Part shown: positions 1 through 64,000 of the stretch, one piece after another | Layout of the letters: every line of letters begins with the position of its first letter | Numbering within the stretch: the first letter of the stretch is position 1 | Notes under the pieces: generated by a model | Database searches by the model: none | What the model was told of the DNA's origin: nothing | What the model saw: only the letters and a program-made list of their open reading frames with translations | Assembly: GCA_035762565.1 (NCBI GenBank) | Contig: DASTOJ010000206.1 | Coordinates: 3,913-67,912 of the forward strand | Direction of reading: 5' to 3' | Length of the DNA: 64,000 bases | DNA from: Candidatus Methylomirabilota bacterium | GTDB taxonomy: Bacteria > Methylomirabilota > Methylomirabilia > Rokubacteriales > CSP1-6 | Translations under genes and position numbers: made by a program

Positions 1-46
1 TCCGCTGCCGGCGGCCAGCGGACCGCTGCCGGAGGCGACGGCGCCG

Positions 47-2710
47 GTGCCGATCCAGCGCGACCTGTGGCCGCTGTTCGTCGTGGCGGCGGCGGCGCTC
101 CTGGCGCTGGAGGGCCTGCTCTACTGGCGGCGGCAGAGCGGCGGACGGATGGGACTGCCGGCGGGCGCCGGCGACCGGTGGGCGCTCGCACTGCGGGGCG
201 CGCTGGTCGTCATCCTCGCCCTCACGCTGCTGCGTCCCGCCCTGCCCCGGTGGGTGGACCGCCAGAACGTCGTGTTCCTGCTCGACCTGTCCGACAGCGT
301 GAGCCTGGCCGCCCGCGAGCGTGCCTACCGCTTCGTCGCCGACGCGGTGCAGGCCCTGAAGTCCGGTGACCGCCACGGCGTGATCGTCTTCGGCGAGCAG
401 GCGGTCGTCGACCAGCCGCTGTCGAACCGGGCCACGGTGGACCGGCCCAGGGCCGAGGTGGCCGGCCGTGGCACCAATATCCACCAGGCCATCCAGCTGG
501 CGCTCGCGACGCTGCCCCCGGGGCAGGCCAACCGGGTCGTGATGCTGACCGACGGGCGCCAGAACGCCGGCGCCGCGCTGGCCGGCGCCCAGGCGGCGAA
601 GAACGCCGGCGCCGACCTCTACTACGTCGCCGCGCCCCTGACCTTCACCCAGGAGGTCGTGGCCGAGTCGATGGTTCTCCCGCAGGAGGTCAAATACGGC
701 GAGCCGTTCCAGGCCAAGGTCGTGGCGTGGAGCCACCGCGAGACCCAGGGCCGCCTCTCGCTGTTCCGCAACGGCGAGTTCCTCGGCTCGCAGATCGTGC
801 GGCTCAGCGCCGGCAAGAACGTGTTCGCCTACCGCCAGTCGCTCGACCAGAGCGGGATCCACGTCTACCAGGCCGCCATCGAGGTCGAGGGCGACACCAT
901 CGAGGACAACAACCGCGCGGTGGGCACGGTGGTCGTCCGCGGCCGGCCTCAAGTGCTGCTGGCCGAGAAGGACCGCTCGCACGCCCAGTCGCTGGCGGCC
1001 GCCCTGCGCTCGCAGAACATCGACGTGACGGTGGTGGAGGCCGCCGCGATCCCGAAGGACATCGCGGGTCTCCAGAAATACGACGGCGTGGTTCTCTCGA
1101 ACGTGTCATCGCTGAAGCTCACGAAGCCGCAGATGGCGCAGATCCGCGATTACGTCCGCGACCACGGCGGCGGGCTCATGATGCTCGGGGGCGAGGAGAG
1201 CTTCGGTCTCGGCGGCTACTACCGCACCCCGATCGAGGAAGCGCTGCCCGTCACCATGGACGTCAAGCAGAAGGTGGAGATCCCGAGCCTGGCCGTGGTG
1301 CTCTCGATCGACCGCTCGGGCTCGATGGCGATGTCCACGGACGAGAAGATCACCAAGCTCGACCTCGCCAAGGAGGCCGGCCACCTCGTCGTGGACCTGC
1401 TCGACGAGCGCAACGAGATCGGCGTGATGTCCTGGGACACCGAGTTCATCTGGGACGCCACCGTGCGGCCGGCCCGCGACAAGGGCGCCATCCACCACTC
1501 GATCGCGACCATCAAGGCCGGCGGCGGCACCGACGGCTACCCCGCCCTCAAGGAATCGTACGCGGTCCTCTTCGAGCGTCCCGCCCTGCTCAAGCACGTG
1601 ATCTTCCTCTCGGACGGTCAGATGACCCGCGGCGATTTCCAGGGGCTGCTGCGCCGCATGGCCAAGGACAAGATCACCGTGTCCACGGTGGCGATCGGCA
1701 AGGACGCCGACGTCCAGCTCATGGTGGACGTGGCCAAGTGGGGTCGGGGCCGCTTCTACTACACGGAGGACTCCCAGACCATCCCCCGCATCTTCACGCT
1801 GGAGACGCAGCTCGCTTCCAAGGCCTCGCTCGTCGAGCAGCCGTTCAAGCCGCAGCTGACGGCGCCCTCCCACGAGGCGATGCAGGAGATCGACTGGAAG
1901 GCCGTCCCACCGCTCGGCGGCTACGTGGCCACCACGCTCAAACCCACCGCCGAGCTGGTGCTGATGAGCCACCAGGAGGATCCGGTCCTCGCCACCTGGC
2001 GGTTCGGGCTGGGCCGCGCCGCCGCCTTCACCTCCGACGCCAAGGCCAAGTGGGGCGTGCTGTGGCTGCGCTGGCGCGACTTCAACAAGTTCTGGGCGCA
2101 GATGACCCGATGGACCCTGCGGAGCGGCTCGCGCAGCGACACCACGGCCCGGGTGAACCGCACCGACCAGACCGGGGAAGTCGTGGTCGACGCCGTCGAC
2201 GGCAAGGGGGAGTTCATCAACTTCCTGGACTCCCAGGTCGGCGTGGTGGCGCCCAACCGGGAGCGCAATGTGGTCGACCTCGAGCAGATCGGCCCCGGCC
2301 GCTACCGCGGCCGCTTCCCGGCGCCGCAGGAGGGCGTGTACCTGGTCGGCATGGCTCAGCGCAAGGCCGACCGCGTGGTCGGCTCGCAACTGGCGGGGCT
2401 GGTGGTACCGTATGCTCAAGAGCTGCGCGACCTCGGCGTCGACGAGACCCTGCTTCGCGAGCTGGCCGAGCTCACGGGCGGCGGCGCCCTGGAGGATCCG
2501 CGCGACGCCTTTCTCAAGGGGCGTCGCCAGTCGCGCATCGCGGTCGACATCTGGCCGTGGCTCGTGGGGCTGGTCGCGTTCCTACTCATCCCGGACGTGG
2601 CGCTGCGGCGCCTCGGCCCGGGCGGCTTCAGCCGGCTCGGCGGGTGGCTGCTGCCGCTCCAGTGGCGACGCCGCCGCGAGGTCGCCGCGGGGACGGAGGA
2701 GGACACATGA
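47..2710 (+). CDS. VWA domain-containing membrane protein (BatA/BatB-like, two vWA modules)
   Basis: 887-aa ORF. It has two N-terminal hydrophobic helices (LWPLFVVAAAALLALEGLLYW; ALRGALVVILALTLL), MIDAS-like DxSxS motifs (LLDLSDSVS; SIDRSGSM) and a C-terminal TM helix (WPWLVGLVAFLLIP). The frame stays open to position 2, so the true start may lie upstream of the window. Confidence 0.75.
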   Translation: MPIQRDLWPLFVVAAAALLALEGLLYWRRQSGGRMGLPAGAGDRWALALRGALVVILALTLLRPALPRWVDRQNVVFLLDLSDSVSLAARERAYRFVADAVQALKSGDRHGVIVFGEQAVVDQPLSNRATVDRPRAEVAGRGTNIHQAIQLALATLPPGQANRVVMLTDGRQNAGAALAGAQAAKNAGADLYYVAAPLTFTQEVVAESMVLPQEVKYGEPFQAKVVAWSHRETQGRLSLFRNGEFLGSQIVRLSAGKNVFAYRQSLDQSGIHVYQAAIEVEGDTIEDNNRAVGTVVVRGRPQVLLAEKDRSHAQSLAAALRSQNIDVTVVEAAAIPKDIAGLQKYDGVVLSNVSSLKLTKPQMAQIRDYVRDHGGGLMMLGGEESFGLGGYYRTPIEEALPVTMDVKQKVEIPSLAVVLSIDRSGSMAMSTDEKITKLDLAKEAGHLVVDLLDERNEIGVMSWDTEFIWDATVRPARDKGAIHHSIATIKAGGGTDGYPALKESYAVLFERPALLKHVIFLSDGQMTRGDFQGLLRRMAKDKITVSTVAIGKDADVQLMVDVAKWGRGRFYYTEDSQTIPRIFTLETQLASKASLVEQPFKPQLTAPSHEAMQEIDWKAVPPLGGYVATTLKPTAELVLMSHQEDPVLATWRFGLGRAAAFTSDAKAKWGVLWLRWRDFNKFWAQMTRWTLRSGSRSDTTARVNRTDQTGEVVVDAVDGKGEFINFLDSQVGVVAPNRERNVVDLEQIGPGRYRGRFPAPQEGVYLVGMAQRKADRVVGSQLAGLVVPYAQELRDLGVDETLLRELAELTGGGALEDPRDAFLKGRRQSRIAVDIWPWLVGLVAFLLIPDVALRRLGPGGFSRLGGWLLPLQWRRRREVAAGTEEDT

Positions 2711-4059
2711 TACGTGGTGACGCCAGACGGTGCGCTCGATGGGCATTCGTGCTCGTGGCGCTGGCTCTGCTCGCGGAGGTCGCCGAGGCGGCCGTCAAGC
2801 CCCGGGTCGTGCTGATCGTGCCCTTCGACACCAACGCCCTCGAGCGCGACGAGCAGTGGCTGGGGCAGGGCATCGCGGAGATCATCGGCCTGGGCCTGGA
2901 CCAGCACCCGGCCTTCGTCCAGCTCGACGACGCCCGGGTGCGCGCGGTGGGCCGGCCGGAGGTGTGGGGCGAGGCGGTGGTGGCGCAGGCCGCCCGCGCG
3001 CTGCGCGCGGACGCGGCGCTGTACGGGCGGGTCGTCCGCAGCGGGACGGATCTCGCCGTCCAGCCGCGTCTGCTCGAGATCAAGGCTACCCCGACCGAGT
3101 CGGTCGCGCTGGAGCCGGTGGCCAGCCCGGCGGGCGAGCTGCTCGGACGCCTGGCGGCGCTGCCGGCCGCCTATGCCCGGACGCTGAAGGTGCGGCTCAC
3201 CGACGCCGAGGCCCGGCGGATCGAGAAGGCGGCCCAGCCGACGCGCTCCCTCAAGGCGTTCGAGCTGTTCTCCCGCGCCGGCATCGCGCTGGCGCAGCGG
3301 CCCGGGCAGGAGGGCAGCGAGCAGGCGGTGGACCTGCTGGCCCGCGCCATCGAGGTCGATCCCAACTTCGTCGTCGCCTACTTCGTGCAGGGAACCGTGC
3401 ACCAGGCGCTCGGCAACCGCTGGAAGGCCGCCGCCCAGTTCCGCGCCTCGACCCAGCTCGACGCGTCCTATCCCGAGCCGTACAAGGCGCTCGGCGACCT
3501 GCTCCTGGCCGCACCGCGCCGGCTGTTCGACCAGGCAGTGGAGTCCTACAACAAGGCGATCGAGCTGCGGCCGTTCTACGCCGACGCCTACGTCGGTCTC
3601 GGGGATGCCAAGGCGGCCAAGGGCGACGTGGACGGCGCCGTCGGCGCCTACACGAAGGCGCTGGCCTACAATGCCGTCAACCCCCGCGTGCACATGAGCC
3701 TGGGGAAGATCTACTACTCTGAGAAGGGTCTCTACTACGAGTCGGTCAGCGCCTACAAGAAGGCCATCGAGCTCGACCCCAACTCGGTCGAGGCCCGGAT
3801 GGGGCTGGGCGAGGTCTACGAGGACAAGGGTCTGTACAAGGAAGCCATCGAGGAGTACCGGCGCGTCATCGACCTCGACGGCAAGCACACCGGCGCCATG
3901 TACAACCTGGCCCTAGTCTACGAGAAGGTCGATCCGCGGGAGTCCATCACCCTGTGGGAGCGGTACATCGCCCTGGCCTCGCAGCTGCCGTCGGAGAAGG
4001 ACTGGGTGGACGTCGCCCGGCAGCATCTGAAGAAGCTCAAGAGCCAGATCAAGGACTGA
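2707..4059 (+). CDS. Secreted/periplasmic TPR-repeat protein
   Basis: The ATG at 2707 overlaps the upstream TGA (ATGA). N-terminus is signal-peptide-like (WAFVLVALALLAEVAEA). Repeated TPR consensus is present (YNKAIELRPFYADAYVGLG; YKKAIELDPNSVEARMGLG; YRRVIDLDGKHTGAMYNLA). The 1110-aa track ORF starting at 727 is an out-of-frame read through the VWA gene. Confidence 0.8.
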   Translation: MIRGDARRCARWAFVLVALALLAEVAEAAVKPRVVLIVPFDTNALERDEQWLGQGIAEIIGLGLDQHPAFVQLDDARVRAVGRPEVWGEAVVAQAARALRADAALYGRVVRSGTDLAVQPRLLEIKATPTESVALEPVASPAGELLGRLAALPAAYARTLKVRLTDAEARRIEKAAQPTRSLKAFELFSRAGIALAQRPGQEGSEQAVDLLARAIEVDPNFVVAYFVQGTVHQALGNRWKAAAQFRASTQLDASYPEPYKALGDLLLAAPRRLFDQAVESYNKAIELRPFYADAYVGLGDAKAAKGDVDGAVGAYTKALAYNAVNPRVHMSLGKIYYSEKGLYYESVSAYKKAIELDPNSVEARMGLGEVYEDKGLYKEAIEEYRRVIDLDGKHTGAMYNLALVYEKVDPRESITLWERYIALASQLPSEKDWVDVARQHLKKLKSQIKD

Positions 4060-4144
4060 CGCCCGGCTCAAAATCCTCCGCGATCGTCGGAGCCGCCGGT
4101 ACGATGGAAGAGCGGCGGCTGTTCCCGCGCCGCCGGAGGGCCCA

Positions 4145-5134
4145 GTGGACGAACTGCGCAAGGATCCGACCCGCGGTCAGTGGGTTCTCATCCGGCCCAA
4201 GGCCGAGGTGTCCGTCGACGGCCCGTGTCCGTACTGCCCGGGCGCCGAGGGCCTGTCGGGCGGCGAGATCGCCGCCTACCGCAAGGAGGGCTCACCTGCC
4301 AACAGCCCCGACTGGATGGTGCGGGTGGTGCCCGAGTCCAACGCCTACTTCCGCATCGAGTGGGAGCTGGTCCGCGAGGGCGTGGGCATGTTCGACATGA
4401 TCACGCCCCGCGGGGCGAGCGAGCTCATCATCGAGTCACCGCGCCACGATGACACGCCCGCCACGATGCCGCTGCCCCAGATGGAGGCGGTGCTGTGGAT
4501 GTACCGCGACCGCCTGCTCGACCTCAAGCGCGACTCGCAGATCCGCGACATCCTGATCTCGCGCCGCCACCGCAAGCCCGGCGTGGCTGCCCACCACCCC
4601 TACTCTCGGGTGACCGCCATCCCGATCGTCTTCGACGAGACCCGGCGCGAGCTGCGGGAGGCGCGTGAGTACTACCAGTACAAGCGCCGGTGTCTGAACT
4701 GCGACATCCTGCGCCAGGAGATCGCCGCCGAGGAGCGGATCGTGAAGCTGACGCCGCGCTTCGCCGCGCTGGTGCCCTACGCACCGCGCGGTCCGCTCGA
4801 GCTGTGGATCGTCCCCCGCCAGCACGGCTGCTCCTACGAGGACTCGCTGACCGCCGAGTCGGCCGGCGACCTGGCGCGCCTGCTGTCCGAGGGCTTCGGG
4901 GCGGTGGCGCGCGCCTTCGGCGATCCCGGCTACGAGATGGCGCTGCACACGGCGCCCAACCTCCGCTCGCGGATCCTGCAGGGCGACTGGGCGACGATCC
5001 GGGACGACTACCACTGGCACATCGAGATCCTGGCCGAGCCCGAGCGGGTCAACCGTCTGGGTGGGATCTTCATCAACGAGACGGCGCCCGAGACCACCGC
5101 GGCGGAGCTACGGGAAGCGTGGGTGGCTCGCTGA
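4145..5134 (+). CDS. Galactose-1-phosphate uridylyltransferase family protein (GalT-like HIT-superfamily nucleotidyltransferase)
   Basis: N-terminal DELRKDPTRGQWVLI...CPYCPG zinc motif and C-terminal YHWHIEI His motif, both typical of the GalT / ADP-glucose phosphorylase family. GTG start. Confidence 0.75.
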   Translation: MDELRKDPTRGQWVLIRPKAEVSVDGPCPYCPGAEGLSGGEIAAYRKEGSPANSPDWMVRVVPESNAYFRIEWELVREGVGMFDMITPRGASELIIESPRHDDTPATMPLPQMEAVLWMYRDRLLDLKRDSQIRDILISRRHRKPGVAAHHPYSRVTAIPIVFDETRRELREAREYYQYKRRCLNCDILRQEIAAEERIVKLTPRFAALVPYAPRGPLELWIVPRQHGCSYEDSLTAESAGDLARLLSEGFGAVARAFGDPGYEMALHTAPNLRSRILQGDWATIRDDYHWHIEILAEPERVNRLGGIFINETAPETTAAELREAWVAR

Positions 5135-5194
5135 GGGTCAGCCCCCCGCGGGGGCCGCGTTCGCCGATCACGCCGCCGCCGCGCTCGATTCCCG

Positions 5195-6457
5195 TCACGG
5201 ATACAGGCCGCGGACCCGGTAACCCTCCGCCACCCGGCGGACCCCTTCCATGAGCGCGGCCGTGCGAAGGTCCGTACCCTCCTTGCTGGCCAGCCCCCAC
5301 ACCCGGTTGAAGGCACGCGTCATGACCTCCTGCAGCCGGGCGGTGATCTCGCTCTCACGCCAGAAATAGTACTGCAGGCCCTGCACCCACTCGAAGTAGG
5401 AGACGACCACGCCGCCGGCGTTGGCCAGGATGTCGGGGATCACGGTCACGCCGTGGTCGCGCAGGATCACGTCGGCCTCGGGAGTGGTGGGGCCGTTGGC
5501 GCCCTCGGCCACGATCGTGGCCTTGATCCGGTCGGCGTTGTCGGCGCGGATCACCGAGCCGACCGCGGCCGGGATCAGCACGTCGCACGGCAGGGTGAGG
5601 ATGTCGGCGTTGGACACGGGCTCGGCGCCCGGAAAGCCGGTGACGCCGCCGGCCTCCGCCACGTGCGCCTCCAGCTGGCGCATGTCGATCCCGCCGGGAT
5701 TCCAGATCCCGCCCTTGACGTCGCTGACGGCCGCGACCAGGCAGCCCTCGCGCCAGAGCAGCCGTGCCGCGACCGAGCCCACGTTGCCGAAGCCCTGCAC
5801 GACGACCTGCTTGCCCCGCAGCTCCTGGCCCAGGCGGCGCGCGGCCTGATAGAGCGCGTAGACGATGCCCCGGCCGGTGGCCTCGCGGCGACCGGCCGAG
5901 CCACCGATGATGAGCGGCTTGCCGGTGACGACCCCCGGGACCGTCCGGCCCTGGGTCATCGAGTAGGTGTCCATCATCCACGCCATCGTCTGCTCGTCGG
6001 TGCCCATGTCGGGAGCCGGGATGTCGAGGTCGGGGCCGATGAGCAGGATGATCTCCGCCGTGTACCGGCGGGTGAGGTTCTCGAGCTCCTGGCGCGAAAG
6101 CTTCCGGGGATCGCAGCGCACCCCGCCCTTGGCGCCGCCGTAGGGCAGGCTCATCAGGGCGCACTTCCAGGACATGAGCATGGCCAGGGCCGAGACCTCG
6201 CCCAGGCTGACGTCCGCGTCGTAGCGGAGACCACCCTTGGTGGGTCCCAGGACCGAGTTGTGGTGGACGCGATAGCCCGTGAAGACACCGGTCCTCCCGT
6301 CGTCCATCCGAACGGGGATGGAGACCACCAGCGCCCGGCGCGGGTGCCGCAGGCGCTCGTGGATCTCCTGCTCCAGCTTGAGACGCCCGGCGACCTGGTC
6401 GAGCTGGGCCAGGGCTGTCCGGAGCATCGGCGAGTCAAAGTCGGATTTGTCAGTCAT
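5195..6457 (-). CDS. gdh: Glutamate dehydrogenase (Glu/Leu/Phe/Val dehydrogenase family)
   Basis: Catalytic-Lys region PYGGAKGGVRCDP, Rossmann motif VVVQGFGNVGS, full-length family similarity. Start set at the ATG at 6457 (MTDKSDF); the track ORF extends to 6523. Confidence 0.9.
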   Translation of the reverse strand: MTDKSDFDSPMLRTALAQLDQVAGRLKLEQEIHERLRHPRRALVVSIPVRMDDGRTGVFTGYRVHHNSVLGPTKGGLRYDADVSLGEVSALAMLMSWKCALMSLPYGGAKGGVRCDPRKLSRQELENLTRRYTAEIILLIGPDLDIPAPDMGTDEQTMAWMMDTYSMTQGRTVPGVVTGKPLIIGGSAGRREATGRGIVYALYQAARRLGQELRGKQVVVQGFGNVGSVAARLLWREGCLVAAVSDVKGGIWNPGGIDMRQLEAHVAEAGGVTGFPGAEPVSNADILTLPCDVLIPAAVGSVIRADNADRIKATIVAEGANGPTTPEADVILRDHGVTVIPDILANAGGVVVSYFEWVQGLQYYFWRESEITARLQEVMTRAFNRVWGLASKEGTDLRTAALMEGVRRVAEGYRVRGLYP

Positions 6458-6470
6458 GAGAACCCTTTCG

Positions 6471-6499
6471 TTGACAACCGGCCGGTTGAGTGGCAGAAT
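6471..6499 (+). promoter_or_regulatory. Candidate sigma-70 promoter of the isc operon (TTGACA-17 nt-CAGAAT)
   Basis: Perfect -35 TTGACA at 6471-6476, a 17-nt spacer, then CAGAAT at 6494-6499, about 70 nt upstream of iscR. CGAC/GTCG dyads lie just downstream (6501-6535). Confidence 0.45.
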
Positions 6500-6570
6500 C
6501 CGACTGATTCGGTCGCCGATCAAATTCGTCGGCTAAGGCCTCGGGCGACCAGGTCGAAGAGAGGTAAGAA

Positions 6571-7002
6571 ATGCTTCGCTTCACCAAGCGTGCTGACTAC
6601 GGCCTGATGGCGATCCATTACATCGCCGTTCACGACGACCTGGGGGCCGTCAGCGCCAAGCGTATCGCGGAGGAGTTCTCGATTCCACAGGAGCTGATGG
6701 CCAAGATCCTCCAGCGGCTGGCCAAGGAACGGCTGATCGAGAGCCACAACGGGCCCAAAGGCGGCTACGTCCTGTCGCGGCGGCCGGCCGAGATCACCGT
6801 GGGCGAGGTGATCCGGGCGCTGGAGGGGCCGATCAACATCGTCTCGTGCCTGGAGGACGACGACTGTCCGCAGATGGAGCGCTGCAGCCTCCGGTTGCCG
6901 GTGAAGAAGATCCAGGCGGCGATCACGCAGATGCTGGACACGATGAGCCTGGCGGAGCTGACGAGCCAGGATGTGCCCGAACTCCTGACGATCAGCAAGT
7001 AG
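6571..7002 (+). CDS. iscR: Rrf2-family transcriptional regulator, IscR-like
   Basis: N-terminal MLRFTKRADYGLMAIHYIA winged-helix signature. Three-Cys cluster motif C-x5-C-x5-C (SCLEDDDCPQMERC). First gene of the isc operon. Confidence 0.85.
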   Translation: MLRFTKRADYGLMAIHYIAVHDDLGAVSAKRIAEEFSIPQELMAKILQRLAKERLIESHNGPKGGYVLSRRPAEITVGEVIRALEGPINIVSCLEDDDCPQMERCSLRLPVKKIQAAITQMLDTMSLAELTSQDVPELLTISK

Positions 7003-7018
7003 GGGGGCCCCGCGAGCG

Positions 7019-8245
7019 ATGGCGCTGAAGTTTCCGATCTTCATGGACGCGCAGTCGACCACGCCCTGCGACCCGCGGGTCGTCGAGGCGATGATCCCGT
7101 ACTTCACGGAGAAATTCGGTCACCCGGCCAGCCGTAACCATCCGTTCGGCTGGGAGGCCGAGGCGGCCGTCGACGCCGCGCGCGCGCGGCTGGCGCGTCT
7201 GATGGGCGCTCGAGACCCCAAGGAGCTGGTGTTCACCTCGGGGGGCACGGAGTCGATCAACCTGGCGCTCAAGGGCGTGGCCGAGATGTACCGCGAGAAG
7301 GGTACGCACATCGTCACCACGGTCATCGAGCAGCGGGCGGGGATCGACGTCGCCAAGCGCCTGGAGCGCCAGGGCTTCCAGGTGACGTATGTCCCCGTTC
7401 AGGCCGATGGCCTCGTCGACCCGGACGAGATCCGCAAGGCGATCACCGACAAGACCATCCTGATCTCGGTGATGCTCGCCAACAACGAGATCGGCACCAT
7501 CCAGGACGTGGCGGCGATCGGCAGGCTGGCCAAGGACAAAGGCGTTCTCTTCCACACCGATGCGACCCAGGCCCTCGGGAAGGTTCCCATCGACGTCGAG
7601 GCCATGGGCATCGATCTGCTGTCCTCCACCGCGCACCTGCTGTACGGCCCCAAGGGCGTGGGGGCGCTCTACGTGCGACGCAAGGGGCCGCGGGTGCGAC
7701 TGGCGCCGCTCTTCGACGGTGGCGGCCACGAGCGCGGCATGCGCTCCGGCACGCTGCCGGTGCCGCTGTGCGTGGGCTTCGGGCGGGCCTCCGAGCTCTG
7801 CCAGGAGAGCATGGCGGAGGAGAACGCGCGGCTGGCGAGGATGCGCGACCGGCTCCAGGACATGATCCTGGCGAGCGTGGACGAGGCGTTCCTCAACGGC
7901 CGGCCCGACCGGCGGCTGGCGGGGAACCTGAACATCTCGTTCGCCTACGTCGAGGGCGAGTCGGTGCTCATGGGCCTCAACCGGGAGACCGCCCTGTCAT
8001 CCGGCTCGGCCTGCACCTCGGCCACCCTGGAGCCGTCCTACGTGATCGCGGCCCTGGGGGCCAGCGCCGAGCTGGCCCACTCCTCGATCCGATTCAGCCT
8101 GCACCGGTTCAACACCGACGAAGAGGTGGAATACGTCGGCCAGCGCACGATCGAGGTCGTCAAGCGGCTGCGGGACATGTCGCCGCTCTACGAGCTGGCC
8201 AAGGAAGGCGTCGATCTGAAGTCGATCAAGTGGAAAGCCGAGTAA
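7019..8245 (+). CDS. iscS: IscS-like cysteine desulfurase homolog lacking the PLP-binding lysine (probable non-catalytic variant)
   Basis: Collinear with E. coli IscS along its length (GGGHERGMRSGTLPV, SSGSACTSATLEPSYV, AHSSIRFSL, C-terminal LYE..GVDL..I.W). However [12 protein letters not shown] is SSTAHLLYGPKG (CAC CTG CTG TAC at 7634-7645) and TEHKAV is IEQRAG. Confidence 0.85.
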   Translation: MALKFPIFMDAQSTTPCDPRVVEAMIPYFTEKFGHPASRNHPFGWEAEAAVDAARARLARLMGARDPKELVFTSGGTESINLALKGVAEMYREKGTHIVTTVIEQRAGIDVAKRLERQGFQVTYVPVQADGLVDPDEIRKAITDKTILISVMLANNEIGTIQDVAAIGRLAKDKGVLFHTDATQALGKVPIDVEAMGIDLLSSTAHLLYGPKGVGALYVRRKGPRVRLAPLFDGGGHERGMRSGTLPVPLCVGFGRASELCQESMAEENARLARMRDRLQDMILASVDEAFLNGRPDRRLAGNLNISFAYVEGESVLMGLNRETALSSGSACTSATLEPSYVIAALGASAELAHSSIRFSLHRFNTDEEVEYVGQRTIEVVKRLRDMSPLYELAKEGVDLKSIKWKAE

Positions 8246-8260
8246 GGGGGAGAGCCCGCG

Positions 8261-8671
8261 ATGGCATACAGCGACAAGGTGGTGGACCACTACAACAACC
8301 CGCGCAACGTGGGGTCCTTCGGCAAGGACGTCGCGGGCGTGGGCACGGGGTTGGTGGGGGCGCCGGAGTGCGGCGACGTCATGAAGCTGCAGATCAAGGT
8401 GAATCTCGAGACGGGCCTCATCGAGGACGCGAAGTTCAAGACCTTCGGGTGCGGCAGCGCCATCGCCTCCTCGAGCCTGGCCACCGAGTGGCTCAAGGGC
8501 AAGACGGTCGACGAGGCGGCCAAGATCAAGAACACCGACATCGTGAACGAGCTGAAGCTGCCGCCCGTGAAGATCCACTGCTCGGTGCTGGCCGAGGACG
8601 CCATCAAGGCGGCCCTGGCCGACTACAAGGAAAAGCACGCACCGGCCGAAGCCGGCGCGGCATCCAAATAG
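8261..8671 (+). CDS. iscU: Fe-S cluster assembly scaffold IscU
   Basis: YNNPRNVG, three ligand Cys (ECGD, FGCGSAIAS, IHCS) and the LPPVK HscA-binding motif. Confidence 0.95.
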   Translation: MAYSDKVVDHYNNPRNVGSFGKDVAGVGTGLVGAPECGDVMKLQIKVNLETGLIEDAKFKTFGCGSAIASSSLATEWLKGKTVDEAAKIKNTDIVNELKLPPVKIHCSVLAEDAIKAALADYKEKHAPAEAGAASK

Positions 8672-8690
8672 GACGAGGAGGAGAGGATCC

Positions 8691-9020
8691 ATGGCCGTCG
8701 CGCTGTCGGAGAACGCGAGCAAGCACGTGAAGCAGCTCAGGCAGGCCCAGAACCTGCCCGAGAACGTCTTCCTGCGCATGGGCGTGAAGGGCGGCGGGTG
8801 CTCGGGCATGAGCTACAGCCTCGAGTTCGACACCGAGCTGGGCCCGCACGACAAGGAGTTCGAGATCGACGGGGTCCGGGTGGTCGTCGACAAGAAGAGC
8901 TACCTCTACCTGAACGGCACCACGCTCGACTACGTGCAGCAGGGGCTGACGGGCGGCTTCACGTTCATCAACCCCCAGGCCAAGTCGAGCTGTGGCTGTG
9001 GGACCTCGTTTTCGGCGTAG
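8691..9020 (+). CDS. iscA: Iron-sulfur cluster insertion protein IscA/HesB family
   Basis: GGGCSGMSY and C-terminal CGCGTSF motifs. Confidence 0.9.
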   Translation: MAVALSENASKHVKQLRQAQNLPENVFLRMGVKGGGCSGMSYSLEFDTELGPHDKEFEIDGVRVVVDKKSYLYLNGTTLDYVQQGLTGGFTFINPQAKSSCGCGTSFSA

Positions 9021-9040
9021 CCGGGCCCGGCGCGCGCACC

Positions 9041-9070
9041 GAACGGGCCCGGTCGAGGGCCCGTTCGCAT
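9041..9070 (+). terminator. Hairpin plus short T-run between iscA and hscB (possible internal attenuator)
   Basis: GAACGGGCCC-GGTCGA-GGGCCCGTTC gives a 10-bp perfect stem, followed by GCATTTT. Confidence 0.4.
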
Positions 9071-9102
9071 TTTCGGCGGCCGGGCGAGCCTGAGGATGGC
9101 GA

Positions 9103-9753
9103 ATGAGTGATTTCTTCCAGGTGTTCGGGCTCGAGCGCAAGCTGGGCCTCGACGTGGCCGCATTGCAGCGACGCTTCTACGAGCTGTCGCGGCAGTGGCA
9201 CCCCGACTTCCACCAGGCGGCGGCGCCGGCCGAGCAGGCGCGGGCGCTGGAGGAGTCGGCGCGGGTCAACGCCGCCTACCGCGCCCTGCGCGACCCGATC
9301 TCCCGCGTCGAGTACCTCATCCGGCTGGAAGAGGGGCGGGACACCCGGGAGGGCGCCCTCGTGAAGCCCAAGGCGCCGCCCGAGTTGCTGGTGGAGATGT
9401 TCGAGATCCAGGAGGCTCTCGAGGACGCGAGGGCCGGTACCCTGGACGACGCCACCCGCGGCGCGCTGCGCGCGCAGCACGAGGCGCTGGCCTCGCGCCA
9501 GGCGGAGGGCGAGGCTGAGCTCGTGGGGCCGCTCAGCCGGGCCTGGGACGACGCCGCGCCCGGGGACCGGCCCGCCGCCCTGGCCGCGCTGAAGGAGGCG
9601 CTCGCAACCCGCGCCTATCTGCGAACCGTCATCGACGACCTCGGCACCGCCCTGGAAACGTCGCGGGACGACGAGGGGCGTCACGGCTGCGCCGGGGCGC
9701 CCCGAGCGTCGGGGGGGATGGGGGGCCAGGTCGGGGCCCCCCATCCAGACTGA
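9103..9753 (+). CDS. hscB: Fe-S protein assembly co-chaperone HscB (J-domain)
   Basis: J-domain with HPD (LSRQWHPDFH) and its position between iscA and hscA. GAGGA RBS 6 nt upstream. Gly/Ala-rich C-terminal tail is longer than typical. Confidence 0.85.
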   Translation: MSDFFQVFGLERKLGLDVAALQRRFYELSRQWHPDFHQAAAPAEQARALEESARVNAAYRALRDPISRVEYLIRLEEGRDTREGALVKPKAPPELLVEMFEIQEALEDARAGTLDDATRGALRAQHEALASRQAEGEAELVGPLSRAWDDAAPGDRPAALAALKEALATRAYLRTVIDDLGTALETSRDDEGRHGCAGAPRASGGMGGQVGAPHPD

Positions 9754-9761
9754 GAACAGGC

Positions 9762-11639
9762 ATGTCACGCATCGTCGGCATCGACCTGGGAACCACCAAC
9801 AGCCTGGTGGCCTACGTGGACGAGCGTACCGGACTGCCGGTAGTGATCCCGGACGACCAGGGCCGCCGCCTGCTCCCGTCCGTGGTGGCGTTCACGCCCG
9901 ACGGCATCGTCGTCGGCGAGGGGGCCCGGCGCCAGCTCGCGCGGCGACCGGCCGATACCGTGTTCTCGGTCAAGCGGCTGATGGGCCGCGGCTGGGAGGA
10001 CGTCAAAGACGAGCTGCGCTACCTGCCGTTCCGCGTGCTGCCGGGCGAGGGCGCCGTGAAGCTGGCGGTGGGCGGGCGCGAGGTCACGCCGCCCGAGGTG
10101 TCCGCGAGCGTGCTGAAGGCGCTGAGGGAGCGCGCGGAGACCCACTTCGGCGAGCCGGTCGAGAAGGCCGTCGTCACCGTGCCGGCGTACTTCAACGACA
10201 GCCAGCGGCAGGCGACCAAGGACGCCGGGCGCATCGCCGGCCTCGACGTCCTTCGCATCGTCAACGAGCCGACGGCGGCCTCCCTCGCCTACGGCCTGCA
10301 CCGGCTGGGGCAGGGCGTCGTCGCCGTATACGACCTCGGCGGGGGCACCTTCGACATCTCGATCCTGCGCGTCAAGGACGGGATCTTCGAGGTCCTGGCG
10401 ACGAACGGCGACACGCACCTGGGCGGCGACGACTTCGACCGCGTGCTGGTGCTGTGGCTGCTGGAGGACGTCCAGGCCCGCCACCACGCCGAGCTCGACC
10501 GCGACTGCGTCGAGCTCGCGCGCGACAACGAGGCGATGCAGGAGCTGCGACTGGCCGCCGAGGCCGCCAAGATCCGCCTCTCGAGCGACGAGAGGACGAT
10601 GCTGACCATTCCGTTCGCCGGCTTCACCTACCGCCGGGAGATCACCCGCGCCGACGTCGAGCGGCTGATCGCGCCGCTGGTGGCCAAGACGCTGGGGCCG
10701 TGCCGGCAGGCGCTGGCCGACGCCGGGCTCACGCCGGCCGCCATCGACCAGGTGGTGCTGGTGGGCGGCTCCACGCGGGTGCCGCTGGTGCGGCGGCGGG
10801 TGCAGGAGCTGTTCGGCAGGCCGGCGCACAGCCAGCTCGACCCCGACGAGGTGGTGGCGATGGGCGCGGCGGTGCAGGCCCGGATCCTGGCCGGCGGCAT
10901 CACGGACATGCTGCTGCTCGACGTCACGCCGCTGTCGCTGGGCATCGAGACGCTGGGCGGCATCGTGTCGGTCCTGATTGCGCGCAACACCACCATTCCG
11001 ACCAGCGCCCGCGAGATGTTCACCACGTCAGTCGACGGCCAGACGGTCGTGGACATGCACGTCGTGCAGGGCGAGCGGGAGCTGGCCAAGGACAACCGCT
11101 CGCTAGCGCGCTTCGAGCTGCGAGGGATCGACCCCATGCCGGCCGGCATGCCGAAGATCGAGGTGACGTTCCTCATCGACGCCAACGGCATCCTCCAGGT
11201 CCAGGCCAGGGAGCAGCGGACCGGCAAGGCGGCGTCGATCGAGGTGAAGCCGACCTACGGGCTCAGCGAGGCGGACGTCGAGCGCATGGTCGAGGAGTCG
11301 TTCACCTACGCCGAGGCCGACGTGGAGACGCGGCTGCTCATCGAGACGCGCAACGAGGCGGACACCGTGCTCACCCACGTGGACCGCGCGCTGCGCCAGG
11401 CCGGCCCGCTGCTGGACGCCGAGGAGCGACGGGGGATCGAGGCGGCGGTGGCGGCGCTGCGGCAGGCGCGCGCGGGCGAGGACCGCGACCGCATCCGCGA
11501 GCGGACGACCGACCTGAACCGGACGACCGAGCGCCTGGCCGAGGCGATGATGGACGCCGCCCTCAAGGACGCCCTCCGTACCCGGCGCGCGGCCGAGATC
11601 ATGAGCCGGGGGAATCCTCCCGCCGGCGGAGAGTCGTAA
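9762..11639 (+). CDS. hscA: Fe-S protein assembly chaperone HscA (Hsp70 family)
   Basis: [24 protein letters not shown] and [12 protein letters not shown] Hsp70 signatures in isc operon context. Confidence 0.95.
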
Positions 11640-11962
11640 TGGCAGTACACAAGGTCACGTTCCTGCCCTTCAACCGGACGGTCGAGGTCGACGACGAGAA
11701 GTATCCGCTGGCCGACCACGGCCGGCCGGGCTCGCTGCTCGACATCGCGCTGGCCAACGACATCCACCTCGAGCACAACTGTGGCGGCTCGTGCGCGTGC
11801 ACGACCTGTCACGTGGTCGTCAAGGAGGGCGCCGACAACCTCAGCGAGATGCAGGAGGACGAGGAGGACCGGCTCGACACGGCCGTGGGGCTGACCATCC
11901 GCTCGCGGCTGGGCTGCCAGGCGGTGGTCCGGGGCGACGTCGTCGTGGAGGTGCCGGAATGA
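11639..11962 (+). CDS. fdx: ISC-type [2Fe-2S] ferredoxin
   Basis: The ATG at 11639 overlaps the hscA TAA by 1 nt. CGGSCACTTCHV...LGCQ four-Cys adrenodoxin-type motif. Confidence 0.9.
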   Translation: MAVHKVTFLPFNRTVEVDDEKYPLADHGRPGSLLDIALANDIHLEHNCGGSCACTTCHVVVKEGADNLSEMQEDEEDRLDTAVGLTIRSRLGCQAVVRGDVVVEVPE

Positions 11963-12165
11963 GCCTCACGTGGCGGGACGCCGAGGACATCGGGATCGCC
12001 CTCAGCGAGAAGTTCCCCGACGTCGACCCGCTGACCGTCCGCTTCACCGACCTCCACCGCTGGGTCACCGAGCTCCCCGACTTCGCCGACGACCCCAAAA
12101 CCTCCAGCGAGTCCACCCTCGAAAAAATCCAGATGGCCTGGCTCGATGAATACCGCAACCGCTAG
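11959..12165 (+). CDS. iscX: Fe-S assembly protein IscX (YfhJ)
   Basis: ATGA overlap with fdx. 68 aa, MSLTWRDAEDIGIALSEKFPDVDPLTVRFTDLHRWV matches the IscX family pattern. Confidence 0.85.
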   Translation: MSLTWRDAEDIGIALSEKFPDVDPLTVRFTDLHRWVTELPDFADDPKTSSESTLEKIQMAWLDEYRNR

Positions 12166-12221
12166 CCCTCACACGGTCGAGTGCCCGCCTTCGAGGGCCG
12201 GCGTTGCCGGCGCAATCCTGC

Positions 12222-12280
12222 TTCTGGGGGGAGGCAGGGAGGAGCGGCCCCCCTCCGAGGCAGCGCAGCTCCCCTCCGAG
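12222..12280. repeat. GC-rich intergenic repeat, box copy 1 (TTCTGGGGGGAGGCAGGGAGGAGCG...)
   Basis: 12222-12246 matches 41801-41825 at 22 of 25 positions. It is followed by GGCCCCCCTCCGAGG. Lies between the convergent iscX and dsrH-like genes. Confidence 0.5.
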
Positions 12281-12502
12281 TCACCAGGTGATGACCTGGT
12301 CCGACTCGAAGATGCGCTCGAGAAGCGCCTCCCAGGACAGCTCGTCGGGGACGCGGCAGCGCGTCACCCCGGGCGGCGGGGTGAAATCCGGCGCACCCGG
12401 CAGCATCACGAGGGTGACGTCGTCGCCGGCGGCCTGCTGCTCACCGGCGAGGCTGAGGGCGAGCGGGTCGCCGGCCTTGAGCAGGTGGAGGACACGGGCC
12501 AT
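12281..12502 (-). CDS. DsrH/TusB-like sulfur relay protein
   Basis: 73 aa, last gene of a three-gene DsrE-F-H type operon, start overlapping the upstream stop. MARVLHLL...VTLVML pattern as in TusB/DsrH. Confidence 0.6.
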   Translation of the reverse strand: MARVLHLLKAGDPLALSLAGEQQAAGDDVTLVMLPGAPDFTPPPGVTRCRVPDELSWEALLERIFESDQVITW

Positions 12503-12858
12503 CAGAAGACGAGGAAGCGCCGGCCCTGGCGGATCAGCTTGCCGATCTGCGCCCGCGAGACGCGGACGATCGGATGGCCGCCCTCGTTCCAGTCGGGGTC
12601 GGCCGGGATCGCGTCGGTCTCGACGTGGAAGGGCACGCCCAGGCGCTTGAGGTTGTCCCGGAACTTGGCGATGTCGTCGCCGTCGACGAGGTCGTCGGTG
12701 TCGGCGTCGAGCAGGTGGACGGCCGGGCCGCGCAGCACGAAGGTGACATCGTTCTCGCCGGCGACCACACCCACGCCGATGCGCATCGCCTCGAAGGCGC
12801 GGTGCGACGCGCGCGGGTCGGCCGCGATCACCACCAGGACGGGCTGCGCGTCGGGCAC
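12502..12858 (-). CDS. DsrF/TusC-like sulfur relay protein
   Basis: 118 aa, DsrE-fold pattern (VLVVIAADP...AFEAMRIGVG...VTFVLRGPAVHLL), no Cys, as in TusC/DsrF. Middle gene of the trio. Confidence 0.65.
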   Translation of the reverse strand: MPDAQPVLVVIAADPRASHRAFEAMRIGVGVVAGENDVTFVLRGPAVHLLDADTDDLVDGDDIAKFRDNLKRLGVPFHVETDAIPADPDWNEGGHPIVRVSRAQIGKLIRQGRRFLVF

Positions 12859-12871
12859 GGGCGCGGTGGCG

Positions 12872-13198
12872 TCAGTTCAGCGCGACGAAGCGCTCGGTGC
12901 CGTTGATCAGGTCGGTCAGCACGACGAGGCCGCAGTACGTCACGCGCTCGGCGTCGGCGAGCGGCAGGCCGCGCTTCTGGCAGCCGTAGGCGCACACGAA
13001 GACCCGGGCGCCGCGGTCGGGCAGCGCCCGGATCCTCGGATCGTCCATCGCCCGCACGCCGTCGTCGATCAGGTAGAGATAGAGCTGGGCGCCGCGCGCG
13101 AGCGCGGCCGCGGCCAGGCCGGCCGCGGTCTCGAGGTTACCAGGATGCTCGGGACCGGTGGAGAGCAGCAGACCGAACTTCTTCTTGGCCAGGTCCAT
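12872..13198 (-). CDS. DsrE/TusD-like sulfur relay protein
   Basis: 108 aa with FGLLLSTGP, LYLYLIDDGV and the conserved Cys region VFVCAYGCQKRGL typical of DsrE/TusD. Confidence 0.7.
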   Translation of the reverse strand: MDLAKKKFGLLLSTGPEHPGNLETAAGLAAAALARGAQLYLYLIDDGVRAMDDPRIRALPDRGARVFVCAYGCQKRGLPLADAERVTYCGLVVLTDLINGTERFVALN

Positions 13199-13239
13199 CG
13201 CCGGCCGAGCGTAACATCGGGGTGGGGGGAGAGCAAGAA

Positions 13240-14397
13240 ATGAGCCGTCGCATCTATCTCGATCACAATGCGTCGACGCCGGTGCACCCGGAGGTGTTGG
13301 CGGAGATGCTGCCGTATTTCTCCGAGCGGTTCGGCAACCCGTCGAGCGCGCACGTTTTCGGCCGCGAGGCGCGGGCGGGGCTCGACACCGCGCGCGAACG
13401 GGTGGCGCGGTTCCTCCGGGTGGCGCCCGACGAGATCGTGTTCACCTCGGGCGGGACGGAGTCGGACAATCTCGGCGTGAAGGGCCTGGCGTGGGCGCGC
13501 GGGCGCGGCCACCTGATCACCTCCCGGGTCGAGCACCACGCGGTGCTCCGCGCCTGCCAGTGGCTGGAGAGCCAGGGCTTCGCGGTGACGTACCTCGGCG
13601 TCGACGAGCACGGCATGGTCGACCCCGACGACGTGAAGCGGGCCATCCGGCCCGACACGATCGGCATCTCGATCATGCACGCCAACAGCGAGGTCGGGAC
13701 GCTCCAGCCGGTGGCCGCCATCGGTGCCCTCGCGCGCGAGCGCGGCGTGCCTTTCCACGTGGACGCCGTGCAGACCTTCGGCAAGCTCGACCTCGACGTC
13801 GCGGCCGCGCACATCGATCTGCTGTCGTTCTCGGGCCACAAGATCTACGGCCCCAAGGGCGTGGCCGGGCTCTGGATCCGCAAGGGCACGAAGACGGCCG
13901 CCGTCCAGCACGGCGGCGAGCACGAGCGCCGGCGGCGCGCCGGCACCGAGAACCTCCCCGGCATCGTCGGCCTCGGTAAGGCCGCGGAGATCCGGGCCCG
14001 GGACATGCACGAGGAGGCGCGGCGGCTGACGCCGCTGCGCGACCGGCTGTGGGAGGGCATCCAGGCCCGCGTGCCCGAGGTGCGCCTCAACGGCCATCCC
14101 ACCGAGCGGCTGCCGGGGACGGCCAACATCTCGTTCCGCGGCGTCGAGTCGGAATCCGTCGTCCTCGGCCTGGATCTGAAGGGCATCGGCGTGTCGGCCG
14201 GCTCGGCCTGCACCACCGGCACCGTGGAGCCGTCCTACGTGCTGGTGGCCATGGGCCAGCCCCTCGACTGGGCGATGGGCGCCGTCCGTCACTCGCTGGG
14301 CCGCTCGACGACGGGCGAGGACATCGACTACGTGATCGAGACGGTGGAACCGCTGGTGCGCAAGCTGCGGGCGGCGCTGCCCGTGGGCGCCGTATGA
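13240..14397 (+). CDS. nifS: Cysteine desulfurase, NifS/IscS group I (canonical active site)
   Basis: [35 protein letters not shown] (PLP Lys present) and SAGSACTTG (catalytic Cys). ATG at 13240 preceded by GGGGGAGAG. Confidence 0.9.
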
Positions 14398-14777
14398 GAT
14401 ACAGCCCGACGCTGCTCGACCACTTCCTCAACCCCCGCAACGCCGGGTTGATGCGGGAGCCCGACGGTACGGGCGTGGACGAATACGAGGGCTGCGGCGA
14501 TCAGGCGCGCTTTTATCTGAGGGTGCGCGACGGTCACGTGGTCGAGGCGCGCTTCCAGACCTACGGGTGCGGCCCCACGATCGCCGCTGCCAGCGCGGCG
14601 AGCGAACGCGTGACGGGACGCCTGGTGGAGGAGCTGGCGCACCTCAAGCCTCAAGAGATCGAGGACGCCGTGGACGGGTTGCCGGACGACCGCAAGCACG
14701 CCGCCGACGTGGTCGCCGGCGCCCTGCGGGCGGCCGCGCTCGACGCGCTGCGGCGGCGGCAGGGAGGAGTGGCCTGA
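14394..14777 (+). CDS. IscU/NifU N-terminal-domain paralog with only two of the three ligand cysteines
   Basis: ATGA overlap with nif[17 protein letters not shown] and [11 protein letters not shown] are conserved. The IHCS position reads KHAA, and LPPVK reads LPDDR. Confidence 0.8.
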
Positions 14778-15454
14778 TGTTCGAGGCGATCCGCAGTGAC
14801 ATCCGCACCGTCATGGAGCGCGACCCGGCGGCCCGCTCACGATTCGAGGTCCTGCTCTGCTACCCCGGCGTCCACGCCCTGGCCAGTCACCGCTTCGCCA
14901 ACCGGCTGTGGCGTGGCGGGTGGGCGGGCACCGCGCGCTTCGTGTCGCACGTGGCCCGGTTCCTCACCGGCATCGAGATCCATCCGGCGGCCCGCATCGG
15001 CCGCGGCCTGTTCATCGACCACGGCATGGGCATCGTGATCGGGGAGACCGCCGAGATCGGCGACAACGTGAGCCTGCTGCAAGGGGTCACGCTGGGCGGC
15101 ACCAGCACCCGCCGGGAGAAGCGCCACCCGACGCTACGGGACAACGTCATTGTCGGCGCCGGTGCCAAGATCATCGGCGCCATCACGGTCGGCGAGAACA
15201 GCCGGGTCGGGGCCGGCTCGGTCGTGGTGCGGGACGTGCCGCCCAACGCCGTCGTGGTCGGGGTCCCGGGCCGCGTCACCTCGAAGGACGGCCAGCGCGT
15301 GAGCGGGATCGACATGAACATGACGGACCTGCCCGACCCGGTCAGCCGCGCGATCGAACAGCTGGTGGAGCGGATCCGCGGGCTGGAGGCCGACCTCGAC
15401 AGCCTGCGCAAGCTCGTCGACCGCGACGGCCTCCACGGTGAGGAACGGCCCTGA
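14777..15454 (+). CDS. cysE: Serine O-acetyltransferase
   Basis: The ATG overlaps the upstream TGA by 1 nt. [34 protein letters not shown] and hexapeptide repeats. Confidence 0.9.
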
Positions 15455-16011
15455 CCCGCGGGCAGGCCTGGTCACTGCTCACCGAGTTCACCCGGGGCGA
15501 CGGCCTGCGCAAGCACGCCCACGCCGTCGAGACTTCGATGCGCGCCTACGCCGCCCGCTTCGGCGAGGACTCCGAGCGCTGGGGCATCGCCGGCATGCTC
15601 CACGACTTCGACTACGAGATGCACCCGCGCGCGCCCCAGCATCCGGTGAAGGGCGCCGAGATCCTCCTGGCTCGCGGCGTCGAGCGCGAGGTCGTCTACG
15701 CCATCCTCGCCCACGCCGACTACTCCGGCATGCCGCGCGTCTCCCGCCTGGACAAGGCCCTCTACGCCTGCGACGAGCTGACCGGCTTCGTCCACGCCTG
15801 CGCGCTGGTGCGGCCGGGCAAGGTGATCACGGGCCTCGAGGCCGCCTCGGTGCGTAAGAAGCTCAAGGACAAGGGGTTTGCCCGCACCGTGAACCGCGAC
15901 GACGTCTACCGAGGCGCTGCCGAGCTGGGCGTGGACCTCGACGCTCACATCGCCTTCGTCGTCGAGGCGCTGGCCACGGTCGCCCCCGAGATCGGCCTCG
16001 CGCGGGCCTGA
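15451..16011 (+). CDS. HD-domain hydrolase (COG2316-like), apparent CTG start overlapping the cysE stop
   Basis: H...HD motif: KHAHAVE lies upstream of the first ATG (15538), and GMLHDFDYE downstream of it. The frame is open from 15442, and only CTG codons (15451, 15475, 15505) are available upstream of the conserved His. Confidence 0.7.
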
Positions 16012-16087
16012 GCGTGGCGCGCGGCCGTGCGCGCATCGGCATGATGGCCGCTGCAGACGCGGCCTTGCGTGATGGAGAGGACTTCTC

Positions 16088-16378
16088 ATGTGTCGAAACA
16101 TCAAGACTCTGCACAACTTCAAGCCACCGGCCACGGATGAAGAGATCCGGGCGTCATCCTTGCAGTTCGTCCGGAAGCTGAGCGGGTTCGCGCGGCCCTC
16201 CCGGGCCAACGAACCCGCGTTCGCGCTGGCCGTGGATCAGGTGGCGCAGGCGGCACGGAGCCTGCTGGATTCTCTCGTGACGAACGCTCCGCCTCGGGAT
16301 CGCGGAGTCGAAGCGGTGAAGGCCCGCGCCCGGGCAGCGGTCCGCTTTCGCGCTCCCGGTGCGAGCCACGCCCCCTGA
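16088..16378 (+). CDS. DUF2277-like small conserved protein
   Basis: 96 aa. The N-terminus MCRNIKTLHNFKPPATDEEI matches my recollection of the DUF2277 family signature. Confidence 0.55.
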   Translation: MCRNIKTLHNFKPPATDEEIRASSLQFVRKLSGFARPSRANEPAFALAVDQVAQAARSLLDSLVTNAPPRDRGVEAVKARARAAVRFRAPGASHAP

Positions 16379-16404
16379 GCGACGATCGGATCAACCGGCG
16401 CGCC

Positions 16405-17565
16405 ATGTCCCGCGCGATCGCCCACATCGACATGGACGCGTTCTACGCGTCCGTCGAGCAGCGCGACCGGCCCGAGCTGCGAGGTCTTCCCGTCATCGTC
16501 GGCGCCGATCCCCGGGGCCGCGGGGTGGTGTCGGCGGCCTCCTACGAGGCGCGCGTCCACGGCGTGCACTCCGCGATGCCGATCTCGAAGGCCTACCGGC
16601 TCTGCCCGCAGGGCGTCTACCTGCCGGTGGACATGACGAAGTACGCCGGCGTCTCGCGGGAGATCATGGCGATCCTCGGCGACTTCTCGCCACTGGTGGA
16701 GCCGGTGTCGGTGGACGAGGCGTTCGTGGACCTGACCGGGACGCAGACGCTGTGGGGTCCGCCGGCCGAGGCCGTGCGCCGGATCAAGGCGCGGATCCGC
16801 GCGGAGACCGGGTTGACGGCCTCGGCGGGCCTGGCCTCGAACAAGTTCGTGGCCAAGGTGGGCTCCGACCTCGAGAAGCCGGACGGGCTGGTCGTGGTGC
16901 CGCCCGGCGAGGAGGCCGCCTTCCTGGCGCCGCTGCCGATCGAGCGGCTGTGGGGGGTCGGCAAGGCCACGGCCAGGGAGCTGGCCGCACTGGGCGTCAC
17001 GACGATCGGCCAGCTTCAGGCGCTCTCACCCGGCGTGCTCGCCGCGCGCTTGGGCCCGCACGGGCCCGACCTCCGGGCGCTCGCGGTCGGTCGTGACGCG
17101 CGGCCCGTCGAGCCGTTCTCGCCGCCCAAGTCGATGGGCGCCGAGGAGACGTTCGAGCGGGACTGCCGGGACGTCGCGCGGCTGGAGGACACGCTGCGCG
17201 GCCAGGCCGAGCGGGTGGCGCGCGAGATGCGCGCCGAGGGGCTGGCGGCGTGCCGCGTGACGCTCAAGCTGCGGTGGGCGGACTTCCGCACGCTCACGCG
17301 CAGCCACACGGGCGATCCCACCCAGGACGGGCTCGAGATCTACCGGCGCGCCGCCGCCCTGCTCGCGCGCGAGCGCTTGATCCAGCCCGTCCGCCTCATC
17401 GGAGTGTCAGCCTCGACCTTCAGGCCGGAGGCGCGGGGTCAGCTCCCACTGCTCGATCCCGCCGCCGTGCGGCGGGAGCGGCTGGCCCGCGCCGTGGACC
17501 GCATCACGGGACGCTTCGGCCGCTCGGCCATCCTGCCCGCCCGTCTCATCGACCGTCCCGAGTAA
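16405..17565 (+). CDS. dinB: DNA polymerase IV
   Basis: IAHIDMDAFYASVEQRD, SVDEAFLD-like SVDEAFVDLTG, and NKFVAKVGSDLEKPDG Y-family motifs. Confidence 0.9.
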   Translation: MSRAIAHIDMDAFYASVEQRDRPELRGLPVIVGADPRGRGVVSAASYEARVHGVHSAMPISKAYRLCPQGVYLPVDMTKYAGVSREIMAILGDFSPLVEPVSVDEAFVDLTGTQTLWGPPAEAVRRIKARIRAETGLTASAGLASNKFVAKVGSDLEKPDGLVVVPPGEEAAFLAPLPIERLWGVGKATARELAALGVTTIGQLQALSPGVLAARLGPHGPDLRALAVGRDARPVEPFSPPKSMGAEETFERDCRDVARLEDTLRGQAERVAREMRAEGLAACRVTLKLRWADFRTLTRSHTGDPTQDGLEIYRRAAALLARERLIQPVRLIGVSASTFRPEARGQLPLLDPAAVRRERLARAVDRITGRFGRSAILPARLIDRPE

Positions 17566-17576
17566 CGCGCCGCGCG

Positions 17577-17605
17577 TTGGGAACAGCGCGGGAGCGGTAT
17601 ATAAT
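17577..17605 (+). promoter_or_regulatory. Candidate sigma-70 promoter of the liv-type transporter operon (TTGGGA-17 nt-TATAAT)
   Basis: Perfect TATAAT at 17600-17605 inside an AT-rich TATATAAT island in a 70% GC context, with TTGGGA 17 nt upstream. A 15-nt palindrome AACGCGCCGCGCGTT precedes it at 17564-17578. Confidence 0.5.
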
Positions 17606-17684
17606 CCGCGCCACCATCGCGCGACTGAGGGATCATTCAGCCGCCAGCAAGTTCCGGGCACACCCGCTGAGGAGGACGCACGGC

Positions 17685-18887
17685 ATGAGGACCAAAGCAC
17701 TCGCGCTCATCACGGCGCTGACCCTGGCGGTGGTGCCGCCGGCGTTCGCCCAGACCAGGGTGCCCGGTGTCACCGACACCGAGGTCACCGTCGGCCTCAG
17801 CATGCCGCTCTCGGGCGTCGCGGCGGCCTGGAGCAACACGGGCGTCGCCATGGAAGCCTGGGCCAGGCACGTCAACGAGCAGGGCGGGATCCACGGCCGC
17901 AAGCTCAAGGTCGTCATGAAGGACGACGGCTACAACCCGGGGCGGGCCGTCGCTAACATCCAGGAGATGCAGAACGACGTGTTCATGAACGTCGGCCTGC
18001 TCGGCTCCGCCATCCTCAACGCGGCCAAGGACAAGGTGGCCGAGGCCAGGCTGCTGACGATCAATCCCTACGGCAACCCGGCCATCTGGGCCAAGCAGCC
18101 GAAGGACAAGCTCCGGTACGTTTTCGTCAACTACACCGACTACAACGACGAGGGCGAGTTCCTGGTCACCTTCGCGGCCACCAAGCTGGGCGCCAAGAAG
18201 GTGGCGGTCTTCCACCAGAACGACGAGTACGGCAAGGGAGGGCTGGAGGGCGTCACCCGCGGCCTCAAGGCCCTGGGCGGTAAGGCGACGCTGGCCGCCG
18301 CGGTCTCCTACGAGATCACCGACCGCGAGCTGGGCACGCACGCGCTCAAGCTGAAGGACTCCGGCGCCGACACGGTGATCCTCTACCCGACGATCACGCA
18401 CGGCGCCAACGTGATCAAGGAGATGGCCAAGGCCGGCTACCGGCCCAAGCTGGTCGCCTCGTTCCCGCTCGGCGACTACCTGATCATGTACCGGCTGCTG
18501 GGCGATCTCTGGGAGGGCGCCCACTTCAGCATCCTGTCGGGCGCGGCCGTGGCCGGCGACCCGGCGGGCAAGAAGGTGCTCGACGTCCTCACCAAGCAGG
18601 AGCCCAAGCTGGTCGGCAAGGAGAACACCGCGCTGGCCGGCGTCACGGCAATGATCCTGGCCGTGGAGGGCCTGAACCGGGCCGGCAAGAACCTGACGCG
18701 CGACTCGTACGTGGAGGCGATGGAAGGCCTCAAGGGGTTCACCGCCCAGGGGCTCACCCCGCCGATCACGTTCGGACCCAACCGGCGGCATGGCCTCAAC
18801 GCGCTACGGCTGCTGCGGGCGGTCAAGGCGGCGGACAGCTCCTACGCGGAGGTGGTCCCACCCCAGATCTTCCAGCCGCATTTTTGA
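17685..18887 (+). CDS. ABC transporter substrate-binding protein (LivK / Peripla_BP_6 type)
   Basis: Signal peptide MRTKALALITALTLAVVPPAFAQ, GAGGAGGA RBS, and the family-typical GVTDTEVTVG start of the mature domain. Confidence 0.85.
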   Translation: MRTKALALITALTLAVVPPAFAQTRVPGVTDTEVTVGLSMPLSGVAAAWSNTGVAMEAWARHVNEQGGIHGRKLKVVMKDDGYNPGRAVANIQEMQNDVFMNVGLLGSAILNAAKDKVAEARLLTINPYGNPAIWAKQPKDKLRYVFVNYTDYNDEGEFLVTFAATKLGAKKVAVFHQNDEYGKGGLEGVTRGLKALGGKATLAAAVSYEITDRELGTHALKLKDSGADTVILYPTITHGANVIKEMAKAGYRPKLVASFPLGDYLIMYRLLGDLWEGAHFSILSGAAVAGDPAGKKVLDVLTKQEPKLVGKENTALAGVTAMILAVEGLNRAGKNLTRDSYVEAMEGLKGFTAQGLTPPITFGPNRRHGLNALRLLRAVKAADSSYAEVVPPQIFQPHF

Positions 18888-18888
18888 G

Positions 18889-18930
18889 TCGGAGGGGCCT
18901 CGACGGCCCCCTCCGATGCCTCCCCCGGGA
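18889..18930. repeat. GC-rich hairpin repeat copy (TCGGAGGGGCC-TCGAC-GGCCCCCTCCGA) plus inverted GGGGGAGGCA box
   Basis: 11-bp stem with a one-C bulge directly after the SBP gene stop. Same architecture as 41847-41877. The flanking TGCCTCCCCC is the reverse complement of the GGGGGAGGCA box. Confidence 0.55.
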
Positions 18931-18989
18931 GGATGGCGGCGGCAAGCCGGCGCTCGAAAGCGGTCTGCAAATGGACGGCGTGCGACGCG

Positions 18990-19742
18990 ATGGGTGATCT
19001 GCTGGAGGTGCGCAAGCTCTCGCTGCAGTTTGGGGGGATCCAGGCGCTGCAGGAGGTGTCCGTCTCGGTCGCGGAGGGTGAGACGTGCGCGGTGATCGGG
19101 CCGAACGGCTCGGGGAAGACGTCGCTCTTCAACTGCATCACCGGGATCTACCAGCCCACGTCGGGATCGATCACGTTCCGCGATGAGGGGATGCTCGGGC
19201 GCTCGCCCGACTCGGTGGCCGCGCTCGGCATCGCGCGCACGTTCCAGAACCTCCGGCTCTTCCACAACATGACGGTCCTGGACAACCTCATGGTGGGACG
19301 GCATCGGCACTTCGAGCGGAGCTTCCTGGCGGTCGTGCTGCGAGGGCGCGCCGAGGAGATCCGCCACCGCCGCCGGTGCGAGGAGATCATCGAGTTCCTC
19401 GACCTGGAGCCGGTCCGCAAGACGCGGGTCGCCGACTGCCCGTACGGCGTCCAGAAGCGGGTGGAGCTGGGCAGGGCGCTGGCCACCGAGCCGGGGCTGC
19501 TGCTGCTCGACGAGCCGGTGTCGGGGCTGACCCAGGAGGAGAAGGAGGAGTTCTCCTACTGGATCCACGAGATCCGCGGGCGCTTCGCGATCACCGTGCT
19601 GCTGGTCGAGCACGATCTGCGCGTGGCCTCCCGCCTGGCCAGCCGCATGGTGGCGCTCGATCACGGCGTGAAGATCGCCGAGGGCACCCCGGCCGAGGTC
19701 CAGCGCCACCCCGACGTCATCAGGGCCTACCTCGGCGAGTAG
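18990..19742 (+). CDS. livG: Branched-chain-type ABC transporter ATP-binding protein (LivG-like)
   Basis: Walker A GPNGSGKTS, signature LSGG-like VSGLTQEEK region, Walker B LLLLDEP. Start set at MGDLLEVRKL; the track ORF begins at 18933. Confidence 0.85.
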   Translation: MGDLLEVRKLSLQFGGIQALQEVSVSVAEGETCAVIGPNGSGKTSLFNCITGIYQPTSGSITFRDEGMLGRSPDSVAALGIARTFQNLRLFHNMTVLDNLMVGRHRHFERSFLAVVLRGRAEEIRHRRRCEEIIEFLDLEPVRKTRVADCPYGVQKRVELGRALATEPGLLLLDEPVSGLTQEEKEEFSYWIHEIRGRFAITVLLVEHDLRVASRLASRMVALDHGVKIAEGTPAEVQRHPDVIRAYLGE

Positions 19743-19744
19743 GC

Positions 19745-20518
19745 ATGGCACTTCTCGAGATCACCTCGATCGAGACCCTCTACTTCGACCGGATCTACGC
19801 CTTGTTCGGCGTCTCACTCGAGGTGCAGGAGGGCGGGATCTTCACCGTGCTGGGACCGAACGGGGCGGGCAAGACGACACTGCTGCGCACGATCGCCGGC
19901 CTCCTGCGCGACCAGCCCAAGAAGGGCGAGATCCGGTTCGCGGGCCGGCGCATCGACGGCTGGCAGCCCGAGGCCATCGCGCGCCTGGGGGTCGTCTACG
20001 TTCCGGAGGACCGGGGGCTGTTCAAGGAGCTGACCGTGGCCGAGAACCTCGAGCTGGGCCTGTGGGGCCGCCGCGACCCAGGCGTCCGCGGCGACCTCGA
20101 CTTCGTCCACGCGATGTTTCCCATCCTGAAAGAGCGGGCGCGGCAGGAGGCGGAGACGCTGTCGGGTGGCGAGCAGCAGATGCTCGCGCTGGGCCGGGCG
20201 ATGCTGCGGCGGCCGCGCCTCCTGATGCTGGACGAGCCCTCGCTGGGCCTGGCCCCACGCATCGCCCGGACCGTCTACGAGGCGCTGGGCGCGATCAGCA
20301 AGACGGGCACCACGATCCTGCTCGTCGAGCAGAACGCCCGGCTGGCGCTGAGCGTGGCTCAGCGCGGCGCGATCCTCGAGGCCGGGCGCGTCGTGCTGGA
20401 AGGGACCGCCGACGAGCTGCAGGCCAACGACGACGTCCGCGAGGTCTATCTCGGCGTCGGCGGCGCCGAGACGCCCGCCCGGGGCTGGCGGCTCTATCGC
20501 AAGCGGAGGAGATGGTGA
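19745..20518 (+). CDS. livF: Branched-chain-type ABC transporter ATP-binding protein (LivF-like)
   Basis: GPNGAGKTT, LSGGEQQML and LLMLDEPSLGL motifs. ATG lies 2 nt after the livG stop. Confidence 0.85.
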   Translation: MALLEITSIETLYFDRIYALFGVSLEVQEGGIFTVLGPNGAGKTTLLRTIAGLLRDQPKKGEIRFAGRRIDGWQPEAIARLGVVYVPEDRGLFKELTVAENLELGLWGRRDPGVRGDLDFVHAMFPILKERARQEAETLSGGEQQMLALGRAMLRRPRLLMLDEPSLGLAPRIARTVYEALGAISKTGTTILLVEQNARLALSVAQRGAILEAGRVVLEGTADELQANDDVREVYLGVGGAETPARGWRLYRKRRRW

Positions 20519-22317
20519 TGGACACGCTGGCGCCCACGCTGCCCGCGATGCTGGCCCGCCAGGCCGCCACCCGCGGCGACCGGCTGGCCCTGCGGTACAA
20601 GGCGCACGGGATCTGGCACCGCGTGACGTGGCGCGCGTACGCGGACGCCGTCGACACGGTCGCCGCTGCGCTCCTGGCCTTCGGGCTGGGGCCGCAGGAC
20701 AACGTCGCGGTCATCGGGGACAACCGGCCGGAGTGGCTCTACTGCCACCTCGGGATCCAGACCGCCGGCGGGGTGACGGTGGGGGTCTATCCGACCTCGG
20801 CGCCCGAGCAGATCCGCTACCTGCTCAACCACTCGGAGGCCCGGCTGATCTTCGTCGAGAACGAGGAGCAGCTCGACAAGGTGTTGACGATCGCCGGCGA
20901 GACCCGCCTCGAGCGCCTGGTGGTGTGGGACGCCAAGGGGTTGTGGGGGTTCACCGACGATCGGGTGACGTTCTTCGAGGATTTCCTCAAGCAGGGCCTG
21001 GCTTTCGCCGAGCGCCACCCGATCGCCGTCGCCGCCCGGCGCGACGCCGTCGCCCCCGACGATACGGCGATGATCATCTACACCTCGGGCACCACCGGGC
21101 CCCCCAAGGGCGCCATGCTGTCGCACCGCTCGATCATGTGGGGCATCGGCGCCGGCGCCATGGTCAACCCGGTCGGGCCGGACGACGAGGTGATCTCGTA
21201 CCTGCCGTTCGCCCACGTCTACGAGAACCTGGTCTCGGTGTTCGGGGCCATCGGCAACGGCTATGTCGTCAACTTCGTGGAGAGCCTGGACACGCTCTTT
21301 CAGAACCTGCGCGAGGTGTCGCCCACCTACTTCGGCTCCGTCCCCCGCATCTGGGAGAAGCTGGCCTCCACCGTCGAGCTGCGCATGGCCGACTCCACCC
21401 GGGTAAAGCGCGCCGCCCATCGCGCCGCGGTCGGGATCGGGCGCCGGTGGGTGCGAGCGCGCTTCGGCGGCGGCGGCATTCCCGCCTCGCTGGCCCTGGC
21501 CTACCGGCTCGCGTACTGGAGCGTGCTGCTGCCGCTCAAGCGCCGGCTCGGCTTCGACCGGATCCGCCTGGCCGTCTGCGGCGCCGCGCCGGCCTCGCCC
21601 GAGCTGTTCGACTTCTACTGGGCGCTCGGCATCCCGCTGGTCGAGGGGTACGGATTGACGGAGTCCACCGGCGTCATCTCGGTCCAGCGCGTGGCCGCCC
21701 CGCGATTGGGGACGGTGGGCGAGCCGTTGCCGGGTATCGAGGTGCGGCTGGAGGCCGACGGCGAGATCCTCACGCGCGGGCCCCACGTGTTCAAGGGCTA
21801 CTTCAAGGACCCCGAGCTGACGGCGCAGACGATCGACGGCGAGGGCTGGCTGCACACCGGCGACGTCGGGGCGTGGGACGGCACCCACCTCAAGATCCTC
21901 GACCGCAAGAAGGACATCATCATCACCGCCGGCGGCAAGAACATCACGCCGGCCTACATCGAGAACAAGCTGAAGTTCAGCCCCTATATCCAGGACGCCG
22001 TGGTGATCGGCGACGGGCGCCGCTACCTCGCCGCGCTGATCCTCATCGACGAGGACAACGTCACCAAGTTCGCCCAGGACCACCGCATCCCGTTCACGAC
22101 CTTCCAGGACCTCACCCAAAATCCAGGGGTCGTGCGGCTGATCGGCGACGAGGTGGACAAGGTCAACCGGACGCTCTCGCAGGTGGAGACGATCAAGAAG
22201 TTCGCCCTGCTGCCGCGACGCTTCTACGAGGAGGAGGGCGACGTGACGCCCACCAAGAAGGTCAAGCGGCGGGCCCTGGAGGCCCGCTACGCCGACCTGA
22301 TCGCCTCGCTGTACTGA
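20518..22317 (+). CDS. AMP-dependent acyl-CoA synthetase/ligase (long-chain fatty acid-CoA ligase-like)
   Basis: AMP-binding motif IIYTSGTTGPPKG, GYGLTES, and TGDVG...LKILDRKKD. The ATG overlaps the livF TGA, with a GGAGGA RBS 8 nt upstream. Confidence 0.85.
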   Translation: MDTLAPTLPAMLARQAATRGDRLALRYKAHGIWHRVTWRAYADAVDTVAAALLAFGLGPQDNVAVIGDNRPEWLYCHLGIQTAGGVTVGVYPTSAPEQIRYLLNHSEARLIFVENEEQLDKVLTIAGETRLERLVVWDAKGLWGFTDDRVTFFEDFLKQGLAFAERHPIAVAARRDAVAPDDTAMIIYTSGTTGPPKGAMLSHRSIMWGIGAGAMVNPVGPDDEVISYLPFAHVYENLVSVFGAIGNGYVVNFVESLDTLFQNLREVSPTYFGSVPRIWEKLASTVELRMADSTRVKRAAHRAAVGIGRRWVRARFGGGGIPASLALAYRLAYWSVLLPLKRRLGFDRIRLAVCGAAPASPELFDFYWALGIPLVEGYGLTESTGVISVQRVAAPRLGTVGEPLPGIEVRLEADGEILTRGPHVFKGYFKDPELTAQTIDGEGWLHTGDVGAWDGTHLKILDRKKDIIITAGGKNITPAYIENKLKFSPYIQDAVVIGDGRRYLAALILIDEDNVTKFAQDHRIPFTTFQDLTQNPGVVRLIGDEVDKVNRTLSQVETIKKFALLPRRFYEEEGDVTPTKKVKRRALEARYADLIASLY

Positions 22318-22325
22318 GGGAGCCG

Positions 22326-23306
22326 GTGGACCTCGTCGAGTCGTATCGCGACGACCTGAGATTCGCGCGCAAGCCGGTCACGCGCGGGCTGCTCACGCTG
22401 CTGCTGGCGGCGCTGGCCGTGTTCCCGTGGGTGGCGCCGGACTACATGGTGTTCCTGGCCACCCTGGTCGCCCTCTACTCGATCGGCGTCATGGGTCAGA
22501 ACATCCTCATCGGCTACACGGGCCAGATCTCGTTCGGCCAGGCCGGCTTCCTCGCCATCGGCGCCTTCACCTTCGGGCATCTGCGGATCTGGGGGGCGCC
22601 CTTCCCGCTCGCGCTGCTGGGGGCCGGCCTGCTGGCCGCGGTCGCCGGCGTGGTGGTCGGCTTCCCCTCGCTCCGGCTCAAGGGGCCGTATCTGTCGATC
22701 GCCACACTCGGCTTCGGCGTCGCCGTGTACCAGGTCTTCGTCAACTACGAAGCACTCTCGGGCGGCCGCTCGGGGCTGGCCATCGCCAAGCTGACGCCGA
22801 TGTTCGGCCTGTCGAAGCTCCGCTGGGAGTACTACGTCTACGTGCTGCTGCTGGCCGCCTTCACCCTGGTCACGGCCAACCTGGTCTCGTCCTACGTGGG
22901 GCGCGCCTTCATCGCCATCCGCGACTCCGACATCGCAGCCGAGGTCAACGGCGTGAACCTCACGCGCTACAAGCTGCTGGCATTCGCCGTCTCCTCCTTC
23001 TACACGGGCGTGCACGGCGCCCTCTACGCGCAGGTGCTCGGGCACATCGAGCCCCAGATCTTCAACGTGCTGGAATCCATCACCCTGTTCGTGGCGGTCA
23101 TCATCGGCGGGCTGGCCTCCATCGAGGGCTCGATCCTGGGCGCCGCCTTCGTGCTGATCGTGCCCAAGGTCTTCTCCGAGTTCCGCGAGATGGTGCCGGT
23201 GGTCTACGGCGTGGCGATCCTGCTCGTGCTGATCTTCGAGCCCCTCGGACTGTTCGGGCGATGGCTGAAGACACGCCTCTACTTCCAGCTCTGGCCCTTC
23301 CGCTAG
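22326..23306 (+). CDS. livM: Branched-chain-type ABC transporter permease (LivM-like)
   Basis: Polytopic, with GQNILIGYTGQISFGQAGF and IIGGLASIEGSILGA motifs. GTG start after a GAGGGAG RBS. Confidence 0.85.
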   Translation: MDLVESYRDDLRFARKPVTRGLLTLLLAALAVFPWVAPDYMVFLATLVALYSIGVMGQNILIGYTGQISFGQAGFLAIGAFTFGHLRIWGAPFPLALLGAGLLAAVAGVVVGFPSLRLKGPYLSIATLGFGVAVYQVFVNYEALSGGRSGLAIAKLTPMFGLSKLRWEYYVYVLLLAAFTLVTANLVSSYVGRAFIAIRDSDIAAEVNGVNLTRYKLLAFAVSSFYTGVHGALYAQVLGHIEPQIFNVLESITLFVAVIIGGLASIEGSILGAAFVLIVPKVFSEFREMVPVVYGVAILLVLIFEPLGLFGRWLKTRLYFQLWPFR

Positions 23307-23372
23307 CCGGTCGCCGATAATGGCGACCGGCGCGCGTGCCGGGGGGCGGCGAGCGCGGGCGGAGGGTTCGTG

Positions 23373-24254
23373 ATGGAGAGGTGGCTGCAGTATGGGTTGA
23401 CGGGGTTGTCGGCGGGGAGCTTGTACGCGATGGTGGCGCTGGGGATCGTGCTGATCTACCGGTCCACGCGGGTGCTGAACTTCGCCCATGGCGACGTCGC
23501 CACGGTGGCCACGTTCGTGGCGTTCACGCTGCTCTCGCGCGGGTTCTCCTTCCCGGTCGCCCTGCTCGGCAGCCTGGCGACCGGCGCGGTCGTCGGGACC
23601 GGGTTCTACTTCGTGGTCCTCGTCCGGGCCCAGCGGCGCGGCGCCAACCTGCTCGGCATGGTGATCCTCACCCTCGGCCTGGCCCTGATGATCCAGGGCG
23701 TGGTGGTCTACCTGTGGGGCGCCGAGCCGGTCTCGCTGCCGTTCCCCATCTCCGACACGAAGACGTACGCGCTGGGCGGCGTGGTCGTGAGCCAGCTGTC
23801 GCTGGCCACGATGGCGGCCGGGGTTGCCGGCTCGCTGCTGCTGTACCTGCTCGTGCAGAAGACGCGCCTGGGCCTGGCCATGCGCGCGACCTCCGAGAAC
23901 GTCATGGCCGCCCAGACGCTCGGGATCCCGACCCGGCGGGTCCTGGGCGTGTCGTGGGCGGCGGCGTCCGCGCTCGGGGTGGTGGCGGGGATCTTCCTGG
24001 CTCCCGCGCTGCTGCTCGACCCCTTCTTCATGCTGGATCCCTTCCTCAAAGGCTTCGCCGCCGCGGTGCTGGGCGGTTTGAACAGCCTGCCCGGGGCCGT
24101 GGTCGGCGCGCTGCTCCTGGGCGTGGCGGAGTCCTGGACCGGTGCCTACCTGACCATCCAGTTCAAGAACACGCTCGCCTTCGTGATCATCATCCTGGTG
24201 CTGCTCGTCCGTCCTGAAGGTCTGCTGGGCAAGGAATTCAAGGAGCGGGTGTAG
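23373..24254 (+). CDS. livH: Branched-chain-type ABC transporter permease (LivH-like)
   Basis: GLSAGSLYAMVALGIVLIYRSTRVLNFAHGD signature, polytopic. A GTG at 23370 is an alternative start. Confidence 0.85.
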   Translation: MERWLQYGLTGLSAGSLYAMVALGIVLIYRSTRVLNFAHGDVATVATFVAFTLLSRGFSFPVALLGSLATGAVVGTGFYFVVLVRAQRRGANLLGMVILTLGLALMIQGVVVYLWGAEPVSLPFPISDTKTYALGGVVVSQLSLATMAAGVAGSLLLYLLVQKTRLGLAMRATSENVMAAQTLGIPTRRVLGVSWAAASALGVVAGIFLAPALLLDPFFMLDPFLKGFAAAVLGGLNSLPGAVVGALLLGVAESWTGAYLTIQFKNTLAFVIIILVLLVRPEGLLGKEFKERV

Positions 24255-24270
24255 CCGGGCGGCCGGGACG

Positions 24271-24831
24271 TCAGACGAAGATGGCGGCGACGTCGATCGG
24301 GTCGTCCGGGAACGCCAGCGTGGCGACGGCGTCGCCGGCGACCGCCTGCCGGTGCTCCCGATATCGAGGGCCGGAAGGCGAGCGGTACACGTGGACGGTG
24401 TCGGAGTTCGCGTCGACGACCCAGTATTCCCCGATGCCGGCCAGCGCGTAGAGGGCGAGCTTGACGGTCCGGTCGTATTCGAGCGAGGTGTCCGCGACCT
24501 CGATGACGAGCAGGACGTCGTGCGTCGTGGCGCCGGCGCGCCGGTAGGAGCGAGCGCGGAGCAGTGCCAGGTCGGGCTGGGGCAGGGACCGCGGGGGCAC
24601 GCGAATGGGGCCCTGAACGCGCACCCGAGCCCGATCGCCGGCGAGCCTCACGAACACGTGCGTCAGGTTCGTCACGAGCGCCGCGTGCGGATCACCGATC
24701 GGGCTCATCTCGACGATCTCGCCCTCGATGAGCTCGACCCGGTCGTCCTGCTTGAGGATGCCCGTCTCCACCATGCGCTCGTACTCCTCGATGGTGAAGC
24801 GCCGCCGTGGTCGTTCGACGCGGGCTGCCAT
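24271..24831 (-). CDS. Uma2-family (DUF820) putative endonuclease
   Basis: FTIEEYERMVETGIL...RVELIEGEIVEMSP...PDLAL...VIEVADTSLEYDR..K..LYA..GI.EYWVVD is the PD-(D/E)xK Uma2 pattern. Start set at MAARVERP with a GGAGG RBS. Confidence 0.8.
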   Translation of the reverse strand: MAARVERPRRRFTIEEYERMVETGILKQDDRVELIEGEIVEMSPIGDPHAALVTNLTHVFVRLAGDRARVRVQGPIRVPPRSLPQPDLALLRARSYRRAGATTHDVLLVIEVADTSLEYDRTVKLALYALAGIGEYWVVDANSDTVHVYRSPSGPRYREHRQAVAGDAVATLAFPDDPIDVAAIFV

Positions 24832-24997
24832 GCCGAACCTCCGCCGCCAGTATACGCGGGACCCATGCCGATGCCGGGAGGCTACGCCGCTCGTGAGGCG
24901 CCCCGAAAAGACGCGGGATGGATACACCGTTGCCCGCGTCCCGCGCATCGTTTAAACTCACTGAACAGCAATTCATTCGACGGTTGGAGAGACCCTG

Positions 24998-25753
24998 ATG
25001 GAACGCCCGATCGCTTACGACAAGCTCGCGCGCGAGGACCGCTTCGTGCGGATGCGCACGCGCGACGTCGGCGCCCTGAAGATCGAGCAGGGGCTGCCGC
25101 CGTTTCCCGACCTGACCAGCCGCGAGTCGATGCGCGACCGCGTGCACGGCATCCTGGTCGGCGAGCTGCAAGCGATGGAGGGCGCCGGGCGCACGGTCTG
25201 CGACTTCCCCGACGCCCCGTGGGAGTTCACCATGGACATGGCCCGCCAGGTCTGGGACGAGTCGCGCCACGTGGAGACGTACCTGGGTCTGCTCGACCAC
25301 CTCGGCGGGCGCGTCGGCGAGTTCCCGGAGACGACGCTGCTCTGGCGGTGCGCGTGCGCGGAGGACGCCGCCGCCCGTGTGGCCGGCGTCAACCGCGGCC
25401 TCGAAGGCCTGGCCTGCGACGTCTTCAACCAGCTCATCCACATCGCCCGGAAGATCGGCGACCCCGTCATCGAGCGCTCGGTGGACTACGTGCTGGCCGA
25501 CGAGATCACCCACGTCCGCATGGGCTCGCGCTGGCTCAACGAGCTGACCAGGGGCGAGCCGGAGCGGCGGCGGCGGGCCGTCGAGTTCCAGGACTCCATC
25601 GACGAGCGCTTCAACCTCGGGGGTCAGCGCCGGGACGGGCACCACGACGACGTGCCGATCTCGATCGCCAAGGACGCTCGGCGGCTGGCGGGATTCACCG
25701 AAGAGGAGATCGAGCGGCTCGTCAAGAGCACGCAGCGCTCCCAGGTGTACTAG
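24998..25753 (+). CDS. Ferritin-like di-iron protein (DUF455-like)
   Basis: Di-iron carboxylate signature: GELQAME, WDESRH, GLEGLACD and ADEITH (E...ExxH twice). Ends at a TAG that is in frame with the next gene. Confidence 0.7.
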   Translation: MERPIAYDKLAREDRFVRMRTRDVGALKIEQGLPPFPDLTSRESMRDRVHGILVGELQAMEGAGRTVCDFPDAPWEFTMDMARQVWDESRHVETYLGLLDHLGGRVGEFPETTLLWRCACAEDAAARVAGVNRGLEGLACDVFNQLIHIARKIGDPVIERSVDYVLADEITHVRMGSRWLNELTRGEPERRRRAVEFQDSIDERFNLGGQRRDGHHDDVPISIAKDARRLAGFTEEEIERLVKSTQRSQVY

Positions 25754-25837
25754 CTGGCTGCCCACCCGCTCGCCGGCCACTTCTCCGTCGACCTCGCCGC
25801 CAGGCGTATCCGCCACTACCGCTACATCGAGGAGCGG

Positions 25838-26731
25838 ATGATGCGCGTGCTCGGAGGCTGGATCGCGCTCACGCCCGAGCTCCCCGCCAAGCTCCTGTTC
25901 GGCCGGCACGTCTGGGACTGCGCGCAGCACGCCGACCTCTGGGGCCGCCGCCTGCCCGAGCTGCGCGCGCCCGCCCAGCAGTCGGAGCCGGCCGGTCCCG
26001 CCGTGGTGGCGTGGCTGGATCTCATGGAGACGGCCGAGGCGCCCGGCCAGACGGTCGAGCGGGTGACGGCGATTTACCGGGTGCTCAAGCCTCACCTGGC
26101 GACCGTCTACGAGCGCCATCTGGCCGTGGCCAACCCCGTGTACGAGCCGCCCACGCGTCGCATCCTGACCCGCGCGATCGACGAGGAGCGCCGCCACGGG
26201 GCCGCCGGCGCCGTCGTGCTCGACCGGCTGACCGCGGGCGACCGCGCGCTGGCCGAGCGCGCGCACGCCTGGGAGCGGCGGCTGCTCGAGGCGCTCGAGG
26301 CCGCCGGCGGCGTGACCGGTGACGTCGCGCCACCGCTGATCTCGCCGGCGGCCGTCGCGCCCGCCGCCGCCGTCGTCGCCCAGGATCTGGTACCACCGCC
26401 GGCGCCGTTCGAGCCGCGAGCCGCGCTGGGCGAGCTCGCCGCGCCGCTGGAGGCCCACCTTCGGGCGCTGGCGCGCGCAGACGTCGACGCCGTGCGCCGG
26501 GAGGTGGCCGCCGGCGCCGGGCCGGAGGTGGCCGGCGCCTACGCGGCGCTGCCGGGGCCGTTCGAGCGGGCCGAGGTCGTCGGCTGCGCGCGCATCGGCG
26601 TGCAGCGTGTGGTCAAGCTGCGGCTGCAGGGGCCGCGCGGTCGCGTGCTGCTGCAGGAGCGCTGGCTGCCGTCGGCGGACGGCTGGCGCCTCGCGGCGGT
26701 CGAGGTCACGGGCACCGAGCCGGCGCCGTAG
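25838..26731 (+). CDS. Divergent ferritin-like domain protein with Pro/Ala linker and C-terminal small beta-rich (NTF2-like?) domain; start unresolved
   Basis: Paralogous to the upstream protein (HVWDCAQH vs QVWDESRH; IDEERRH vs ADEITH). First ATG is at 25838/25841 with a GAGGAG RBS. The 84 nt upstream are in frame, coding-like and appear to contain the helix-1 Glu (YIEERMM). Confidence 0.6.
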   Translation: MMRVLGGWIALTPELPAKLLFGRHVWDCAQHADLWGRRLPELRAPAQQSEPAGPAVVAWLDLMETAEAPGQTVERVTAIYRVLKPHLATVYERHLAVANPVYEPPTRRILTRAIDEERRHGAAGAVVLDRLTAGDRALAERAHAWERRLLEALEAAGGVTGDVAPPLISPAAVAPAAAVVAQDLVPPPAPFEPRAALGELAAPLEAHLRALARADVDAVRREVAAGAGPEVAGAYAALPGPFERAEVVGCARIGVQRVVKLRLQGPRGRVLLQERWLPSADGWRLAAVEVTGTEPAP

Positions 26732-28074
26732 TGTTCCGCGCCGTCCTCGTCGCCAACCGCGGCGAGATCGCCCGCCGCGTCTTCCGCGCCTGCCGCCGGC
26801 TCGGCGTCGGTACCGTCGCCGTGTACTCCGAGGCGGACCGCGGCGCCCCTCACGTGCGCGAGGCCGACCGCAGCGTGCTGGTGGGGCCCCCGCCGGCGCG
26901 CGAGAGCTACCTGGACGTCGAGCGCCTCCTGGCAGCCGCGCGCGAGAGCGGCGCCGACGCCGTGCACCCGGGCTACGGGTTCCTCTCCGAGAACTGGCGC
27001 TTCGCCGAGGCCTGCGCCCGGGCGGGGCTGGCGTTCATCGGCCCGACCGCCGAGGCGATCCGCGCGATGGGAGACAAGGCCGAGGCGCGCCGGATCATGG
27101 CCGGCGCCGGCGTCCCGACGGTGCCGGGCAGCCCGGGCCCCCTTGCCGACGCCACGGAGGCGGAGGCGCAGGCCGCGGGCATCGGCTTTCCGCTGATCCT
27201 CAAGGCGGCGGGGGGCGGCGGGGGCATCGGGCTGGCGCGGGTCGAGCGCGCCGCCGATCTTCCTGCGGCCTTCGCCACCGCCACCCGCCGGACCCGGTCG
27301 GCATTCGGCAACGCGGCGGTCTACCTGGAGCGCTACCTGGAGCGGCCCCGTCACGTCGAGGTGCAGGTCTTCGGCGACGCGCACGGATCCGTCGTGCACC
27401 TGCACGAGCGCGAGTGCTCGATCCAGCGCCGCCACCAGAAGCTCATCGAGGAATCGCCGGCGCCCGGGCTCGACCCGGCGACCAAGCGCGGGCTCGTCGA
27501 GGCCGCGGTGGCCGGTGCCCGCGCCATCGGCTACGTCAACGCGGGCACGCTGGAGTTCCTGGTCGACGCCGCCGGCCGGTTCTACTTCATCGAGATGAAC
27601 ACCCGCATCCAGGTGGAGCATCCGGTGACCGAGGAGGTGACGGGCCTCGACCTCGTGGTCGAGCAGCTGCGGGTGGCCGCCGGCGAGCGGCTGGCGTGGC
27701 GTCAGGAGGCCATCGTCCAGCGCGGGGCGGCGGTGGAGTGTCGGGTGTACGCGGAGGATCCGGACAAGAACTTCCTGCCGTCGCCGGGCACGCTCGCGCG
27801 GCTGGACCTGCCGGGCGGCGAGGGGATGCGTGTCGAGTCCGGCGTGGAGGCGGGCGGCGTCGTGTCCGTCCACTACGACCCGCTGCTGTTCAAGCTGGTC
27901 GCCCACGGCGGCGGGCGCGCCGAGGCGCTGGCGCGGATGCGGGCCGGGCTGGACGCGACGGTGGTGGAGGGCGTCCGCACGACGATCCCATTCTTGAGGC
28001 GGGCGCTCGACCACCCCGACGTCCGCCGCGGCGCGCTGCACACGCAGATGGTGGACCAGGGCGCCTTCCGCTAA
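26731..28074 (+). CDS. accC: Biotin carboxylase subunit of an acyl-CoA carboxylase
   Basis: VLVANRGEIARRV, ATP-grasp GGGGIG, EMNTRIQVEHPVTE. The GTG start overlaps the upstream TAG by 1 nt. Confidence 0.9.
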   Translation: MFRAVLVANRGEIARRVFRACRRLGVGTVAVYSEADRGAPHVREADRSVLVGPPPARESYLDVERLLAAARESGADAVHPGYGFLSENWRFAEACARAGLAFIGPTAEAIRAMGDKAEARRIMAGAGVPTVPGSPGPLADATEAEAQAAGIGFPLILKAAGGGGGIGLARVERAADLPAAFATATRRTRSAFGNAAVYLERYLERPRHVEVQVFGDAHGSVVHLHERECSIQRRHQKLIEESPAPGLDPATKRGLVEAAVAGARAIGYVNAGTLEFLVDAAGRFYFIEMNTRIQVEHPVTEEVTGLDLVVEQLRVAAGERLAWRQEAIVQRGAAVECRVYAEDPDKNFLPSPGTLARLDLPGGEGMRVESGVEAGGVVSVHYDPLLFKLVAHGGGRAEALARMRAGLDATVVEGVRTTIPFLRRALDHPDVRRGALHTQMVDQGAFR

Positions 28075-28103
28075 ACTCTCGGCTCGACAAGGAGCGTTCC
28101 CAC

Positions 28104-28319
28104 ATGCCGGAGGAGATCAAGGCTCACATCACGGGCGTCGTCTTCCAGATCCCCACCCGGCAGGGCGACCGGGTCGGGGCGGGCGATCCCGTCATCGTGC
28201 TCGAGTCGATGAAGATGGAGATCCCGGTCGAGGCGCCGCGGGCGGGCGTGGTCAAGGAGATCCGGGTCCAGGAGGGCCAGACCGTGCAGGAGGGCGACAC
28301 CGTCGCCGTCCTGGACTGA
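28104..28319 (+). CDS. Biotin carboxyl carrier / biotinyl domain protein (71 aa)
   Basis: Biotinylation motif VLESMKMEIPV. AAGGAG RBS 9 nt upstream. Confidence 0.85.
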   Translation: MPEEIKAHITGVVFQIPTRQGDRVGAGDPVIVLESMKMEIPVEAPRAGVVKEIRVQEGQTVQEGDTVAVLD

Positions 28320-28329
28320 GGAGCCGCCG

Positions 28330-28839
28330 ATGAGCACGGCGATGGTGCGCGACCTGTACGTCTATCACCGCTGGGCCAACCGCGCGCTGTTCGACGTGGC
28401 CGCCGCGCTGGGCGAGGAGGCGTGCGGACGGGAGGCCGGCACGCACTTCAGCGTGCCCACGCTCGCCCGGATGTTCGCGCACGTCTACGGCGCCGACGCG
28501 GTCTGGCTCAACCGCTGGAAAAGCGCGCCGCCCTCGGTCCCGCCGTATCCCGCGCTGGCCTCCATGGCCGAGGTGCGCGCGCGGTGGGACCCGGTCGAGG
28601 CCGAGCAGCGGGCGTTCGTGGACGGGCTGAAGGACGCCGATCTGGAGCGCGTGGTCGAGTACAAGAACACCCAGGGCCGGGCGTTCCGGGCGCCGCTCGG
28701 CGTCCTGCTCCAGCACGTCGCCAACCACGCGACGCACCATCGCAGCGAGATCGCCACGATGCTCACGCTGGTCAGTGGCTCGCCGCCCGACACGGGCATC
28801 AGCACCTGGGAGCTCATCCGGACCGGCCAGCAGCGCTGA
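28330..28839 (+). CDS. DinB-family (four-helix bundle, metal-binding) protein
   Basis: YHRWANRALF near the N-terminus and HVANHATHHRSEI near the C-terminus, typical of the DinB/DUF664 superfamily. Confidence 0.7.
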   Translation: MSTAMVRDLYVYHRWANRALFDVAAALGEEACGREAGTHFSVPTLARMFAHVYGADAVWLNRWKSAPPSVPPYPALASMAEVRARWDPVEAEQRAFVDGLKDADLERVVEYKNTQGRAFRAPLGVLLQHVANHATHHRSEIATMLTLVSGSPPDTGISTWELIRTGQQR

Positions 28840-28841
28840 CG

Positions 28842-30395
28842 ATGGACATGAAGGCGCACGCCGAGGACCTCGCCCGGCGGCGCGCCCGCGCGCGCGGGAT
28901 GGGCGGGGCCGAGGCGGTCGCCCGCCAGCACGCGGCGGGCAAGCTCACGGCCCGCGAGCGGATCGCGCGGCTGTTCGACGAGGACACCTTTACCGAGATC
29001 GGCGTCCACGCCACCCACGCCGGCATCGCGCCCGACCTCGCCGGGCGCGAGACGCCCGCCGACGGCGTGGTGACCGGCTTTGGCAAGGTCGACGGCCGAC
29101 TGGCCGCGGTGATCGCCTACGACTTCACGGTGATGGCCGGCTCGATGGGCCGCACCGCCGAGACCAAGTGCAACCGCGCCCGCGAGCTCGCCTACACCAA
29201 GCGCATCCCGATGATCTGGCTGATCGACTCCGCCGGCGCCCGCATCCAGGAGGCGATCGGCTCGCGCTGGTTCGCGGGCGCCGGCCAGCTCTTCCGGGAG
29301 GAGTCGATCTGGTCCGGCGTGGTGCCGCAGGTGGCGGCGATGATGGGCCCCGGCGCCGCCGGCACCGCCTACATCCCCGCGCTCGCCGACTTCGTGCCGA
29401 TGGTGAAGGGGACCAGCCACATGGCCCTGGGCGGCCCCCCGCTGGTGAAGGCGGTGGTGGGCGAGGACGTCACGGCCGAGGAGCTGGGCGGCTCGAAGGT
29501 CCACTGCGAGATCTCCGGCGTCGGCGACCTGGAAGTCGAGGACGACGACGCGTGCATCGCGGTCATCAAGGAGTACCTGTCCTACTTTCCCTCCCACAAC
29601 CAGGCGTCGCCGCCGGTCATCGCCTGCGACGATCCGGTGGACCGCCGCGACGACGCGCTGCTGAGCCTCCTGCCCGACAGCCCCCGGCGGGCCTACGACG
29701 TCGGGAAGGTGATCCGCGCCGTCGTGGACCACGGCCGGATGCTCGAGCTCAAGCCGGGCTGGGCCCGGAACATCGTCACCGCGCTGGCCCGCCTCGACGG
29801 CCACCCGGTCGGCGTCGTGGCCAACCAGCCGATGGTCCTGGGCGGCGCCCTGGATCTCGACGCCGCCGACAAGGCCGCCCGCTTCATCATGCTCTGCGAC
29901 GCCTTCGGCCTCCCGCTCGTCTTCCTCCAGGACGTCCCCGGCTTCATGGTGGGCAGCAAGGTCGAGCGCGCCGGCATCATCCGCCACGGGGCCAAGATGC
30001 TCTACGCGGTCAGCGAGGCCACGGTGCCCAAGCTGACCGTCGTCATGCGCAAGGCCTACGGGGCGGGGTACTTCGTCATGTGCGGGCGGGCGTACGAGCC
30101 CGATCTGATCGTGGCGTGGCCGACGGCGGAGATCAGCGTGATGGGTCCGGAAGGGGGGACGAACATCGTCTATCGCAAGGAGATCGCCGCCGCCGACGAT
30201 CCAGACGCCGAGCGCGCCCGCCGCGTCGAAGACTTCCGCGCGCTGATCTCGCCGTACATCGCGGCCGGTGCGGCGCTGGTCGACGACGTCATCGACCCCC
30301 GGGATACCCGCCCCACCCTCGTCCGCGCCCTCGAGATGGCCAGGACCAAGCGCGTGGACCGGCCGTGGCGCAAGCACGGCGTCATGCCGGTGTAG
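28842..30395 (+). CDS. Acyl-CoA carboxylase carboxyltransferase subunit (PccB/AccD5-like)
   Basis: GKLTARERIARLFD, DFTVMAGSMG, GGARIQE-like SAGARIQEA, and GPGAAGTAYIPAL. 517 aa, with both N- and C-carboxyltransferase halves. Confidence 0.9.
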   Translation: MDMKAHAEDLARRRARARGMGGAEAVARQHAAGKLTARERIARLFDEDTFTEIGVHATHAGIAPDLAGRETPADGVVTGFGKVDGRLAAVIAYDFTVMAGSMGRTAETKCNRARELAYTKRIPMIWLIDSAGARIQEAIGSRWFAGAGQLFREESIWSGVVPQVAAMMGPGAAGTAYIPALADFVPMVKGTSHMALGGPPLVKAVVGEDVTAEELGGSKVHCEISGVGDLEVEDDDACIAVIKEYLSYFPSHNQASPPVIACDDPVDRRDDALLSLLPDSPRRAYDVGKVIRAVVDHGRMLELKPGWARNIVTALARLDGHPVGVVANQPMVLGGALDLDAADKAARFIMLCDAFGLPLVFLQDVPGFMVGSKVERAGIIRHGAKMLYAVSEATVPKLTVVMRKAYGAGYFVMCGRAYEPDLIVAWPTAEISVMGPEGGTNIVYRKEIAAADDPDAERARRVEDFRALISPYIAAGAALVDDVIDPRDTRPTLVRALEMARTKRVDRPWRKHGVMPV

Positions 30396-30415
30396 GCGAC
30401 GAGCGACCCCACGAC

Positions 30416-31654
30416 GTGAGCGTTTCCTCCGCCGGCGACGGCGTCGGCTGGCTGGCGGTCCCGGGCGTGTTGCGCGAGCCCGACTATCGCCGGCTGTGGG
30501 CCTCCGGCCTCTTCGTCAATGTCGCCCGCTGGATGGACCTGGTGACGCTGGGGTGGCTGGCGCTGGAGCTGACGGGCTCGCCGTTCATGGTCGGAGTGGC
30601 CGCCTTCGCCCGCTCGGCACCCCTGATGGTCGTCGGCCCCTTCGCCGGAATCGTCGCCGACCGGATGCCGCGCGGCGGCGTCCTGGTCGTCGCGCAGGCG
30701 ACCGGGGTCGCGACGGCGCTCGCGCTGGCGGCGCTGTTCGGCACCGGCCGCGGCGGCTACCGGACACTGGTCGCGCTCGAGGTCGTGTTCGGACTGGTGT
30801 GGGCGCTCGACTTCCCGGCTCGGAGGACCTCGCTGTACGCCCTGCTCGGGGCCTCGCGCGTGGCCCAGGCCGTGTCGCTGGAGACCGTGTCGATGCAGAT
30901 CGCCAAGATCCTCGGGCCGCTCGCCGCTGGATTCTGCCTGGCCCGCCTGGGCCCGGAGGCGAGCTTCGCGCTGATGGCGGCGACCTACGCGGGTGGCCTC
31001 GCGGCGTCGAGCGGCCTCCACCGGCGGCTCGGCGGCCCCGCCGGCACGACGGCGCCGACGGTGGCCGCGAGCATGCGGGCGGGGCTCCGGGCGGCCTGGG
31101 CGAGTCCGACCGTGCGCGCGGTCCTGCTCGTCACGGTCGCGATGAACACGCTGTTCTTCCCCTACCAGCACATGCTGCCGGTCTTCGCCCGCGACGTGCT
31201 GGCGGTGGGACCGGTGGCGCTCGGGGGTCTCGTCGCCGCCGACGGCTTCGGCGCTCTGGTCGGCGCGCTGGTGATCGCCTCGCGCCGCGGCCAGCTTCCC
31301 CACCGCGCGATCTTTGGTGGGGCGGTGCTCCTGGCGCCGGTGCTGCTGGTGGGGCTGGCCGGACTGCGCTGGTTTCCCGCGTGCGTCGTGCTGCTGGTCC
31401 TGATCGGGGCGGCCGAGTCCGGGTTCGCGGCGATGCAGAGCACCCTCGTGCTGCTCGCGGCGCCCGACCGGGTGCGCGGCGGGGCGATGGGCATCCTCTC
31501 GGCGTGTATCGGCACCCAGCCGCTCGGTACGCTGGCCATCGGCGTCCTGGCCGCCGGCGCCGGCGCGCCGGCGGCCTTCGCCGTGAACGCCGCCACCGCG
31601 CTGCTCGTCATCGTGCCGCTGGCGTGGCCGCTGGTGCGCGGGCGCCCGGACTGA
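30416..31654 (+). CDS. MFS transporter (EntS/MFS_3-like)
   Basis: About 12 predicted hydrophobic helices. REPDYRRLWASGLFVNVARWM and GPFAGIVADRMPRG are typical of this MFS subfamily. GTG start. Confidence 0.8.
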   Translation: MSVSSAGDGVGWLAVPGVLREPDYRRLWASGLFVNVARWMDLVTLGWLALELTGSPFMVGVAAFARSAPLMVVGPFAGIVADRMPRGGVLVVAQATGVATALALAALFGTGRGGYRTLVALEVVFGLVWALDFPARRTSLYALLGASRVAQAVSLETVSMQIAKILGPLAAGFCLARLGPEASFALMAATYAGGLAASSGLHRRLGGPAGTTAPTVAASMRAGLRAAWASPTVRAVLLVTVAMNTLFFPYQHMLPVFARDVLAVGPVALGGLVAADGFGALVGALVIASRRGQLPHRAIFGGAVLLAPVLLVGLAGLRWFPACVVLLVLIGAAESGFAAMQSTLVLLAAPDRVRGGAMGILSACIGTQPLGTLAIGVLAAGAGAPAAFAVNAATALLVIVPLAWPLVRGRPD

Positions 31655-31885
31655 CGCCGCCGGCACTCCGATCCTTGCCGATCGTCAGGCACTCTTCTAT
31701 GCTCGGGGCCGGAGTTGCTGGTCCCGTGACGTGAACGGGAGGACCGCACGGCGAAGTCGCAGGCCGGGCCCGCGAAGAGGGTGCAAAGGGCGGCCCGATG
31801 CCCCTGAAGGGCGCGAGGTCAGCAGCCCATCCGCCGAGGCCGGATCCCGGAGCCCGCCGGCGCGAGCGGCCCGGAGTAACCGAGG

Positions 31886-32860
31886 ATGCCCAGCTGGCGA
31901 GCGCGCGGCCTGACGCTGGCGATCCGGATGCTCATGCGTCGCGCCGACTGGGGCGATCCGCCGACGCTGGTGCGACGGGCTCGTCGCCTCTTCGGGGCCC
32001 CGAATCCGCTCCAGTGGCTTCGCACGCGCGGAGTTCGAATCCGGCCCGTCAGCAAGGGAACTGTGCGCGGAGAGTGGGTTGCCGCCGACCAATCGGACCC
32101 AGATCTCGGCGTCGTCCTCTATCTGCACGGCGGGGGGTACGTCGCCGGCTCGCCCGCGACCCATCGCCCGATCACCGCTGCGCTCGCGCGGCTGGCACGA
32201 CGGCGCGTGTTCAGCCTGGACTACCGGCTCGCTCCCGAGCACCGGTTTCCCGCCGCGCTGGACGACGCTGCGGCCGCCTACCGCTGGCTGCTGGAGCAGG
32301 GGACTCCCGCGTCCTCGCTGGTGCTCGCCGGCGACTCCGCCGGCGGCGGCCTCGTGCTCGCCACCCTCCTGAAAGTCCGGGAAGAGGGATGGCCGGCCCC
32401 GGCCTGCGCTGCCTGCTTCTCGCCGTGGACCGACCTGGCCGCCACCGGCGAGTCCGCGCGTGAGAACGACGGCCGCTGCGCGATGCTCCGGCCGGACAGC
32501 ATCAGCGCCTTCGCCCGCCTCTATCTCGGTGACACCCCGCCGCAGCACCCGTACGCCTCCCCGGTCTACGCCGACCTCGGTGGCCTACCGCCACTGCTCC
32601 TGCAAGTCGGATCCGACGAGCTTCTGCTCGACGACACCCGCCGCATTCACGCCAAGATCCAGGCCGCCGGCGGCCCCAGCACCCTCCAGATCTTCGACGG
32701 CGTCTTCCACGGCTGGCACGTACTCGCCCCTCTCCTCCCCGAATCCCGCCAAGCCCTCCACCAAGCCGCCCACTTCCTCAACACCCCCCACGCCCCACCC
32801 ACAAGGCCAGGTCGACCGATGCCATCGGCCCAAGCGCCACCCCGTGCAGGGACAAAGTGA
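31886..32860 (+). CDS. Alpha/beta hydrolase (hormone-sensitive-lipase-like esterase)
   Basis: Oxyanion HGGGY and nucleophile elbow GDSAGG motifs, with a C-terminal DGVFHGW His region. Confidence 0.85.
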   Translation: MPSWRARGLTLAIRMLMRRADWGDPPTLVRRARRLFGAPNPLQWLRTRGVRIRPVSKGTVRGEWVAADQSDPDLGVVLYLHGGGYVAGSPATHRPITAALARLARRRVFSLDYRLAPEHRFPAALDDAAAAYRWLLEQGTPASSLVLAGDSAGGGLVLATLLKVREEGWPAPACAACFSPWTDLAATGESARENDGRCAMLRPDSISAFARLYLGDTPPQHPYASPVYADLGGLPPLLLQVGSDELLLDDTRRIHAKIQAAGGPSTLQIFDGVFHGWHVLAPLLPESRQALHQAAHFLNTPHAPPTRPGRPMPSAQAPPRAGTK

Positions 32861-32884
32861 GCGTTTCACGAGACCTCGCGGGCA

Positions 32885-33036
32885 GGCCCGTGGCGGGCGG
32901 CCCCCCGGGTGGGGTCGCTCGACCCGTTTCCCGCAAGGCAGATTTCACCCCGAGCGTTGATGGGGAACCGAGCGCTGTGACGAAGTCCGGCCCCGTGGTC
33001 GAGCGACCCCACCCGGGGGGCCGCCCGCCACGGGCC
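32885..33036. repeat. 152-bp palindromic element: perfect 40-bp inverted repeats flanking a 72-nt centre
   Basis: 32885-32924 (GGCCCGTGGCGGGCGGCCCCCCGGGTGGGGTCGCTCGACC) is the exact reverse complement of 32997-33036, checked base by base. Lies between the convergent hydrolase and rpoD genes. Confidence 0.8.
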
Positions 33037-33043
33037 GGCTCGG

Positions 33044-34540
33044 CTAATTCTCGATGAAGGCGCGGAGATTGCGCCCGCGGAGGGGATGGCGCAGCTTGCG
33101 GAGCGCCTTGGCCTCGATCTGCCGGATACGCTCACGCGTGACGGCGAAGCGCTTGCCCACCTCTTCCAGCGTATGCTCGCCCTCTTCGCCGATGCCGAAG
33201 CGCAGGCGCAGGATCTCCTTCTCCTTGGGCGAGAGCGTCGCCAGGGCCCGCTCGACCTGGCTGGTGAGGTCCTGGCTCATCAGCGAGTCGTTGGGCGAGC
33301 CGGCGCTCTTGTCCTCGAGGAAGTCCCCCAGCTCGGAGTCCTCGCCGATCGGGGTCTCCAGCGACAGCGGCTTGCGCGACGATTCCAGGATCAACCGCAC
33401 CTTCTTCGCCGGCACACCGGTCCGCTGGGCCAGCTCCTCGGGCGTGGGCTCGCGGCCCATCTCGTTGATCATGTTCCGGTTCACCCGGGAGATGCGGTTG
33501 AGCGTCTCCACCATGTGCACCGGGATCCGGATCGTTCGCGAATGGTCGGCAATCGCCCGGGTGATCGCCTGCCGGATCCACCAGGTGGCGTAGGTCGAGA
33601 ACTTGAACCCGCGCCGGTACTGGAACCGATCCACGGCCTTCATGAGGCCGATGTTGCCCTCCTGGACGAGGTCGAGCAGCGAGAGGTCGCTGCCCAGGTA
33701 GCGCTTGGCCACCGAGACGACCAGACGCAGATTGGCCTCCATCAGCTCCCGCTTGGCCTGGCGCACGGTGCGGTCGCTCTCGTCGATCTGCTGGATCAGC
33801 TGGATCAGCTGCCGCCTCGGGAGCCCGGCCTCCGCCTCCAGCCGCCTCAGCTCGCGGGTGCCCGCCGTGGTCCGGGACCGGCGCACCTCGTCGGCCATCT
33901 CATGCAGTCGCTTGCAGTGACGGCGCACCCGGCCCGCCATGTCGTCGATCAGGGCCGGCTTGAGCGGCATCTCGGCGACCGTCTTCTGGATCGCCTCGCG
34001 CTGGGTCGCGATCAACCGCAGTACGTTGGCTCGCGAGGCGGCGGAGCGCCGCCGGTCGTCGAGCGACGCCTCCAGCCGCTGGATCTTGTGCTCGAAACGC
34101 CGGATCCGGCTGAAGGCGAGCAGGACGGGCCGGATCTCCTTGGCCTCCAGCTCGCCGCCCTCCGGCAGGACGATGACGTCGTCGGCGGCGATGTCGCCGC
34201 GACGGAGCCGGTCGCCCACGTCGAGCAGCACGCTCACGGCCATCGGAATGCCGGCAAGTCCCCGGCGCAGCGCGATCTGGCCGACTTCGATCCTCCGCCC
34301 GATCTGCACTTCCTGCTGGGCAGTTAGGAGGGGGACCTTGCCGATCTCCTTCAGATACAGACGGACGGGGTCCTCGCCCTTGGCCGGGAGCGGGGTGAGG
34401 ACTTCCTCAGAGACAGGCGGCAACTCCTCCTCGGCGTCCTCGGCGAGGACCGGCGCTCCGTGCTCCTCCTCGGTCGCCAGCACCGCCGGGACTGTCTCGG
34501 TCGCGTCGATCGTCGTATTCGCGGTCTCTCGGAATGTCAT
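33044..34540 (-). CDS. rpoD: RNA polymerase primary sigma factor
   Basis: Regions 1.2 to 4.2 are present ([11 protein letters not shown]; [12 protein letters not shown]; [18 protein letters not shown]; [30 protein letters not shown]). Confidence 0.95.
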
Positions 34541-34895
34541 CGTGTCACCGGGCCGATCTTTTTGCCCTTTTGATGAGTCGGAACCACCGATCGTTTCTGT
34601 CGAGTGGGTTCAAAAAACAAGCCAACGCTTCCGCGTCCTCCCTAACCGGTTGTAAGGTCTACGGCGCCCTCGAGAGGGCGGCCCGCCGGCCCTGGTGGGA
34701 TGGGAATTCCGGTTCACCTATTCACCCTTGGGTTCTCCTGTTATGATGGCCGCGCCCGGGAGGTCAATTGGAGGCCGAGGCCAGAGCAGTCGGGTTTGTC
34801 GTGCCGGATCAGGCTCGGCCCCTTGTAACAACCGTCACCCCACCGGCGTTCCCCGCAGACGTAGAACGAAGAAGGATGAAGGCAGGAGTGCGTTA

Positions 34896-36335
34896 GTGTC
34901 GGCCGTCACGCCCAGCGCCTCCTACAGCGTGACGGTGCGCCTGTCGATCACCAACCGGCCCGGCATGCTGGGCCGTGTCGCCATGGCGATCGGCGACGCC
35001 GGCGGGGACATCGGTGCCGTCGACCTCGTGGAGTCGACGCGCGAGCGCATCGTGCGGGACATCACGATCAACTCCCGGGACAGCGACCACGGCCAGCAGA
35101 TCGTCAACCGGCTCAAGCGCCTGACCGGCGTGCGGGTCGTCAACACCTCCGATCGCACGTTCCTCATGCACCTCGGCGGCAAGATCGAGGTCAGGAACAA
35201 GGTGCCGATCCGGACCCGCGACGACCTGTCGATGGCGTACACGCCGGGGGTGGCGCGGGTATGCATGGCCATCCGGGAGGACCGCCAGAGGGCCTTCGCC
35301 CTGACGATCAAGCAGAACACGGTCGCCGTGGTGACCGATGGCACCGCGGTGCTCGGCCTGGGCGACATCGGGCCGGAGGCCGCCCTGCCGGTGATGGAAG
35401 GCAAGGCGATGCTGTTCAAGGAGTTCGCCGGCGTCGACGCCTTTCCGATCTGCCTGGCCACCAGGGATCCCGCCAAGATCGTCGAGACCGTCAAGTACCT
35501 GGCGCCGGGCTTCGGAGGGATCAATCTCGAAGACATCGCCGCCCCGCGCTGCTTCGAGATCGAGGAGCGGCTGCGCAAGGACCTCGACATCCCGGTCTTC
35601 CACGACGACCAGCACGGCACGGCGGTGGTGGTGCTGGCGGCGCTGGTGAACGCGCTGCGCATCGTGAAGAAGCCGCTGCGCTCGCTCCGGGTGGTGGTGA
35701 CCGGGGTGGGGGCGGCGGGGACGGCGACCATCAAGATCCTCCAGTCGAGCGGCGTGCGCGACATCGTGGGGGTCGACGAGCACGGCGCGCTGCACCGCGG
35801 GCGGGCCAAGGGCATGGACTTCATGAAGCGCTGGGTGGCGGCCAGTACCAACCCGCGGCAGGTCAGGGGTGGGCTCGCCGAGGCCATCCACCGCGCCGAC
35901 GTGTTCATCGGCCTGTCGGTGCCGGGTATCCTCTCGGTGCGCGACGTGAGGACAATGGCGCGAGATCCCATCGTGTTCGCCATGGCCAATCCGGTGCCCG
36001 AGATCCAGCCCGAGGAGGCGGAAAAGCACGTGCGGGTCATCGCCACCGGCCGCTCGGATTATCCGAACCAGATCAATAACGTCCTGTGCTTCCCCGGCTT
36101 CTTTCGTGGCCTGCTGGACAGCCGGGCCCGCACCGTGAACGACGAGATGAAAGTCGCGGCCGCGCGGGCGCTGGCCGGCTGCGTGGCCCGCAGCGAGCTC
36201 AGCGCGGAGTACATCATCCCCAGCGTCTTCAACAAGACGGTCGCCCCGGCGGTGGCCGAGGGCGTGGCCCGGGCGGCCTGGGAGACCGGCGCCGCCCGCC
36301 GCCGCCGCCGCTTCGACGTCTCCGTGCTCCAGTGA
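34896..36335 (+). CDS. NAD(P)-dependent malic enzyme with N-terminal ACT domain
   Basis: The ACT-like segment (VTVRLSITNRPGMLGRVAMAIGDAGGDI) is followed by malic-enzyme motifs (SMAYTPGVA, VVTDGTAVLGLGDIG, FGGINLEDI, FHDDQHGTA, GVGAAG). GTG start after AGGCAGGAG; the upstream in-frame extension was rejected. Confidence 0.85.
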   Translation: MSAVTPSASYSVTVRLSITNRPGMLGRVAMAIGDAGGDIGAVDLVESTRERIVRDITINSRDSDHGQQIVNRLKRLTGVRVVNTSDRTFLMHLGGKIEVRNKVPIRTRDDLSMAYTPGVARVCMAIREDRQRAFALTIKQNTVAVVTDGTAVLGLGDIGPEAALPVMEGKAMLFKEFAGVDAFPICLATRDPAKIVETVKYLAPGFGGINLEDIAAPRCFEIEERLRKDLDIPVFHDDQHGTAVVVLAALVNALRIVKKPLRSLRVVVTGVGAAGTATIKILQSSGVRDIVGVDEHGALHRGRAKGMDFMKRWVAASTNPRQVRGGLAEAIHRADVFIGLSVPGILSVRDVRTMARDPIVFAMANPVPEIQPEEAEKHVRVIATGRSDYPNQINNVLCFPGFFRGLLDSRARTVNDEMKVAAARALAGCVARSELSAEYIIPSVFNKTVAPAVAEGVARAAWETGAARRRRRFDVSVLQ

Positions 36336-37045
36336 TCCGCTACTCGATCGTCATCCCGGCGTTCAACGAGGCCCATCGCCTGCCGCCCTACCTCGAAGAG
36401 GTCGCCGAGTTCTTCGACGGCCGGGGTGAGCCCTACGAGGTGCTCGTGGTGGACGACGGCTCCACCGACGGCACGGTGGCGGCGGTCCGGGCGCTGGCGG
36501 AGCGGCATCCCGCCGTGCGGCTGCTCCTGCTGGGGCGCAACCGTGGCAAGGGGGCGGCCGTGCGGGCCGGGATGCTCGCCGCCTCCGGCGCTCTCCGGCT
36601 CTTCACCGACGCCGACGGGGCCACTCCGATCACCGAGCTGAAGCGGCTGGAGGCGGCCCTGGCCGCCGGCGCCGACGTCGTGATCGGCTCGCGTGTGCTC
36701 GTCGATCCAGCGGTGTCGGTGCGCGCGCGGCCCCATCGGGTGGCGGCCGGCCGGGTCTTCAACTGGCTGGTGGCGCGCCTGGGGCTGCGCGGCGTGGCCG
36801 ATTCGCAGTGCGGCTTCAAGCTGTTCACGGGCAGCGCCGCCCGGGCGCTGTGCGGCGCGCTCCGGACCGAGGGCTTCGCATTCGACGTGGAGCTGCTGCT
36901 GCGGGCGCAGGCGGCCGGCTGCCGCATCGCCGAAGTCGCGGTGAACTGGGCCGATCAGGAGGGCAGCAAGGTCGGAGTGCTCCGAAGCGGGCCCGGGATG
37001 CTCGTGCAGATCGTCCGGGCGCGGTGGCGGGTGCGGGGCCGGTGA
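36332..37045 (+). CDS. Family 2 glycosyltransferase (polyprenyl-phosphate glycosyltransferase-like)
   Basis: GTGA overlap with the upstream stop. [19 protein letters not shown] and TDADG motifs, similar to DPM1 / ArnC / GtrB-type enzymes. Confidence 0.8.
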
Positions 37046-38199
37046 GCCTCGCCCGGCGGGTGCTGGAGGTCGAGCCGTTCCTGGCCGTCGAGGTGGCCGA
37101 GCGGGCCCAGGAGCTCGAGCGCCAGGGCGTCGACGTCGTGCACCTGGGGTACGGGGAGCCCGACTTCGCCCCGCCGGCCGTCGTACGGCAAGCGCTCGAG
37201 CGGGCGGTCCGGGACGGTCACATGCGGTACACGCACAGCCTCGGGCTGCTGCCCCTGCGCGAGGCGATCGCCGATCACTACCGGGTGACCTACGGCGTGA
37301 AGGTGTCGCCCGAGCAGATCCTGGTCACGCCCGGCACCTCCCCGGCCATGATGCTGCTGTTCGGCGCGCTGCTGGACCCCGGCGACGAGGTCGTCCTGAG
37401 CGATCCGTACTACGCGTGCTATCCGAACTTCATCCGGTACGCCGAGGGCGTGCCGGTCTACGTCGACACCACCGAGGAGGACGGCTTCCAGTACCGGCCG
37501 GAGGCGATCGCGCCGCACCTGGGCCCGCGCACGCGCGCGCTCGTCGTCAACTCGCCGGCCAACCCCACCGGGGCGGTCCTGGCGCCCGAGCGCATGGCGG
37601 CCATCGCGGCGCTGGCGCAGGCGCGCTCGACGTTCGTCGTCGCCGACGAGATCTACCACGGCCTCACCGAGGGCGGCCGCGACCGCTCGGTCCTGGAATT
37701 CACCGACCGCGCGTTCGTCCTCAACGGCTTCTCCAAGGCCTTTGCGATGACCGGCTGGCGGCTGGGCTACCTCATCGCCCCGCCCAGCCACGTGCGCGCG
37801 CTCCAGCGGCTGGCCGGCAACTTCTTCATCTCGACCAACGAGTTCGTCCAGTGGGCCGGCGTGGCCGCTCTGCGCGAGGCGGCCCACGAGCCGGCCCGCT
37901 TCGCCCGCGTCTTCGCCGAGCGGCGCCGTCTCATGATCGACGGGCTGCGGGCCCTCGGCTTCGGCGTGGGGTTCGAGCCGACCGGCGCCTTCTACATCCT
38001 GGCCAACGCGCGCCACTTCTCGGGCGACTCCGTGCGCTTTGCCTACGAGATCCTCGACGGCTGCCACGTCGCGGTCACGCCTGGCGTGGCGTTCGGGAAG
38101 AACGCCGAGGGCTATCTCCGGTTCTCGTACTCGGCGTCCGCCGAGCGCATCCGGGAGGGCCTGCGCCGGCTCGGCGCCTTCCTCGCGACGCGCCGGTGA
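37042..38199 (+). CDS. Class I/II PLP-dependent aminotransferase (AspC-like)
   Basis: GTGA overlap. GYGEPDF, NSPANPTG and NGFSKAFAMTGWRLGY (PLP Lys) motifs. Confidence 0.85.
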   Translation: MSLARRVLEVEPFLAVEVAERAQELERQGVDVVHLGYGEPDFAPPAVVRQALERAVRDGHMRYTHSLGLLPLREAIADHYRVTYGVKVSPEQILVTPGTSPAMMLLFGALLDPGDEVVLSDPYYACYPNFIRYAEGVPVYVDTTEEDGFQYRPEAIAPHLGPRTRALVVNSPANPTGAVLAPERMAAIAALAQARSTFVVADEIYHGLTEGGRDRSVLEFTDRAFVLNGFSKAFAMTGWRLGYLIAPPSHVRALQRLAGNFFISTNEFVQWAGVAALREAAHEPARFARVFAERRRLMIDGLRALGFGVGFEPTGAFYILANARHFSGDSVRFAYEILDGCHVAVTPGVAFGKNAEGYLRFSYSASAERIREGLRRLGAFLATRR

Positions 38200-38227
38200 C
38201 GCGTTCGCCGTGCCCGCCCTGAGCGGC

Positions 38228-38947
38228 ATGGACCCGGCGTACCTCGCCGTCCACCTCGAGGAGGACCGGGACCATTGGTGGTTCCGCGGGCGCCGCGCCG
38301 TCATCCTGGCCCTGCTCCGGCGCCTGCTCCGGCCCGGCTCCCATCGGCTGCTGGAGCTGGGCTGCGGTAGCGGCAACGTGCTGGAGGCTCTCGCCGAGTT
38401 CGGCGAGGCCGTGGGGATGGAAGCCGACGAGACGCTCGCCGCGGCGGGCCGCGCGGCCGGCCTCGACGTCCGCCGCGGCGTCTTGCCTCACGATCGCGTC
38501 GTGCCGGCCGGCTGGCCCGACGTCGCGCTGTTCCTCGACGTGCTCGAGCATCTGGACGATGACGCGGCGGCGCTGCGCGCGGTCCACGCGGTACTCGAGC
38601 CCGGCGGCGCTCTGATCGTCACCGTGCCGGCCTACCAGTGGCTGTGGAGCGGCCACGACGTGGCGCTCGGCCACCGCCGGCGCTACGGCGCCCCCGCCCT
38701 GCGGGCGCTGCTGGCGTCGAGTGGATTCACCGTGACGTACCTGGGCTTCTTCAACACGCTGCTCCTGCCCGCGGTCGTGTTGGCGCGCGGCTGGAAGCGG
38801 CTGCGCGGCGGCGGCGGGCACGACCTGGCGCGGCCGCCGACGGCGGTCAACGACGCCCTGGCGCGCCTGTTCGCGCTGGAGGCGGCAATCGTCCCCCGCT
38901 GCCGCCTGCCGTTCGGGGCCTCGCTGCTCGCGGTCGGCCGGCGGTGA
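38228..38947 (+). CDS. Class I SAM-dependent methyltransferase
   Basis: Motif I LLELGCGSGN, plus the HWWF N-terminal segment common in Methyltransf_23-like proteins. A GTG at 38210 is an alternative start. Confidence 0.75.
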   Translation: MDPAYLAVHLEEDRDHWWFRGRRAVILALLRRLLRPGSHRLLELGCGSGNVLEALAEFGEAVGMEADETLAAAGRAAGLDVRRGVLPHDRVVPAGWPDVALFLDVLEHLDDDAAALRAVHAVLEPGGALIVTVPAYQWLWSGHDVALGHRRRYGAPALRALLASSGFTVTYLGFFNTLLLPAVVLARGWKRLRGGGGHDLARPPTAVNDALARLFALEAAIVPRCRLPFGASLLAVGRR

Positions 38948-41106
38948 GCCAGGGCGGGCGGCGTCGCGACTGGGCACTGGTGGGCGCGGGGTTCCTGGCC
39001 CTCGCGATGGTGGTGGGTGTCTGGGCGGCGATCGACCGGCGGCCGCCCGAGTGGGACCACGCCAACCACCTGGAGCGCGCCGTGCTCTGCGCGCGCGATC
39101 TGCGCACGGGCGACGTCCGCGCCATCCTGGAGCGGTCCTCGTTCTATCCGCCGCTCGTGCCCTGCCTGGCGGGGGCCACGTCGATGGCCATGCCGATGGA
39201 AGCCGCCGCCGCCCTCACCATGGCCGCCTTCCTCGGGCTCGGCATGGCGGCCGTGTACCTGCTCGGCCGGTCGATGGCGGGCGGCCCGGCCGGTGTGGCG
39301 GCGGCGCTGCTCTTCGGCACGGGCCCGTTCGTCGTCTTCTCGTCACTGCGATTCCAGCTCGATCTCCCGCTGGCGGCGATGGTCGCCCTCGGGCTGGTGA
39401 GCCTGCGCGCGACCGAGGACCTCACAAGGCCGGGCAAGGCGCTCGCGTTCGGCCTCGTCTGCGGCCTCGGGATGCTGACCAAGCCGACGTTCGGGCTCTA
39501 TATCGTGGCGCCGGCGGCGCTGCTCATGGCCCGGGGCCGCCGGCGCGGCGCGATGGGGGCGGCGCTGGCGGTGCTCGTCGCCGGAGCGGTGAGTCTGCCC
39601 TGGTTCGGTCTGCGGCTGTTCGGCCTCGGCGCCCAGCTCGACGCCCGTGCCTTCGCCCAGGCGGCGGAGTCGGGCCATCCCGAGGCGCTGAGCCTGGCCG
39701 GGCTCGCCTTCTATCCGCGCATGCTCGGGCACCAGGTCGGACTGGGCGCGGCTGTCCTCGTCGTCGCCGGCCTCGCCGCCGCCGCCGCCCGCCGCCAGTG
39801 GTTCCTGCTCGCCGCCGTGGCGGCGCCCTTCGTCGTCGTCGAGCTGATCCGCAACAAGAATCTCCGCTACACGCTGCCGTTGCTCGGGGCGGCTGCGGTG
39901 CTGGCGGCGCTCGGGCTGGGCGCGCTGCCGGGCGGGGCCCGTCGCGTCGCCGCGGGTGTGCTCGTCGTGCTCGGCCTCGCGCAGGTGAGCGCGGTGGCCA
40001 CCGGCGTGCCGCCGAATTTCTGGATCGCCGGCCTCGGGTACTGGTGGGTGCCGGCCTCACCCCCCGCCCGGGCCGAGTGGCCGCATTCCCAGATCCTCGC
40101 GCTGATCGACCGCGACCGGCGAGGGGCGCCGGCGACGGTCAGCGTCGTGCCCAACTTCGACCGGTTCTCGGTGAGCAATTTCCGGTATTACGCCGCGCGT
40201 GACGGCCTCGACCTGAGATTCGTGCGGGCCTGGGAGGACCCGCCGCTCGGCGTCGAGTACATGGTGCTCAAGACCGGCGACGTCGGACCGGCGTGGACGG
40301 CCGAGAAGGCGCGGCGGGCGGCCGCGCGGCTCGCGGCCGATCCGCACCTGGCGCGCGCCTTCCCGGTGATCGGGGAGTTCCGGCTGCCCGACGGCTCCAC
40401 CGCGACCATCCGTGCGCGCCGCGTGCCCGCGGTGACGGGAATCCCGCCACCGGCGGTGGCCGCCGCGATCGAGGCCGGCCTGCGCCGCCGGCTGCACGAG
40501 GTCGCGCGGGACGTCGAGGGCCTGGCGATCCGCCTGCTCCACGACGAGGGAATTCTGAGCGGGCGCGTCCGACGCGCCGAGATCCGGACGGCGTCCGCTG
40601 CGCTGGCCGAGTACGCACGGCCGGGCGCGGCACGGCTGCGCGTGCGGGACCTCGGCGTGACCCTGGACGATCTGCTGGTGAACCCGTGGAGCGCGCTGGC
40701 CGAGGGCCGGTTCGATCCGCTCGACGCCGGCCGCGTGCGCCTGGAAACGGCGACGGTGACCCTGCCCGACCTGCAGGCGTTCGTGGCCGGGCTCAAGCGC
40801 TTCCAGCGGTCCACCGTGCGCGCCGACGGCGATGCGCTGGCGATCACCGTGCGGCAGGCGGGTCCCGACGTGAGCGCGCGCGTGCGCCTGCTGCCGGCCA
40901 CCGACCGGCCGATCGTGCTGGAGGCCGAGCGCGTCCGAGTGGGCGGTGTGCCGGTGCCGGGCGCGCTCGTGAACTGGGTGCTCCGCGGCGTCGACCCGTT
41001 CCCGCGCATCGCCAGCCGGCTGCCGTTTCCGGTGGAGGTCGGCACCGTGACCGTCGACGGGCAGGCCCTGCGCATCTCACGCGAACACGTATCCGAGAGG
41101 AGGTAA
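38944..41106 (+). CDS. GT-C fold (ArnT/PMT-like) polytopic glycosyltransferase fused to a C-terminal soluble DUF2993/LmeA-like region
   Basis: GTGA overlap. The N-terminal ~400 aa have more than 10 hydrophobic helices and an early periplasmic-loop acidic/His region (PEWDHANHLE). The C-terminal ~300 aa are soluble; assignment of that part to DUF2993 is from pattern memory only. Confidence 0.55.
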   Translation: MSQGGRRRDWALVGAGFLALAMVVGVWAAIDRRPPEWDHANHLERAVLCARDLRTGDVRAILERSSFYPPLVPCLAGATSMAMPMEAAAALTMAAFLGLGMAAVYLLGRSMAGGPAGVAAALLFGTGPFVVFSSLRFQLDLPLAAMVALGLVSLRATEDLTRPGKALAFGLVCGLGMLTKPTFGLYIVAPAALLMARGRRRGAMGAALAVLVAGAVSLPWFGLRLFGLGAQLDARAFAQAAESGHPEALSLAGLAFYPRMLGHQVGLGAAVLVVAGLAAAAARRQWFLLAAVAAPFVVVELIRNKNLRYTLPLLGAAAVLAALGLGALPGGARRVAAGVLVVLGLAQVSAVATGVPPNFWIAGLGYWWVPASPPARAEWPHSQILALIDRDRRGAPATVSVVPNFDRFSVSNFRYYAARDGLDLRFVRAWEDPPLGVEYMVLKTGDVGPAWTAEKARRAAARLAADPHLARAFPVIGEFRLPDGSTATIRARRVPAVTGIPPPAVAAAIEAGLRRRLHEVARDVEGLAIRLLHDEGILSGRVRRAEIRTASAALAEYARPGAARLRVRDLGVTLDDLLVNPWSALAEGRFDPLDAGRVRLETATVTLPDLQAFVAGLKRFQRSTVRADGDALAITVRQAGPDVSARVRLLPATDRPIVLEAERVRVGGVPVPGALVNWVLRGVDPFPRIASRLPFPVEVGTVTVDGQALRISREHVSERR

Positions 41107-41113
41107 CTCAAAG

Positions 41114-41797
41114 GTGCCCAGGGCAAAGCGTGGGGGCTTGGGGGCCGTGCCGGGGTCCCCATCCAAGCGCGCGCGCGCGCGCAAGATCCTCCCGGCGCTG
41201 GCGCGCGCGTATCCCGACGCGAAGATCGCGCTGGACTTCACGACGCCGCTCCAGCTGCTGGTGGCAACCATCCTGTCCGCCCAGTGCACCGACGAGCGGG
41301 TGAACATGGTGACGCCGGGGCTGTTCCGGAAGTACCCGACCGCGCTCCAGCTGGCGCGGGCCGAGCCGGCCCGGCTGGAGCAGGAGATCCGCTCGACGGG
41401 CTTCTTTCGCGCGAAGACCCGCTCGCTCCTGGGCATGGCGAAGACGCTGGTCGAACGCCACCGCGGCGAGGTGCCGCGTGAGCGCGAGGCGCTCACTGCG
41501 CTGCCGGGCGTCGGGCTGAAGACCGCCAACGTCGTCATCGGCAACGCCTTCGGGGGTGACGCGCTGGCGGTCGACACCCACGTCTTCCGTGTATCCCAGC
41601 GACTCGGGCTCGCCCGCGCCGACGACCCTGACGAGATCCACGACCAGCTCGTCCAGGTGCTGCCCCGCGGCCGCCTGACCCAGGCCACCCATCTCCTGAT
41701 CGTCCACGGCCGCCGCACCTGCACCGCCCGCACTCCCGCCTGCCCGGTGTGCCCGGTGCGCACGCTCTGCCCCTGGCCTCACAAGACCCGCAAGTGA
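41114..41797 (+). CDS. nth: Endonuclease III
   Basis: HhH-GPD (LPGVGLKTANVV) with catalytic Lys and Asp, and a C-terminal [4Fe-4S] loop C-x6-C-x2-C-x5-C (CTARTPACPVCPVRTLC). Confidence 0.9.
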   Translation: MPRAKRGGLGAVPGSPSKRARARKILPALARAYPDAKIALDFTTPLQLLVATILSAQCTDERVNMVTPGLFRKYPTALQLARAEPARLEQEIRSTGFFRAKTRSLLGMAKTLVERHRGEVPREREALTALPGVGLKTANVVIGNAFGGDALAVDTHVFRVSQRLGLARADDPDEIHDQLVQVLPRGRLTQATHLLIVHGRRTCTARTPACPVCPVRTLCPWPHKTRK

Positions 41798-41800
41798 CGC

Positions 41801-41877
41801 TTCGAGGGGGAGGCAGCGAGGAGCGCGCCGAAGGCGTACGACGGCCCTCGGAGGGGTCCGTCGAGACCCCTCCCGAG
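41801..41877. repeat. GC-rich intergenic repeat, box copy 2 plus hairpin copy (CTCGGAGGGGTC-CGTCGA-GACCCCTCCCGAG)
   Basis: 41801-41825 matches 12222-12246 at 22 of 25 positions. 41847-41877 forms a 12-bp stem with a one-C bulge, the same design as 18889-18916. Lies between the convergent nth and SDR genes. Confidence 0.55.
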
Positions 41878-42642
41878 CTAAACTCCGCCCGTCACGTCGA
41901 TCGTCACGCCGGTGACGAAGTCGGCGTCGGACGAGGCCAGAAAGCAGATGACGCGGGCCTGGTCGCGCGCCTCGGCGATGCGACGCAGCGGCGTGTGGTC
42001 GATCTCGCGCGCCTGCTGGTCCGGCGTCCGGCGCTCCCAGTGGGGACGGAGGCGCTCGGTCAGGGTCAGGCTCGGCGCGATGGCGTTCACGTTGACGCCG
42101 AAGGGGCCCAGCTCACGCGCCAGCTTGCGCGTGAAGGCGACGATGCCGCCCTTGGCCGCCGCGTAGGCGCTGCTGCTGCTGTCGCTGATTCCCCGGCCGG
42201 CGACGGACGAGAGGTTGACGATCTTGCCGCGGCGCTGGCGCTTCATCACCGGGGCGACGGCGTGGCAGAACAAGAACGTGCCGGTCAGGTTGAAGTGCAG
42301 CAGGCCCTGCCAGTCGGCGAGGCTGAGCTCGTCCACGGTCGCCGCCGGCTTGTCGATGATCGTGCTGCCGCCCACGGCGTTGACGAGGATGTCGATCCGG
42401 CCGTGCTCGCCCACCACCGCCTCCACGACGCTCGGCGCCTGGGCGGCGTCGAGCGCGTCCGCGCGGCGAGCCTGGGCCCGGCCGCCGGCGTTGCGCAACG
42501 AGGCCACCAGCTTGTCCAGGCGGCCGAGGTCGGTGTCGACCCCGACGACGACTCCGCCCTCGGCGGCGATGATCTCCGCGGTCGCCTTGCCGATGCCGCT
42601 CGCCGCCGCCGTGATCAGCGTCACCTGGTCCTTGAATCGCAT
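41878..42642 (-). CDS. SDR-family oxidoreductase (FabG-like)
   Basis: [10 protein letters not shown] cofactor motif, NAVG, and the catalytic S...YAAAK tetrad region. Confidence 0.85.
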
Positions 42643-42669
42643 GGCCGGATTCTAACGCGTCGCGCCGCC

Positions 42670-42698
42670 TTGACACCCGGGACCTTCCGGCCTACAGT
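42670..42698 (+). promoter_or_regulatory. Candidate sigma-70 promoter upstream of rplM (TTGACA-17 nt-TACAGT)
   Basis: Perfect -35 at 42670-42675, a 17-nt spacer, TACAGT at 42693-42698, followed by a T-rich leader. Confidence 0.5.
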
Positions 42699-42764
42699 AT
42701 TGCGTTACTTTTTTCATCCGTGACGGATACTTACGTCGTAGACGCCGACAGCCGTGAAGGGGAC

Positions 42765-43220
42765 ATGATGCCGACGCCGGTTCCGAAGGAGCACGAGATC
42801 GAGCGCAAGTGGTTCCTCGTCGATGCCGACGGGCAGGTGCTGGGTCGCCTGGCGACCCGGGTGGCGTCGATTCTGCGCGGCAAGCACAAGAGCACCTTCA
42901 CGCCGCACCTCGACGTCGGCGATCACGTCGTCGTCGTCAACGCCGAGAAGATCCACGTGACCGGGCGCAAGCGCACCGACAAGATCTACCGCTGGCACTC
43001 GGGCTACATCGGCGGGCTGCGCGAGGTGCCGTTCGAGAAGATGGTGAGGTCCCACCCCGAGCGCGTGATCGAGTGGGCGGTGCAGGGCATGCTGCCCAAG
43101 AACCGGCTGGGACGGGCGATGGCGAAGAAGCTCAAGGTCTACCGGGGCGCGACGCATCCGCACGAGGCGCAGCAGCCTCAGGCGTTGCCGGCGACGTCCC
43201 GGGGCGGGGAGGGGCGGTAG
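42765..43220 (+). CDS. rplM: 50S ribosomal protein L13
   Basis: [30 protein letters not shown] signature. Start set at the MMPTPV ATG after GAAGGGGA; the track ORF begins at 42720. Confidence 0.9.
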
Positions 43221-43619
43221 ATGGCGACCGTGCTCGACAGGTTCTACGGCACCGGACGGCGCAAGACGTCGGTGGCCCGCGTCTGGATCCGGCCCGGCTC
43301 CGGGCGGATCACGGTGAATCGCCGGGGGTTCGAGAACTACTTCCCGCGCGAGACGCTGCGGATGATCATCGCGCAGCCGTTTCAGGTGACGAACACGGTC
43401 GACCAGTTCGACCTGGTCTGCACGGTCGCGGGCGGCGGGCCCTCGGGCCAGGCCGGCGCGGTCCGGCACGGTTTGTCGCGCGCGCTGGCGCGTTTCGACG
43501 AGAAGCTGCGGCAGCCGCTCAAGAAGGCGGGCCTGCTCACGCGCGACCCCCGCATGCGCGAGCGCAAGAAGTACGGCCAGCCGGGCGCCCGGCAGAAGTT
43601 CCAGTACTCTAAGCGCTGA
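43221..43619 (+). CDS. rpsI: 30S ribosomal protein S9
   Basis: [12 protein letters not shown] start and C-terminal [20 protein letters not shown]. Confidence 0.95.
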
Positions 43620-43624
43620 GCGAC

Positions 43625-44689
43625 GTGCCGACCGCCGACCGCATCCGCGTTGCCGTCGCCGGCGCCAGCGGTTACATGGGCGCCGAGTTGCTGCGCCTGC
43701 TGCTCGTGCATCCCCGGGTCACGCTGGCGGGGGTGACATCCGAGCGGCTGGCCGGCGAGCCGCTGGCGCGCGGCTATCCCCACCTGCGCGGCCTCACCGG
43801 GCTGGCGTTCCACGACCTCGACCCGGGCTGGCTGGCCGACGTCGCCGACGTGGTCTTCCTGGCGCTGCCGCACATGGAGTCGCAGCGGACGGTGCCCGTG
43901 CTGCGGGCGCGCGGCCGGAGAGTCATCGATCTGTCCGCGGACTATCGGCTGCGTGACGCCGGAGACTACGTCACCTGGTACAAGGCGCCGCACATCGATC
44001 CCGCCGGGCTGGCGGAGGCGGTGTACGGGCTGCCCGAGCTGCACCGCAAGGCGATCGGCGCCGCCTCGCTGGTCGCCTCGCCCGGCTGCTACGCGGCGGG
44101 CGCGATCCTCGCCATCGCCCCGCTCGTGAAGAACGGGCTGGCGCGGCTCGACGGCATCGTCGTCGACGGGAAGTCGGGCGTGACCGGGGCCGGCGCCCAG
44201 GGACGCAAGGTCGACCCGATGTACCTCTATACCGAAGCCAACGAGAACGTGCAGGCCTACGCGATCGCCTCGCACCGGCACACCGCCGAGATGGAGCAGG
44301 AGCTGTCGGCGCTGGCCGGGGCCCCGCTCCGGATCAGCTTCACGCCGCACCTGATCCCGCTCAACCGGGGTCTGCTGACGACGGCCTCGGTGCCGCTGGC
44401 GGGGACGCTGGCCACCGGCGACCTGCTGCGCGTCTATCGCGACTTCTATGCCGGCGAGCCGTTCGTCCGCGTGCTGGACGAGGGCGAGCGGCCGACCACC
44501 CGTCACATCGTCGGCTCGAACTACTGTGACCTCACCGTCGTGGCCGACCCCCGTACGGGGCGCGCGGTATGCGTGGCGGCCCTCGACAACCTGGGCAAGG
44601 GCGGCTCGGCCAACGGCGTGCAGAACCTCAACGTCCTCCACGGCTGGAACGAGCGCACGGGGCTGGACGCCGCCCCGGTGTACCCCTGA
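43625..44689 (+). CDS. argC: N-acetyl-gamma-glutamyl-phosphate reductase
   Basis: VAGASGYMGAELLRLL and the catalytic Cys motif ASPGCYA. GTG start. Confidence 0.9.
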   Translation: MPTADRIRVAVAGASGYMGAELLRLLLVHPRVTLAGVTSERLAGEPLARGYPHLRGLTGLAFHDLDPGWLADVADVVFLALPHMESQRTVPVLRARGRRVIDLSADYRLRDAGDYVTWYKAPHIDPAGLAEAVYGLPELHRKAIGAASLVASPGCYAAGAILAIAPLVKNGLARLDGIVVDGKSGVTGAGAQGRKVDPMYLYTEANENVQAYAIASHRHTAEMEQELSALAGAPLRISFTPHLIPLNRGLLTTASVPLAGTLATGDLLRVYRDFYAGEPFVRVLDEGERPTTRHIVGSNYCDLTVVADPRTGRAVCVAALDNLGKGGSANGVQNLNVLHGWNERTGLDAAPVYP

Positions 44690-44694
44690 GCGGG

Positions 44695-45909
44695 ATGGCT
44701 GACGTCGAGTGGCTCGACGGCGGGATCACCGCCGTCCCCGGCATGCTGGCCAGCGGCGTGGCGGCCGGCATCAAGCCCAGCGGCAAGAAGGATCTGGCGC
44801 TGATCTACTCGCCGACGCCGGCCCGCTCGGCGGCCGTCTTCACGTCCAGCCAGGTCAAGGGGGCGCCGGTGCTCGTCTCCATGGAGCATGCGCGCAGCGG
44901 CGCGGCCCAAGCCATCCTGGCCTCCAGCGGCTGCGCGAACGTCTGCACCGGCGAGCGGGGCCTGAAGGACGCGCGCGAGATGACCCGGGCGGTCGCCGAC
45001 CTCCTCCGCATTCCGCCCACCCACGTGCTGATCGCGGCCACCGGCGTGATCGGCGTGCCGCTTCCGATGGACCGGGTGCGCGCCGCGCTGCCGAAGCTGG
45101 CGAAGGCGCTGTCGCCCCAGGGCGGCCGCGCGGCCGCCGAGGCGATCATGACGACCGACACGCGGCCCAAGGAGGCCGCCCTCCGGGTGGACGTCAACGG
45201 CCGGTCGGTCACGCTGGGGGGCATCGCCAAGGGGGTGGCCATGCTCGAGCCGCACCTGGCGACGATGTTCTGCTTCGTGGCGACCGACGCCGCCGTGGCC
45301 CGCGGCGCGCTGGCCGGCGTCGTGCGGCGGGCGGTGGACCGATCCTTCAACCGGGTGACGGTGGATTCCGACCAGTCCACCAGCGACACGGTCGCGGTGC
45401 TGGCCAACGGCCTGGCCGAGAACCGCCCGGTGGAGGTCGGGGGCCGCGGGCTGCGCCAGTTCGCGGCGGGCATGGACGCCCTGATGACGCGCCTGGCCAA
45501 GATGCTGGTGGCCGACGGCGAGGGAGCGACCAAGCTCGTGGCCGTCAACGTGCGCGGCGCCGCCAGCCGCCGGGACGCGCTGGTGGCGGCCCGCAGCGTG
45601 GCCAACTCCCCGCTGGTGAAGACGGCGATCAACGGGGCCGACCCCAACTGGGGCCGGATCCTGATGGCGCTCGGCAAGTCGGCGGCCCGCGTCGACCAGG
45701 ACAAGGTGGCCATCGCCTTCGGCGACGAGTACCTGGTCGAGCGCGGCGTGCTCAGAGAAGGCGTGCGCCTGGAGCGCATCCGCGAGATCATGGGTGGACA
45801 GGAGTACGAGATCACGATCGACCTCGGACTGGGGCGCGGAGAGGACCGTGTCTGGACCTGCGACCTGAGCGAGGAGTACGTGCGGCTCAACGGCAAGTAC
45901 ACGACGTAG
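44695..45909 (+). CDS. argJ: Bifunctional ornithine acetyltransferase / N-acetylglutamate synthase
   Basis: [13 protein letters not shown], autoprocessing site AIMTTDT, and [10 protein letters not shown]. Confidence 0.9.
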
Positions 45910-45994
45910 CGACCATCACGCACGCCGCGCGCCATTCGGTCGGCGTCCAGAGCGGACGTCGCAGCGCGGCGGAGGAACAACCGAGGGAGGACAG

Positions 45995-46759
45995 ATGGCG
46001 GCATTGACCATGAAGGAGCTACTCGAGGCCGGGGTGCACTTCGGCCACCAGACCAAGCGCTGGAACCCCAAGATGCAGAAGTACATCTTCGGCGAGCGCA
46101 ACGGCATCTACATCATCGACCTGCAGAAGACTCTCAAGAAATTCCGCGAAGCCTACGGCTTCGTGCGCGACATGGCCGCCGGCGGCGGCACGCTGCTCTT
46201 CATCGGGACCAAGAAGCAGGCCCAGGAGACGGTGTTCGAGGAGGCCGGCCGCTGCGCGATGTTCTACGTCAACCAGCGCTGGCTGGGCGGCACCCTCACC
46301 AACTTCGCGACCATCCGCAAGTCCATCGGCCGGCTCAAGAAGCTCGAGGAGATGAAGGAGACCGGCGAGTTCGAGCGGGTGTCCAAGAAGGAGGCCCTCG
46401 AGCTCGACCGGGAGCGCGAGAAGCTCGAGAAGGCCCTGATCGGGATCAAGGCGATGGAGAGCCTGCCGTCGTCGGTGTTCATCATCGACCCCCGCAAGGA
46501 GAACATCGCGGTGGCCGAGGCACGGCGGCTGGGCATCCCCATCGTGGCCATCGTGGACACGAACTGCGATCCAACCGGCATCGACTACCCGATCCCCGGC
46601 AACGACGACGCGATCCGGGCGGTGCGCCTGATCACCTCGCGGATGGCCGACGCCGTCCTGGAGGGCCGCGGCACCCTCGCCAAGGACGAGAGCGAGGCCG
46701 AGGCGGCCGAGGGCGCCGACGACAAGGAGATGGCCGCGGCCGAGGCGGAGGTGTCTTGA
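45995..46759 (+). CDS. rpsB: 30S ribosomal protein S2
   Basis: [19 protein letters not shown] signature and a GAGGGAGGA RBS. Confidence 0.95.
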
Positions 46760-47364
46760 TGGCGGCCGATGCCAGGACGGTGATGGAGCTGCGCGAGCGC
46801 ACCGGCGCCGGCGTCATGGACTGCAAGGCCGCGCTCCAGGCGAGCGAGGGCAACCTCGACGAGGCCGTCGAATTCTTGAGGAAGAAGGGGCTGGCCGACG
46901 CCAAGAAGCGGGAGAGCCGCGACGCCAAGGACGGCCTCGTGCACGCCTACATCCACACCGGCGCCAAGCTCGGCGTGCTCGTCGAGGTCAGCTGCGAGAC
47001 CGACTTCGTCGCCAAGACGGACGCCTTCCAGGAGCTCGTCCGCGACCTCGCCATGCAGGTGGCCGCCAGCAATCCGACCTACGTCTCGCGCGAGGACGTG
47101 CCGGCTACCGTGCTCGAGAAGGAGCGCGAGATCTACCGCGGTCAGATGGCCGACCAGAAGAAGCCGGCCCAGGTCCTGGACAAGATCGTCGAGGGCAAGC
47201 TCGAGAAGTTCTTCAGCGAGCAGTGCCTGCTCGAGCAGCCGTTCATCAAGGACGCCACCGGCAAGACCCGGGTCAAGGATCTCGTCGACCAGGTCAACGC
47301 CGCCACCAAGGAGAAGGTCGTCGTGAGGCGGTTCGCGCGGTTCCAGGTGGGCGGAGGCGGCTAG
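46759..47364 (+). CDS. tsf: Translation elongation factor Ts (short form)
   Basis: [22 protein letters not shown]-like N-terminus. The ATG overlaps the rpsB TGA by 1 nt; the track starts at a TTG at 46756. Confidence 0.9.
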
Positions 47365-47366
47365 CC

Positions 47367-48107
47367 GTGGCGGCGGAGGCGGGCTCTCGACGCCCGGCGT
47401 ACCGCCGCATAGTCCTCAAGCTCTCGGGGGAGGCGCTGGCCGGGAGCCAGGGCTACGGGCTCGACCCCTCGGTGCTGGTGCGGATCGGCGCCGAGGTGCG
47501 CGAGGTGATCGAGCTGGGCGTCCAGATGGCGATCGTCATCGGCGGCGGCAACATCTTCCGGGGCGTGGCGGCGAGCGCGGGCGGCATGGAGCGCGCCACC
47601 GCCGACTACATGGGCATGCTGGCGACGGTGATCAACGCCCTGGCGCTCCAGGACGCGCTGGAAAAGGCCGGCTGCCAGACGCGGGTGCTGTCGGCGATCG
47701 AGATGCGGGCGGTGGCCGAGCCGTACATCCGGCGCCGGGCCATCCGCCATCTCGAGAAGGGCCGGGTGGTCATCTTCGCGGCCGGCACCGGCAACCCCTT
47801 CTTCACGACCGACACCGCCGGCGCCCTGCGGGCCGTGGAGATCGGCGCCGACGCGATCTTGAAAGCGACCAAGGTCGACGGCATCTATTCCGCCGACCCC
47901 GCCCGTGACGCCAGCGCCGAGCGGCTGGACACGGTGACCTACATCGAGGTGCTCAACCGGCGCCTGGAGGTCATGGACACGACGGCGATCTCGCTCTGCA
48001 TGGACAACAAGCTGCCCATCGTCGTGTTCGATCTCACGCGCCCGGGCAACATCGCACGGATCGTCTGCGGCGAGCCGGTGGGCTCGATCGTGACCTCGTC
48101 GGCGTGA
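47367..48107 (+). CDS. pyrH: UMP kinase
   Basis: [43 protein letters not shown] start. Confidence 0.9.
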
Positions 48108-48138
48108 GCCCGGGGTCGCCGTCAATCAGGAGGGCGTC

Positions 48139-48699
48139 ATGCAGACCGTGCTGAAGGACGTCGATACCCGGATGAACGCGGCCCTGGACGCGCTGAGCCG
48201 CGAGTTCGCGACGGTCCGGACGGGCCGCGCCTCCACGGCGCTGCTCGACGCGATCCGCGTCGACTACTACGGCACGCCGACGCCCATCAACCAGATGGCG
48301 TCGGTGTCGACGCCGGATGCCCGCACCCTGGTGGTCCAGCCATGGGAGGCCGGCCAGCTCGGGGCCATCGAGAAAGCCATCATGAAGTCGGATCTTGGTA
48401 TCCAGCCGGTCAACGACGGCAAGCTGATCCGGCTCACGATGCCGGCGCCGACCGAGGAGCGCCGCAAGCAGCTCGTCAAGACGGTGGCCAAGATGGCCGA
48501 GGACGCGCGGGTGGCCGTCCGCAACGTGCGCCGCGAGGCCAACGAGAAGCTCAAGACCGCGGCCAAGGACAAGAAGGCTCCCCTCTCCGAGGACGAGGAG
48601 CGCCGCGCTCATGACCAGGTGCAGAAGACGACCGACCGGTTCATCGCCAGGGTGGACGAGCTGTTGAAGAAGAAGGAGCAGGAGATCCTGTCATTCTGA
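48139..48699 (+). CDS. frr: Ribosome recycling factor
   Basis: Full-length Frr pattern (FATVRTGRAS..LLD.I.V.YYG..TP; IRLTMPAPTEERRKQLVK). Confidence 0.95.
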   Translation: MQTVLKDVDTRMNAALDALSREFATVRTGRASTALLDAIRVDYYGTPTPINQMASVSTPDARTLVVQPWEAGQLGAIEKAIMKSDLGIQPVNDGKLIRLTMPAPTEERRKQLVKTVAKMAEDARVAVRNVRREANEKLKTAAKDKKAPLSEDEERRAHDQVQKTTDRFIARVDELLKKKEQEILSF

Positions 48700-48758
48700 G
48701 GCGGGCCCCGGCGGCGGCGGCGCTGGACGGTCTCGGCGAGCCCGAGCTGCTCGCGCTG

Positions 48759-49466
48759 GTGCGCGAGCGGCCGGTGCCCGCCCACGTGGCGGTCATCATG
48801 GACGGCAACGGGCGGTGGGCGACCCGGCGGGGGCTGCCACGGGTGGCGGGCCACCGCGAGGGCGTGAAAGCCGCCCGCACGCTCGTACGGGCGGCCGACG
48901 CGGTGGGGCTCCGCTACCTCACGCTCTACGCGTTCTCGACGGAGAACTGGAGCCGGCCCGAGGACGAGGTCTCCACGCTGATGCGCCTGCTGGAGGAGTC
49001 GATCTACCGCGAGCTGCCGGAGCTGATGGAGCGCAACGTGCGCCTGCGGGTGATCGGGCGCGGCACCGGCGTGCCCGGGCCCGTGCGCCGCGGCATCGAC
49101 CACGTCGTGCACGCGACGCGGGCCAACACCGGGCTCACGCTGGTGATGGCCTTCAACTACGGCGGTCGCGACGAGCTGCTCGACGCCTTCCGGGCCCTGG
49201 CCCGGCGGGTGGGGGCGGGCGAGCTGAGCCCCGACGACATCTCGGAGGCGCACGTCAGCGGGGCGCTGTACACGGACGGAGTGCCGGATCCCGATCTCCT
49301 GATCCGGACGAGCGGAGAGATGCGGATCTCGAACTTCCTGCTGTGGCAGATCGCGTACTCCGAGCTCTGGATGACGCCCACCCTGTGGCCGGACTTCGAA
49401 CCGGCCGACCTCTACCGCGCCCTCGCGGAGTTCCAGCGGCGGAGCCGGCGGTTCGGTGGGGTGTGA
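48759..49466 (+). CDS. uppS: Isoprenyl transferase (undecaprenyl diphosphate synthase)
   Basis: HVAVIMDGNGRWA, LTLYAFSTENW, and RTSGEMRISNFLLWQIAYSE. The GTG start is uncertain. Confidence 0.9.
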   Translation: MRERPVPAHVAVIMDGNGRWATRRGLPRVAGHREGVKAARTLVRAADAVGLRYLTLYAFSTENWSRPEDEVSTLMRLLEESIYRELPELMERNVRLRVIGRGTGVPGPVRRGIDHVVHATRANTGLTLVMAFNYGGRDELLDAFRALARRVGAGELSPDDISEAHVSGALYTDGVPDPDLLIRTSGEMRISNFLLWQIAYSELWMTPTLWPDFEPADLYRALAEFQRRSRRFGGV

Positions 49467-49467
49467 G

Positions 49468-50328
49468 GTGGCGGTCGCCACGCCGGCCGGTGTCGTGCTC
49501 GGGCCGGCCCGGAGGGCCGCGGTGCTGAAGCGCCTGGCCAGCGTCCTCGTCCTGCTGCCGGTGTTCCTGCTGATCGTCGTCAAGGCGCCGGCCTTCCTGT
49601 TCAACACGCTCGTCGTCATCGCCAGCGCCGCCGCCCTCTGGGAGCTGCTGCGCCTGCTCGAGCAGGCCGGCCGCCCGGTGGATCGCGGGCTGGCGCTGGG
49701 GGCCGGCACCGCGGTCACCGCGGCGTTCGCCGCCTCGCCGCTGCTCGATCCGCTCGCCGTGCCCACGTTCACGCTGCTCGTGGCGGCCGTGGCCGTGCTG
49801 GCCGCACCCGTGTGGCGCGGCACGCCGGACCTCGAGCGTGCGGCCAACACACTGCTGGCGGTCATGTACGTGGGCTGGCTCCTGGGCTTCGGCATCCTGC
49901 TCCACCACACCTCGCCGCGCGGCGACGAGCTGGTCCTCTTCGTCGTCGGCGTGACCTGGGTGGGCGAGACGGCCGCCTACGTGGTGGGCTCCACGCTGGG
50001 GCGTCACGCCCTGGCGCCGGTCATCAGCCCGCGCAAGACGGTGGAGGGCGCGCTCGCCCAGGTCGCTGGTTCGATCGCGACGGGGGGACTCCTCGGGGCC
50101 TGGCTGTTACCGGACTGCGGGCTGGGGTTCGGGCTGGGCGCGGGCGGACTGCTGGGCGTGGTCGGACAGTTCGGCGACCTTGCCGAGTCGGCCATCAAGC
50201 GGAGCGCCGGCACCAAGGACACCGGCGGCCTCATCCCCGGCCACGGAGGCGTGCTGGATCGGATCGACAGTCTGCTCTTCAACCTGCCGGCGTTCTACTA
50301 CGTCTCCCTGGTGGCGGGCTGCCGATGA
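49468..50328 (+). CDS. cdsA: Phosphatidate cytidylyltransferase
   Basis: Polytopic, with the C-terminal signature SAIKRSAGTKDTGGLIPGHGGVLDRIDS. A GTG at 49456 is an alternative start. Confidence 0.9.
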   Translation: MAVATPAGVVLGPARRAAVLKRLASVLVLLPVFLLIVVKAPAFLFNTLVVIASAAALWELLRLLEQAGRPVDRGLALGAGTAVTAAFAASPLLDPLAVPTFTLLVAAVAVLAAPVWRGTPDLERAANTLLAVMYVGWLLGFGILLHHTSPRGDELVLFVVGVTWVGETAAYVVGSTLGRHALAPVISPRKTVEGALAQVAGSIATGGLLGAWLLPDCGLGFGLGAGGLLGVVGQFGDLAESAIKRSAGTKDTGGLIPGHGGVLDRIDSLLFNLPAFYYVSLVAGCR

Positions 50329-51500
50329 AGCGCGTGAGTATCCTCGGCGCCACCGGGTCCATCGGCCTGCGTACCCTGGAGCTGATCTCGAGCTTTCCCG
50401 ACGAGTTCTCGGTGGCGGGGCTGGCCGCCCGGGGCTCCAACCTCGACCTGATCGCCGAGCTGTGCCGCAAGCATGCGCCGCGGGCCGTGGCGCTGGTCGA
50501 CCGCGACGCCCGCGACCGGCTGGCCCGGCGGCTGCCGGCGCCGCGCCCGGAGCTGTTGGCCGGCACCGAGGGGCTGGTGGCGCTGGCCGGCGAGGTCGAG
50601 GCCGACGTCGTGGTGTCCGCGCTCGTCGGCGGTGCCGGCCTGCTGCCGACCATGGCCGCCATCGAGGCCGGCCGCACGCTGGCGCTCGCCAACAAGGAGA
50701 CCCTGGTGATGGCCGGCAGCCTCATGACGGCGGCGGCCCGGCGGCGTCACGTGCCGCTCCTGCCCGTCGACTCGGAGCACAGCGCCGTCTTCCAGTGCCT
50801 GGTCGGCCACAACCGGGGCGACGTCCAGCGCGTGCTCCTCACCGCCTCCGGCGGCCCGTTCCGCGAGTGGCCGCCCGAGAAGTTCGACGCCATCACGGTC
50901 GAGGACGCGCTCAAGCACCCGACCTGGAAGATGGGCGCCAAGATCACCATCGACTCGGCGACGCTGATGAACAAGGGGCTGGAGATCATCGAGGCCCGGT
51001 GGCTGTTCGACCTGGCGCCGCAGCAGGTGCAGGTGATCGTGCACCCGCAATCGATCGTCCACTCGATGGTGGAGTACGTCGACGGCGCCGTCATCGCCCA
51101 GCTCGGCGTGGCCGACATGGGGATCCCGATCCTCTACGCGCTCACGTACCCCGAGCGGCGGCCGATGCCGACCGCCCGGCTCGACCTGACGCGCACGGGG
51201 GCGCTCTCGTTCTTCCCGCCCGACCCCGACAAGTTCCCGTGCCTGCGCCTGGCCCGCGCCGCCCTCGAGCGCGGCGGCACGGCGCCGGTCGTGCTGAACG
51301 CCGCCAACGAGGTGACGGTCGCTGCCTTCCTGGACCGCCGCCTGCGATTCGTCGAGATCCCGGAGCTCATCGAGCGCGCGCTCGACGGCCTGCCGTCCGG
51401 CCCGCTTGCGTCCATCGAGCAGTGCGTGGCCGTCGACGCGGAGGCTCGCTACCGCGTCCAGGAATGGGTCAACGCCCGCGCCGGAGGTTCAGCGAAGTGA
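50325..51500 (+). CDS. dxr: 1-deoxy-D-xylulose 5-phosphate reductoisomerase
   Basis: ATGA overlap. ILGATGSIG, LANKETLV, PVDSEHSA, and HPTWKMGAKITIDSATLMNKGLE. Confidence 0.95.
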   Translation: MKRVSILGATGSIGLRTLELISSFPDEFSVAGLAARGSNLDLIAELCRKHAPRAVALVDRDARDRLARRLPAPRPELLAGTEGLVALAGEVEADVVVSALVGGAGLLPTMAAIEAGRTLALANKETLVMAGSLMTAAARRRHVPLLPVDSEHSAVFQCLVGHNRGDVQRVLLTASGGPFREWPPEKFDAITVEDALKHPTWKMGAKITIDSATLMNKGLEIIEARWLFDLAPQQVQVIVHPQSIVHSMVEYVDGAVIAQLGVADMGIPILYALTYPERRPMPTARLDLTRTGALSFFPPDPDKFPCLRLARAALERGGTAPVVLNAANEVTVAAFLDRRLRFVEIPELIERALDGLPSGPLASIEQCVAVDAEARYRVQEWVNARAGGSAK

Positions 51501-52858
51501 CCACGATCGTGTCGTTCATCGTCGTCATCGGCATCCTGATCCTGATCCACGAGCTGGGGCATTTCTTCGTCGCTCGCTGGACGGGGGTGGGCGTAGAGCG
51601 CTTCTCCATCGGCTTCGGCCCCGTCCTGCTGCGCTGGCGGGGCAAGGAGACGGAGTACGTGCTGTCCGCCATCCCGATGGGCGGGTACGTCAAGATGATG
51701 GGCGAGGAGAACCCGCTGGAGGGCGGTGGCGGGCCCGTCCACGACCCCGGCAAGGCGTTCGCGCTCAAGCCGCTGTGGGCGCGTTTCCTGATCGTCTTCG
51801 CGGGGCCGGGCATGAACTTCGTCCTGGCCGTCGCCATCTTCGCGGTCGTGCTGGCCACGCTCGGCCGGCCGGTGTGGCCGGCGGCGGTGGGCAAGGTGGC
51901 CGAGGGCAGCCCGGCGGCCGCCGGCCTGCGCACGGGCGACACGATCGTCGCGGTGAACGGGCAGCCGGTCCGGTACTGGGAGGACCTCGAGCGCGCCGTC
52001 GCGGCCTCCAACGGCCGTTCGCTGGAGCTGCGCCTGCGCCGCGACGGAGCCGAGCGCCCGGTCACGGTGACGCCGCGCTTGCGTACGGTGCCCGACCCGA
52101 TCTTCCGCGAGCCGCGCGAGACGTGGGACATCGGTGCCGGGCCGCAGCTGGCGCCGCAGATCAGCTCGGTGGGCCCCGGCTCGCCCGCCGAGCGCGCCGG
52201 GCTCAAGCCGGGCGACGTCGTGATCGCCGTGGCTGGCCAGCCGGTCTACACACCGGAGGACCTCGTGGAGGCGATCCGGACGCGGCCGGGCCGGGCGTTC
52301 CCGATCACCGTCGAGCGCGAGAGCCGGACAGTGACCCTCAGCGTGGTGCCCGACGCGGTCAAGGAGAAGGGGCCCGACGCCCAGGAGCGCGAGGTCGGGC
52401 GCATCCAGGCCGGCATCGCCACCAAGGCCGTGCGGTTCGAGCCGTACGGCCCGATCGAGGCGGTCGGCCACGGCGCCGCCAAGACCTGGGACATGACCGT
52501 GCTGACGGTGAAGGGGCTCTGGAAGCTGGTGTCCCGCCAGATCGACTCGTCGAACATCGGCGGGCCGATCCAGATCGCCACCGAGGCGGGCCGGCAGGCC
52601 AAGGACGGCATGGCGTCGCTGGCCCTCTTCACGGCGATCATCAGCGTGAACCTGGCGGTCCTCAACCTGCTGCCGGTGCCGATGCTGGACGGCGGGCATC
52701 TGCTCTTCTTCCTCATCGAGGCGATCCTCGGCCGGCCGCTGTCGCTGCGCAAGCGGGAGGTGGCTCAGCAGGTCGGTTTCGTGCTCCTGATGATGCTGAT
52801 GGTCTTCGCGCTCTACAATGACCTGGTGCGGATCGACGCGTTCAAATTCTTCCGATAG
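51497..52858 (+). CDS. rseP: RIP metalloprotease RseP (site-2 protease, M50)
   Basis: GTGA overlap. HELGHF zinc motif, PDZ segments, and the C-terminal NLLPVPMLDGGH. Confidence 0.9.
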   Translation: MTTIVSFIVVIGILILIHELGHFFVARWTGVGVERFSIGFGPVLLRWRGKETEYVLSAIPMGGYVKMMGEENPLEGGGGPVHDPGKAFALKPLWARFLIVFAGPGMNFVLAVAIFAVVLATLGRPVWPAAVGKVAEGSPAAAGLRTGDTIVAVNGQPVRYWEDLERAVAASNGRSLELRLRRDGAERPVTVTPRLRTVPDPIFREPRETWDIGAGPQLAPQISSVGPGSPAERAGLKPGDVVIAVAGQPVYTPEDLVEAIRTRPGRAFPITVERESRTVTLSVVPDAVKEKGPDAQEREVGRIQAGIATKAVRFEPYGPIEAVGHGAAKTWDMTVLTVKGLWKLVSRQIDSSNIGGPIQIATEAGRQAKDGMASLALFTAIISVNLAVLNLLPVPMLDGGHLLFFLIEAILGRPLSLRKREVAQQVGFVLLMMLMVFALYNDLVRIDAFKFFR

Positions 52859-52869
52859 GACGGGGGCGA

Positions 52870-55083
52870 ATGATCACTCGGCGCACGACGCGGCAGCTCA
52901 CGCTCGGCACCCTCGCGATCGGCGGGGACGCGCCGATCACCGTGCAGTCGATGACCAAGACCGACACCCGGGACGTCCAGGCCACCTTGCTCGAGATCTG
53001 GTCGCTGGAGGCGGCCGGCTGCGACGTCGTCCGCTGCGCGGTGCCGGTCCGGGAGGCCGCCGAGAAGCTGGGCGAGATCAAACGACAGATCCGCATCCCG
53101 CTCGTGGCCGACGTCCACTTCAACTACAAGCTGGCCCTGATCGCCCTCGAGCAGGGCGTGGACGGGCTGCGCCTCAATCCCGGCAACATCGGGGGCAAGC
53201 GGTTCGTGCTGGAGGTCGTGGCCCTGGCCAAGGAGCGCAAGATCCCGATCCGCATCGGGGTGAATGCGGGATCACTGGAGAAAGACCTTCTGGAGAAATA
53301 CGGCGGACCAACGGCTCAAGGCATGGTGGAGTCGGCGCTGCGCCACATCCACATCCTCGAAGAATGCGCGTATCCAGAGATGAAGGTGTCCCTCAAGGCC
53401 TCCGATCCGCTCATGATGATCGAGGCCTACCGGATGCTGGCCGATCGGGTCGACTACCCGTTCCACCTCGGCGTCACCGAGGCCGGCACGCCGGGCGTGG
53501 GCACGATCAAGTCAGCGGTCGGCCTCGGCGCCCTGCTGAGCGAGGGCATCGGTGACACGATCCGCGTCTCGCTGTCGGCCGATCCCACCGAGGAGGTGCG
53601 GGTCGGCATCGACATTCTCAAGTCGCTCGGCCTGCGCAAGGGCGGCCTCACGTTCGTGTCGTGCCCGTCCTGCGGCCGCGCCGACGTGGACCTCGTCAAG
53701 CTCGCCAAGGAAGTGGAGGACGAGTTCCGCGGCCTCAACGAGGAGATCCACATCGCCGTGATGGGATGCGTGCCGGAAGGCCAGCCGGTCGTGACACGCC
53801 AGGGTCCCAAGCGCATCGAGACCGTCGGTGCGGGCGACGAGGTGCTGACCCACGCCGGCGAGTTCCACCGGGTCGAATGGGCGAGCACCCACGCGTTCGC
53901 CGGGGACCTAGTCGAGATCCAGCCGACCGGGTTCGCGCCGGTGCGTCTCACCGAGAACCACCCGGTCTGGGCGTTCCCGCTGCCCGTCTCGCTGAAAGCC
54001 GGGCGCGAACGGAGGCCGCACCTCGCACGCGCGCTCGAAGCCGGCACCGAGCCGCGCTGGATCCCGGCCGGCGAGCTGCGCTCGGGCTGGGTGCTCGCGT
54101 ATCCGGTGCTCCAGGAAAAGGAGGACCGGGCGACAATCCACGCCGTCGGGTTCGGCGAGATCCCCGTCGACGACGACTTCCTCACACTGGCCGGCTACTA
54201 CCTCGCCGAGGGCACGATGTCGGGCAAGGGGGGCCGGCGATACCAGCAGTTCTTCCACTTCCACGAGGATCAGAGGCGGTACGTCGACCGGCTGCGGGGC
54301 GCACTGACCTCGCTCGGGCTCCGATCGACGGTCCGGGGCCGCCGCCATACGGCCGAGGTCATCACGCATTCGCTGGCGTTCGGTGAGCTCCTCGAAGCAC
54401 TCTTCGGACACGGCGCCGGGTGCAAGCGGATGCCCGAGTGGATGGAGCGACTGCCGCACGACAAGCAACGGGCGCTCGTGAAGGCCCTGTGGGAGGGTGA
54501 CGGGTACCTGGGGCGGGTCCGTGGCTACTGGCGCGCCACGTACTCGACGTCCTCTCACGCGCTCGCGCTGCAGGTGCACCGGCTGCTCCTGCGCCTGGGC
54601 GTCGCGGCCTTCCTGCACCACCGCGACCAGCGGGACCGGCGGCGGAACTGGGTGGTGTCGGTGACCTCGCAGCCGGCGCTCGCCCGGCTGGCCGGGATCC
54701 TCGAGCTCGGGGCGCTGCGAGGCTGTCGGACCACCGGCCAGGCGGGCCAGGTCGTGCTCGACGAGCATGCGCTCTACGTCGGCATCAGGGCCGTCCGGCG
54801 CGTGCCGTACACCGGCCACGTCCACAACCTCGAGGTCGCCGGCGTCCACTCGTTCGCCCTGCCGGGCGCGATGCTGCACAACTGCGAGGTGAACGGGCCG
54901 GGCGAGGCACGTGCCGCCGACATCGGGGTGGCGGGCGGGCGGGGGATCGGTCTCATCTTCAAGGGCGGCGAGGTCATCCGGAAGGTGCCGGAGAAGGAGA
55001 TCGTGACGGCGATGCGCGAGGAAGTGGACAAGTTCCTCGCCGAGCGGCGGGCCGCGAAGCAAGCGGCGGAAGCGGACGCCTGA
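52870..55083 (+). CDS. ispG: 4-hydroxy-3-methylbut-2-enyl diphosphate synthase (IspG/GcpE) precursor containing an intein
   Basis: Residues 1-299 (ITVQSMT, RLNPGNIG, RIGVNAGSL, GVTEAGT, SCPSCGR, IAVMG) and 672-737 (CEVNGPGEARAADIGVAGG) together make a normal 365-aa IspG. A 372-aa insert separates them. Confidence 0.9.
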   Translation: MITRRTTRQLTLGTLAIGGDAPITVQSMTKTDTRDVQATLLEIWSLEAAGCDVVRCAVPVREAAEKLGEIKRQIRIPLVADVHFNYKLALIALEQGVDGLRLNPGNIGGKRFVLEVVALAKERKIPIRIGVNAGSLEKDLLEKYGGPTAQGMVESALRHIHILEECAYPEMKVSLKASDPLMMIEAYRMLADRVDYPFHLGVTEAGTPGVGTIKSAVGLGALLSEGIGDTIRVSLSADPTEEVRVGIDILKSLGLRKGGLTFVSCPSCGRADVDLVKLAKEVEDEFRGLNEEIHIAVMGCVPEGQPVVTRQGPKRIETVGAGDEVLTHAGEFHRVEWASTHAFAGDLVEIQPTGFAPVRLTENHPVWAFPLPVSLKAGRERRPHLARALEAGTEPRWIPAGELRSGWVLAYPVLQEKEDRATIHAVGFGEIPVDDDFLTLAGYYLAEGTMSGKGGRRYQQFFHFHEDQRRYVDRLRGALTSLGLRSTVRGRRHTAEVITHSLAFGELLEALFGHGAGCKRMPEWMERLPHDKQRALVKALWEGDGYLGRVRGYWRATYSTSSHALALQVHRLLLRLGVAAFLHHRDQRDRRRNWVVSVTSQPALARLAGILELGALRGCRTTGQAGQVVLDEHALYVGIRAVRRVPYTGHVHNLEVAGVHSFALPGAMLHNCEVNGPGEARAADIGVAGGRGIGLIFKGGEVIRKVPEKEIVTAMREEVDKFLAERRAAKQAAEADA
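53767..54882 (+). mobile_element. Intein with LAGLIDADG homing-endonuclease domain, inserted at the third Fe-S ligand Cys of IspG
   Basis: Begins with Cys (CVPEGQP). Block B TxxH is present (LTENHPVW), along with two LAGLIDADG motifs (LAGYYLAEGT; LVKALWEGDGYL). It ends ...VHNLEVAGVHSFALPGAMLHN and is followed by a +1 Cys (TGC at 54883-54885). 1116 nt, in frame. Confidence 0.85.
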
Positions 55084-55415
55084 TGGGCCAGTACGACACG
55101 CACGTCTTCGTCTGCACCGGCGGCGACGACTGTCCCAAGGGCGGCGACGTCGAGCAGTTCGTGAGGTACCTGCGCGGCGAGGTGGTCCGGGCCGGGCGCC
55201 AGCAGGAGGTCCGGATCAACAAGGCCGGCTGCTTCTCGCAGTGCGGTCACGGACCGATGATCGTCGTCTATCCGGAGAACGTCTGGTACGCCGGCGTGCA
55301 GCAGGCCGACCTCCCGGAGATCGTGCAGTCCCACATCCTCGGCGGCCAGCCGGTCGCACGCCTGCTCTACGCGCCCGGCGTCAAGGGCGCCAACAAGAAG
55401 AAAGACGCCCACTAA
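55083..55415 (+). CDS. Thioredoxin-like [2Fe-2S] ferredoxin domain protein
   Basis: ATGA overlap with the ispG stop. Cys pattern VFVCTGGDDCP...AGCFSQCGHGPMIVVYP is typical of Trx-like (2Fe-2S) ferredoxins. Confidence 0.75.
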   Translation: MGQYDTHVFVCTGGDDCPKGGDVEQFVRYLRGEVVRAGRQQEVRINKAGCFSQCGHGPMIVVYPENVWYAGVQQADLPEIVQSHILGGQPVARLLYAPGVKGANKKKDAH

Positions 55416-55681
55416 TGACTCTCGTGGAATACGGTGACGCCGGGGGCCAGGTGGGGGGCCGCGGGCGCGCCATCATGGCGAGCCGTCGTCGCCGTTCGAG
55501 CGCAGGGCGCGGCGAGCGAGCCGCCAGCGATTCGATTGGCCTGCGGCCGAGCCCCCGGTGGGGGATGGGGGGCCGAGCGAGCCGTGCCCGGAGCGAGTTA
55601 CGGCGACAGGCGAGCCATGCGGGCGCGCCCGCGGCCCCCCACCTGGCCCCCGGCGTCACCGTATTCCACGAGAGTCATTAG
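55412..55681. mobile_element. 270-bp MITE-like element with perfect 60-bp terminal inverted repeats
   Basis: 55412-55471 is the exact reverse complement of 55622-55681, checked base by base. TA dinucleotides sit at 55413-55414 and 55679-55680. The 150-nt interior is rich in GCGAGC/GAGCGAG repeats. It fills the whole fdx-proS intergenic space. Confidence 0.6.
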
Positions 55682-57388
55682 ATGCGGCTCGCGAAGTCGC
55701 TGGTTCCCACCTTCCGCGAGGATCCCGCCGACGCCGAGGCGCTCTCCCACAAGCTCATGCTGCGGGCGGGGCTCGTGCGCCAGCTGGCGGCCGGCATCTA
55801 CGTCTACCTGCCCATCGGCCATCGGGTGATCGACCGGATCTGCGCCATCGTCCGCGAGGAGATGAACGCCATCGGCGGCCAGGAAATCACGATGCCGGTC
55901 ATCCAGCCGGCGGAGATCTGGCAGAGGTCGGGGCGGGCCGAGGGGATCCCCGAGATGTTCAAGCTCCAGGACCGCTGGGGGCGCGACCTGGTGCTCGGCA
56001 TGACCCACGAGGAGGTCATCGCCTGGCTCGCCGCCCGCGAGATCCGCTCCTACCGCGACCTGCCGCAGATCTGGTACCAGATCCAGACCAAGGAGCGTGA
56101 CGAGGCCCGGCCCCGCTCGGGCGTCCTCCGGACGCGCGAGTTCGTGATGAAGGATGCCTACACGCTCGATCCCGACCTGGCCGCGCTCGACCGCTCGTAC
56201 GCGGCCCACGAGGGCGCCTACCGGCGCATCTTCGCGCGCTGCGGCCTTCGCTTTCACGTGGCGCAGTCCGACACCGGCATGATGGGCGGCCTCGGCGCCC
56301 ACGAATTCCTGGCGCCGTGCGCGGCGGGCGAGGACGAGATCGCGCTGTGCGCGGGCTGCGGCTACGCCGCCAACGTGGAGATCGCCCGCGGGGTGCCGGC
56401 CCGGCCGGCCTTTCCGGCCGGGCTCCGCGAGGAGGTGGCGACGCCGAACGCGCGCACCATCGCGGAGGTGAGCGCGCTCCTGGGCCTCGACCCCCGCCTC
56501 ACCCTCAAGTCGCTGCTCTACGTGGGCACGAAGACGGGACCGGTGCTCGCGCTGGTGCGCGGCGACCACGCCCTGCACGAGCGCAAGCTGGCCCGAGCGC
56601 TGGAGGGCGACGAGATCCGTCCCGCTCATCCTGACGAGGTCCGCGCCCACCTGGGCGCCCCCGCGGGATCGGTGGGGCCGGTGGGCGCGCGGGTGCCGGT
56701 GGTGGCCGACGAGCACCTGCGCGAGGGGACGTACGTCGTCGGCGCCAACCGCGAGGGCGTCCACCTGCGCGGCGTCGTGCCCGGCCGTGACTTCACCGCG
56801 CGCTACGCCGACCTCCACACCGTGACGGCGGGCGAGACCTGCGCCAACTGCGGCCAGCCGCTGGCGGTCGAGAAGGTGATCGAGGTCGGCAACATCTTCA
56901 AGCTCGGTACCCGGTTCTCGGTGGCGCTCGACGCGAAGTACCTCGACGAGTCGGGCAAGGAGCAGCCGGTGGTGATGGGCAGCTACGGGATCGGGCCCGC
57001 CCGCATCGCCGCCGCTGCCATCGAGCAGAATGCGGACGCCGACGGCATCGTGTGGCCGGCCGCGATCGCGCCCTTCTCGGTGCACGTCGTGATCGTGAGC
57101 ATGCGCGACACCGGGCAGGTCGCCGCCGCCGAGGAGATCTACGGCGCGTGCCGCGCGGCCGGACTGGACGCGCTCCTCGACGACCGCGACGAGCGGCCCG
57201 GCGTGAAGTTCAAGGACGCCGACCTGCTCGGCATGCCGGTGCGGGTCACCGTCGGCAACGCCCTGGCCAAGCAGGGCCTCGTCGAGGTCAAGCAGCGCCG
57301 GGCCCCGCGCCGCGAGGAGCGGGCCGCGCCCGGCGCGGTCGTCGAGACGATCCGGGCTCTCCTGGCCTCGAAGGACCCGGGCGGCTGA
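55682..57388 (+). CDS. proS: Proline--tRNA ligase (bacterial type with INS editing domain)
   Basis: Class II motifs (FRDE-like TFREDPADAE start, RPRSGVLRTREFVMKDAY, GSYGIGPARI) at a length of 568 aa. Confidence 0.95.
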   Translation: MRLAKSLVPTFREDPADAEALSHKLMLRAGLVRQLAAGIYVYLPIGHRVIDRICAIVREEMNAIGGQEITMPVIQPAEIWQRSGRAEGIPEMFKLQDRWGRDLVLGMTHEEVIAWLAAREIRSYRDLPQIWYQIQTKERDEARPRSGVLRTREFVMKDAYTLDPDLAALDRSYAAHEGAYRRIFARCGLRFHVAQSDTGMMGGLGAHEFLAPCAAGEDEIALCAGCGYAANVEIARGVPARPAFPAGLREEVATPNARTIAEVSALLGLDPRLTLKSLLYVGTKTGPVLALVRGDHALHERKLARALEGDEIRPAHPDEVRAHLGAPAGSVGPVGARVPVVADEHLREGTYVVGANREGVHLRGVVPGRDFTARYADLHTVTAGETCANCGQPLAVEKVIEVGNIFKLGTRFSVALDAKYLDESGKEQPVVMGSYGIGPARIAAAAIEQNADADGIVWPAAIAPFSVHVVIVSMRDTGQVAAAEEIYGACRAAGLDALLDDRDERPGVKFKDADLLGMPVRVTVGNALAKQGLVEVKQRRAPRREERAAPGAVVETIRALLASKDPGG

Positions 57389-57441
57389 CGCGCCTCCCCC
57401 TGCGTTGACCCCTCCGGCCTCGCCGGGGGAACCGCAGTTGC

Positions 57442-57470
57442 TTGCCTCGGCGGGGAACCCGTGCTAAAGT
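57442..57470 (+). promoter_or_regulatory. Possible promoter for rimP-nusA-infB (TTGCCT-17 nt-TGcTAAAGT, extended -10)
   Basis: Hexamers at 57442-57447 and 57465-57470 with TG at 57462-57463, inside a local low-GC island. Weak -35. Confidence 0.3.
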
Positions 57471-57474
57471 CCCG

Positions 57475-57500
57475 AAAAAGTGGGCGTTGCCCACTTTTTT
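57475..57500 (+). terminator. Intrinsic (bidirectional-type) terminator hairpin downstream of proS
   Basis: AAAAAGTGGGC-GTT-GCCCACTTTTTT gives a 7-bp GC-rich stem that A/T-tract pairing can extend, followed by a 6-T run. Confidence 0.6.
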
Positions 57501-57516
57501 ACTTTTGCAGGGGCGC

Positions 57517-57993
57517 ATGCAAGCGGACGAACGCGAGCTCCGGATCGAGGAGGTCGTGCTGCCCGTGCTCCGCGATCACGGGCTCGTGCTCGTGGATCTG
57601 GAGTGGCGGGGGCATCGGCCGCGCGGGGTGTTGCGGGTGTTCGTCGACAAGCCGGGTGGCGTGGGCATCGAGGACTGCCAGCGCGCCAGCCGCGAGATAG
57701 GTGACGTCCTCGACGCTGCCGGACTGATCGAGGAGGCGTACGATCTCGAAGTGTCGTCGCCGGGGCTGGACCGCCAGCTCCGGAAGGACCGCGAGCTGCG
57801 CTGGGCGGTCGGCAAGCGCGTGCGTTGCTGGCTGGCCGGTGGACAAGAGCACCAGGGGCGTCTGGTCGACGTCGACGAGACGCGGCTCACGCTGGACGAC
57901 GCCGGCCAGCGGGTGGAGTTGCCGCGCGTCGGGGTCACGAAGGCGCGCCTGGAGGCGGAGGTTCCCTGGCCGCGACGGGCGTCAGGACTATGA
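57517..57993 (+). CDS. rimP: Ribosome maturation factor RimP
   Basis: VFVDKPGGVGIEDCQRASREI and YDLEVSSPGLDRQL signatures, immediately upstream of nusA. Confidence 0.9.
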   Translation: MQADERELRIEEVVLPVLRDHGLVLVDLEWRGHRPRGVLRVFVDKPGGVGIEDCQRASREIGDVLDAAGLIEEAYDLEVSSPGLDRQLRKDRELRWAVGKRVRCWLAGGQEHQGRLVDVDETRLTLDDAGQRVELPRVGVTKARLEAEVPWPRRASGL

Positions 57994-59315
57994 ATCGCGA
58001 ACTCATCATGGTGATCGAGCAGTTGGGGCGGGAGAAGGGGATCGATAAAGAGATCCTCTTCGAGGCGCTGGAGTCCGCCCTGCTGTCGGCGTCGCGGAAG
58101 TCCCTGGGCCCCGCCGACAACGTGCGGATCCACATCGACCGGAAGACCGGCCAGCTGCGCGCGTACGCCCGCCGCAAGGTCGTGGCCGAGGTGGTCGATC
58201 CGAAGCTCGAGATCGGCCTGGACGAGGCCAAGGCGCTCAACCCCGAGGCCGAGCTGGACGACGAGCTGGAGCTGGAGCAGGAGCGGCCGCCGCAGGACTT
58301 CGGCCGCATCGCCGCCCAGACCGCCAAGCAGGTGATCCTCCAGAAGGTCCGCGACGCCGAGCGGGAGGGTATCTATTCGGAGTTCGCGGGGAAGGAAGGG
58401 CAGATCCTCCGCGGCGTGGTCCATCGGATCGAAAAACGCAACGTGATCCTCGAGATCGGCAAGGCCGAAGCGATCCTGCCCGAGCGCGAGCAGATCCCGG
58501 GCGAGCGCTACAACCCCGGCGACCGCGTCCGCGCGTTCGTCCTCGAGGTGCGCCGCTCGGCCAAGGGGCCGCAGATCACGCTGTCGCGCACGCACCCCGG
58601 CTACCTGGCCCGACTGTTCGAGACGGAGATTCCCGAGATCCAGGAGGCCATCGTCGTGGTCAAGGCCACCGCGCGGGAGGCCGGCGAGCGGGCGAAGGTG
58701 GCCGTCGCCTCCACCAAGCGGGACGTCGATCCGATCGGCGCCTGCGTCGGGCTGCGCGGGACACGGATCCAGGTCATCAGCCGCGAGCTGCGTGGCGAGA
58801 AGATCGACATCATCGAGTGGTCGCATGACCCGGCCACCTTCGTGGCCCGCGCCCTGTCGCCGGCCAAGGTTTCTTCGGTGACGATCGCCGAGGACACGGG
58901 CGAGGGGCCGCCCTCCGCGCTGGTCATCGTGCCGGACAACCAGCTGTCGCTGGCGATCGGCAAGAAGGGGCAGAACGCGCGGCTGGCCGCCAAGCTGACC
59001 GGGATGCGGATCGACATCAAGAGCGAGTCCGAGGTCGAGACCGAGCGCGTCGAGGCCGAGGAGGCGCGCGCCGTTCTGGGGGCGCTCACCGGCGCGGCGC
59101 CCGAAGTGGTGGAGGCGCTCGAGGCGGCCGGGCTGGGCTCTCCGCGCGCGATCGTGGATGCGGGTCCCGCCGCGCTCTCGGCGCTCCCGGCGGTTGGTGA
59201 CCGGGCGGACAAGATCTACGCGGCGGCGACGGAGTGGCTGGCGGCGCGGGCGCAGGCGGCCGCCGCGGCCGAGGCGCCGGTGGCCGAGGCCGAGCCGCCG
59301 TCGGCGGGCGCGTGA
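57990..59315 (+). CDS. nusA: Transcription termination/antitermination factor NusA
   Basis: ATGA overlap. N-terminal MNRELIMVIEQLGREKGI, S1 and two KH domains (DPIGACVGLRGTRIQ; LAIGKKGQNARLA), and a C-terminal HhH-like acidic region. Confidence 0.95.
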   Translation: MNRELIMVIEQLGREKGIDKEILFEALESALLSASRKSLGPADNVRIHIDRKTGQLRAYARRKVVAEVVDPKLEIGLDEAKALNPEAELDDELELEQERPPQDFGRIAAQTAKQVILQKVRDAEREGIYSEFAGKEGQILRGVVHRIEKRNVILEIGKAEAILPEREQIPGERYNPGDRVRAFVLEVRRSAKGPQITLSRTHPGYLARLFETEIPEIQEAIVVVKATAREAGERAKVAVASTKRDVDPIGACVGLRGTRIQVISRELRGEKIDIIEWSHDPATFVARALSPAKVSSVTIAEDTGEGPPSALVIVPDNQLSLAIGKKGQNARLAAKLTGMRIDIKSESEVETERVEAEEARAVLGALTGAAPEVVEALEAAGLGSPRAIVDAGPAALSALPAVGDRADKIYAAATEWLAARAQAAAAAEAPVAEAEPPSAGA

Positions 59316-59602
59316 GCCATGTGCCGACCCGCACGTGTCTTGGCTGTCGGCAGCGGCGCCCCAAGCATGCGCTCGTCCGGCTCGTGCGGCGCGCCGACGG
59401 CGTCGTCGCTGTCGACGGCGGCGCGGCGCTGCCCGGGCGCGGCGCCTACGTGTGCGCGGCGGCGGGCTGCGTGGAGCGGGCGCTGAAGACCGGACGGCTC
59501 GCGCACGCCTTCCGGACGGCCTGCCGGCTCGGAGAGGAACTGCAGTTCACCGTACTGGCCGCGGGCCGCACGGCCGCGGCCGGCCAAGACACGGGGTCGT
59601 AG
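59312..59602 (+). CDS. ylxR: YlxR/RnpM-family (DUF448) RNA-binding protein
   Basis: GTGA overlap with the nusA stop. RTCLGCRQRRPK...GRGAYVC signature. Confidence 0.85.
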   Translation: MSHVPTRTCLGCRQRRPKHALVRLVRRADGVVAVDGGAALPGRGAYVCAAAGCVERALKTGRLAHAFRTACRLGEELQFTVLAAGRTAAAGQDTGS

Positions 59603-59615
59603 GAGGTAGGGGGAC

Positions 59616-62159
<2,544 letters not shown>

Positions 62160-62179
62160 CGCGCGACGGCGGACGCGAC

Positions 62180-62470
62180 GTGCCGGCTGCGCGGGTCGCG
62201 CTGGGGATGGTGGAGTTGCACCTGCCGGACGTCGACTCGCTCAAGGGCAAGCGGCACGTGCTCAAGGGGCTCAAGGAGCGGGTGCGCGCCCGCTTCGAGT
62301 GCTCGGTGGCCGAGGTCGACCACCAGGACACCTGGCAGCGGGCCACCCTCGCCGTCGCCTACGTGTCTGCCGACGCCCGCCACGCCAACGAGGTGGTCTC
62401 CAAGGCGATGGACTTCATCGAGGAGCACGTGGAGGGGCGCGTCATCGAAACCTTCGTGGAGATCCTGTGA
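62180..62470 (+). CDS. DUF503 (YlxP-like) protein
   Basis: LGMVELHLPDVDSLKGKRHVLKGLKERV matches the DUF503 N-terminal pattern. The GTG at 62180 is chosen so that the first beta-strand is included; the first ATG is at 62207. Confidence 0.75.
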   Translation: MPAARVALGMVELHLPDVDSLKGKRHVLKGLKERVRARFECSVAEVDHQDTWQRATLAVAYVSADARHANEVVSKAMDFIEEHVEGRVIETFVEIL

Positions 62471-62817
62471 TGCAAGGCAAGCGGCTCGATCGGGTCAATC
62501 AGCTCATCAAGGAGGAGATCTCCACGCTCCTGCAGCGGGAGCTGAAGGACCCCCGGCTGGGTTTCGTGACGGTCACCGAGGTGGAGGCGAGCAAGGATCT
62601 GCGCACGGCCAAGGTCTTCGTGTCCGTGCTCGGCGACGAGCGGCAATGGACGGCCTCACTGGCGGCGCTGGCCAGCGCCCGGGGATTCGTGCGCAACTGG
62701 CTGCGCCAGCACCTGGACCTGCGCGTGACGCCGGAGATCGACTTCCGGGCCGACCGCTCGATGGAGCACGCCGCCCGCATCCAGGCGCTCCTGAAGAACG
62801 TCCAGGGTGACCGATGA
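62470..62817 (+). CDS. rbfA: Ribosome-binding factor A
   Basis: R..RVNQLIKEEISTLL...DPRLGFVTVTEVE.S.DL..AKVFVS signature. The ATG overlaps the upstream TGA by 1 nt. Confidence 0.9.
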   Translation: MQGKRLDRVNQLIKEEISTLLQRELKDPRLGFVTVTEVEASKDLRTAKVFVSVLGDERQWTASLAALASARGFVRNWLRQHLDLRVTPEIDFRADRSMEHAARIQALLKNVQGDR

Positions 62818-63809
62818 CCGGTGCCCCGGGCGCCTCCAAGGGGCCCTCCGTTCCCGCCGACGTACTGGGAGCGTTCCGCCGGCCCCCGGGGCGCGCGCTC
62901 ATGCTGGGGCACGTGCATCCCGACGCCGATGTGCTCGGCACGCTGCTGGCGCTCGGCGCCGCCCTGGAGTCCCGCGGCTGGCGCGTGACCTACGGCGGGC
63001 CGCATCCGGCGCCCGGGGCGCTCGGCTTCCTCCCCGGCGTCGAGCGCTACGACGTGCTGCGCTCGGTGGAAGGCCCGCTCGACGTGGCAGTGCTGACCGA
63101 CTGCCCGAACCCGGCGCGGACCGAGGGGCTCATCGACCAGGCCCGGGCCGCGGCGACCGCGGTCGTCAACATCGACCACCATCCGGACAACCGGAACTAC
63201 GGCCACGTCAACTGGATCGACACGACGGCCGCCGCCACCGGGGAAATGGTCTACCAGCTGCTCGTCGAGCTCGAGCTGCCGGTCACGCCGTCCATCGCCA
63301 CCAACCTGTTCACCGCCATCCACGCCGACACCGGCTCGTTTCGCTATTCCAACGTGACGCCGGAGACCTTCCGGATCGCCGCCGCGCTGGTGGCCGCCGG
63401 CGCCGAGCCCGCCGCGGTGTCCTCGGCGATCTACGAGCGGCGGGCCGCCGACGCGCTGCGCTGGCTCGGCGAGAGCCTGGCTCGCGTGCAGGTCAGCGAT
63501 GACGGGCGCATCGCCTGGCTGGCGCTGCCGGCCGGTGCCGTGCCAGAGTCGTTCGTCGAGGCCGAGGATCTGGTGAACTACCCGCGCTCGATCGCGTCCG
63601 TGCGGGTGGCGTGCCTGCTGCGCGAGCGCGGCGGCCAGGTGAAGATCAGCCTGCGCGGCAAGGGGGACGTCGACGTTCAGCGGATCGCCGCGCGGTTCGG
63701 CGGCGGCGGCCACGTCAACGCGGCCGGCTGCACCGTGCCGGGCTCGCTGAACACGGTCACGCGCGAGGTTCTCGACGCCGTCCGCGAGGCCTTGACCACG
63801 TGCCCATGA
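62814..63809 (+). CDS. nrnA: DHH/DHHA1 phosphoesterase (NrnA-like oligoribonuclease / pAp phosphatase)
   Basis: ATGA overlap. [18 protein letters not shown], and [10 protein letters not shown] motifs. Confidence 0.85.
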
Positions 63810-64000
63810 CCGCCGGCGTGCTCCCCCTCGACAAGACGGCCGGCGTGACGTCGTTCGACGCCGTGGCGCTGGTCCGGCGGCGGCTCGGGCTCAAGCGCGT
63901 CGGGCACGCCGGGACGCTCGACCCCGCCGCCACCGGGCTCTTGCCCATCCTGCTCGGCGAGGCGACCAAGCTGATGCCGCACCTCGCCGACCAGGACAAG
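63806..64000 (+). CDS. truB: tRNA pseudouridine(55) synthase TruB (5' part, runs off the window)
   Basis: ATGA overlap with the nrnA stop. [15 protein letters not shown] and [17 protein letters not shown] (catalytic Asp). No stop before position 64000. Confidence 0.85.

Follow-up and report, generated by a model that had tools for sequence, protein, structure and literature searches.

The window, a stretch of 64,000 nucleotides from a Candidatus Methylomirabilota bacterium, carries an isc operon in the order iscR-iscS-iscU-iscA-hscB-hscA-fdx-iscX, which is conserved in all the loci compared. The operon had been described as complete in the first-pass annotation, and gene-by-gene profile matches agree with that description:

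6571-7002, forward strand: iscR-like Rrf2 regulator gene, the first of the operon (TIGR00738, 122.5 bits, above cut-off)
7019-8245, forward strand: iscS-type gene of a putative pseudo-desulfurase, without the Schiff-base Lys and the catalytic His (NF010611, AF2 model and residue table)
8261-8671, forward strand: iscU, canonical scaffold (TIGR01999, 215 bits, cut-off 192.4; alignment)
8691-9020, forward strand: iscA, A-type carrier (TIGR00049, 121.4 bits)
9103-9753, forward strand: hscB co-chaperone (TIGR00714, 63.1 bits, cut-off 46.75)
9762-11639, forward strand: hscA chaperone (TIGR01991, 738 bits, cut-off 708.6)
11639-11962, forward strand: ISC-type [2Fe-2S] ferredoxin (Pfam Fer2; TIGR02007 fdx_isc, 95.5 bits, below cut-off)
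11959-12165, forward strand: iscX (PF04384, 112.7 bits)

The iscR-like protein scores under the IscR equivalog cut-off and carries a C-x5-C-x5-C motif, and IscU carries Cys37, Asp39, Cys63, His105, Cys106 and LPPVK. The gene at 7019-8245 occupies the usual iscS slot and is paired 1:1 with iscU, and the surroundings of the loci contain no further ISC-type IscS.

A gene cluster containing a second desulfurase gene, which lies 5 kb downstream of the iscS-type gene, follows the operon:

12281-12502, 12502-12858 and 12872-13198, reverse strand: three small DsrE/DsrF-like genes, divergent from nifS (Pfam DsrE)
13240-14397, forward strand: NifS/MisS-type canonical cysteine desulfurase (TIGR03402, 515.4 bits, just under the cut-off of 530.75)
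14394-14777, forward strand: NifU_N-domain paralog (PF01592, 96 bits; alignment)
14777-15454, forward strand: cysE, serine O-acetyltransferase (TIGR01172, 247.8 bits, cut-off 210.65)

A Shine-Dalgarno sequence and an ATG at 13240 mark the start of nifS. Its product had been called a canonical desulfurase, and all the canonical residues are indeed present; it has a short C-terminus, without the C-terminal IscU-binding tail. The NifU_N paralog is without the third cluster Cys, having HA instead of HC. The DsrE/DsrF-like trio (12281-13198) gave Pfam DsrE scores of 33.8 and 17.4 bits for two of the genes and no match for the third, and none of the three received a TusBCD or DsrEFH assignment in NCBIfam; the trio is syntenic in nearly all Rokubacteria loci. 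A Pfam scan of 20 large ORFs at positions 47-48,699 revealed no further desulfurase or SUF genes, and these ORFs are of the housekeeping kind, ribosomal proteins, ArgJ, an RpoD-like sigma factor and ABC transporters among them.

The ORF at 7019-8245 is translated without a break into a protein of 408 amino acids, referred to here as the Lys-less IscS. Its alignment to human NFS1 (E 2e-145) covers the full length, as does that to E. coli IscS (E 2e-141), which had been claimed before, and it shares 52-54% identity with the structures of both in structural alignment. The protein scores 587.8 bits against NF010611 (IscS), which is above the cut-off of 548, and 572.2 bits against TIGR02006, which is below the cut-off of 643.2; an exact-sequence look-up gave no match. 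The AF2 model used here, built with 113 diverse sequences as input, displays a pLDDT of 95.8, whereas an input of 30 near-identical sequences gave a pLDDT of 44.5 and was discarded. Superposition of the model yielded a TM of 0.96 on NFS1 and 0.92-0.93 on E. coli IscS, over ∼400 residues with an rmsd of 1.2-1.4 Å. As judged from the model, the fold type I aminotransferase class V fold and the ISC-type C-terminal extension are both present, and the predicted fold is intact and of the dimer type. The pLDDT drops to 72 at residues 331-340, directly past the loop Cys, as expected because this loop is flexible. The numbers given to active-site, Cys-loop and partner-binding residues are those of E. 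coli IscS, a numbering that is usable because the E. coli sequence taken as reference is identical to that of PDB 1P3W.

Alignment places the residues that set the active site apart, together with the retained mobile-loop Cys, at the following codons:

7256-7258, forward strand: Ile codon ATC at the Asp79 site (D79I)
7331-7333, forward strand: Gln codon CAG at the site of His104, the PLP-stacking residue and acid/base catalyst (H104Q)
7637-7639, forward strand: Leu codon CTG at the site of the PLP Schiff-base Lys206 (K206L)
8012-8014, forward strand: mobile-loop Cys codon TGC (Cys328 equivalent), retained

His152, the His of the SIMHVNNE motif, is also replaced, by Leu. The substitutions at 206, 104 and 152 had been listed in the first-pass annotation and are upheld by alignment to the solved structures; D79I was only implicit there, and both the clade-wide loss and a second variant in related genomes, described below, were missing from it. 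In E. coli IscS, Asp79 hydrogen-bonds Asp180 (PMC9978102). The alignment also bears on the earlier question of whether an alternative Lys can reach the cofactor: as compared to canonical IscS sequences, no compensating Lys has been gained in or near the pocket. The Lys residues gained relative to other canonical IscS are confined to a surface insertion and the C-terminus, and the Lys-containing sisters share them at both places.

The remainder of the protein is well preserved. SSGSACTS with Cys328, GGGHERGMRSGT and the C-terminal IscU-interaction region are kept, just as had been reported, and so are Thr76, Asn155, Asp180, Gln183, Thr203, His205, Thr243 and Arg354. Among the partner-binding features, helix 309-316, the tail 376-404 and Arg220/223/225/237 are conserved or invariant in the clade, and 14 of the 17 positions of the Cys loop (321-337) are invariant, the remaining ones (322, 323 and 331) varying conservatively. 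At the universally invariant IscS positions, 110 out of 141 residues are unchanged, and His104 and Lys206 are the only ones among these positions to be replaced specifically in this clade. The chance of two random invariant positions both falling among the five residues reported as indispensable (PMC9978102) is ∼0.001. Retention of the cofactor pocket was considered as a sign of PLP use and rejected, as 78% of the invariant sites are kept anyway (0.78^9 ∼0.1); it is not claimed here as evidence for PLP because it is statistically indistinguishable from the overall conservation. The retained residues do include the full set of ligands to the PLP phosphate, the pyridine N and the substrate carboxylate, which would also fit a cofactor-using protein.

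The substitutions are fixed across the clade. Gln104 is present in all 120 of the closest database proteins (86-95% identity), in which position 206 is occupied by Leu or Met in 118, Arg in one and Val in one; Gln104 together with Leu/Met206 was found in 36 out of 36 related species-level genomes (76-93% identity). The 37 Lys-less sequences use four codons at position 206 (CTG in 14, CTC in 11, ATG in 10 and TTG in 2), while all 44 Lys-containing sequences have AAG or AAA. At position 104, all 37 Lys-less sequences have a Gln codon (CAG or CAA) and all 44 Lys-containing ones a His codon (CAC or CAT), and position 79 is Ile in every one of the 37, as compared to Asp in the sister sequences. Judging by the sequence records, the clade genomes derive from metagenomes of soil and groundwater. 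For the same genome pairs, the median dN/dS was 0.157 for the Lys-less IscS, 0.122 for IscU, 0.238 for HscA and 0.242 for NifS. The Lys-less IscS is thus under strong purifying selection, tighter than that on hscA or on the active nifS, and the earlier view of a maintained rather than decayed gene is substantiated by these values and by the unchanged invariant positions. A sequencing or assembly artefact and a decaying pseudogene were both rejected on the basis of the clade-wide states, the four codons at position 206, the intact ORF and the dN/dS of 0.16.

In the trees, the Lys-less sequences group together, adjoining Lys-containing Rokubacteria sequences, and fall within the bacterial ISC-type IscS next to Nitrospirae. 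When the defining columns were masked, one Lys-less subgroup adjoined two canonical sequences (P0370 and P0342) in the NJ tree; the case for strict monophyly thus depends on the unmasked tree and on four derived residues that the Lys-less sequences have in common. A second active-site variant, H104Q/P/S with Q183E and with the Lys kept, occurs in sister Rokubacteria of the same locus layout and is independent of the K206L/M loss. Its occurrence in the same locus shows that the catalytic constraint on IscS has been relaxed in the lineage.

In each of the 27 Lys-less loci whose flank extends for 5 kb or more, a canonical nifS lies downstream, accompanied by a NifU-like gene and cysE, and all 26 of the 26 NifS orthologs have Asn35, Thr76, Asp79, His104, Asp180, Gln183, Ser203, His205, Lys206, Thr243, Cys328 and Arg354. 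The split of roles between an architectural IscS and a sulfur-mobilising NifS, which had been suggested from the window alone, fits these data. The NifS cluster is also found in sister lineages whose IscS has the Lys (L035, L081 and L083), the IscS of L035 being canonical. Since it stands beside Lys-containing IscS as well, the cluster would have permitted the loss of the Lys rather than being specific to it, and its presence beside the canonical IscS of L035 means that co-occurrence is no proof of a donor-acceptor relation.

Among known systems, E. coli IscS and human NFS1 are the best matches of the Lys-less IscS in both sequence and structure. They agree with it in their place in the operon, the Cys loop, the IscU-binding tail at the C-terminus, the Arg patch and all other PLP ligands, but Lys206, His104 and Asp79 are missing from the Lys-less IscS. 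The closest precedent, named in the first-pass annotation and borne out by the literature, is the IscS of Archaeoglobus fulgidus, in which Asp199 replaces the Lys; it is inactive and binds PMP, yet it forms a complex with IscU, donates a Cys ligand to the cluster there and has been proposed to serve as a scaffold partner (PMC8918507, PMC7585200). This protein (IscS2; PDB 4HVK, 4EB5 and 4R5F) and the Lys-less IscS both have a type I desulfurase fold in which the Schiff-base Lys has given way to another residue, a retained loop Cys and an intact IscU encoded alongside, and the model superposes on it with a TM of 0.88. However, 4HVK and 4EB5 are only 42-44% identical to it and rank below all the NFS1 and IscS structures. 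The replacement is Asp in A. fulgidus as compared to Leu or Met in the Rokubacteria clade, where His104 and Asp79 are lost in addition, and the A. fulgidus type clusters apart, its representative P0200 having also lost Gln183, His205 and Arg354. While A. fulgidus IscS belongs to a minimal two-gene iscSU/MIS system of a sulfide-producing anaerobe and is without an ISC-type C-terminal tail, the Lys-less IscS has the tail and is encoded in a complete iscRSUA-hscBA-fdx-iscX operon of soil and groundwater bacteria, with an intact, predicted-active desulfurase next door. IscS1 of Methanosarcina acetivorans has likewise been reported without the catalytic Lys, and an A. fulgidus-like mode was suggested for it (PMC7585200). 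By its published description it coexists with an active IscS paralog, and it differs from the Lys-less IscS in being archaeal, encoded in minimal iscSU pairs and insoluble on expression. SufE, SufU and TusA offer a functional analogy only, their folds being unrelated; SufE and SufU shuttle sulfur for SufS, and the Lys-less IscS would match them if Cys328 takes sulfur from NifS. Nothing relevant to a bacterial Lys-less IscS or to Rokubacteria Fe-S biogenesis was found in the open-access literature.

Desulfurase activity of the Lys-less IscS is predicted to be absent, by analogy with A. fulgidus IscS and with the H104Q and K206A mutants of E. coli IscS, both of which lose activity (PMC9978102). 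The PLP chemistry on cysteine would be lost because there is neither the Schiff-base and general-base Lys206 nor the acid/base His104. Non-covalent binding of PLP or PMP may well continue, with which the retained ligands Thr76, Asp180, Gln183, His205 and Thr243 are compatible. A non-catalytic partner role appears the most likely one because two catalytic residues have been lost and yet the gene is strictly conserved clade-wide, and we consider it reasonably probable that the protein is a pseudo-desulfurase kept as a partner of the ISC complex, with the downstream NifS supplying the sulfur. Cysteine sulfur would be mobilised by NifS, encoded together with cysE. The Lys-less IscS would dock IscU via helix alpha8 and the C-terminal tail, and ferredoxin, IscX and frataxin-type partners via the Arg220/223/225/237 patch, while Cys328 of its mobile loop would either relay persulfide or provide the fourth ligand to the [2Fe-2S] cluster forming on IscU. 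That NifS donates the sulfur is deduced here from sequence, as is the path by which it reaches IscU, and the missing IscU-binding tail of NifS counts against it. A bolder version, offered tentatively and at less than an even chance, is that the ISC-type IscS has been turned in Rokubacteria into a dedicated, non-catalytic sulfur-relay and architectural subunit whose Cys328 receives sulfur in trans from the NifS encoded nearby. Loading might involve the DsrE-like proteins or the NifU-like protein that is without Cys106, followed by sulfur transfer to IscU or by cluster ligation.

The role of NifS is where the strongest of the competing explanations differs. If the arrangement were of the A. fulgidus type, the dead IscS would be a pure scaffold, sulfur would come from free sulfide or low-molecular-weight persulfides, and NifS would be irrelevant to ISC, serving other pathways such as tRNA thiolation or cofactor synthesis. 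Sulfide has been proposed as the sulfur source of A. fulgidus IscS-IscU (PMC8918507), and in the present loci NifS adjoins the DsrE-like genes rather than the isc genes, has a NifU-like partner of its own and is present beside canonical IscS in sister lineages too. Nevertheless, we regard this as unlikely, as the habitats on record are not sulfidic ones, the ferredoxin is kept in the operon, and conservation of the Cys loop is strict. In ISC systems the ferredoxin is the electron source for persulfide reduction (PMC4547094), a step that should be needless with sulfide as the substrate (PMC13066941). The high conservation of the pocket could instead be read in favour of residual or altered chemistry, that is, very slow desulfuration or another substrate, on non-covalently bound PLP with another group as the base; Thr76, Asp180, Gln183, Thr203, His205, Thr243', Asn155 and Arg354 are all invariant, Leu or Met conservatively takes up the room of the Lys aliphatic chain, and E. 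coli K206A retains a trace turnover and forms PLP-Cys adducts (PMC9978102). However, the substitute base proposed for K206A is His104 (PMC9978102), which is itself replaced along with Asp79. This weighs against such chemistry, as do the loss of activity in each E. coli single mutant, the lack of any gained Lys near the pocket, and a pocket retention no higher than background conservation, and we find it improbable.

Pseudoenzymes frequently serve as regulators, and the Lys-less IscS retains its partner-binding surfaces and is co-transcribed with an Rrf2 regulator gene. It could thus be a decoy that titrates IscU, IscX or ferredoxin, or a sensor of cysteine or PLP that gates ISC, with no part in cluster assembly. 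Against this, the gene sits in the exact slot of the essential IscS, 1:1 with iscU and with no other ISC-type IscS nearby; the Cys loop, needed for sulfur or cluster chemistry beyond binding, is strictly conserved; and the constraint is about as tight as that on IscU. A regulatory role is accordingly given little credence. An artefact or a decaying pseudogene has in its favour only the a priori chance of a single-base error at one codon, and the same states recur across separate projects, in 36 independent genomes of species level and in 120 protein clusters, with a full-length ORF and different codons for the substituted residue; its likelihood is negligible.

In bacteria and mitochondria alike, IscS/NFS1 is regarded as the enzyme that must mobilise the sulfur in any complete ISC system. 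Under the preferred reading of a non-catalytic ISC partner, the annotation 'IscS subfamily cysteine desulfurase' is probably wrong on activity for hundreds of database entries. The clade, which is rich in species, would represent a natural separation-of-function mutant, in which the catalytic pair has been lost and the partner surfaces are under strong selection. It could reveal what IscS does for cluster assembly beyond making the persulfide, such as shaping the dimer, docking IscU, ferredoxin, IscX and frataxin, and ligating the cluster through its loop Cys, and whether the desulfurase fold accepts sulfur loading in trans. The phenomenon of an inactive IscS, whose single archaeal precedent belongs to a minimal system of a sulfide-rich niche, would thereby be extended to bacteria of oxic soil that have a full ISC operon. 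If the bolder version is true, the phylum has taken two independent routes to inactivation, one by K206L/M together with H104Q and D79I and the other by H104Q/P/S together with Q183E. These would show that the structural role of IscS in the ISC complex is essential and separable from catalysis, even where a bacterial ISC system is complete and mitochondria-like.

The gene at 7019-8245 (plus strand) is a single open reading frame of 408 codons with no interruption, and its product matches both human NFS1 (E 2e-145) and E. coli IscS (E 2e-141) from end to end. It scores 588 bits against the NCBIfam IscS model NF010611 (cut-off 548) and 572 bits against TIGR02006, below the cut-off of 643. Sequence, fold, C-terminal tail and operon all place the window IscS with the bacterial and mitochondrial ISC-type IscS; it departs from that family in two defining catalytic features. 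Translation and alignment with E. coli IscS and NFS1 bore out the loss of the PLP lysine and the PLP-stacking histidine reported in the first-pass annotation, together with the other features described there. In E. coli IscS numbering (the reference sequence is identical to PDB 1P3W), the diagnostic positions are:

7637-7639, plus strand, CTG: Lys206 replaced by Leu
7331-7333, plus strand, CAG: His104 replaced by Gln
7256-7258, plus strand, ATC: Asp79 replaced by Ile
His152 replaced by Leu
8012-8014, plus strand, TGC: Cys328 retained

Thr76, Asn155, Asp180, Gln183, Thr203, His205, Thr243 and Arg354 are unchanged, as is Cys328. Lys206 forms the internal aldimine with PLP and acts as general base, and His104 stacks on PLP and takes part in acid/base catalysis. 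E. coli IscS loses its activity in the K206A and H104Q mutants, the trace turnover of K206A being proposed to depend on His104; Asp79 hydrogen-bonds Asp180, which contacts the PLP pyridine nitrogen (PMC9978102). All three main changes (206, 104 and 79) therefore sit in the cofactor environment. An alternative lysine, which the first-pass annotation had proposed to look for, was not found near the pocket in the alignment of Lys-less with canonical IscS. It is very probable from these residues that the window IscS would have no desulfurase activity.

The best 120 matches (86-95% identity) from a 5.8-billion-protein collection all carry Gln104, with Leu or Met at position 206 in 118, Arg in one and Val in one. 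Scanning a single genome for each species gave 80 loci, 36 of which (76-93% identity; nearly all labelled Rokubacteria or Methylomirabilota) combine Gln104 with Leu/Met206; 44 other sequences in the comparison, from two sister Rokubacteria-type loci, Nitrospirae, Acidobacteria and E. coli, have His104 and Lys206 throughout. Four kinds of codon occur at position 206 of the Lys-less sequences (CTG 14, CTC 11, ATG 10, TTG 2) and AAG or AAA in the Lys-containing ones; a path of single steps exists from AAG through ATG to CTG/TTG. Among the best 150 family representatives (50% identity), Lys is absent only from the Rokubacteria cluster and an Archaeoglobus fulgidus-type cluster (P0200), where it is Asp. 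Several MAG labels are clearly wrong (L030, L015, L049 and L079): Lys-less isc loci of the typical Rokubacteria kind turn up in bins named Nitrosotalea sp. (an archaeon), Binatia and Limnocylindria, and a 'Bifidobacterium breve' MAG has an Acidobacteria-type isc locus, probably through mislabelling or contamination of the bins.

Pairwise dN/dS within the clade has a median of 0.157 for IscS. Over these pairs of genomes the corresponding medians are 0.122 (IscU), 0.149 (Fdx), 0.238 (HscA) and 0.242 (the active NifS). Values of dS are moderately high, and at 71% G+C the absolute dN/dS may be skewed by codon bias; comparing genes within a genome is robust to this. iscS is therefore among the most constrained genes of the operon. 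A sequencing artefact or pseudogene, of vanishingly small probability, is ruled out by the clade-wide Gln104 and Leu/Met206, the four codons and this dN/dS; with the intact reading frame, the same clade-wide states and dN/dS uphold the earlier view of a maintained rather than decayed gene. That the protein is functional is nearly certain.

The 43 canonical IscS sequences share 141 invariant alignment positions. Of these, 110 are unchanged across all 37 Lys-less sequences, and His104 and Lys206 are the only invariant positions replaced in the Lys-less clade but not in the Lys-containing sisters. Further fixed clade-specific changes are D79I, K116R and D347E; two canonical proteins, P0375 and P0379, already share K116R and D347E with the Lys-less clade and mark its nearest active-type relatives. 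N35H (FGHPASR for FGNPASR; 7121-7123) and A75G (7244-7246; own residue 76) are fixed across the whole Rokubacteria-type lineage, canonical Lys/His members included; neither position varies among the other 43 canonical sequences compared. Conservation in the clade covers most of the Cys loop 321-337, the helix that contacts IscU (309-316), the C-terminal tail (376-404) and the Arg220/223/225/237 patch, to which CyaY, IscX and ThiI bind (PMC2854127, Shi et al. 2010). Glu49 (TusA surface) and Arg340 (ThiI, CyaY) vary in clade and sisters alike, which hints that sulfur supply for tRNA pathways may already have shifted from IscS. The AlphaFold2 model, built with 113 diverse homologs (pLDDT 95.8, pTM 0.93), scores lower only in the block right after the loop Cys and at the extreme C-terminus. 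In the comparison of predicted and solved structures that had been proposed earlier, it superposes on NFS1 (TM 0.96, rmsd 1.3-1.4 Å) and E. coli IscS (TM 0.92-0.93).

Profile matches support the complete operon described earlier, in the order iscR(Rrf2)-iscS-iscU-iscA-hscB-hscA-fdx-iscX, and IscU is canonical by alignment. The canonical desulfurase noted downstream is likewise present. The first operon gene and the downstream genes are:

6571-7002: Rrf2 regulator, scoring under the cut-offs of the IscR equivalog models
12281-13198, minus strand: three small DsrE/DsrF-like genes between iscX and nifS, with weak Pfam matches
13240-14397: canonical NifS-type desulfurase, divergent from the DsrE-like genes
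14394-14777: NifU_N-domain protein
14777-15454: cysE (TIGR01172 above cut-off)

The Rrf2 regulator has the IscR C-x5-C-x5-C motif and lacks the His three residues past the third Cys. No NCBIfam match assigned the DsrE-like genes to TusBCD/DsrEFH; the first carries a VCAYGCQKRG motif, the middle one lacks Cys and the third lacks a family match. Their position is conserved across Rokubacteria, although tblastn did not pick up the third in roughly a dozen loci. The DsrE-like/nifS/NifU_N/cysE arrangement occurs in 27/27 Lys-less loci whose downstream flank is 5 kb or longer (window counted), and NifS keeps all catalytic residues in 26/26. The arrangement is identical where the IscS of sister lineages has its Lys (L035), and the second desulfurase is therefore older than the Lys loss. 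The NifU_N-domain protein retains Cys37, Cys63 and His105 (some orthologs have C-M-D for C-G-D at the first motif) and reads His-Ala at IscU His105-Cys106 in all 27 Rokubacteria loci examined (including L002-L062, L035 and L081); it thus lacks the third cluster-ligand/persulfide-acceptor Cys and may be a sulfur-transfer protein instead of a scaffold. In one Lys-less locus (L020, ~15959-17730) cysE directly follows NifS; this locus has no NifU-like gene, which at least one genome can therefore do without. A long-read MAG (L028, 16011-18215) has NifS and cysE matches in several frames, probably assembly indels and not real pseudogenes. The other window ORFs scanned are housekeeping genes; a Uma2-family putative endonuclease gene (24271-24948, minus strand) and a DUF455 gene (24998-25753), unrelated to the IscS finding, form an insertion that separates a branched-chain amino-acid transporter permease gene (23370-24254) from the region toward an acyl-CoA carboxyltransferase gene (28422-30395).

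With a Lys-containing sister IscS as query, alignment of the matches (120 clusters) revealed three active-site states in the Rokubacteria-type lineage:

Canonical, 68/120 clusters: Asp79, His104, Gln183 and Lys206 kept
Window-type, 27/120 clusters: Ile79, Gln104, Gln183, Met or Leu206
Third state, 25/120 clusters: Asp79 variable; His104 to Gln, Pro or Ser; Gln183 to Glu; Lys206 kept

The third state (loci L081 7164-8393 and L083 10001-11230; proteins P0364, P0348, P0337, P0331, P0316, P0354 and others) is nested within the canonical sister clade in a tree with the diagnostic columns masked, neighbour-joining like all trees here, and is therefore an independent event. These loci show the identical isc-dsrE-like-nifS-nifU-like-cysE synteny with a canonical NifS. 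E. coli IscS loses activity with Q183E as it does with H104Q (PMC9978102).

The favoured reading, which we hold to be rather probable on sequence grounds, is that the window IscS would not be a cysteine desulfurase, would be kept by selection as an architectural subunit of the ISC complex carrying a mobile Cys, and would receive sulfur from the adjacent NifS. The odds that NifS is the sulfur donor, taken separately, are about even; sulfide or small persulfides are an unlikely source. Residual or altered PLP chemistry by the window IscS, at a pocket changed at 206, 104 and 79, is still less likely, and a regulatory or decoy role is given equally little weight.

The closest match to this proposed architectural role is A. 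fulgidus IscS, which has Asp in place of Lys, binds PMP and has no activity, and whose (IscS-IscU)2 complex still forms with the loop Cys of IscS as fourth [2Fe-2S] ligand (PMC8918507, PMC7585200, PMC13066941); the first-pass annotation had already pointed to it as a Lys-less IscS that complexes IscU. However, it belongs to a different clade, and the window model fits it less well (TM 0.88, 42-44% identity). No description of a Lys-less bacterial IscS or of Rokubacteria Fe-S biogenesis was found in a search limited to open-access papers, which is absence of evidence. An inactive IscS is of an already known kind, as in A. fulgidus; what appears to be new is a predicted pseudo-desulfurase that sits in a complete ISC operon and has become fixed in a clade of many species, and a second, independent route by which the same phylum may have lost the active site.

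Follow-up and report, generated by a model that had tools for sequence, protein, structure and literature searches.

Three-subunit acetyl- and propionyl-CoA carboxylases (solved relatives 7w5u, 1vrg and 1x0u, together with the 12S transcarboxylase 1on3 and S. coelicolor PccB 1xnv) are built from a separate biotin carboxylase (BC), a short biotin carboxyl carrier and a carboxyltransferase (CT), the hexameric beta subunit of PccB type, and the mycobacterial 71-aa biotin/lipoyl carrier (NF004547, PRK05889) is a stand-alone protein that can occur without its own BC or CT. Among ferritin-like proteins, a catalytic subunit is set beside a degenerate paralog with an incomplete metal site in the PaaA/PaaC core of phenylacetyl-CoA 1,2-epoxidase, and likewise in the alpha/beta pairs found in bacterial multicomponent monooxygenases. 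Cyanobacterial aldehyde-deformylating oxygenase (ADO; 4tw3, 4kvq and 2oc5) is a lone ferritin-like di-iron domain that uses an external ferredoxin and works alone with acyl-ACP reductase. The DUF455 family is widespread, from bacteria to plants and fungi; we know of no assigned function for it, and a search of the literature on DUF455, PF04305 and COG2833 found no functional study.

The locus analyzed here resembles each of these systems in part. It lies within a stretch of 64,000 nucleotides, referred to below as the window, from a metagenome-assembled genome (91.5% complete) of Rokubacteria (Methylomirabilota), which are abundant, uncultured soil bacteria. The preferred reading, with a probability of roughly 0.6, takes the locus for a string of separable modules, all in one orientation and probably transcribed together, that have gathered in one syntenic slot of the order Rokubacteriales (Table 1). 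Under this reading, G1 and G2 would form a two-subunit ferritin-like oxidase in which G2 is the non-catalytic partner. AccC, the 71-aa BCCP and CT would form an ordinary three-subunit short-chain acyl-CoA carboxylase that is additional to the canonical AccBCD, with the DinB protein as its likely accessory. The MFS transporter would be a recent addition in the window's genus.

Table 1. Genes of the string and its flanks, in window coordinates.
Feature	Coordinates	Strand	Details
G1, DUF455-family ferritin-like protein	24998..25753	+	251 aa; PF04305
G2, degenerate DUF455 paralog with NTF2-like domain	25754..26731	+	325 aa; without Pfam match
AccC, biotin carboxylase	26731..28074	+	447 aa; Biotin_carb_N, CPSase_L_D2, Biotin_carb_C
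BCCP, stand-alone biotin carboxyl carrier	28104..28319	+	71 aa; PF00364, NF004547
DinB-family four-helix metalloprotein	28330..28839	+	169 aa; PF05163, PF12867
CT, PccB-type carboxyltransferase	28842..30395	+	517 aa; Carboxyl_trans PF01039
MFS_3 (EntS-like) transporter	30416..31654	+	412 aa; PF05977, PF07690
livG-livF-fadD(AMP-binding)-livM-livH uptake/activation operon	18888..24254	+	Pfam; upstream flank
Uma2-family gene between livH and G1	24271..24948	-	PF05685, 122 bits
Principal sigma-70 gene, downstream anchor of slot	33044..34540	-	Sigma70 r1_2, r2, r3, r4

The preliminary description had proposed seven tightly packed genes forming one operon, and Pfam and NCBIfam searches bear out both the genes and their order. 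All the junctions that it quoted are exact: the AccC GTG shares one base with the G2 TAG, as read from the sequence, and spacers of 10, 2 and 20 nt separate BCCP from DinB, DinB from CT and CT from the MFS gene, in addition to 29 nt between AccC and BCCP. The co-orientation and tight packing extend to relatives: in the window's family, the G2-AccC junction falls between -4 and +7 nt for the majority of loci, so that a single transcript is plausible. Promoter, terminator and Rfam scans of positions 24000-33200 returned no signal. The Uma2 gene at the livH-G1 position is absent from all of the approximately 50 related loci; in relatives, the end of livH lies 7-89 nt from G1, or from AccC if G1 and G2 are missing.

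G1 matches PF04305 with 98 bits (cut-off 34.3), over profile positions 51-247 only. Residues E56, E88, H91, E136, E169 and H172 are invariant among 58 diverse homologs and compose the complete ligand pattern E...ExxH...E...ExxH, which fits the DUF455 di-iron proteins. The AF2 model (pLDDT 87.9) is ferritin-like, and its nearest solved folds, at a TM of ~0.5, are ADO, PaaA/PaaC, T4moH and R2lox. On this basis, G1 is predicted to be a catalytic di-iron subunit with a complete carboxylate-bridged site. ADO is the best structural match (E 6e-4, TM 0.51-0.57) and is similar to G1 in size as well as in its single domain, but its identity to G1 is 16-18%, the AAR gene is not seen in the string and G1, unlike ADO, is always paired with a second protein. 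A GGAGAG Shine-Dalgarno sequence lies 6 nt upstream of the G1 ATG. Within the phylum, the G1 ortholog is limited to two families of Rokubacteriales, and its identity across the order is 78-96%. The order-wide median is 82%, compared with 76% for the adjoining sigma factor. Conservation this strong, above that of its neighbors, is unusual for a passenger gene.

The second gene, G2, is too divergent for the DUF455 model and has no Pfam match. At the sequence level, only comparison of family profiles relates it to G1, and hhalign identifies the two as paralogs (probability 93.6%, E 2e-7). The DUF455-like region of G2 covers residues 1-193 and an alpha+beta C-terminal domain at residues ~215-325 matches NTF2-like structures, which together agree with the ferritin-like/NTF2-like label given to this gene at the outset. 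The motif-1 His and the second ExxH of the metal site are kept and the equivalents of E88 and E136 are gone. The AF2 model (pLDDT 95.4) is again ferritin-like, and all of its Foldseek matches, to PaaC, toluene-monooxygenase beta subunits, CADD and NTF2-like proteins, are weak. The non-catalytic role proposed for G2 is drawn by analogy from the relation of PaaC to PaaA and from the toluene monooxygenase beta subunit. The G1 and G2 models match the chains of PaaA/PaaC and T4mo/ToMO at the level of fold only (TM ~0.5, 12-19% identity). Unlike the PaaABCDE system, neither protein has a Pfam or NCBIfam PaaA/PaaC match, G2 bears an NTF2-like domain that PaaC does not have, and no PaaB, PaaD or PaaE-type partner or reductase is found among the neighboring genes.

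Across phyla, the G1-G2 pair is the sole unit of the string that remains intact. Homologs of the two lie next to each other in Acidimicrobiia and other lineages, with either gene first and 4-nt overlaps between them, and natural g2::g1 single-chain fusions exist. This adjacency in all lineages, the overlaps, the fusions and the paralogy of the two proteins favor a G1:G2 heterodimer, which the pair may form. Such a dimer would activate O2, a chemistry attributed here by inference, and oxidize a substrate with electrons from a reductase encoded elsewhere. The substrate is probably anionic because many arginines are invariant. The pair defines a minimal conserved unit, a putative catalytic DUF455 subunit with a degenerate partner that lacks a Pfam model, whose conservation exceeds that of the principal sigma factor and which is a clean target for biochemistry. 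The neighbors of G1-G2 pairs outside the order vary: spermidine synthase, amidohydrolases and a Rieske oxygenase are encoded there, as is an uncharacterized protein of 187 aa. This protein, from the conserved third gene of the Acidimicrobiia trio, was considered as a counterpart of the NTF2-like tail of G2 and rejected (hhalign probability 0.3%, no Pfam match).

The carboxylase genes contain the domains and motifs of a three-subunit acyl-CoA carboxylase, namely a BC, a carrier and a full-length crotonase-type CT. AccC scores 602 bits against NF006367 (cut-off 597), has all three biotin-carboxylase Pfam domains and carries the motifs GDK, KA..GGGG, RHVEVQ, QRRHQK, EMNTRIQVEH and ECRVYAEDP. Its glycine-rich loop is atypical, with GGGGIGL in place of the GGGG[KR]GM of the genome's two paralogs. 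BCCP scores 85 bits against the NF004547 equivalog (cut-off 75) and is above the cut-off for PF00364, and the biotinylation motif ESMKME is present in the window's copy and in 53/53 orthologs. It therefore equals the mycobacterial 71-aa carrier in length and at the equivalog level, and differs from it in usually being placed between BC and CT genes. The CT matches Carboxyl_trans over positions 1-493 with 558 bits.

The preliminary description had left the substrate class of the CT to be settled by its placement among known clades. When ranked by bit score against solved chains, the CT belongs to the ordinary PccB/12S/ACC-beta group, of acetyl-/propionyl-CoA type (7w5u ACC beta, 510 bits; 1on3 12S, 501; 1vrg, 497; S. 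coelicolor PccB, 457), and MCC, GCC and LCC chains score 240-300 bits. The substrate class of the carboxylase would accordingly be acetyl-/propionyl-CoA, as judged from sequence. The CT motif RKAYGAGYF has F or Y at the site of L in 12S and of I in 1vrg, 7w5u and 1x0u, a site occupied by D in strict PccB. Compared with the solved three-subunit enzymes, the window's set has the same three components and domain content, a CT that aligns end to end, and the BC catalytic and MKM biotinylation motifs. It differs in the DinB gene between BCCP and CT, in a BC loop of the form GGGGIG(M/L), in the aromatic residue after (G/A)(G/A)Y where the others have I or L, and in the frequent loss of CT and AccC from the locus in relatives. 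Housekeeping acetyl-CoA carboxylase was rejected as an identity for this set, as the preliminary description had supposed, since canonical AccB and AccC lie on another contig (C43) and AccD on a third (C58). Also elsewhere in the genome are a BC-BCCP fusion (C100) and three or more additional CT genes; AccA was not found, but the assembly is only 91.5% complete.

The DinB protein (PF05163, 56.7 bits; PF12867, 47.2 bits) retains H13, H51 and H136 in about 44 of 47 orthologs, has the lowest conservation in the string (median identity 59%) and occurs in one to three tandem copies per locus. The MFS transporter, which matches PF05977 with 115 bits and also PF07690, is confined to the window's genus and one other.

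The slot, bounded upstream by the liv-fadD operon and downstream by the principal sigma gene, was surveyed in 51 Rokubacteriales loci. The order G1-G2-(AccC)-BCCP-(DinB)-(CT) recurs throughout Rokubacteriales, and the sigma gene adjoins the slot in every complete locus. BCCP is present in all 51 loci, G1 and G2 in 46 each, AccC in 40, DinB in 37, CT in 22 and the MFS gene in four; these combine into 13 presence/absence patterns, and all seven genes occur together in three loci. Two genomes (G059 and G139) have AccC-BCCP-DinB-CT without G1/G2, and in two others (G020 and G117) BCCP stands alone beside the sigma gene. Five loci have BCCP as their sole biotin-enzyme gene next to G1/G2; DinB is present as well in three of these. 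Because the units are found without one another, they do not appear to need one another. All co-occurrence within Rokubacteria can stem from one ancestral arrangement and is therefore not independent evidence of coupling. Outside the order, AccC, BCCP, DinB, CT or MFS genes lie within 8 kb of G1-G2 in 0/85 loci, and over 89 such loci in total, from Acidimicrobiia and unnamed lineages, no biotin gene lies within ~7-9 kb of the pair. The conserved neighborhood anticipated by the preliminary description is therefore real within Rokubacteriales, in 13 versions, and does not extend beyond it: the link between the di-iron proteins and a biotin carboxylase is synteny of one lineage and no general rule.

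Some observations sit less easily with separable modules. G1/G2 is wedged between fadD and the carboxylase, a position that would suit a common acyl-CoA substrate, and the G2 stop and AccC start overlap or lie no more than 7 nt apart in most loci of the family. Nor was any Rokubacteriales G1-G2 pair seen outside the slot. A lineage-specific functional link between G1/G2 and the carboxylase may exist. In its fullest form, which is possible but doubtful, one lineage-specific pathway would run from import of an organic acid by the Liv-type ABC system and its activation by the embedded FadD-like ligase through oxidation of the CoA thioester by G1/G2, in the manner of PaaAC or BoxB, to carboxylation by AccC-BCCP-CT, with DinB and the NTF2-like tail processing the intermediate. 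Besides the co-orientation and the junctions, this pathway draws on livH-G1 gaps of just 7-81 nt in several relatives, on an arrangement kept across the order, on the activity of G1's nearest solved folds (ADO and PaaAC) toward acyl chains or acyl-CoA, and on the CoA-transferase, enoyl-CoA hydratase and AMP-ligase genes beside some distant G1-G2 pairs. It is difficult to reconcile with the absence of CT from 29/51 loci and of AccC from 11/51, with the carboxylase module that lacks G1/G2 in two genomes and the G1/G2 accompanied by BCCP only in others, and with the 89 pairs outside the order, which have inconsistent neighbors and no biotin genes nearby. The string and its flanks also hold no reductase, ferredoxin or downstream ring- or chain-processing enzymes. 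The single seven-gene carboxylation/oxidation pathway of the preliminary description is not supported, with three complete loci of 51, modules that occur apart and 0/85 biotin-gene neighbors elsewhere, and the cluster should not be over-read in Rokubacteria genomes as a new carboxylation pathway. In a further, unlikely reading, G1/G2 would be a heterodimeric di-iron oxygenase of a new class, with a CoA-activated organic acid as its substrate. Together with Liv-FadD and AccC-BCCP-CT it would open a new aerobic 'activate, oxidize, carboxylate' route in Rokubacteria, and the NTF2-like tail and DinB would handle the reactive intermediate.

The constancy of BCCP, the only invariant neighbor, would be accounted for if G1/G2 acted on the carrier, whether to modify, to repair or to make biotin or the 71-aa BCCP in its biotinylated form, and the five loci where it is the only biotin-enzyme gene next to G1/G2 point the same way. 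This is the least probable of the readings weighed here, as BCCP stays, 75-83% identical, in genomes without G1/G2, and the G1-G2 pairs of other phyla have no BCCP nearby. A functional partnership between BCCP and G1/G2 was rejected on the same persistence, and both facts tie the constancy of BCCP to the slot beside the sigma gene. A small biosynthetic gene cluster for an exported metabolite, in which the MFS protein is the exporter and the carboxylase supplies an extender unit, is very improbable. The string does end in an MFS_3/EntS-like transporter, and DUF455 paralogs sit in a lasso/RiPP-like cluster of a related genome (L022), but the transporter occurs in just 4/51 loci, the string lacks any synthase, ligase or set of tailoring genes, and the core-gene-like conservation of G1 (78-96% over the order) is unlike secondary metabolism.

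The start of G2 most likely lies at a CTG directly after the G1 TAG (25751-25753). The first ATG of the gene, at 25838, is 84 nt or 28 codons downstream of that stop. These codons are conserved at the protein level in relatives and distant homologs and encode half of helix 1 in the G2 model (residues 12-39); G2 is therefore assigned its full length with no gap after G1. Read-through of the G1 stop codon into G2 was rejected as a general mechanism, since G1 and G2 are in the same frame at just 24/50 loci, the G1 stop may be TAG, TGA or TAA, and canonical starts are used elsewhere; within the window's genus, read-through may still join the two proteins. In relatives outside that genus, G2 has a canonical start codon (ATG, GTG or TTG) that lies 3-6 codons upstream of the conserved LAGH motif. 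The sequence CAGGTGTAC-TAG-CTG is kept in 11/12 loci of the window's genus and its sister genus; within the window's genus TAG-CTG is strictly conserved, and CTG initiation is favored there because of this conservation.

The seven plus-strand genes of the string are a DUF455 ferritin-like di-iron protein (G1), a degenerate paralog with an NTF2-like tail (G2), a biotin carboxylase (AccC), a biotin carrier (BCCP), a DinB-family protein, a PccB-type carboxyltransferase (CT) and an MFS transporter. Gene calls were made from third-position G+C plots, ORF lists, Pfam and NCBIfam, all of which bear out the positions in the preliminary description, and the intergenic junctions reported there are exact when read off the sequence. 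A single correction is needed, as the start of G2 lies further 5'. The window has a G+C content of 71%, and its contig (C206) belongs to a 5.2 Mb genome in 330 contigs that is 91.5% complete. Genes for an alpha/beta hydrolase, the principal sigma-70 factor (minus strand) and an ACT-malic enzyme follow 3' of the string. A scan of 24000-33200 for promoter-, terminator- and Rfam-type signals gave no hits. The Uma2-family gene is absent from the 5' side of G1 in all ~50 related loci examined, and is therefore a recent insertion splitting G1 from the liv-fadD operon.

Features of the gene string and its surroundings in window coordinates, with the number of Rokubacteriales loci (of 51) that hold each gene
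Feature	Position	Strand	Evidence or placement	Loci of 51
livG-livF-fadD-livM-livH operon		+, as G1	5' of G1	
Uma2-family gene (putative restriction endonuclease fold)	24271-24948	-	between livH and G1	
G1 (DUF455)	24998-25753	+	PF04305, 98 bits	46
G2	end at 26731; first ATG 25838	+	no Pfam match	46
AccC	26731-28074	+	all three biotin-carboxylase domains (Pfam)	40
BCCP, 71 aa	28104-28319	+	NF004547, 85 bits vs 75	51
DinB	28330-28839	+	PF05163, PF12867	37 (1-3 tandem copies)
PccB-like CT	28842-30395	+	Carboxyl_trans, 558 bits	22
MFS_3 transporter	30416-31654	+	PF05977	4
Principal sigma-70 gene	33044-34540	-	3' of string	

The locus is of interest mainly for its G1/G2 pair, which is highly conserved and uncharacterised. 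G1 is assigned by sequence to Pfam DUF455, for which a literature search found no described function. Six of its residues (E56, E88, H91, E136, E169 and H172) are invariant among 58 homologs with 42-92% identity, as are many arginines. The G1 model (pLDDT 87.9) is a ferritin-like bundle whose nearest solved fold is cyanobacterial aldehyde-deformylating oxygenase (E 6e-4, TM 0.51-0.57), with PaaA/PaaC, toluene-4-monooxygenase, R2lox and bacterioferritins as further solved relatives; none is a close structure, and a PDB sequence search returned no match. Profile-profile comparison relates the G2 family to the G1 family (probability 93.6%, E 2e-7), and in this alignment G2 keeps the His of its first ExxH, the second ExxH is intact, and counterparts of E88 and E136 are missing. 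The G2 model combines a ferritin-like bundle (residues 12-183) with an alpha+beta NTF2-like domain (221-322), and weakly matches PaaC, ToMO/T4mo beta subunits, CADD and AtzH/KSI-type NTF2 proteins. In Acidimicrobiia and other lineages, G2 homologs of 222-232 aa directly adjoin G1 homologs in either order, mostly with 4-nt overlaps, and about a dozen proteins of 400-485 aa are g2::g1 fusions. From this adjacency, fusion and paralogy we infer that G1 and G2 pair as a heterodimer in which one subunit is catalytic and the other degenerate, following the PaaA/PaaC or monooxygenase alpha/beta pattern. The pair would share its architecture with PaaAC-type and monooxygenase alpha/beta pairs but falls outside those families, as both a sequence match and the partner genes are absent.

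The 28 codons from the TAG of G1 to ATG 25838 are conserved at the amino-acid level among relatives and can be aligned to the N-terminal ends of homologs of G2 in other phyla. Helix 1 in an AlphaFold model of the resulting 325-aa form (pLDDT 95.4) covers residues 12-39 and so spans the annotated ATG (residue 29). The 28-codon stretch contains no ATG, GTG or TTG; a CTG codon comes directly 3' of the TAG, and an AGGTG lies 8 nt before it. The sequence CAGGTGTAC-TAG-CTG is nucleotide-identical, upstream AGGTG included, in 11 of 12 loci from the window's genus and its sister genus (25751-25840). This identity suggests initiation at the CTG; a less likely alternative, for the window's genus only, is read-through of the TAG, which would yield a 577-aa G1-G2 chain. 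Outside that genus the evidence points against read-through: elsewhere among Rokubacteriales a canonical start codon for G2 lies 3-6 codons 5' of a conserved LAGH motif, the G1 stop varies between TAG, TGA and TAA, and just 24 of 50 loci have both genes in a common frame. On this evidence G2 is a separate gene, longer than annotated, and in the window it is most likely initiated at the CTG.

Beyond the order, a scan with one genome per species gave 566 relatives, the best 80 of which, all Acidimicrobiia, were examined. The order g2-like, g1-like, conserved 187-aa protein occurs in 77 of these 80 loci. In four more loci the neighbours differ, being a Rieske oxygenase, a CoA-transferase, amidohydrolases, or AdoMet decarboxylase with spermidine synthase. 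Homologs of AccC, BCCP, DinB, CT or MFS lie within 8 kb in none of 85 loci (the 80 Acidimicrobiia and five further loci), and G2 is the sole constant partner of G1. The 187-aa protein, located 3' of the g2-g1 pair (L067:8867-9430 and 76 other Acidimicrobiia loci within L069-L148), has no Pfam match and is unrelated to the NTF2-like tail of G2; in Acidimicrobiia it may be a third component of the DUF455 system. A locus in a genome related to that of the window (L022; G040:C12:68000-84000, ~1450-12722) holds three DUF455 paralogs with 34-39% identity to G1 and a G2-like gene, alongside an ABC exporter, NTP_transf_5, an HPr-kinase-like protein, a 2OG-Fe(II) oxygenase and an asparagine-synthase homolog. 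This region looks like a lasso/RiPP-type cluster, which hints that some DUF455 proteins could be peptide-tailoring oxygenases.

AccC, BCCP and CT appear from sequence to form an additional short-chain acyl-CoA carboxylase of the split three-subunit type. Along its entire length the CT can be aligned with beta subunits of acetyl-/propionyl-CoA carboxylases, with 12S transcarboxylase and with PccB (457-510 bits), and it scores far lower against methylcrotonyl-, geranyl- and long-chain enzymes. Strict propionyl-CoA enzymes carry Asp after the (G/A)(G/A)Y motif. The window CT has F at this position, as do 20 of 24 orthologs (Y in the other 4), compared with L in 12S and I in 1vrg, 7w5u and 1x0u. 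A housekeeping ACC was rejected because canonical AccB and AccC (contig C43) and AccD (C58) are encoded elsewhere in the genome, which also has three or more further CT genes and, on C100, an alpha subunit with BC and BCCP fused. The AccC glycine-rich loop (27220-27245) reads GGGGIG(M/L) in all orthologs at the locus, unlike the GGGG[KR]GM of two paralogous biotin carboxylases in the same genome.

The preliminary description had proposed a single new carboxylation/oxidation pathway, a reading that the loci support only in part. The place between the liv-fadD operon and the principal sigma-70 gene was fetched from 51 Rokubacteriales genomes, and every gene was scored by tblastn. The string does extend across the order with tight junctions, but it takes 13 different patterns, is complete in only 3 of the 51 loci, and has modules that occur apart, as with the G1-G2 pairs lacking biotin genes outside the order. 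Two Rokubacteriales families have orthologs of G1 (78-96% identity), which are missing from all 46 genomes sampled in other families of the phylum. Two genomes, G059 (92% complete) and G139 (98% complete), have the order livH, AccC-BCCP-DinB-CT, sigma and lack G1/G2 genome-wide; in G020 and G117 (2.3-2.4 Mb, 97-98% complete) only the 71-aa BCCP is left beside the sigma gene. Since BCCP remains there without G1/G2, its constancy is tied to the slot and not to the pair. Most loci of the window's family have the stop of G2 overlapping the start of AccC or at most 7 nt from it (~350-370 nt in the other family), and livH often ends 7-89 nt 5' of G1, or of AccC where G1/G2 are missing. Given these junctions, one transcript may cover the run liv-fadD-G1-G2-AccC-BCCP-DinB-CT, and it is plausible that acyl-CoA is a shared theme. 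Because the loci are all kin, however, a single ancestral event that placed G1-G2 in the slot is enough to explain the pattern, with no need for functional coupling. Median identity across the order is 82% for G1, above the neighbouring sigma-70 factor (76%), AccC (69%) and DinB (59%), the least conserved gene in the string; such unusually strong conservation suggests that G1 has an important role of its own.

Several loci show further variation. A deletion in G018 is marked by a 37-residue AccC remnant, AccC and BCCP are kept apart by 3.0-5.4 kb of extra DNA in L040, L041, L056, L059 and L060, and two or three tandem DinB copies lie between BCCP and CT or sigma in L024, L038, L042, L044, L045 and L051. 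In L023 (G012:C1:488000-504000) the whole string is there, yet split into many frame-shifted pieces; as its source genome, assembled into just 4 contigs, is 62% complete, long-read indel errors are a more likely cause than real pseudogenes.

Follow-up and report, generated by a model that had tools for sequence, protein, structure and literature searches.

Splicing of the SufB intein has been examined for its sensitivity to stress. In M. tuberculosis, the SufB (Pps1) intein belongs to class 1 and has Cys1, a C-terminal His-Asn, a +1 Cys, and an embedded homing endonuclease (PMC8891592); its host is Fe-S-related, the +1 Cys is part of the conserved motif EG|CTAP, and splicing has been shown experimentally. 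The archaeal MoaA intein of P. abyssi is a published precedent for redox-controlled splicing in an oxygen-labile host enzyme, in which a disulfide between a cysteine of the N-extein and Cys1 holds the intein until conditions become reducing (PMC10663303). Surveys have found inteins concentrated in proteins of replication, repair, and nucleotide metabolism (PMC4760082). The solved intein-endonucleases TliVMA and PhoVMA (PDB: 7qsu, 7qss, 7qst), PI-SceI (1vde), PI-PkoII (2cw7), and PI-PfuI (1dq3), from V-ATPase, DNA polymerase, and ribonucleotide reductase hosts, share a HINT domain that is interrupted by a two-motif LAGLIDADG endonuclease. The fold of LAGLIDADG endonucleases is a duplicated alpha-beta-beta-alpha-beta-beta-alpha core. 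An intein is also carried by the UDP-glucose dehydrogenase of M. jannaschii (UDP-GD).

The window analysed here, a 64,000-nucleotide stretch from the Methylomirabilota/Rokuibacteriota genome of an uncultured soil bacterium, contains an ispG gene that, as judged from its sequence, is very probably interrupted between the codons of Gly299 and Cys300 by a canonical class-1 intein in which a LAGLIDADG homing endonuclease is nested. The precursor ORF (52870–55083; the gene and all its features lie on the forward strand) encodes a protein of 737 residues and 80.6 kDa, and the reading frame is open across all 2211 nucleotides before the stop codon at 55081–55083. Pfam GcpE matches the ORF with an E-value of 4.4e-141 in two stretches, one on each side of the insert. 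In full-length matches at the equivalog level, the scores of 469.6 bits for NCBIfam NF001540 and 398 bits for TIGR00612 exceed the respective cutoffs of 345 and 280. No second ispG and no second copy of the intein were found in the window using tblastn. Three further ORFs overlap the region, one of them antisense (53908–55062); none matches a family, and all were dismissed as high-GC artefacts.

The N-extein (52870–53766) comprises IspG residues 1–299, which cover the TIM-barrel domain and the first part of the Fe-S domain, and ends with ...IHIAVMG. It aligns with residues 10–308 of the Aquifex IspG chain (PDB: 3noy) and is 89–96% identical to intein-less IspG of Rokuibacteriota. The 66-residue C-extein, CEVNGPGEARAADIG... 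(54883–55080), begins with the +1 Cys (54883–54885), which is the predicted second splice nucleophile and at the same time Cys300 of the mature IspG, the third cysteine of the Fe-S domain. The first two are Cys265 and Cys268 of the CPSC motif (53662–53673), and there are no further cysteines in the C-terminal domain. Cys265 and Cys268 align with Cys297 and Cys300 of T. thermophilus IspG, and Glu307 (54904–54906) with Glu350. The counterpart of the +1 Cys is Cys343, which comes third among the cysteines of the T. thermophilus cluster-binding domain; in the 3noy chain it is Cys309. The [4Fe-4S] cluster of IspG is oxygen-sensitive and is held by three cysteines and one glutamate, which is Glu350 in T. 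thermophilus (PMC11218510). According to the alignment to this enzyme, Cys265, Cys268, Cys300, and Glu307 constitute such a ligand set.

The intein (53767–54882) corresponds to precursor residues 300–671 and has a length of 372 residues, a mass of 41.5 kDa, and a pI of 9.7. The translation of 53767–54885 begins with CVPEGQ, reaches the end of the insert at AMLHN, and continues with the +1 Cys. The removal of residues 300–671 joins VMG to CEVNGPGE and results in a 365-residue IspG that contains Cys265, Cys268, Cys300, Glu307, and the motif AVMGCEVNGPGE. In the comparison to 3noy, precursor residues 1–302 align with chain residues 10–311 and residues 672–721 with chain residues 309–358, and the insert breaks an otherwise continuous alignment. 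Across its entire length, the spliced product is 89–96% identical to IspG proteins of 361–366 residues that lack an intein. The insertion point is within the Fe-S domain, directly before the third cysteine. The initial annotation had described the 737-residue ORF, the insert at 53767–54882, and the restored IspG motif, and each of these sequence statements was reproduced, correct to the base. The alignment to intein-less IspG that it proposed as a check of the junctions gave continuous host sequence, both for 3noy and for the IspG relatives, and the equivalence of the +1 Cys and Glu307 to T. thermophilus residues confirms its placement of the insert at the third Fe-S cysteine.

A large extra segment, the A* domain, is also present in the long IspG of plants and the Chlamydia type. 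The A* domain stays in the enzyme permanently and separates its TIM barrel from its Fe-S domain, whereas the insert studied here is located inside the Fe-S domain at Cys300, is homologous to inteins and LAGLIDADG proteins, and is bounded by splice junctions. Two models of long-form IspG, NF001912 and NF002534, score only 221–225 bits against cutoffs of 886–1045, matching the shared core alone, and the insert is therefore not an A* domain, as the initial annotation had argued.

The insert has the residues that characterise class-1 inteins: Cys1, the +1 Cys, T-x-x-H in block B, His361 in block F, and His371-Asn372. Conservation was assessed in a set of 16 genomic copies including the window, 15 of which are from Rokuibacteriota/Methylomirabilota assemblies and 15 of which are full-length. 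The copies share 45–79% identity, and the listed splice residues are conserved in all of them. Cys1 (53767–53769), the predicted N-terminal splice nucleophile of block A, is present in all 16 copies and at 27 of the 28 N-terminal junctions of metagenomic proteins. Block B, LTENHP (intein residues 61–66; 53947–53964), contains the sequence TENH at residues 62–65; Thr62 and His65 are invariant in the alignment (A1), and T-x-x-H was found in every genomic copy. Block F is VHNLEVAGVHSF (intein residues 352–363; 54820–54855), in which Asn354, part of VHNLEV, occupies the usual position of an aspartate, and both Asn354 and His361 are invariant in the alignment. PI-SceI likewise lacks the block F aspartate. 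This aspartate is common but not universal in class-1 inteins, and we do not treat it as defining. A review names an aspartate in block F as helping the first step of splicing (PMC10663303). Block G, AMLHN (intein residues 368–372; 54868–54882), carries His371 and the terminal Asn372. Asn372 is invariant and His371 nearly invariant in the alignment, and every one of the 16 genomic copies terminates with His-Asn, with Lys-Asn in one metagenomic variant. The +1 Cys is also conserved in 16 of 16 copies.

The homing-endonuclease domain extends approximately over intein residues 126–327 (54142–54747) and was matched in two stretches by Pfam LAGLIDADG_3, with a score of 59 bits and a cutoff of 22.5. 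Both of its motifs, LAGYYLAEG (intein residues 141–149; 54187–54213) and LVKALWEGDGY (intein residues 237–247; 54475–54507), have the terminal acidic residue, Glu148 in the first and Asp245, within ALWEGDG, in the second. Of the 15 full-length copies in the genomic set, which includes the window, 14 retain the Glu and 14 the Asp. The N-terminal splicing domain includes a 19-residue basic segment, SLKAGRERRPHLARALEAG (53989–54045), which may contact DNA; the segment is missing from mini-intein alleles and forms a gap in the comparison to the mini-intein L021.

The profile scan that had been suggested with the initial annotation was positive for LAGLIDADG_3, but Pfam Hint_2 scored 27.5 bits, slightly under the gathering threshold of 28.4, which makes the HINT assignment borderline by HMM alone. 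The AlphaFold model of the intein has a pLDDT of 90.6 and a pTM of 0.90 and contains both the HINT and the LAGLIDADG fold. The top 16 Foldseek matches of the model are all inteins, with an E-value of 4.8e-20 for the TliVMA intein (7qsu), and 1vde, 2cw7, and 1dq3 are further best matches. The E-values to the solved intein-endonucleases are 4.8e-20 to 3.4e-13 and the query-normalised TM-scores 0.56–0.72, whereas the sequence identities are 10–16%; PI-SceI differs additionally in its larger DNA-recognition region. The endonuclease part of the model is similar to I-DmoI (TMt 0.64–0.76, E ~1e-6) and was also matched to I-Tsp061I. When the intein sequence was searched against the PDB, PI-PkoII was the sole meaningful match; the top match, the designed repeat protein 7rdr, was built from many weak repeats and was rejected as spurious. 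The profile matches, the AlphaFold model, and the Foldseek results together support the full-length class-1 intein with a LAGLIDADG endonuclease that had been claimed initially.

With its splicing and nuclease motifs intact, the protein is predicted to splice autocatalytically, and the intein may cleave DNA site-specifically. Based on the conserved residues, splicing would begin with an N-to-S acyl shift at Gly299 by Cys1, and the resulting thioester would be attacked by the +1 Cys. The cyclisation of Asn372, helped by His371, would release the intein, and an S-to-N shift would create the Gly299–Cys300 peptide bond. The predicted products are a 39.1-kDa IspG of 365 residues, containing Cys265, Cys268, Cys300, and Glu307, and a free basic intein of 41.5 kDa. 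The free intein may cut intein-less ispG at the conserved sequence ...ATCGCSGTGATGGGN|TGYGARGTGAACGG..., and the repair of the cut allele would copy the intein in. The DNA of a cluster-ligand cysteine is nearly invariant and would suit a selfish element; the site would also provide the required +1 nucleophile, in an enzyme that does not tolerate imprecise deletion. The intein could persist at the cluster-ligand cysteine with no benefit to the host.

The same intein occupies this ispG site in 14 Rokuibacteriota/Methylomirabilota genomes, and the in-frame arrangement was found in 15 independent genome assemblies and dozens of metagenome contigs. The site can also be occupied by mini-inteins of 142 residues, which have Cys1 and the +1 Cys but lack the endonuclease region. 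Of the 120 nearest IspG clusters, nearly all are empty, with lengths of 361–366 residues and identities of 89–96%, and the nearest empty allele is P0049. The empty-site DNA is conserved in four loci with the same gene order (L029–L032), from which the candidate target of the endonuclease was defined, and reads CACATCGCGGTGATGGGATGTGAAGTGAACGGTCCCGGC in L029. The survey of relatives, which had been proposed as a test, thus identified the full-length, mini, and empty states. Occupied and empty alleles with exteins that are 92.6–98.5% identical are consistent with homing, and a very recent presence/absence polymorphism was detected in a related lineage of IspG. The IspG inteins of other IspG lineages have one another as nearest relatives, with identities of 39–43%, and those from other hosts with junctions that were read are at most 34% identical. 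Such a distribution is typical of a selfish homing element that occupies a conserved site.

The exteins of occupied alleles, the HINT domain, and the endonuclease domain are all under purifying selection, with dN/dS values of 0.135, 0.20, and 0.22, respectively, which are rough estimates because dS is 0.4–1.2 at a GC3 of 0.91. The interrupted ispG therefore still works, since the exteins that flank the intein are constrained, and the same constraint lends indirect support to autocatalytic splicing. The GC3 of 0.91 is the same for intein and extein and points to a long residence in high-GC hosts.

It is possible, if somewhat doubtful, that the intein in the window is competent to splice but immobile, with an endonuclease that is inactive or has no target, and persists solely because its precise removal from such an essential site is not possible. 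A catalytic acidic residue is lost in several relatives (P0002, with Lys; P0006, with Ala; P0012, P0009, L010, and L014), mini-inteins exist, and intact motifs do not prove nuclease activity. Extein and intein distances are correlated, with a Spearman coefficient of 0.76, and much of the spread may therefore reflect vertical descent with loss rather than frequent homing. However, the intein in the window retains Glu148 and Asp245, potential targets in the form of empty alleles are abundant in the same lineage, and the recent polymorphism in the related lineage argues for mobility, as does the constraint on the endonuclease domain across copies, which could also stem from the needs of folding or splicing rather than from nuclease activity.

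A redox gate on isoprenoid synthesis had been put forward in the initial annotation. We found no evidence of any regulatory role here, and it is unlikely that the intein has been adopted as a switch in which splicing depends on redox, metal, or Fe-S status. Possible routes to such a switch are a Cys1–Cys+1 disulfide or the binding of a metal or cluster by Cys265, Cys268, and the +1 Cys; the production of active IspG, which is oxygen-labile, would then be confined to suitable conditions. The precursor has Cys1 as well as the +1 Cys, the latter is a cluster cysteine of an enzyme with oxygen-sensitive clusters, and the MoaA intein provides a precedent for control by a disulfide. The MoaA intein resembles that of IspG in having an oxygen-labile host enzyme, and the trap formed by its N-extein cysteine is unavailable near the IspG junction, because ...AVMG contains no cysteine. 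It was also stated initially that the unspliced precursor cannot build its cluster. This was a deduction and is overstated; in chemical terms, the precursor already contains the +1 thiol and all other cluster ligands.

The relatives of the intein bear on the same question. Several of them are located at Fe-S-related cysteines, in NifU/IscU, the beta subunit of 2-oxoacid:ferredoxin oxidoreductase, SufB, and a ferredoxin motif CxxCxxCxxxCP, and probably also in a radical-SAM enzyme; as in IspG, the +1 nucleophile would be a metal-ligand cysteine in these hosts. The SufB inteins at EG|CTAP are 29–33% identical to the IspG intein, but SufB is an Fe-S assembly scaffold rather than an Fe-S enzyme of the MEP pathway, the M. 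tuberculosis host belongs to a different phylum, and its experimentally shown splicing contrasts with the predicted splicing of the IspG intein. A model in which cluster insertion and splicing compete for one thiol in IspG and these other hosts, forming a recurrent post-translational checkpoint rather than a coincidence, is improbable; in it, the oxidation of Cys1 and Cys+1 or the capture of a metal or cluster by the precursor would tie maturation to redox and Fe-S status. Conserved cysteines are very often metal ligands, and chance alone would thus bring inteins with a +1 Cys to such positions. A clade specialised for Fe-S ligand cysteines was rejected, as phmmer also identified UDP-glucose dehydrogenase and DEAH-motif (helicase-like) hosts; the preference for Fe-S cysteines is suggestive and not exclusive. 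In the UDP-glucose dehydrogenase relative (P0236), the intein is likewise inserted at a cysteine, that of the GGG|CHP motif, which we take to be the catalytic residue, so that the +1 residue would be a catalytic thiol and not, as in IspG, a metal ligand. As the SufB and UDP-glucose dehydrogenase relatives illustrate, it is not unusual for a +1 nucleophile to double as a functional residue.

The allele distribution speaks against the switch. Most close relatives lack the intein, and alleles with exteins that are 92.6–98.5% identical differ in its presence, so the lineage does not need it; an endonuclease domain that is constrained yet decayed in some copies fits a homing cycle. The dispensability of the intein, the allele polymorphism, the mini-inteins, and the lost catalytic residues are therefore better explained by a selfish homing cycle than by an adopted regulator.

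A non-splicing insertion domain, a pseudogene, or an assembly chimera is highly improbable: Hint_2 is under its threshold, and the exact 737-residue protein is absent from the protein collection, which does contain two proteins encoded downstream of it on its NCBI contig, that of HEU4370024.1 and HEU4370025.1, so the public record may not annotate it as a normal gene, but the same in-frame arrangement recurs in 15 independent assemblies and the metagenome contigs, every splice residue is conserved, the frame is open, the exteins are constrained, the fold match to inteins is strong, and there is no similarity to the A* domain.

The literature searched, which did not extend to the host list of the survey by Novikova et al., contained no paper linking inteins to IspG or GcpE and nothing relevant on inteins in Rokubacteria; the M. 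capsulatus genome paper mentions both terms, but its inteins are MupF and RNR. The initial suggestion that ispG is not among the classical intein hosts stands in this respect, although an automatic JGI annotation, 'IspG/GcpE/intein/homing endonuclease', already exists. The annotation of such genes is inconsistent, with some named partial homing endonuclease and others partial IspG. MEcPP, the substrate of IspG, is a stress signal. Since IspG is also oxygen-labile, a regulatory role of the intein would matter if it were true. [quoted passage not shown] The selfish intein proposed here extends the range of intein host genes to ispG, which encodes an essential Fe-S enzyme in the MEP pathway, and because full-length, mini, and empty alleles are found in one lineage, it offers a convenient system in which to examine the homing cycle of uncultured bacteria from soil and groundwater.

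The ispG precursor is encoded by a 737-residue open reading frame on the forward strand (52870–55083), which matches the Pfam family GcpE in two stretches on either side of an insert (E = 4.4e-141) and the NCBIfam IspG equivalog NF001540 with a score of 469.6 bits (cutoff 345). Overlapping open reading frames in other frames were rejected, as they matched no family. The insert, translated from 53767–54885 together with the cysteine that follows it, has a length of 372 residues, starts with CVPEGQ, and ends with AMLHN. As proposed in the initial annotation, deletion of residues 300–671 restores a 365-residue IspG with Cys265, Cys268, Cys300, Glu307, and the motif AVMGCEVNGPGE. The chain of intein-less IspG from Aquifex aeolicus (PDB: 3noy) is continuous across the insertion site, its residues 10–311 and 309–358 aligning with query residues 1–302 and 672–721, and the insert is therefore located exactly before the cysteine in an otherwise continuous alignment. 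Cys265, Cys268, the +1 cysteine, and Glu307 of the spliced product correspond to Cys297, Cys300, Cys343, and Glu350 of Thermus thermophilus IspG (PDB: 2y0f, 4s38). The [4Fe-4S] cluster of IspG is held by three cysteines and one glutamate, and the substrate displaces Glu350 (PMC11218510). Since the C-terminal domain of spliced IspG has no cysteines other than Cys265, Cys268, and Cys300, the alignment and the published ligand set together support the insertion of the intein at the third ligand cysteine. A scan with NCBIfam IspG models rejected the insert as the A* domain, the known insertion between the TIM barrel and Fe-S domain of long-form IspG, from which it had been claimed to be distinct.

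The inserted segment belongs to the class-1 inteins and contains a LAGLIDADG endonuclease; its splicing and cleavage are predicted from the conserved residues. The splicing residues comprise Cys1, Thr62 and His65 of the block B motif TENH, His361 of block F, His371-Asn372 of block G, and the +1 cysteine, whereas the endonuclease motifs LAGYYLAEG and ALWEGDG provide Glu148 and Asp245. All the hallmarks initially listed were thus found. The scan with domain profiles bore out the endonuclease, with two LAGLIDADG_3 stretches reaching 59 bits (cutoff 22.5), whereas Hint_2 fell slightly below its cutoff (27.5 versus 28.4 bits). Partial matches were obtained to NCBIfam models of intein-containing RecA, DnaB, GyrA, PolII, and Tes, and PI-PkoII was matched among PDB sequences. 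The AlphaFold model, calculated from an alignment of 17 sequences, has a pLDDT of 90.6 and a pTM of 0.90. Its best PDB structure matches are exclusively intein-endonucleases: the TliVMA intein (PDB: 7qsu; E = 4.8e-20, TM 0.71), PI-SceI, PI-PkoII, PhoVMA, and PI-PfuI, followed by the free-standing LAGLIDADG enzyme I-DmoI, which matches the central domain. The IspG intein is canonical in the tested respects, with one departure: the block F position that is commonly Asp is Asn354, which is invariant in the family. GC3 is 0.91 in the intein and extein alike.

The splicing steps were deduced from the conserved residues according to the class-1 pathway as generally understood, including its review in PMC10663303. 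An N-to-S acyl shift at Gly299-Cys1 would be followed by trans-thioesterification by the +1 cysteine, cyclisation of Asn372 with the help of His371, and an S-to-N shift completing the new peptide bond. The predicted products are IspG of 39.1 kDa (pI 5.8) and a basic intein of 41.5 kDa (pI 9.7). The free intein would cleave empty ispG alleles, into which repair would copy the intein.

A protein search with the intein returned 48 protein clusters, every one linked to IspG, and the named ones belong to Candidatus Rokuibacteriota or Methylomirabilales. All visible junctions are at the identical IspG site, with Cys1 in 27 of 28 N-junctions and His-Asn↓Cys (↓, junction) at all C-junctions except one Lys-Asn↓Cys. 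The metagenomic IspG intein P0014 ends with AVAKN↓C, in which lysine replaces the penultimate histidine, and is otherwise intact. The scan of species-representative genomes identified 14 full-length copies (61–79% identity) and one 142-residue mini-intein (locus L021, 6001–6429), all from the same phylum. Such 142-residue alleles occur at the same site in the metagenomic proteins P0043, P0046, P0047, and P0128; the IspG mini-inteins lack the endonuclease domain and a 19-residue basic segment of the splicing domain. In P0043, tryptophan replaces Cys1 (possibly TGG for TGC), which would mean that the intein is dead or that the sequence contains an error. In an unbiased phmmer search against a set of 1.84 billion representative proteins, the closest relatives beyond the Rokuibacteriota/Methylomirabilota group were inteins at the same site in other IspG lineages (P0181, P0184, P0187, and P0183/P0327; 39–43% identity to the window intein), of which P0183/P0327 reside in the 408-residue IspG type that includes 'bacterium HR15'. 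Inteins in other hosts whose junctions were read are at most 34% identical.

A published survey found inteins concentrated in proteins of replication, repair, and nucleotide metabolism (PMC4760082). Our literature search found no paper linking inteins with IspG or GcpE, in agreement with the initial remark that ispG is not known among the classical intein hosts. JGI automatic annotation already names such proteins 'IspG/GcpE/intein/homing endonuclease'. Related entries are called 'LAGLIDADG family homing endonuclease, partial' or 'IspG, partial'; the annotation of intein-containing ispG looks inconsistent. The exact 737-residue protein (52870–55080) was not found in a collection of 15 billion proteins, which contains identical copies of the products of the two genes that follow on this NCBI contig (HEU4370024.1 and HEU4370025.1, from a Methylomirabilota metagenome-assembled genome); the window ispG may have been flagged as a pseudogene.

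The survey of related genomes indicates that the intein is mobile: both occupied and empty alleles were found, and empty ones are common. The 120 IspG clusters closest to the spliced extein are nearly all 361–366 residues long, 89–96% identical, and named Rokuibacteriota or Methylomirabil*. Four empty loci share the gene order cdsA-dxr-rseP-ispG-ferredoxin-proS-rimP-nusA and the uninterrupted site ATCGCGGTGATGGG(A/C)↓TG(T/C)GA(A/G)GTGAACGG. Single 90%-identity clusters hold both allele states, with occupied and empty exteins 92.6–92.9% identical in a Rokuibacteriota cluster and up to 98.5% in an HR15-like cluster. The latter value points to very recent gain or loss in the 408-residue Thermus-like lineage, where P0327/P0331 (779 residues) carry a 371-residue intein at the same site, and P0329, P0333, P0334, and GBC93220.1 ('bacterium HR15') are empty. 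A Nei-Gojobori comparison of 14 complete copies, one of them from the window, gave median dN/dS values of 0.135 (extein), 0.20 (splicing domain), and 0.22 (endonuclease domain). These values are rough because dS is high; they indicate a working interrupted ispG and constraint on both domains of the intein. Of 15 full-length genomic copies, counting the window, 14 retain the catalytic Glu and 14 the catalytic Asp; L014, L010, and several metagenomic copies have lost one of these acidic residues. Together with the mini-inteins, such losses match what a homing cycle of invasion, decay, and loss would produce. The correlation of extein with intein distances (Spearman 0.76) points to an important share of vertical descent as well. 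In comparisons of the window with L001–L014, the intein exceeds the flanking extein of the same genome pairs in dS (for L004, 0.99 in the endonuclease domain versus 0.41 in the extein). This could reflect intein lineages older than their host alleles, through transfer between lineages, or stronger codon constraint on ispG.

A +1 residue with a host function, as at IspG Cys300, is not unusual among inteins. Relatives of the IspG intein occupy in SufB the conserved cysteine of EG↓CTAP and in UDP-glucose dehydrogenase that of the GGG↓CHP motif, the latter presumably catalytic. That the two roles of +1 cysteines, in Fe-S ligation and in splicing, recurrently compete is a conceivable but improbable reading.

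Full-length inteins 27–30% identical to the IspG intein were observed in NifU/IscU-type scaffolds (L015–L020; Methanomethylicaceae archaeon, Omnitrophota, and Patescibacteria; hosts confirmed with NifU_N and TIGR03419) at VGNPV↓CGD, whose cysteine we take to be the first cluster ligand, equivalent to Escherichia coli IscU Cys37. Mini- (156–174 residues) and full-length inteins interrupt the beta subunit of 2-oxoacid:ferredoxin oxidoreductase at WCPG↓CGDFG (L022, L023, and L025–L028 from Chloroflexota; P0200, P0207); the +1 residue is the second cysteine of the CPGC motif, which presumably binds a [4Fe-4S] cluster. A different intein, ending Gly-Asn↓Cys, precedes C↓QNY in an AmmeMemoRadiSam radical-SAM enzyme of Rokuibacteriota (L024, 545–1240); its +1 residue is probably the last cysteine of CX3CX2C, with the N-extein beyond the contig. 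The metagenomic protein P0188 (1029 residues) apparently contains two inteins in one ferredoxin-type CxxCxxCxxxCP motif (VVHN↓CVFCAF↓C...SN↓CVDACP), whose +1 residues would be cluster cysteines one and three; the second ends with Ser-Asn rather than His-Asn.

The ispG stop codon overlaps the start codon (CTGATGG) of a gene for a 110-residue thioredoxin-like [2Fe-2S] ferredoxin (55083–55415, forward strand; NF041612, 63.9 bits, under the model cutoff), named '(2Fe-2S) ferredoxin domain-containing protein' by NCBI. The pairing is kept beside both intein-containing and empty ispG alleles, and the ferredoxin could be a dedicated electron donor for IspG. A redox gate on splicing, for which the Pyrococcus abyssi MoaA intein is a published precedent (PMC10663303), finds no support here: the MoaA trap joins an N-extein cysteine with Cys1, whereas the IspG residues beside the junction (AVMG) include no cysteine, and the lineage can do without the intein. 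The precursor contains the chemical groups of all four cluster ligands, and its proposed inability to build the cluster is not established: the 372-residue domain might hinder cluster binding at this position, or a bound metal or cluster might instead block splicing. No second ispG copy was found within the 64-kb window, and if the gene is single-copy, it is reasonable that IspG flux depends on splicing.

Follow-up and report, generated by a model that had tools for sequence, protein, structure and literature searches.

A hairpin MITE with a conserved core and covarying arms inserted at the fdx-proS junction of a Rokubacteria genome

A long hairpin lying between two genes of one operon raises the question of where it came from and of how the downstream gene copes with it. 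At the locus studied here, in a metagenome-assembled genome of Candidatus Rokuibacteriota (Rokubacteria; assigned through the relatives of its ProS), a hairpin of about -250 kcal/mol stands right at the start of a tRNA synthetase gene that is essential and single-copy, and that tolerates it. We have analysed this hairpin within a window of 64,000 nucleotides, by which we mean the whole stretch of DNA and along which all positions are counted. Taking the results together, we consider it likely that the hairpin is a non-coding, non-autonomous MITE, one of many copies in a Rokubacteria genus, inserted in CTAG with duplication of TA, and of IS630 type. A MITE is an ordinary kind of element; this one has an uncommon architecture, and its insertion explains the 266-bp gap in an ispG-fdx-proS operon that is otherwise tightly coupled.

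The locus had been described before from its own letters (the sequence-only reading) as a 270-bp element with perfect 60-bp terminal inverted repeats and some imperfect pairing further inward. Checked base by base, positions 55412-55471 and 55622-55681 are reverse complements at 60 of 60, and in a repeat search the pairing of the two arms reaches 73 nt at 95% complementarity (Table 1). The repeat is therefore as real as had been claimed, but the unit that moved is 264 bp long, the figure of 270 counting both TA copies plus the C and the G of CTAG. A Shine-Dalgarno-like GAGAG, placed earlier at 55669-55673, is given at its actual position in Table 1. Inward of the arms, the rod continues with conserved internal loops, and the core carries five GCGAGC motifs, all on the same strand. 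The folding calculation that had been proposed was also run: as RNA, the 301 nt of 55400-55700 have a folding energy of -253.8 kcal/mol; dinucleotide shuffles give -151.5 ± 5.7 (z = -18), and 0 of 100 did as well.

Table 1. Positions in the window of the hairpin element, its parts and the genes on either side
Feature	Position	Strand	Basis
fdx, 110-aa thioredoxin-like [2Fe-2S] ferredoxin-like gene	55083..55415	+	ORF; weak Suc_Fer-like Pfam match, E = 3.7e-4, under curated cut-off
Hairpin left arm, outer 60 nt perfectly complementary to right arm	55412..55484	.	Pairing kept across 39 copies
Left TA copy of target duplication, inside original C-TA-G	55413..55414	.	Relatives' empty sites CAC TAG ATG; flank statistics of 58 copies
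Transposed unit: 264-bp class-A hairpin MITE, ATGACTCTCGTG...CACGAGAGTCAT	55415..55678	+	Full-copy alignment, empty sites, profile census
Element-spanning open frame, 88 codons, ATG 55415 to TAG 55679-55681	55415..55681	+	No Pfam match; frame 1 open in 52 of 58 copies
Conserved asymmetric core CGCGCC ATCATGGCGAGCC ... GGCGAGCCATG..GGCGCG	55466..55630	+	Most of 83 invariant columns; same core in unrelated arms at at least 11 loci
Apex: CCCCC-GGT-GGGGG hairpin, then AT-GGGGGG	55552..55572	+	Most invariant stretch over all arm classes; helix 11 invariant in 39 copies
Hairpin right arm, with SD-like GAGAG at 55670-55674	55609..55681	.	
Right TA copy of target duplication; with G55681 forms TAG, which ends the element-spanning frame just before the proS ATG	55679..55680	.	
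proS, prolyl-tRNA synthetase with editing domain, intact	55682..57388	+	Pfam tRNA-synt_2b, tRNA_edit, HGTP_anticodon

The hairpin was inserted into this junction, and the insertion can be read directly from related genomes. Orthologues of fdx occur in 12 of the 13 congeneric genomes searched (13 of 14 with the host genome) and were recovered beside proS in 11; the fdx-proS junction was recovered from 11 congeners, none of which carries the element. The sequence-only reading had predicted that removing the element and one TA would restore CAC TAG ATG CGG, and seven of these 11 junctions read ...GAC GCn CAC TAG ATG CGn..., which is the predicted empty site letter for letter. Three others are one base off (TAGGATG in two genomes, TAGTG in one) and the last has a different short spacer, and in 10 of the 11 CAC-TAG is followed by the proS start immediately or at most two bases on. 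As the filled site reads CAC-TA[264 bp]TA-G ATG, comparison with the congeneric empty sites defines the insert as 264 bp (55415-55678) plus a TA duplicated within C-TA-G. The two TA copies bracket ATGACTC...GAGTCAT, and the TA target-site duplication suggested earlier also fits the flanks of the family: among 58 full copies, 22 have TA in both flanks and a further 22 in one flank. TA is itself palindromic, and only a comparison with empty sites can tell TA...TA from a longer hairpin; complementary flanks other than TA (cGA...TCg, cCA...TGc) occur in a few copies.

The element belongs to a multi-copy family that is polymorphic between genomes. BLAST and profile searches found about 97 related places in the 5.22-Mb host genome, of which 21 are full length and many lie where contigs end, and the family is present in 11 of the 13 congeneric genomes, G004 and G009 lacking the focal element; outside the genus we obtained only faint matches, confined to the core, in a handful of other genera within the order. 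Its insertion sites are filled in some congeners and empty in others. The earlier proposal of a MITE inserted between fdx and proS is borne out by this copy number and by the empty congeneric junctions, and the pattern that it had named as pointing to a locus-specific structure instead, a single-copy element with the same sequence at fdx-proS in distant relatives, is excluded by the data on both counts. No account of repeats of this kind in Rokubacteria turned up in full-text literature searches, and this large family, whose core is constant and whose arms change fast yet are always paired, is apparently unpublished. These repeats have practical consequences as well: with many copies at contig ends, they break short-read Rokubacteria assemblies, and their spurious mirror ORFs may be taken for genes by annotation pipelines.

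The family is associated with CTAG and with stop codons. CTAG is rare in the host genome, with 935 sites, or 7% of the mononucleotide expectation (about 14-fold under-represented; 72% G+C). The 58 full-length copies analysed comprise 20 of the host genome and 38 of six relatives; CTA flanks 31 of them on the left and TAG 30 on the right, and CTA...TAG is the commonest frame. When genes were called by our own ORF heuristic (GC3 ≥ 0.8, GC1 > GC2) rather than by a gene finder, a coding-like ORF was found to end exactly on a terminus in 47 of the 58, the stop being either TA+A or TGA, the latter read in frame within the terminal ATGA. In 31-33 of the 46-47 copies with one gene reading in, a same-strand gene starts at most 120 nt past the far end, and in about 20 of these operon-like junctions the downstream gene starts within 3-12 nt. 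The stop/start junction within an operon at which the focal copy sits is the typical habitat of the family.

These observations show how the insertion spared fdx. The element entered a CTAG made up of the final C of fdx and the stop codon TAG, and the central TA was duplicated. As the element starts with ATGA, the duplicated TA plus its first A rebuild TAA as the stop, followed in frame by TGA, and fdx is neither lengthened nor shortened. The stop of fdx is now TAA at 55413-55415, made up of the duplicated TA and the first A of the element, and lies in the left arm as the sequence-only reading had placed it. More generally, CTAG survives in the host genome mostly as C plus TAG stops, and the family in this way homes to the ends of genes, very often where a stop and a start meet within an operon. 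This is a clean natural case of a transposon that avoids harm by targeting a rare tetranucleotide left mainly as stops and then rebuilding the stop.

How proS is expressed behind such a structure is a second part of the question; the sequence-only reading had suggested that on a read-through transcript the stem would hinder initiation at proS, terminate transcription or be cut by RNase III. The gene gives one match in the host genome, which is 91.5% complete, and a consensus scan found neither a sigma-70-like promoter nor a U-tract terminator in or near the element. That about two-thirds of the copies sit at intra-operon stop/start junctions, together with the lack of a U-tract, argues against a strong polar block, and the usual habitat of the family is indirect evidence that the hairpin would not abolish expression of the downstream gene. 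Read-through transcription is likely, and ribosomes may re-initiate at the TAATG in which the ATG of an element-spanning frame overlaps the fdx stop, translate its 88 codons, melt the hairpin, stop at the TAG that abuts the proS ATG (55682) and re-initiate there.

The same frame bears on the statement in the sequence-only reading that the element has no ORF of its own. Taken literally this does not hold, since an open frame of 88 codons runs through the entire element; in substance it does, as the frame has no Pfam match and is not conserved by the indels of the family. It is open in the sense direction in 52 of 58 copies and in antisense in 40 of 58. Among the 30 copies of non-modal length, only eight differ by multiples of 3, with no bias toward them; the frame is intact in 76% at operon junctions and in 64% elsewhere, which we read as no higher at the junctions. 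A translational bridge under selection was rejected on these two grounds. The spanning frame is probably not a gene, and we treat it as an inherited trait of GC-rich sequence that may help at fdx-proS. A known RNA family, T-box included, was likewise rejected: an Rfam scan of 55300-55800 gave chance-level matches only, the best reaching 13-21 bits (E = 0.9-5.8) against gathering scores of 37-83.

The architecture of the family inverts the usual logic of a MITE, in that the middle is conserved and the ends are variable yet paired. An alignment of 39 copies from seven genomes has 83 invariant columns, mostly within the asymmetric core, about 150 nt in length, and variable arms. Even the outermost bases vary, and they do so in pairs: GCGACTC/GAGTCGC, ACGATTC/GAATCGT, ATGCCCC/GGGGCAT and GTCCGTC/GACGGAC. 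In the terminal 26 nt we counted 168 compensated cells against 54 ± 5 when partners were shuffled, and over the whole rod 247 against 46.5 ± 6.1, a number that 0 of 500 shuffles reached; 52 of the 94 pairs of the rod have double changes, and the share of paired cells is 97.3%, compared with 89.4% after shuffling and 35-47% when the registers are slid. Compensated variation of the outermost bases is not what is expected of the binding sites of a DDE transposase, which binds its two ends independently of one another.

The arms can also be wholly private to a copy. At no fewer than 11 loci of the host genome, the same core is framed by arms of 30-48 nt that match, elsewhere in the genome, only their own inverted partner. 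The empty sites of relatives, retrieved with the flanks only, lack both private arms (the C131 locus, for example, is empty in G008, G012 and G013), from which it follows that the private arms belong to the inserted DNA; their origin as pre-existing palindromes or as inverted target duplications was rejected for the same reason.

Two cases show how the pairing is maintained. Genomes G005 and G012 share an orthologous copy at the C222 locus, in which the rod is about 5% different, two cleanly compensated pairs and two changes from wobble to Watson-Crick pairing included, and the arm fringe plus adjacent spacer about 38%. This orthologous copy indicates that pairing was restored in situ, after insertion, and that the element changes at a lower rate than the sequence around it. 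In the other case, a patch at positions 13-18 that is not complementary is fixed and inherited in a subfamily of genome G008, which implies that both arms are copied faithfully, with no regeneration of one arm from the other at each move. The family is in this respect a good system in which to study how long palindromes stay symmetric in bacterial chromosomes, and whether such repeats gain host functions.

Is the pairing then kept for the sake of an RNA or of the DNA? If a transcript were selected, G·U would be expected to exceed A·C among the imperfect pairs. The counts are 97 G·T and 115 A·C overall, and 61 and 75 in the sense of the gene entering each copy, with no wobble excess. In addition, many compensated pairs are GC-to-CG flips, which cannot pass through a wobble intermediate; combined with the lack of a G·U excess, this favours a strand-symmetric process at the DNA level. 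RNA-level selection on the stem was rejected because G·U does not exceed A·C either overall or on the transcribed strand, and the substitution pattern points to pairing that is kept at the DNA level and not as a specific RNA. The arms may stay complementary through templated correction of quasi-palindromes from arm to arm, or through selection for the fold-back or cruciform itself. Templated correction between the arms of quasi-palindromes is a known mutational route.

The family has a further asymmetry. The gene that uses the stop codon enters one particular end of the element in 32 copies against 14 (p ≈ 0.01), the focal copy having the minority orientation, and no link of orientation with GC skew was seen, the skew being weak (mean |skew| 0.013). 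Neither this bias nor the conservation of the core above the arms is explained by a plain selfish MITE.

One reading of these features is that the host has taken over the copies, or the core with its hairpin, for use at gene ends, as a protein-binding site or as punctuation of mRNA ends and operons, the fdx-proS copy tuning proS relative to ispG-fdx. The orientation bias, the placement of all five GCGAGC motifs on one strand and the residence of most copies inside operons whose genes are still intact would suit such a use, but the transcribed strand shows no wobble excess, no promoter-like or terminator-like consensus was found, and 11 congeners manage without the focal insertion. The slow divergence of the rod in the copy shared by G005 and G012 and the invariant columns of the seven-genome alignment would suit it too; conservation of the core, however, would follow equally from gene conversion among some 100 copies or from a past need in transposition. 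We regard host takeover as unlikely.

With a mobile element as the preferred reading, the enzyme that moved it is the next point. An IS630-family transposase with matching ends, for which the sequence-only reading had proposed to look, was not found at the loci of the host, in 14 genomes of the genus or among 80 public relatives. DDE_3 occurs in only three of the 14 genus genomes (G000, G004 and G007), and its distribution does not follow that of the element: G004 has DDE_3 and 0 copies, G005, G006, G012, G002 and G010 are rich in copies and devoid of DDE_3, and the gene is also absent from long-read assemblies in which copies number in the dozens. PF13701 is present in three of the 14 and PF01609 in seven, and neither of these nor DDE_3 tracks the element; genes of IS1380 type and of IS4/5 type are sporadic in the genus, and no transposase of any other family was found with matching ends. 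No RAYT Y1_Tnp (PF01797) was detected in the 14 genomes, in a search that gave matches in control genomes, and no IS427-type DUF4096 in the same 14.

The termini lead to the same result. The intact IS630-type copy of the host genome (C61) is framed by CTAG, and its ends, GTGTTCCGT..., are unrelated to those of the element; the element termini ATGAsTCTCGTG are absent among the 80 public relatives of the resident IS630 transposase. A parent IS within the host genome was rejected, as terminus pairs more than 300 bp apart are matters of chance and the ends of the IS630-type (C61), IS1380-type (C66) and IS4/5 elements are unrelated. A terminus census of five relatives found no element of autonomous size, all pairs being 250-315 bp apart. 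When a degenerate terminal pattern was sought in all public genomes, it proved too loose and gave mostly single chance matches, and it was paired only in Methylomirabilota/Rokubacteria records. Mobilisation in trans by an IS630-type enzyme would fit the preferred reading, duplication of TA in a CTAG target being the product of DDE transposases of the IS630/Tc1-mariner type. No two copies in the host genome share more than about 93% identity, and copies of one genome have diverged by 7-8% or more, which suggests that the family may be currently inactive; it may be immobile at present with its transposase lost, or may depend on an unrecognised enzyme.

Another reading would dispense with a DDE enzyme altogether and suppose structure-dependent mobilisation of a single strand, REPIN/RAYT-like or attC-like, in which a host-encoded enzyme reads the core and the fold-back hairpin, and the arms are free to vary as long as they pair, the pairing being perhaps regenerated at each move. 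The absence of a DDE partner from most genomes, the conserved core between arms that vary with compensation out to their last bases and the loci with one core in genome-unique arms would all be expected from it, and compensatory changes in hairpins are a published hallmark of REPINs (PMC3116915). Against it, the 14 genomes hold no Y1/RAYT transposase, and the clean 2-bp TA duplication in CTAG is that of a staggered DDE cut, not of an HUH enzyme or a tyrosine recombinase. The faithfully inherited non-complementary patch in G008 shows that arms are copied as they are, compensation also takes place in situ in orthologous copies, and orientation lacks a link with the (weak) GC skew. On balance, single-strand mobilisation seems to us quite unlikely.

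It is equally doubtful, in our estimation, that these hairpins form a class of their own among mobile or semi-domesticated DNA, namely a fold-back with a constant 150-nt core and sequence-free arms that are kept palindromic at the DNA level, served by an unrecognised host enzyme (not of IS630, RAYT, IS5 or IS1380) and built in a way that avoids operon polarity. If this were true, CTAG homing, the rebuilt TAA-TGA stops and an ATG-to-TAG frame on either strand would let the hairpins sit in operons without polarity. Finally, a regulatory hairpin of proS peculiar to this locus (an attenuator or terminator), or an artefact of metagenome assembly, could appeal to the position directly upstream of an aminoacyl-tRNA synthetase gene, to the extreme stability of the stem and to the chimeric inverted repeats that metagenome-assembled genomes can hold, but it is refuted by copy number and empty sites, the element being multi-copy with diverse flanks in at least seven genomes (long-read assemblies included) and missing from the junction in 11 of 11 relatives recovered, and the locus has no Rfam match, T-box included.

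The preferred reading, an IS630-type MITE, can be set beside known systems. IS630 targets CTAG and duplicates TA, and RUP of Streptococcus pneumoniae is a bacterial example of a MITE of the IS630/Tc1-mariner group. The Rokubacteria element resembles such MITEs in its terminal inverted repeats (present in 58 of 58 full copies), its 2-bp TA duplication (confirmed by empty sites), its preference for CTAG, its small size, its lack of coding capacity and its many dispersed and polymorphic copies. It differs from them in that no element with matching ends, and with it no cognate autonomous element, was found, and DDE_3 is missing from most carrier genomes; its termini match neither those of the resident IS630-type copy nor those of the 80 public relatives, its arms are 60-75 nt long, its terminal bases vary with compensation, and the core rather than the termini is conserved.

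The Correia elements (CREE/NEMIS) of Neisseria and the ERIC/IRU elements of Enterobacteriaceae form RNA hairpins that affect mRNA processing and stability. Elements of the Correia and ERIC type have been reviewed (PMC3184786, PMC2229807). Like the Rokubacteria family, they are hairpin MITEs flanked by TA that lie in intergenic spacers and for which no resident transposase is known, co-transcription being a feature of Correia and ERIC. There is no relation in sequence, however, and the Rokubacteria element is about twice their size, far higher in G+C and much longer in its stems; it also homes strictly to stop codons via CTAG, and its wobble test gives no sign of RNA selection.

REPINs are doublets of REP sequences that form hairpins moved by RAYT transposases, and compensatory changes in their stems are common (PMC3116915). 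The two families share the hairpin as the evolving unit, compensatory changes, high copy number and vertical persistence in a lineage. On the other hand, no RAYT/Y1 gene is present in the 14 genomes, REPINs make no TA duplication, and their ends are conserved and their middle variable, whereas in the Rokubacteria element the middle is conserved and the ends are variable. The likeness to REPINs is one of behaviour and not of membership, as the compensatory hairpin is present and the RAYT is absent. The bcr1 repeats of the Bacillus cereus group, of about 155 bp, have a 5-bp duplication and compensatory changes that keep a cruciform-like structure, reported at the RNA level (PMC3184786). They too are MITE-like repeats with a target duplication and base changes that preserve structure, but the 5-bp length of the duplication, the RNA-level structure, the other phylum, the unrelated sequence and the lack of stop-codon homing set them apart. 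Judged by analogy, the element of the fdx-proS junction resembles an IS630-derived MITE in its duplication and target, REPINs and bcr1 in the behaviour of its hairpin, and the Correia and ERIC elements in its niche.

The conserved core of the hairpin family is not tied to a single pair of arms. We found a further arm class with outer ends that read CTAG-CGCGGACTATTCACGAACGG...CCGTTCGTGAA...CTAG, and one core thus rides in several distinct terminus sets. A different insert, with its own GC-rich hairpin (CGTCGGAGGGGGCCTCGACGGCCCCCTCCGA...), lies at the intergenic site orthologous to G000 C131:12205-12445 in two congeneric genomes, and probably represents another small repeat family. The focal family is missing from just these two congeners.

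Coordinates of the repeats, mobile elements and neighboring gene (G, genome; C, contig; L, locus; G000 holds the window; G004 and G009 are congeners)
Feature	Location	Strand	Description
Further arm class of focal core family	G000 C41:18303-18527		longer element, ~300 bp
Same arm class	G000 C49:20367-20594		longer element, ~300 bp
Same arm class	G000 C205:5443-5663		longer element, ~300 bp
Different insert	G004 C60 (L206)		~130 nt; locus orthologous to G000 C131:12205-12445
Different insert	G009 C188 (L207)		~130 nt; locus orthologous to G000 C131:12205-12445
IS1380-type element	G000 C66:~941-2595 (L209)		463-aa open frame matching DDE_Tnp_1_4
IS630-family element, apparently intact	G000 C61:1-~1190 (L031), outside window		362-aa DDE_3 transposase
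ispG (GcpE)	window 52870-55083	+	737 aa, intein-like insert

Upstream of the focal element, the TGA of ispG overlaps the ATG of fdx as ATGA (55080-55083). The ispG product owes its length to the intein-like insert, in which matches to Hint_2 (residues 300-363) and to a LAGLIDADG homing-endonuclease domain (532-608) sit between the two GcpE halves. Across the hairpin, at 55381-55829 on both strands, the ORF list holds mirror-image frames (MTPGARWGAAGAP... on both strands; MTLVEYGDAGG...) that are generated by the palindrome, and automatic annotation of these genomes would likely call them hypothetical proteins.

Across the whole of G000, CTAG is extremely depleted (935 sites, 7% of expectation), as is TTAA (107 sites, 5%), while GATC and TCGA are enriched about 3-fold. 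The remaining CTAG sites are mostly stop codons and the ends of mobile elements. The IS1380-type element, with CCTCGATTCG inverted repeats, borders on CTAG at one end and on CTAA at the other; with it, G000 has a second mobile element that uses YTAR-type targets. The IS630-family element, with ends GTGTTCCGT.../...ACGGAACAC, itself sits between two CTAG sites. Its target preference is that of the hairpin family, but its termini are different.
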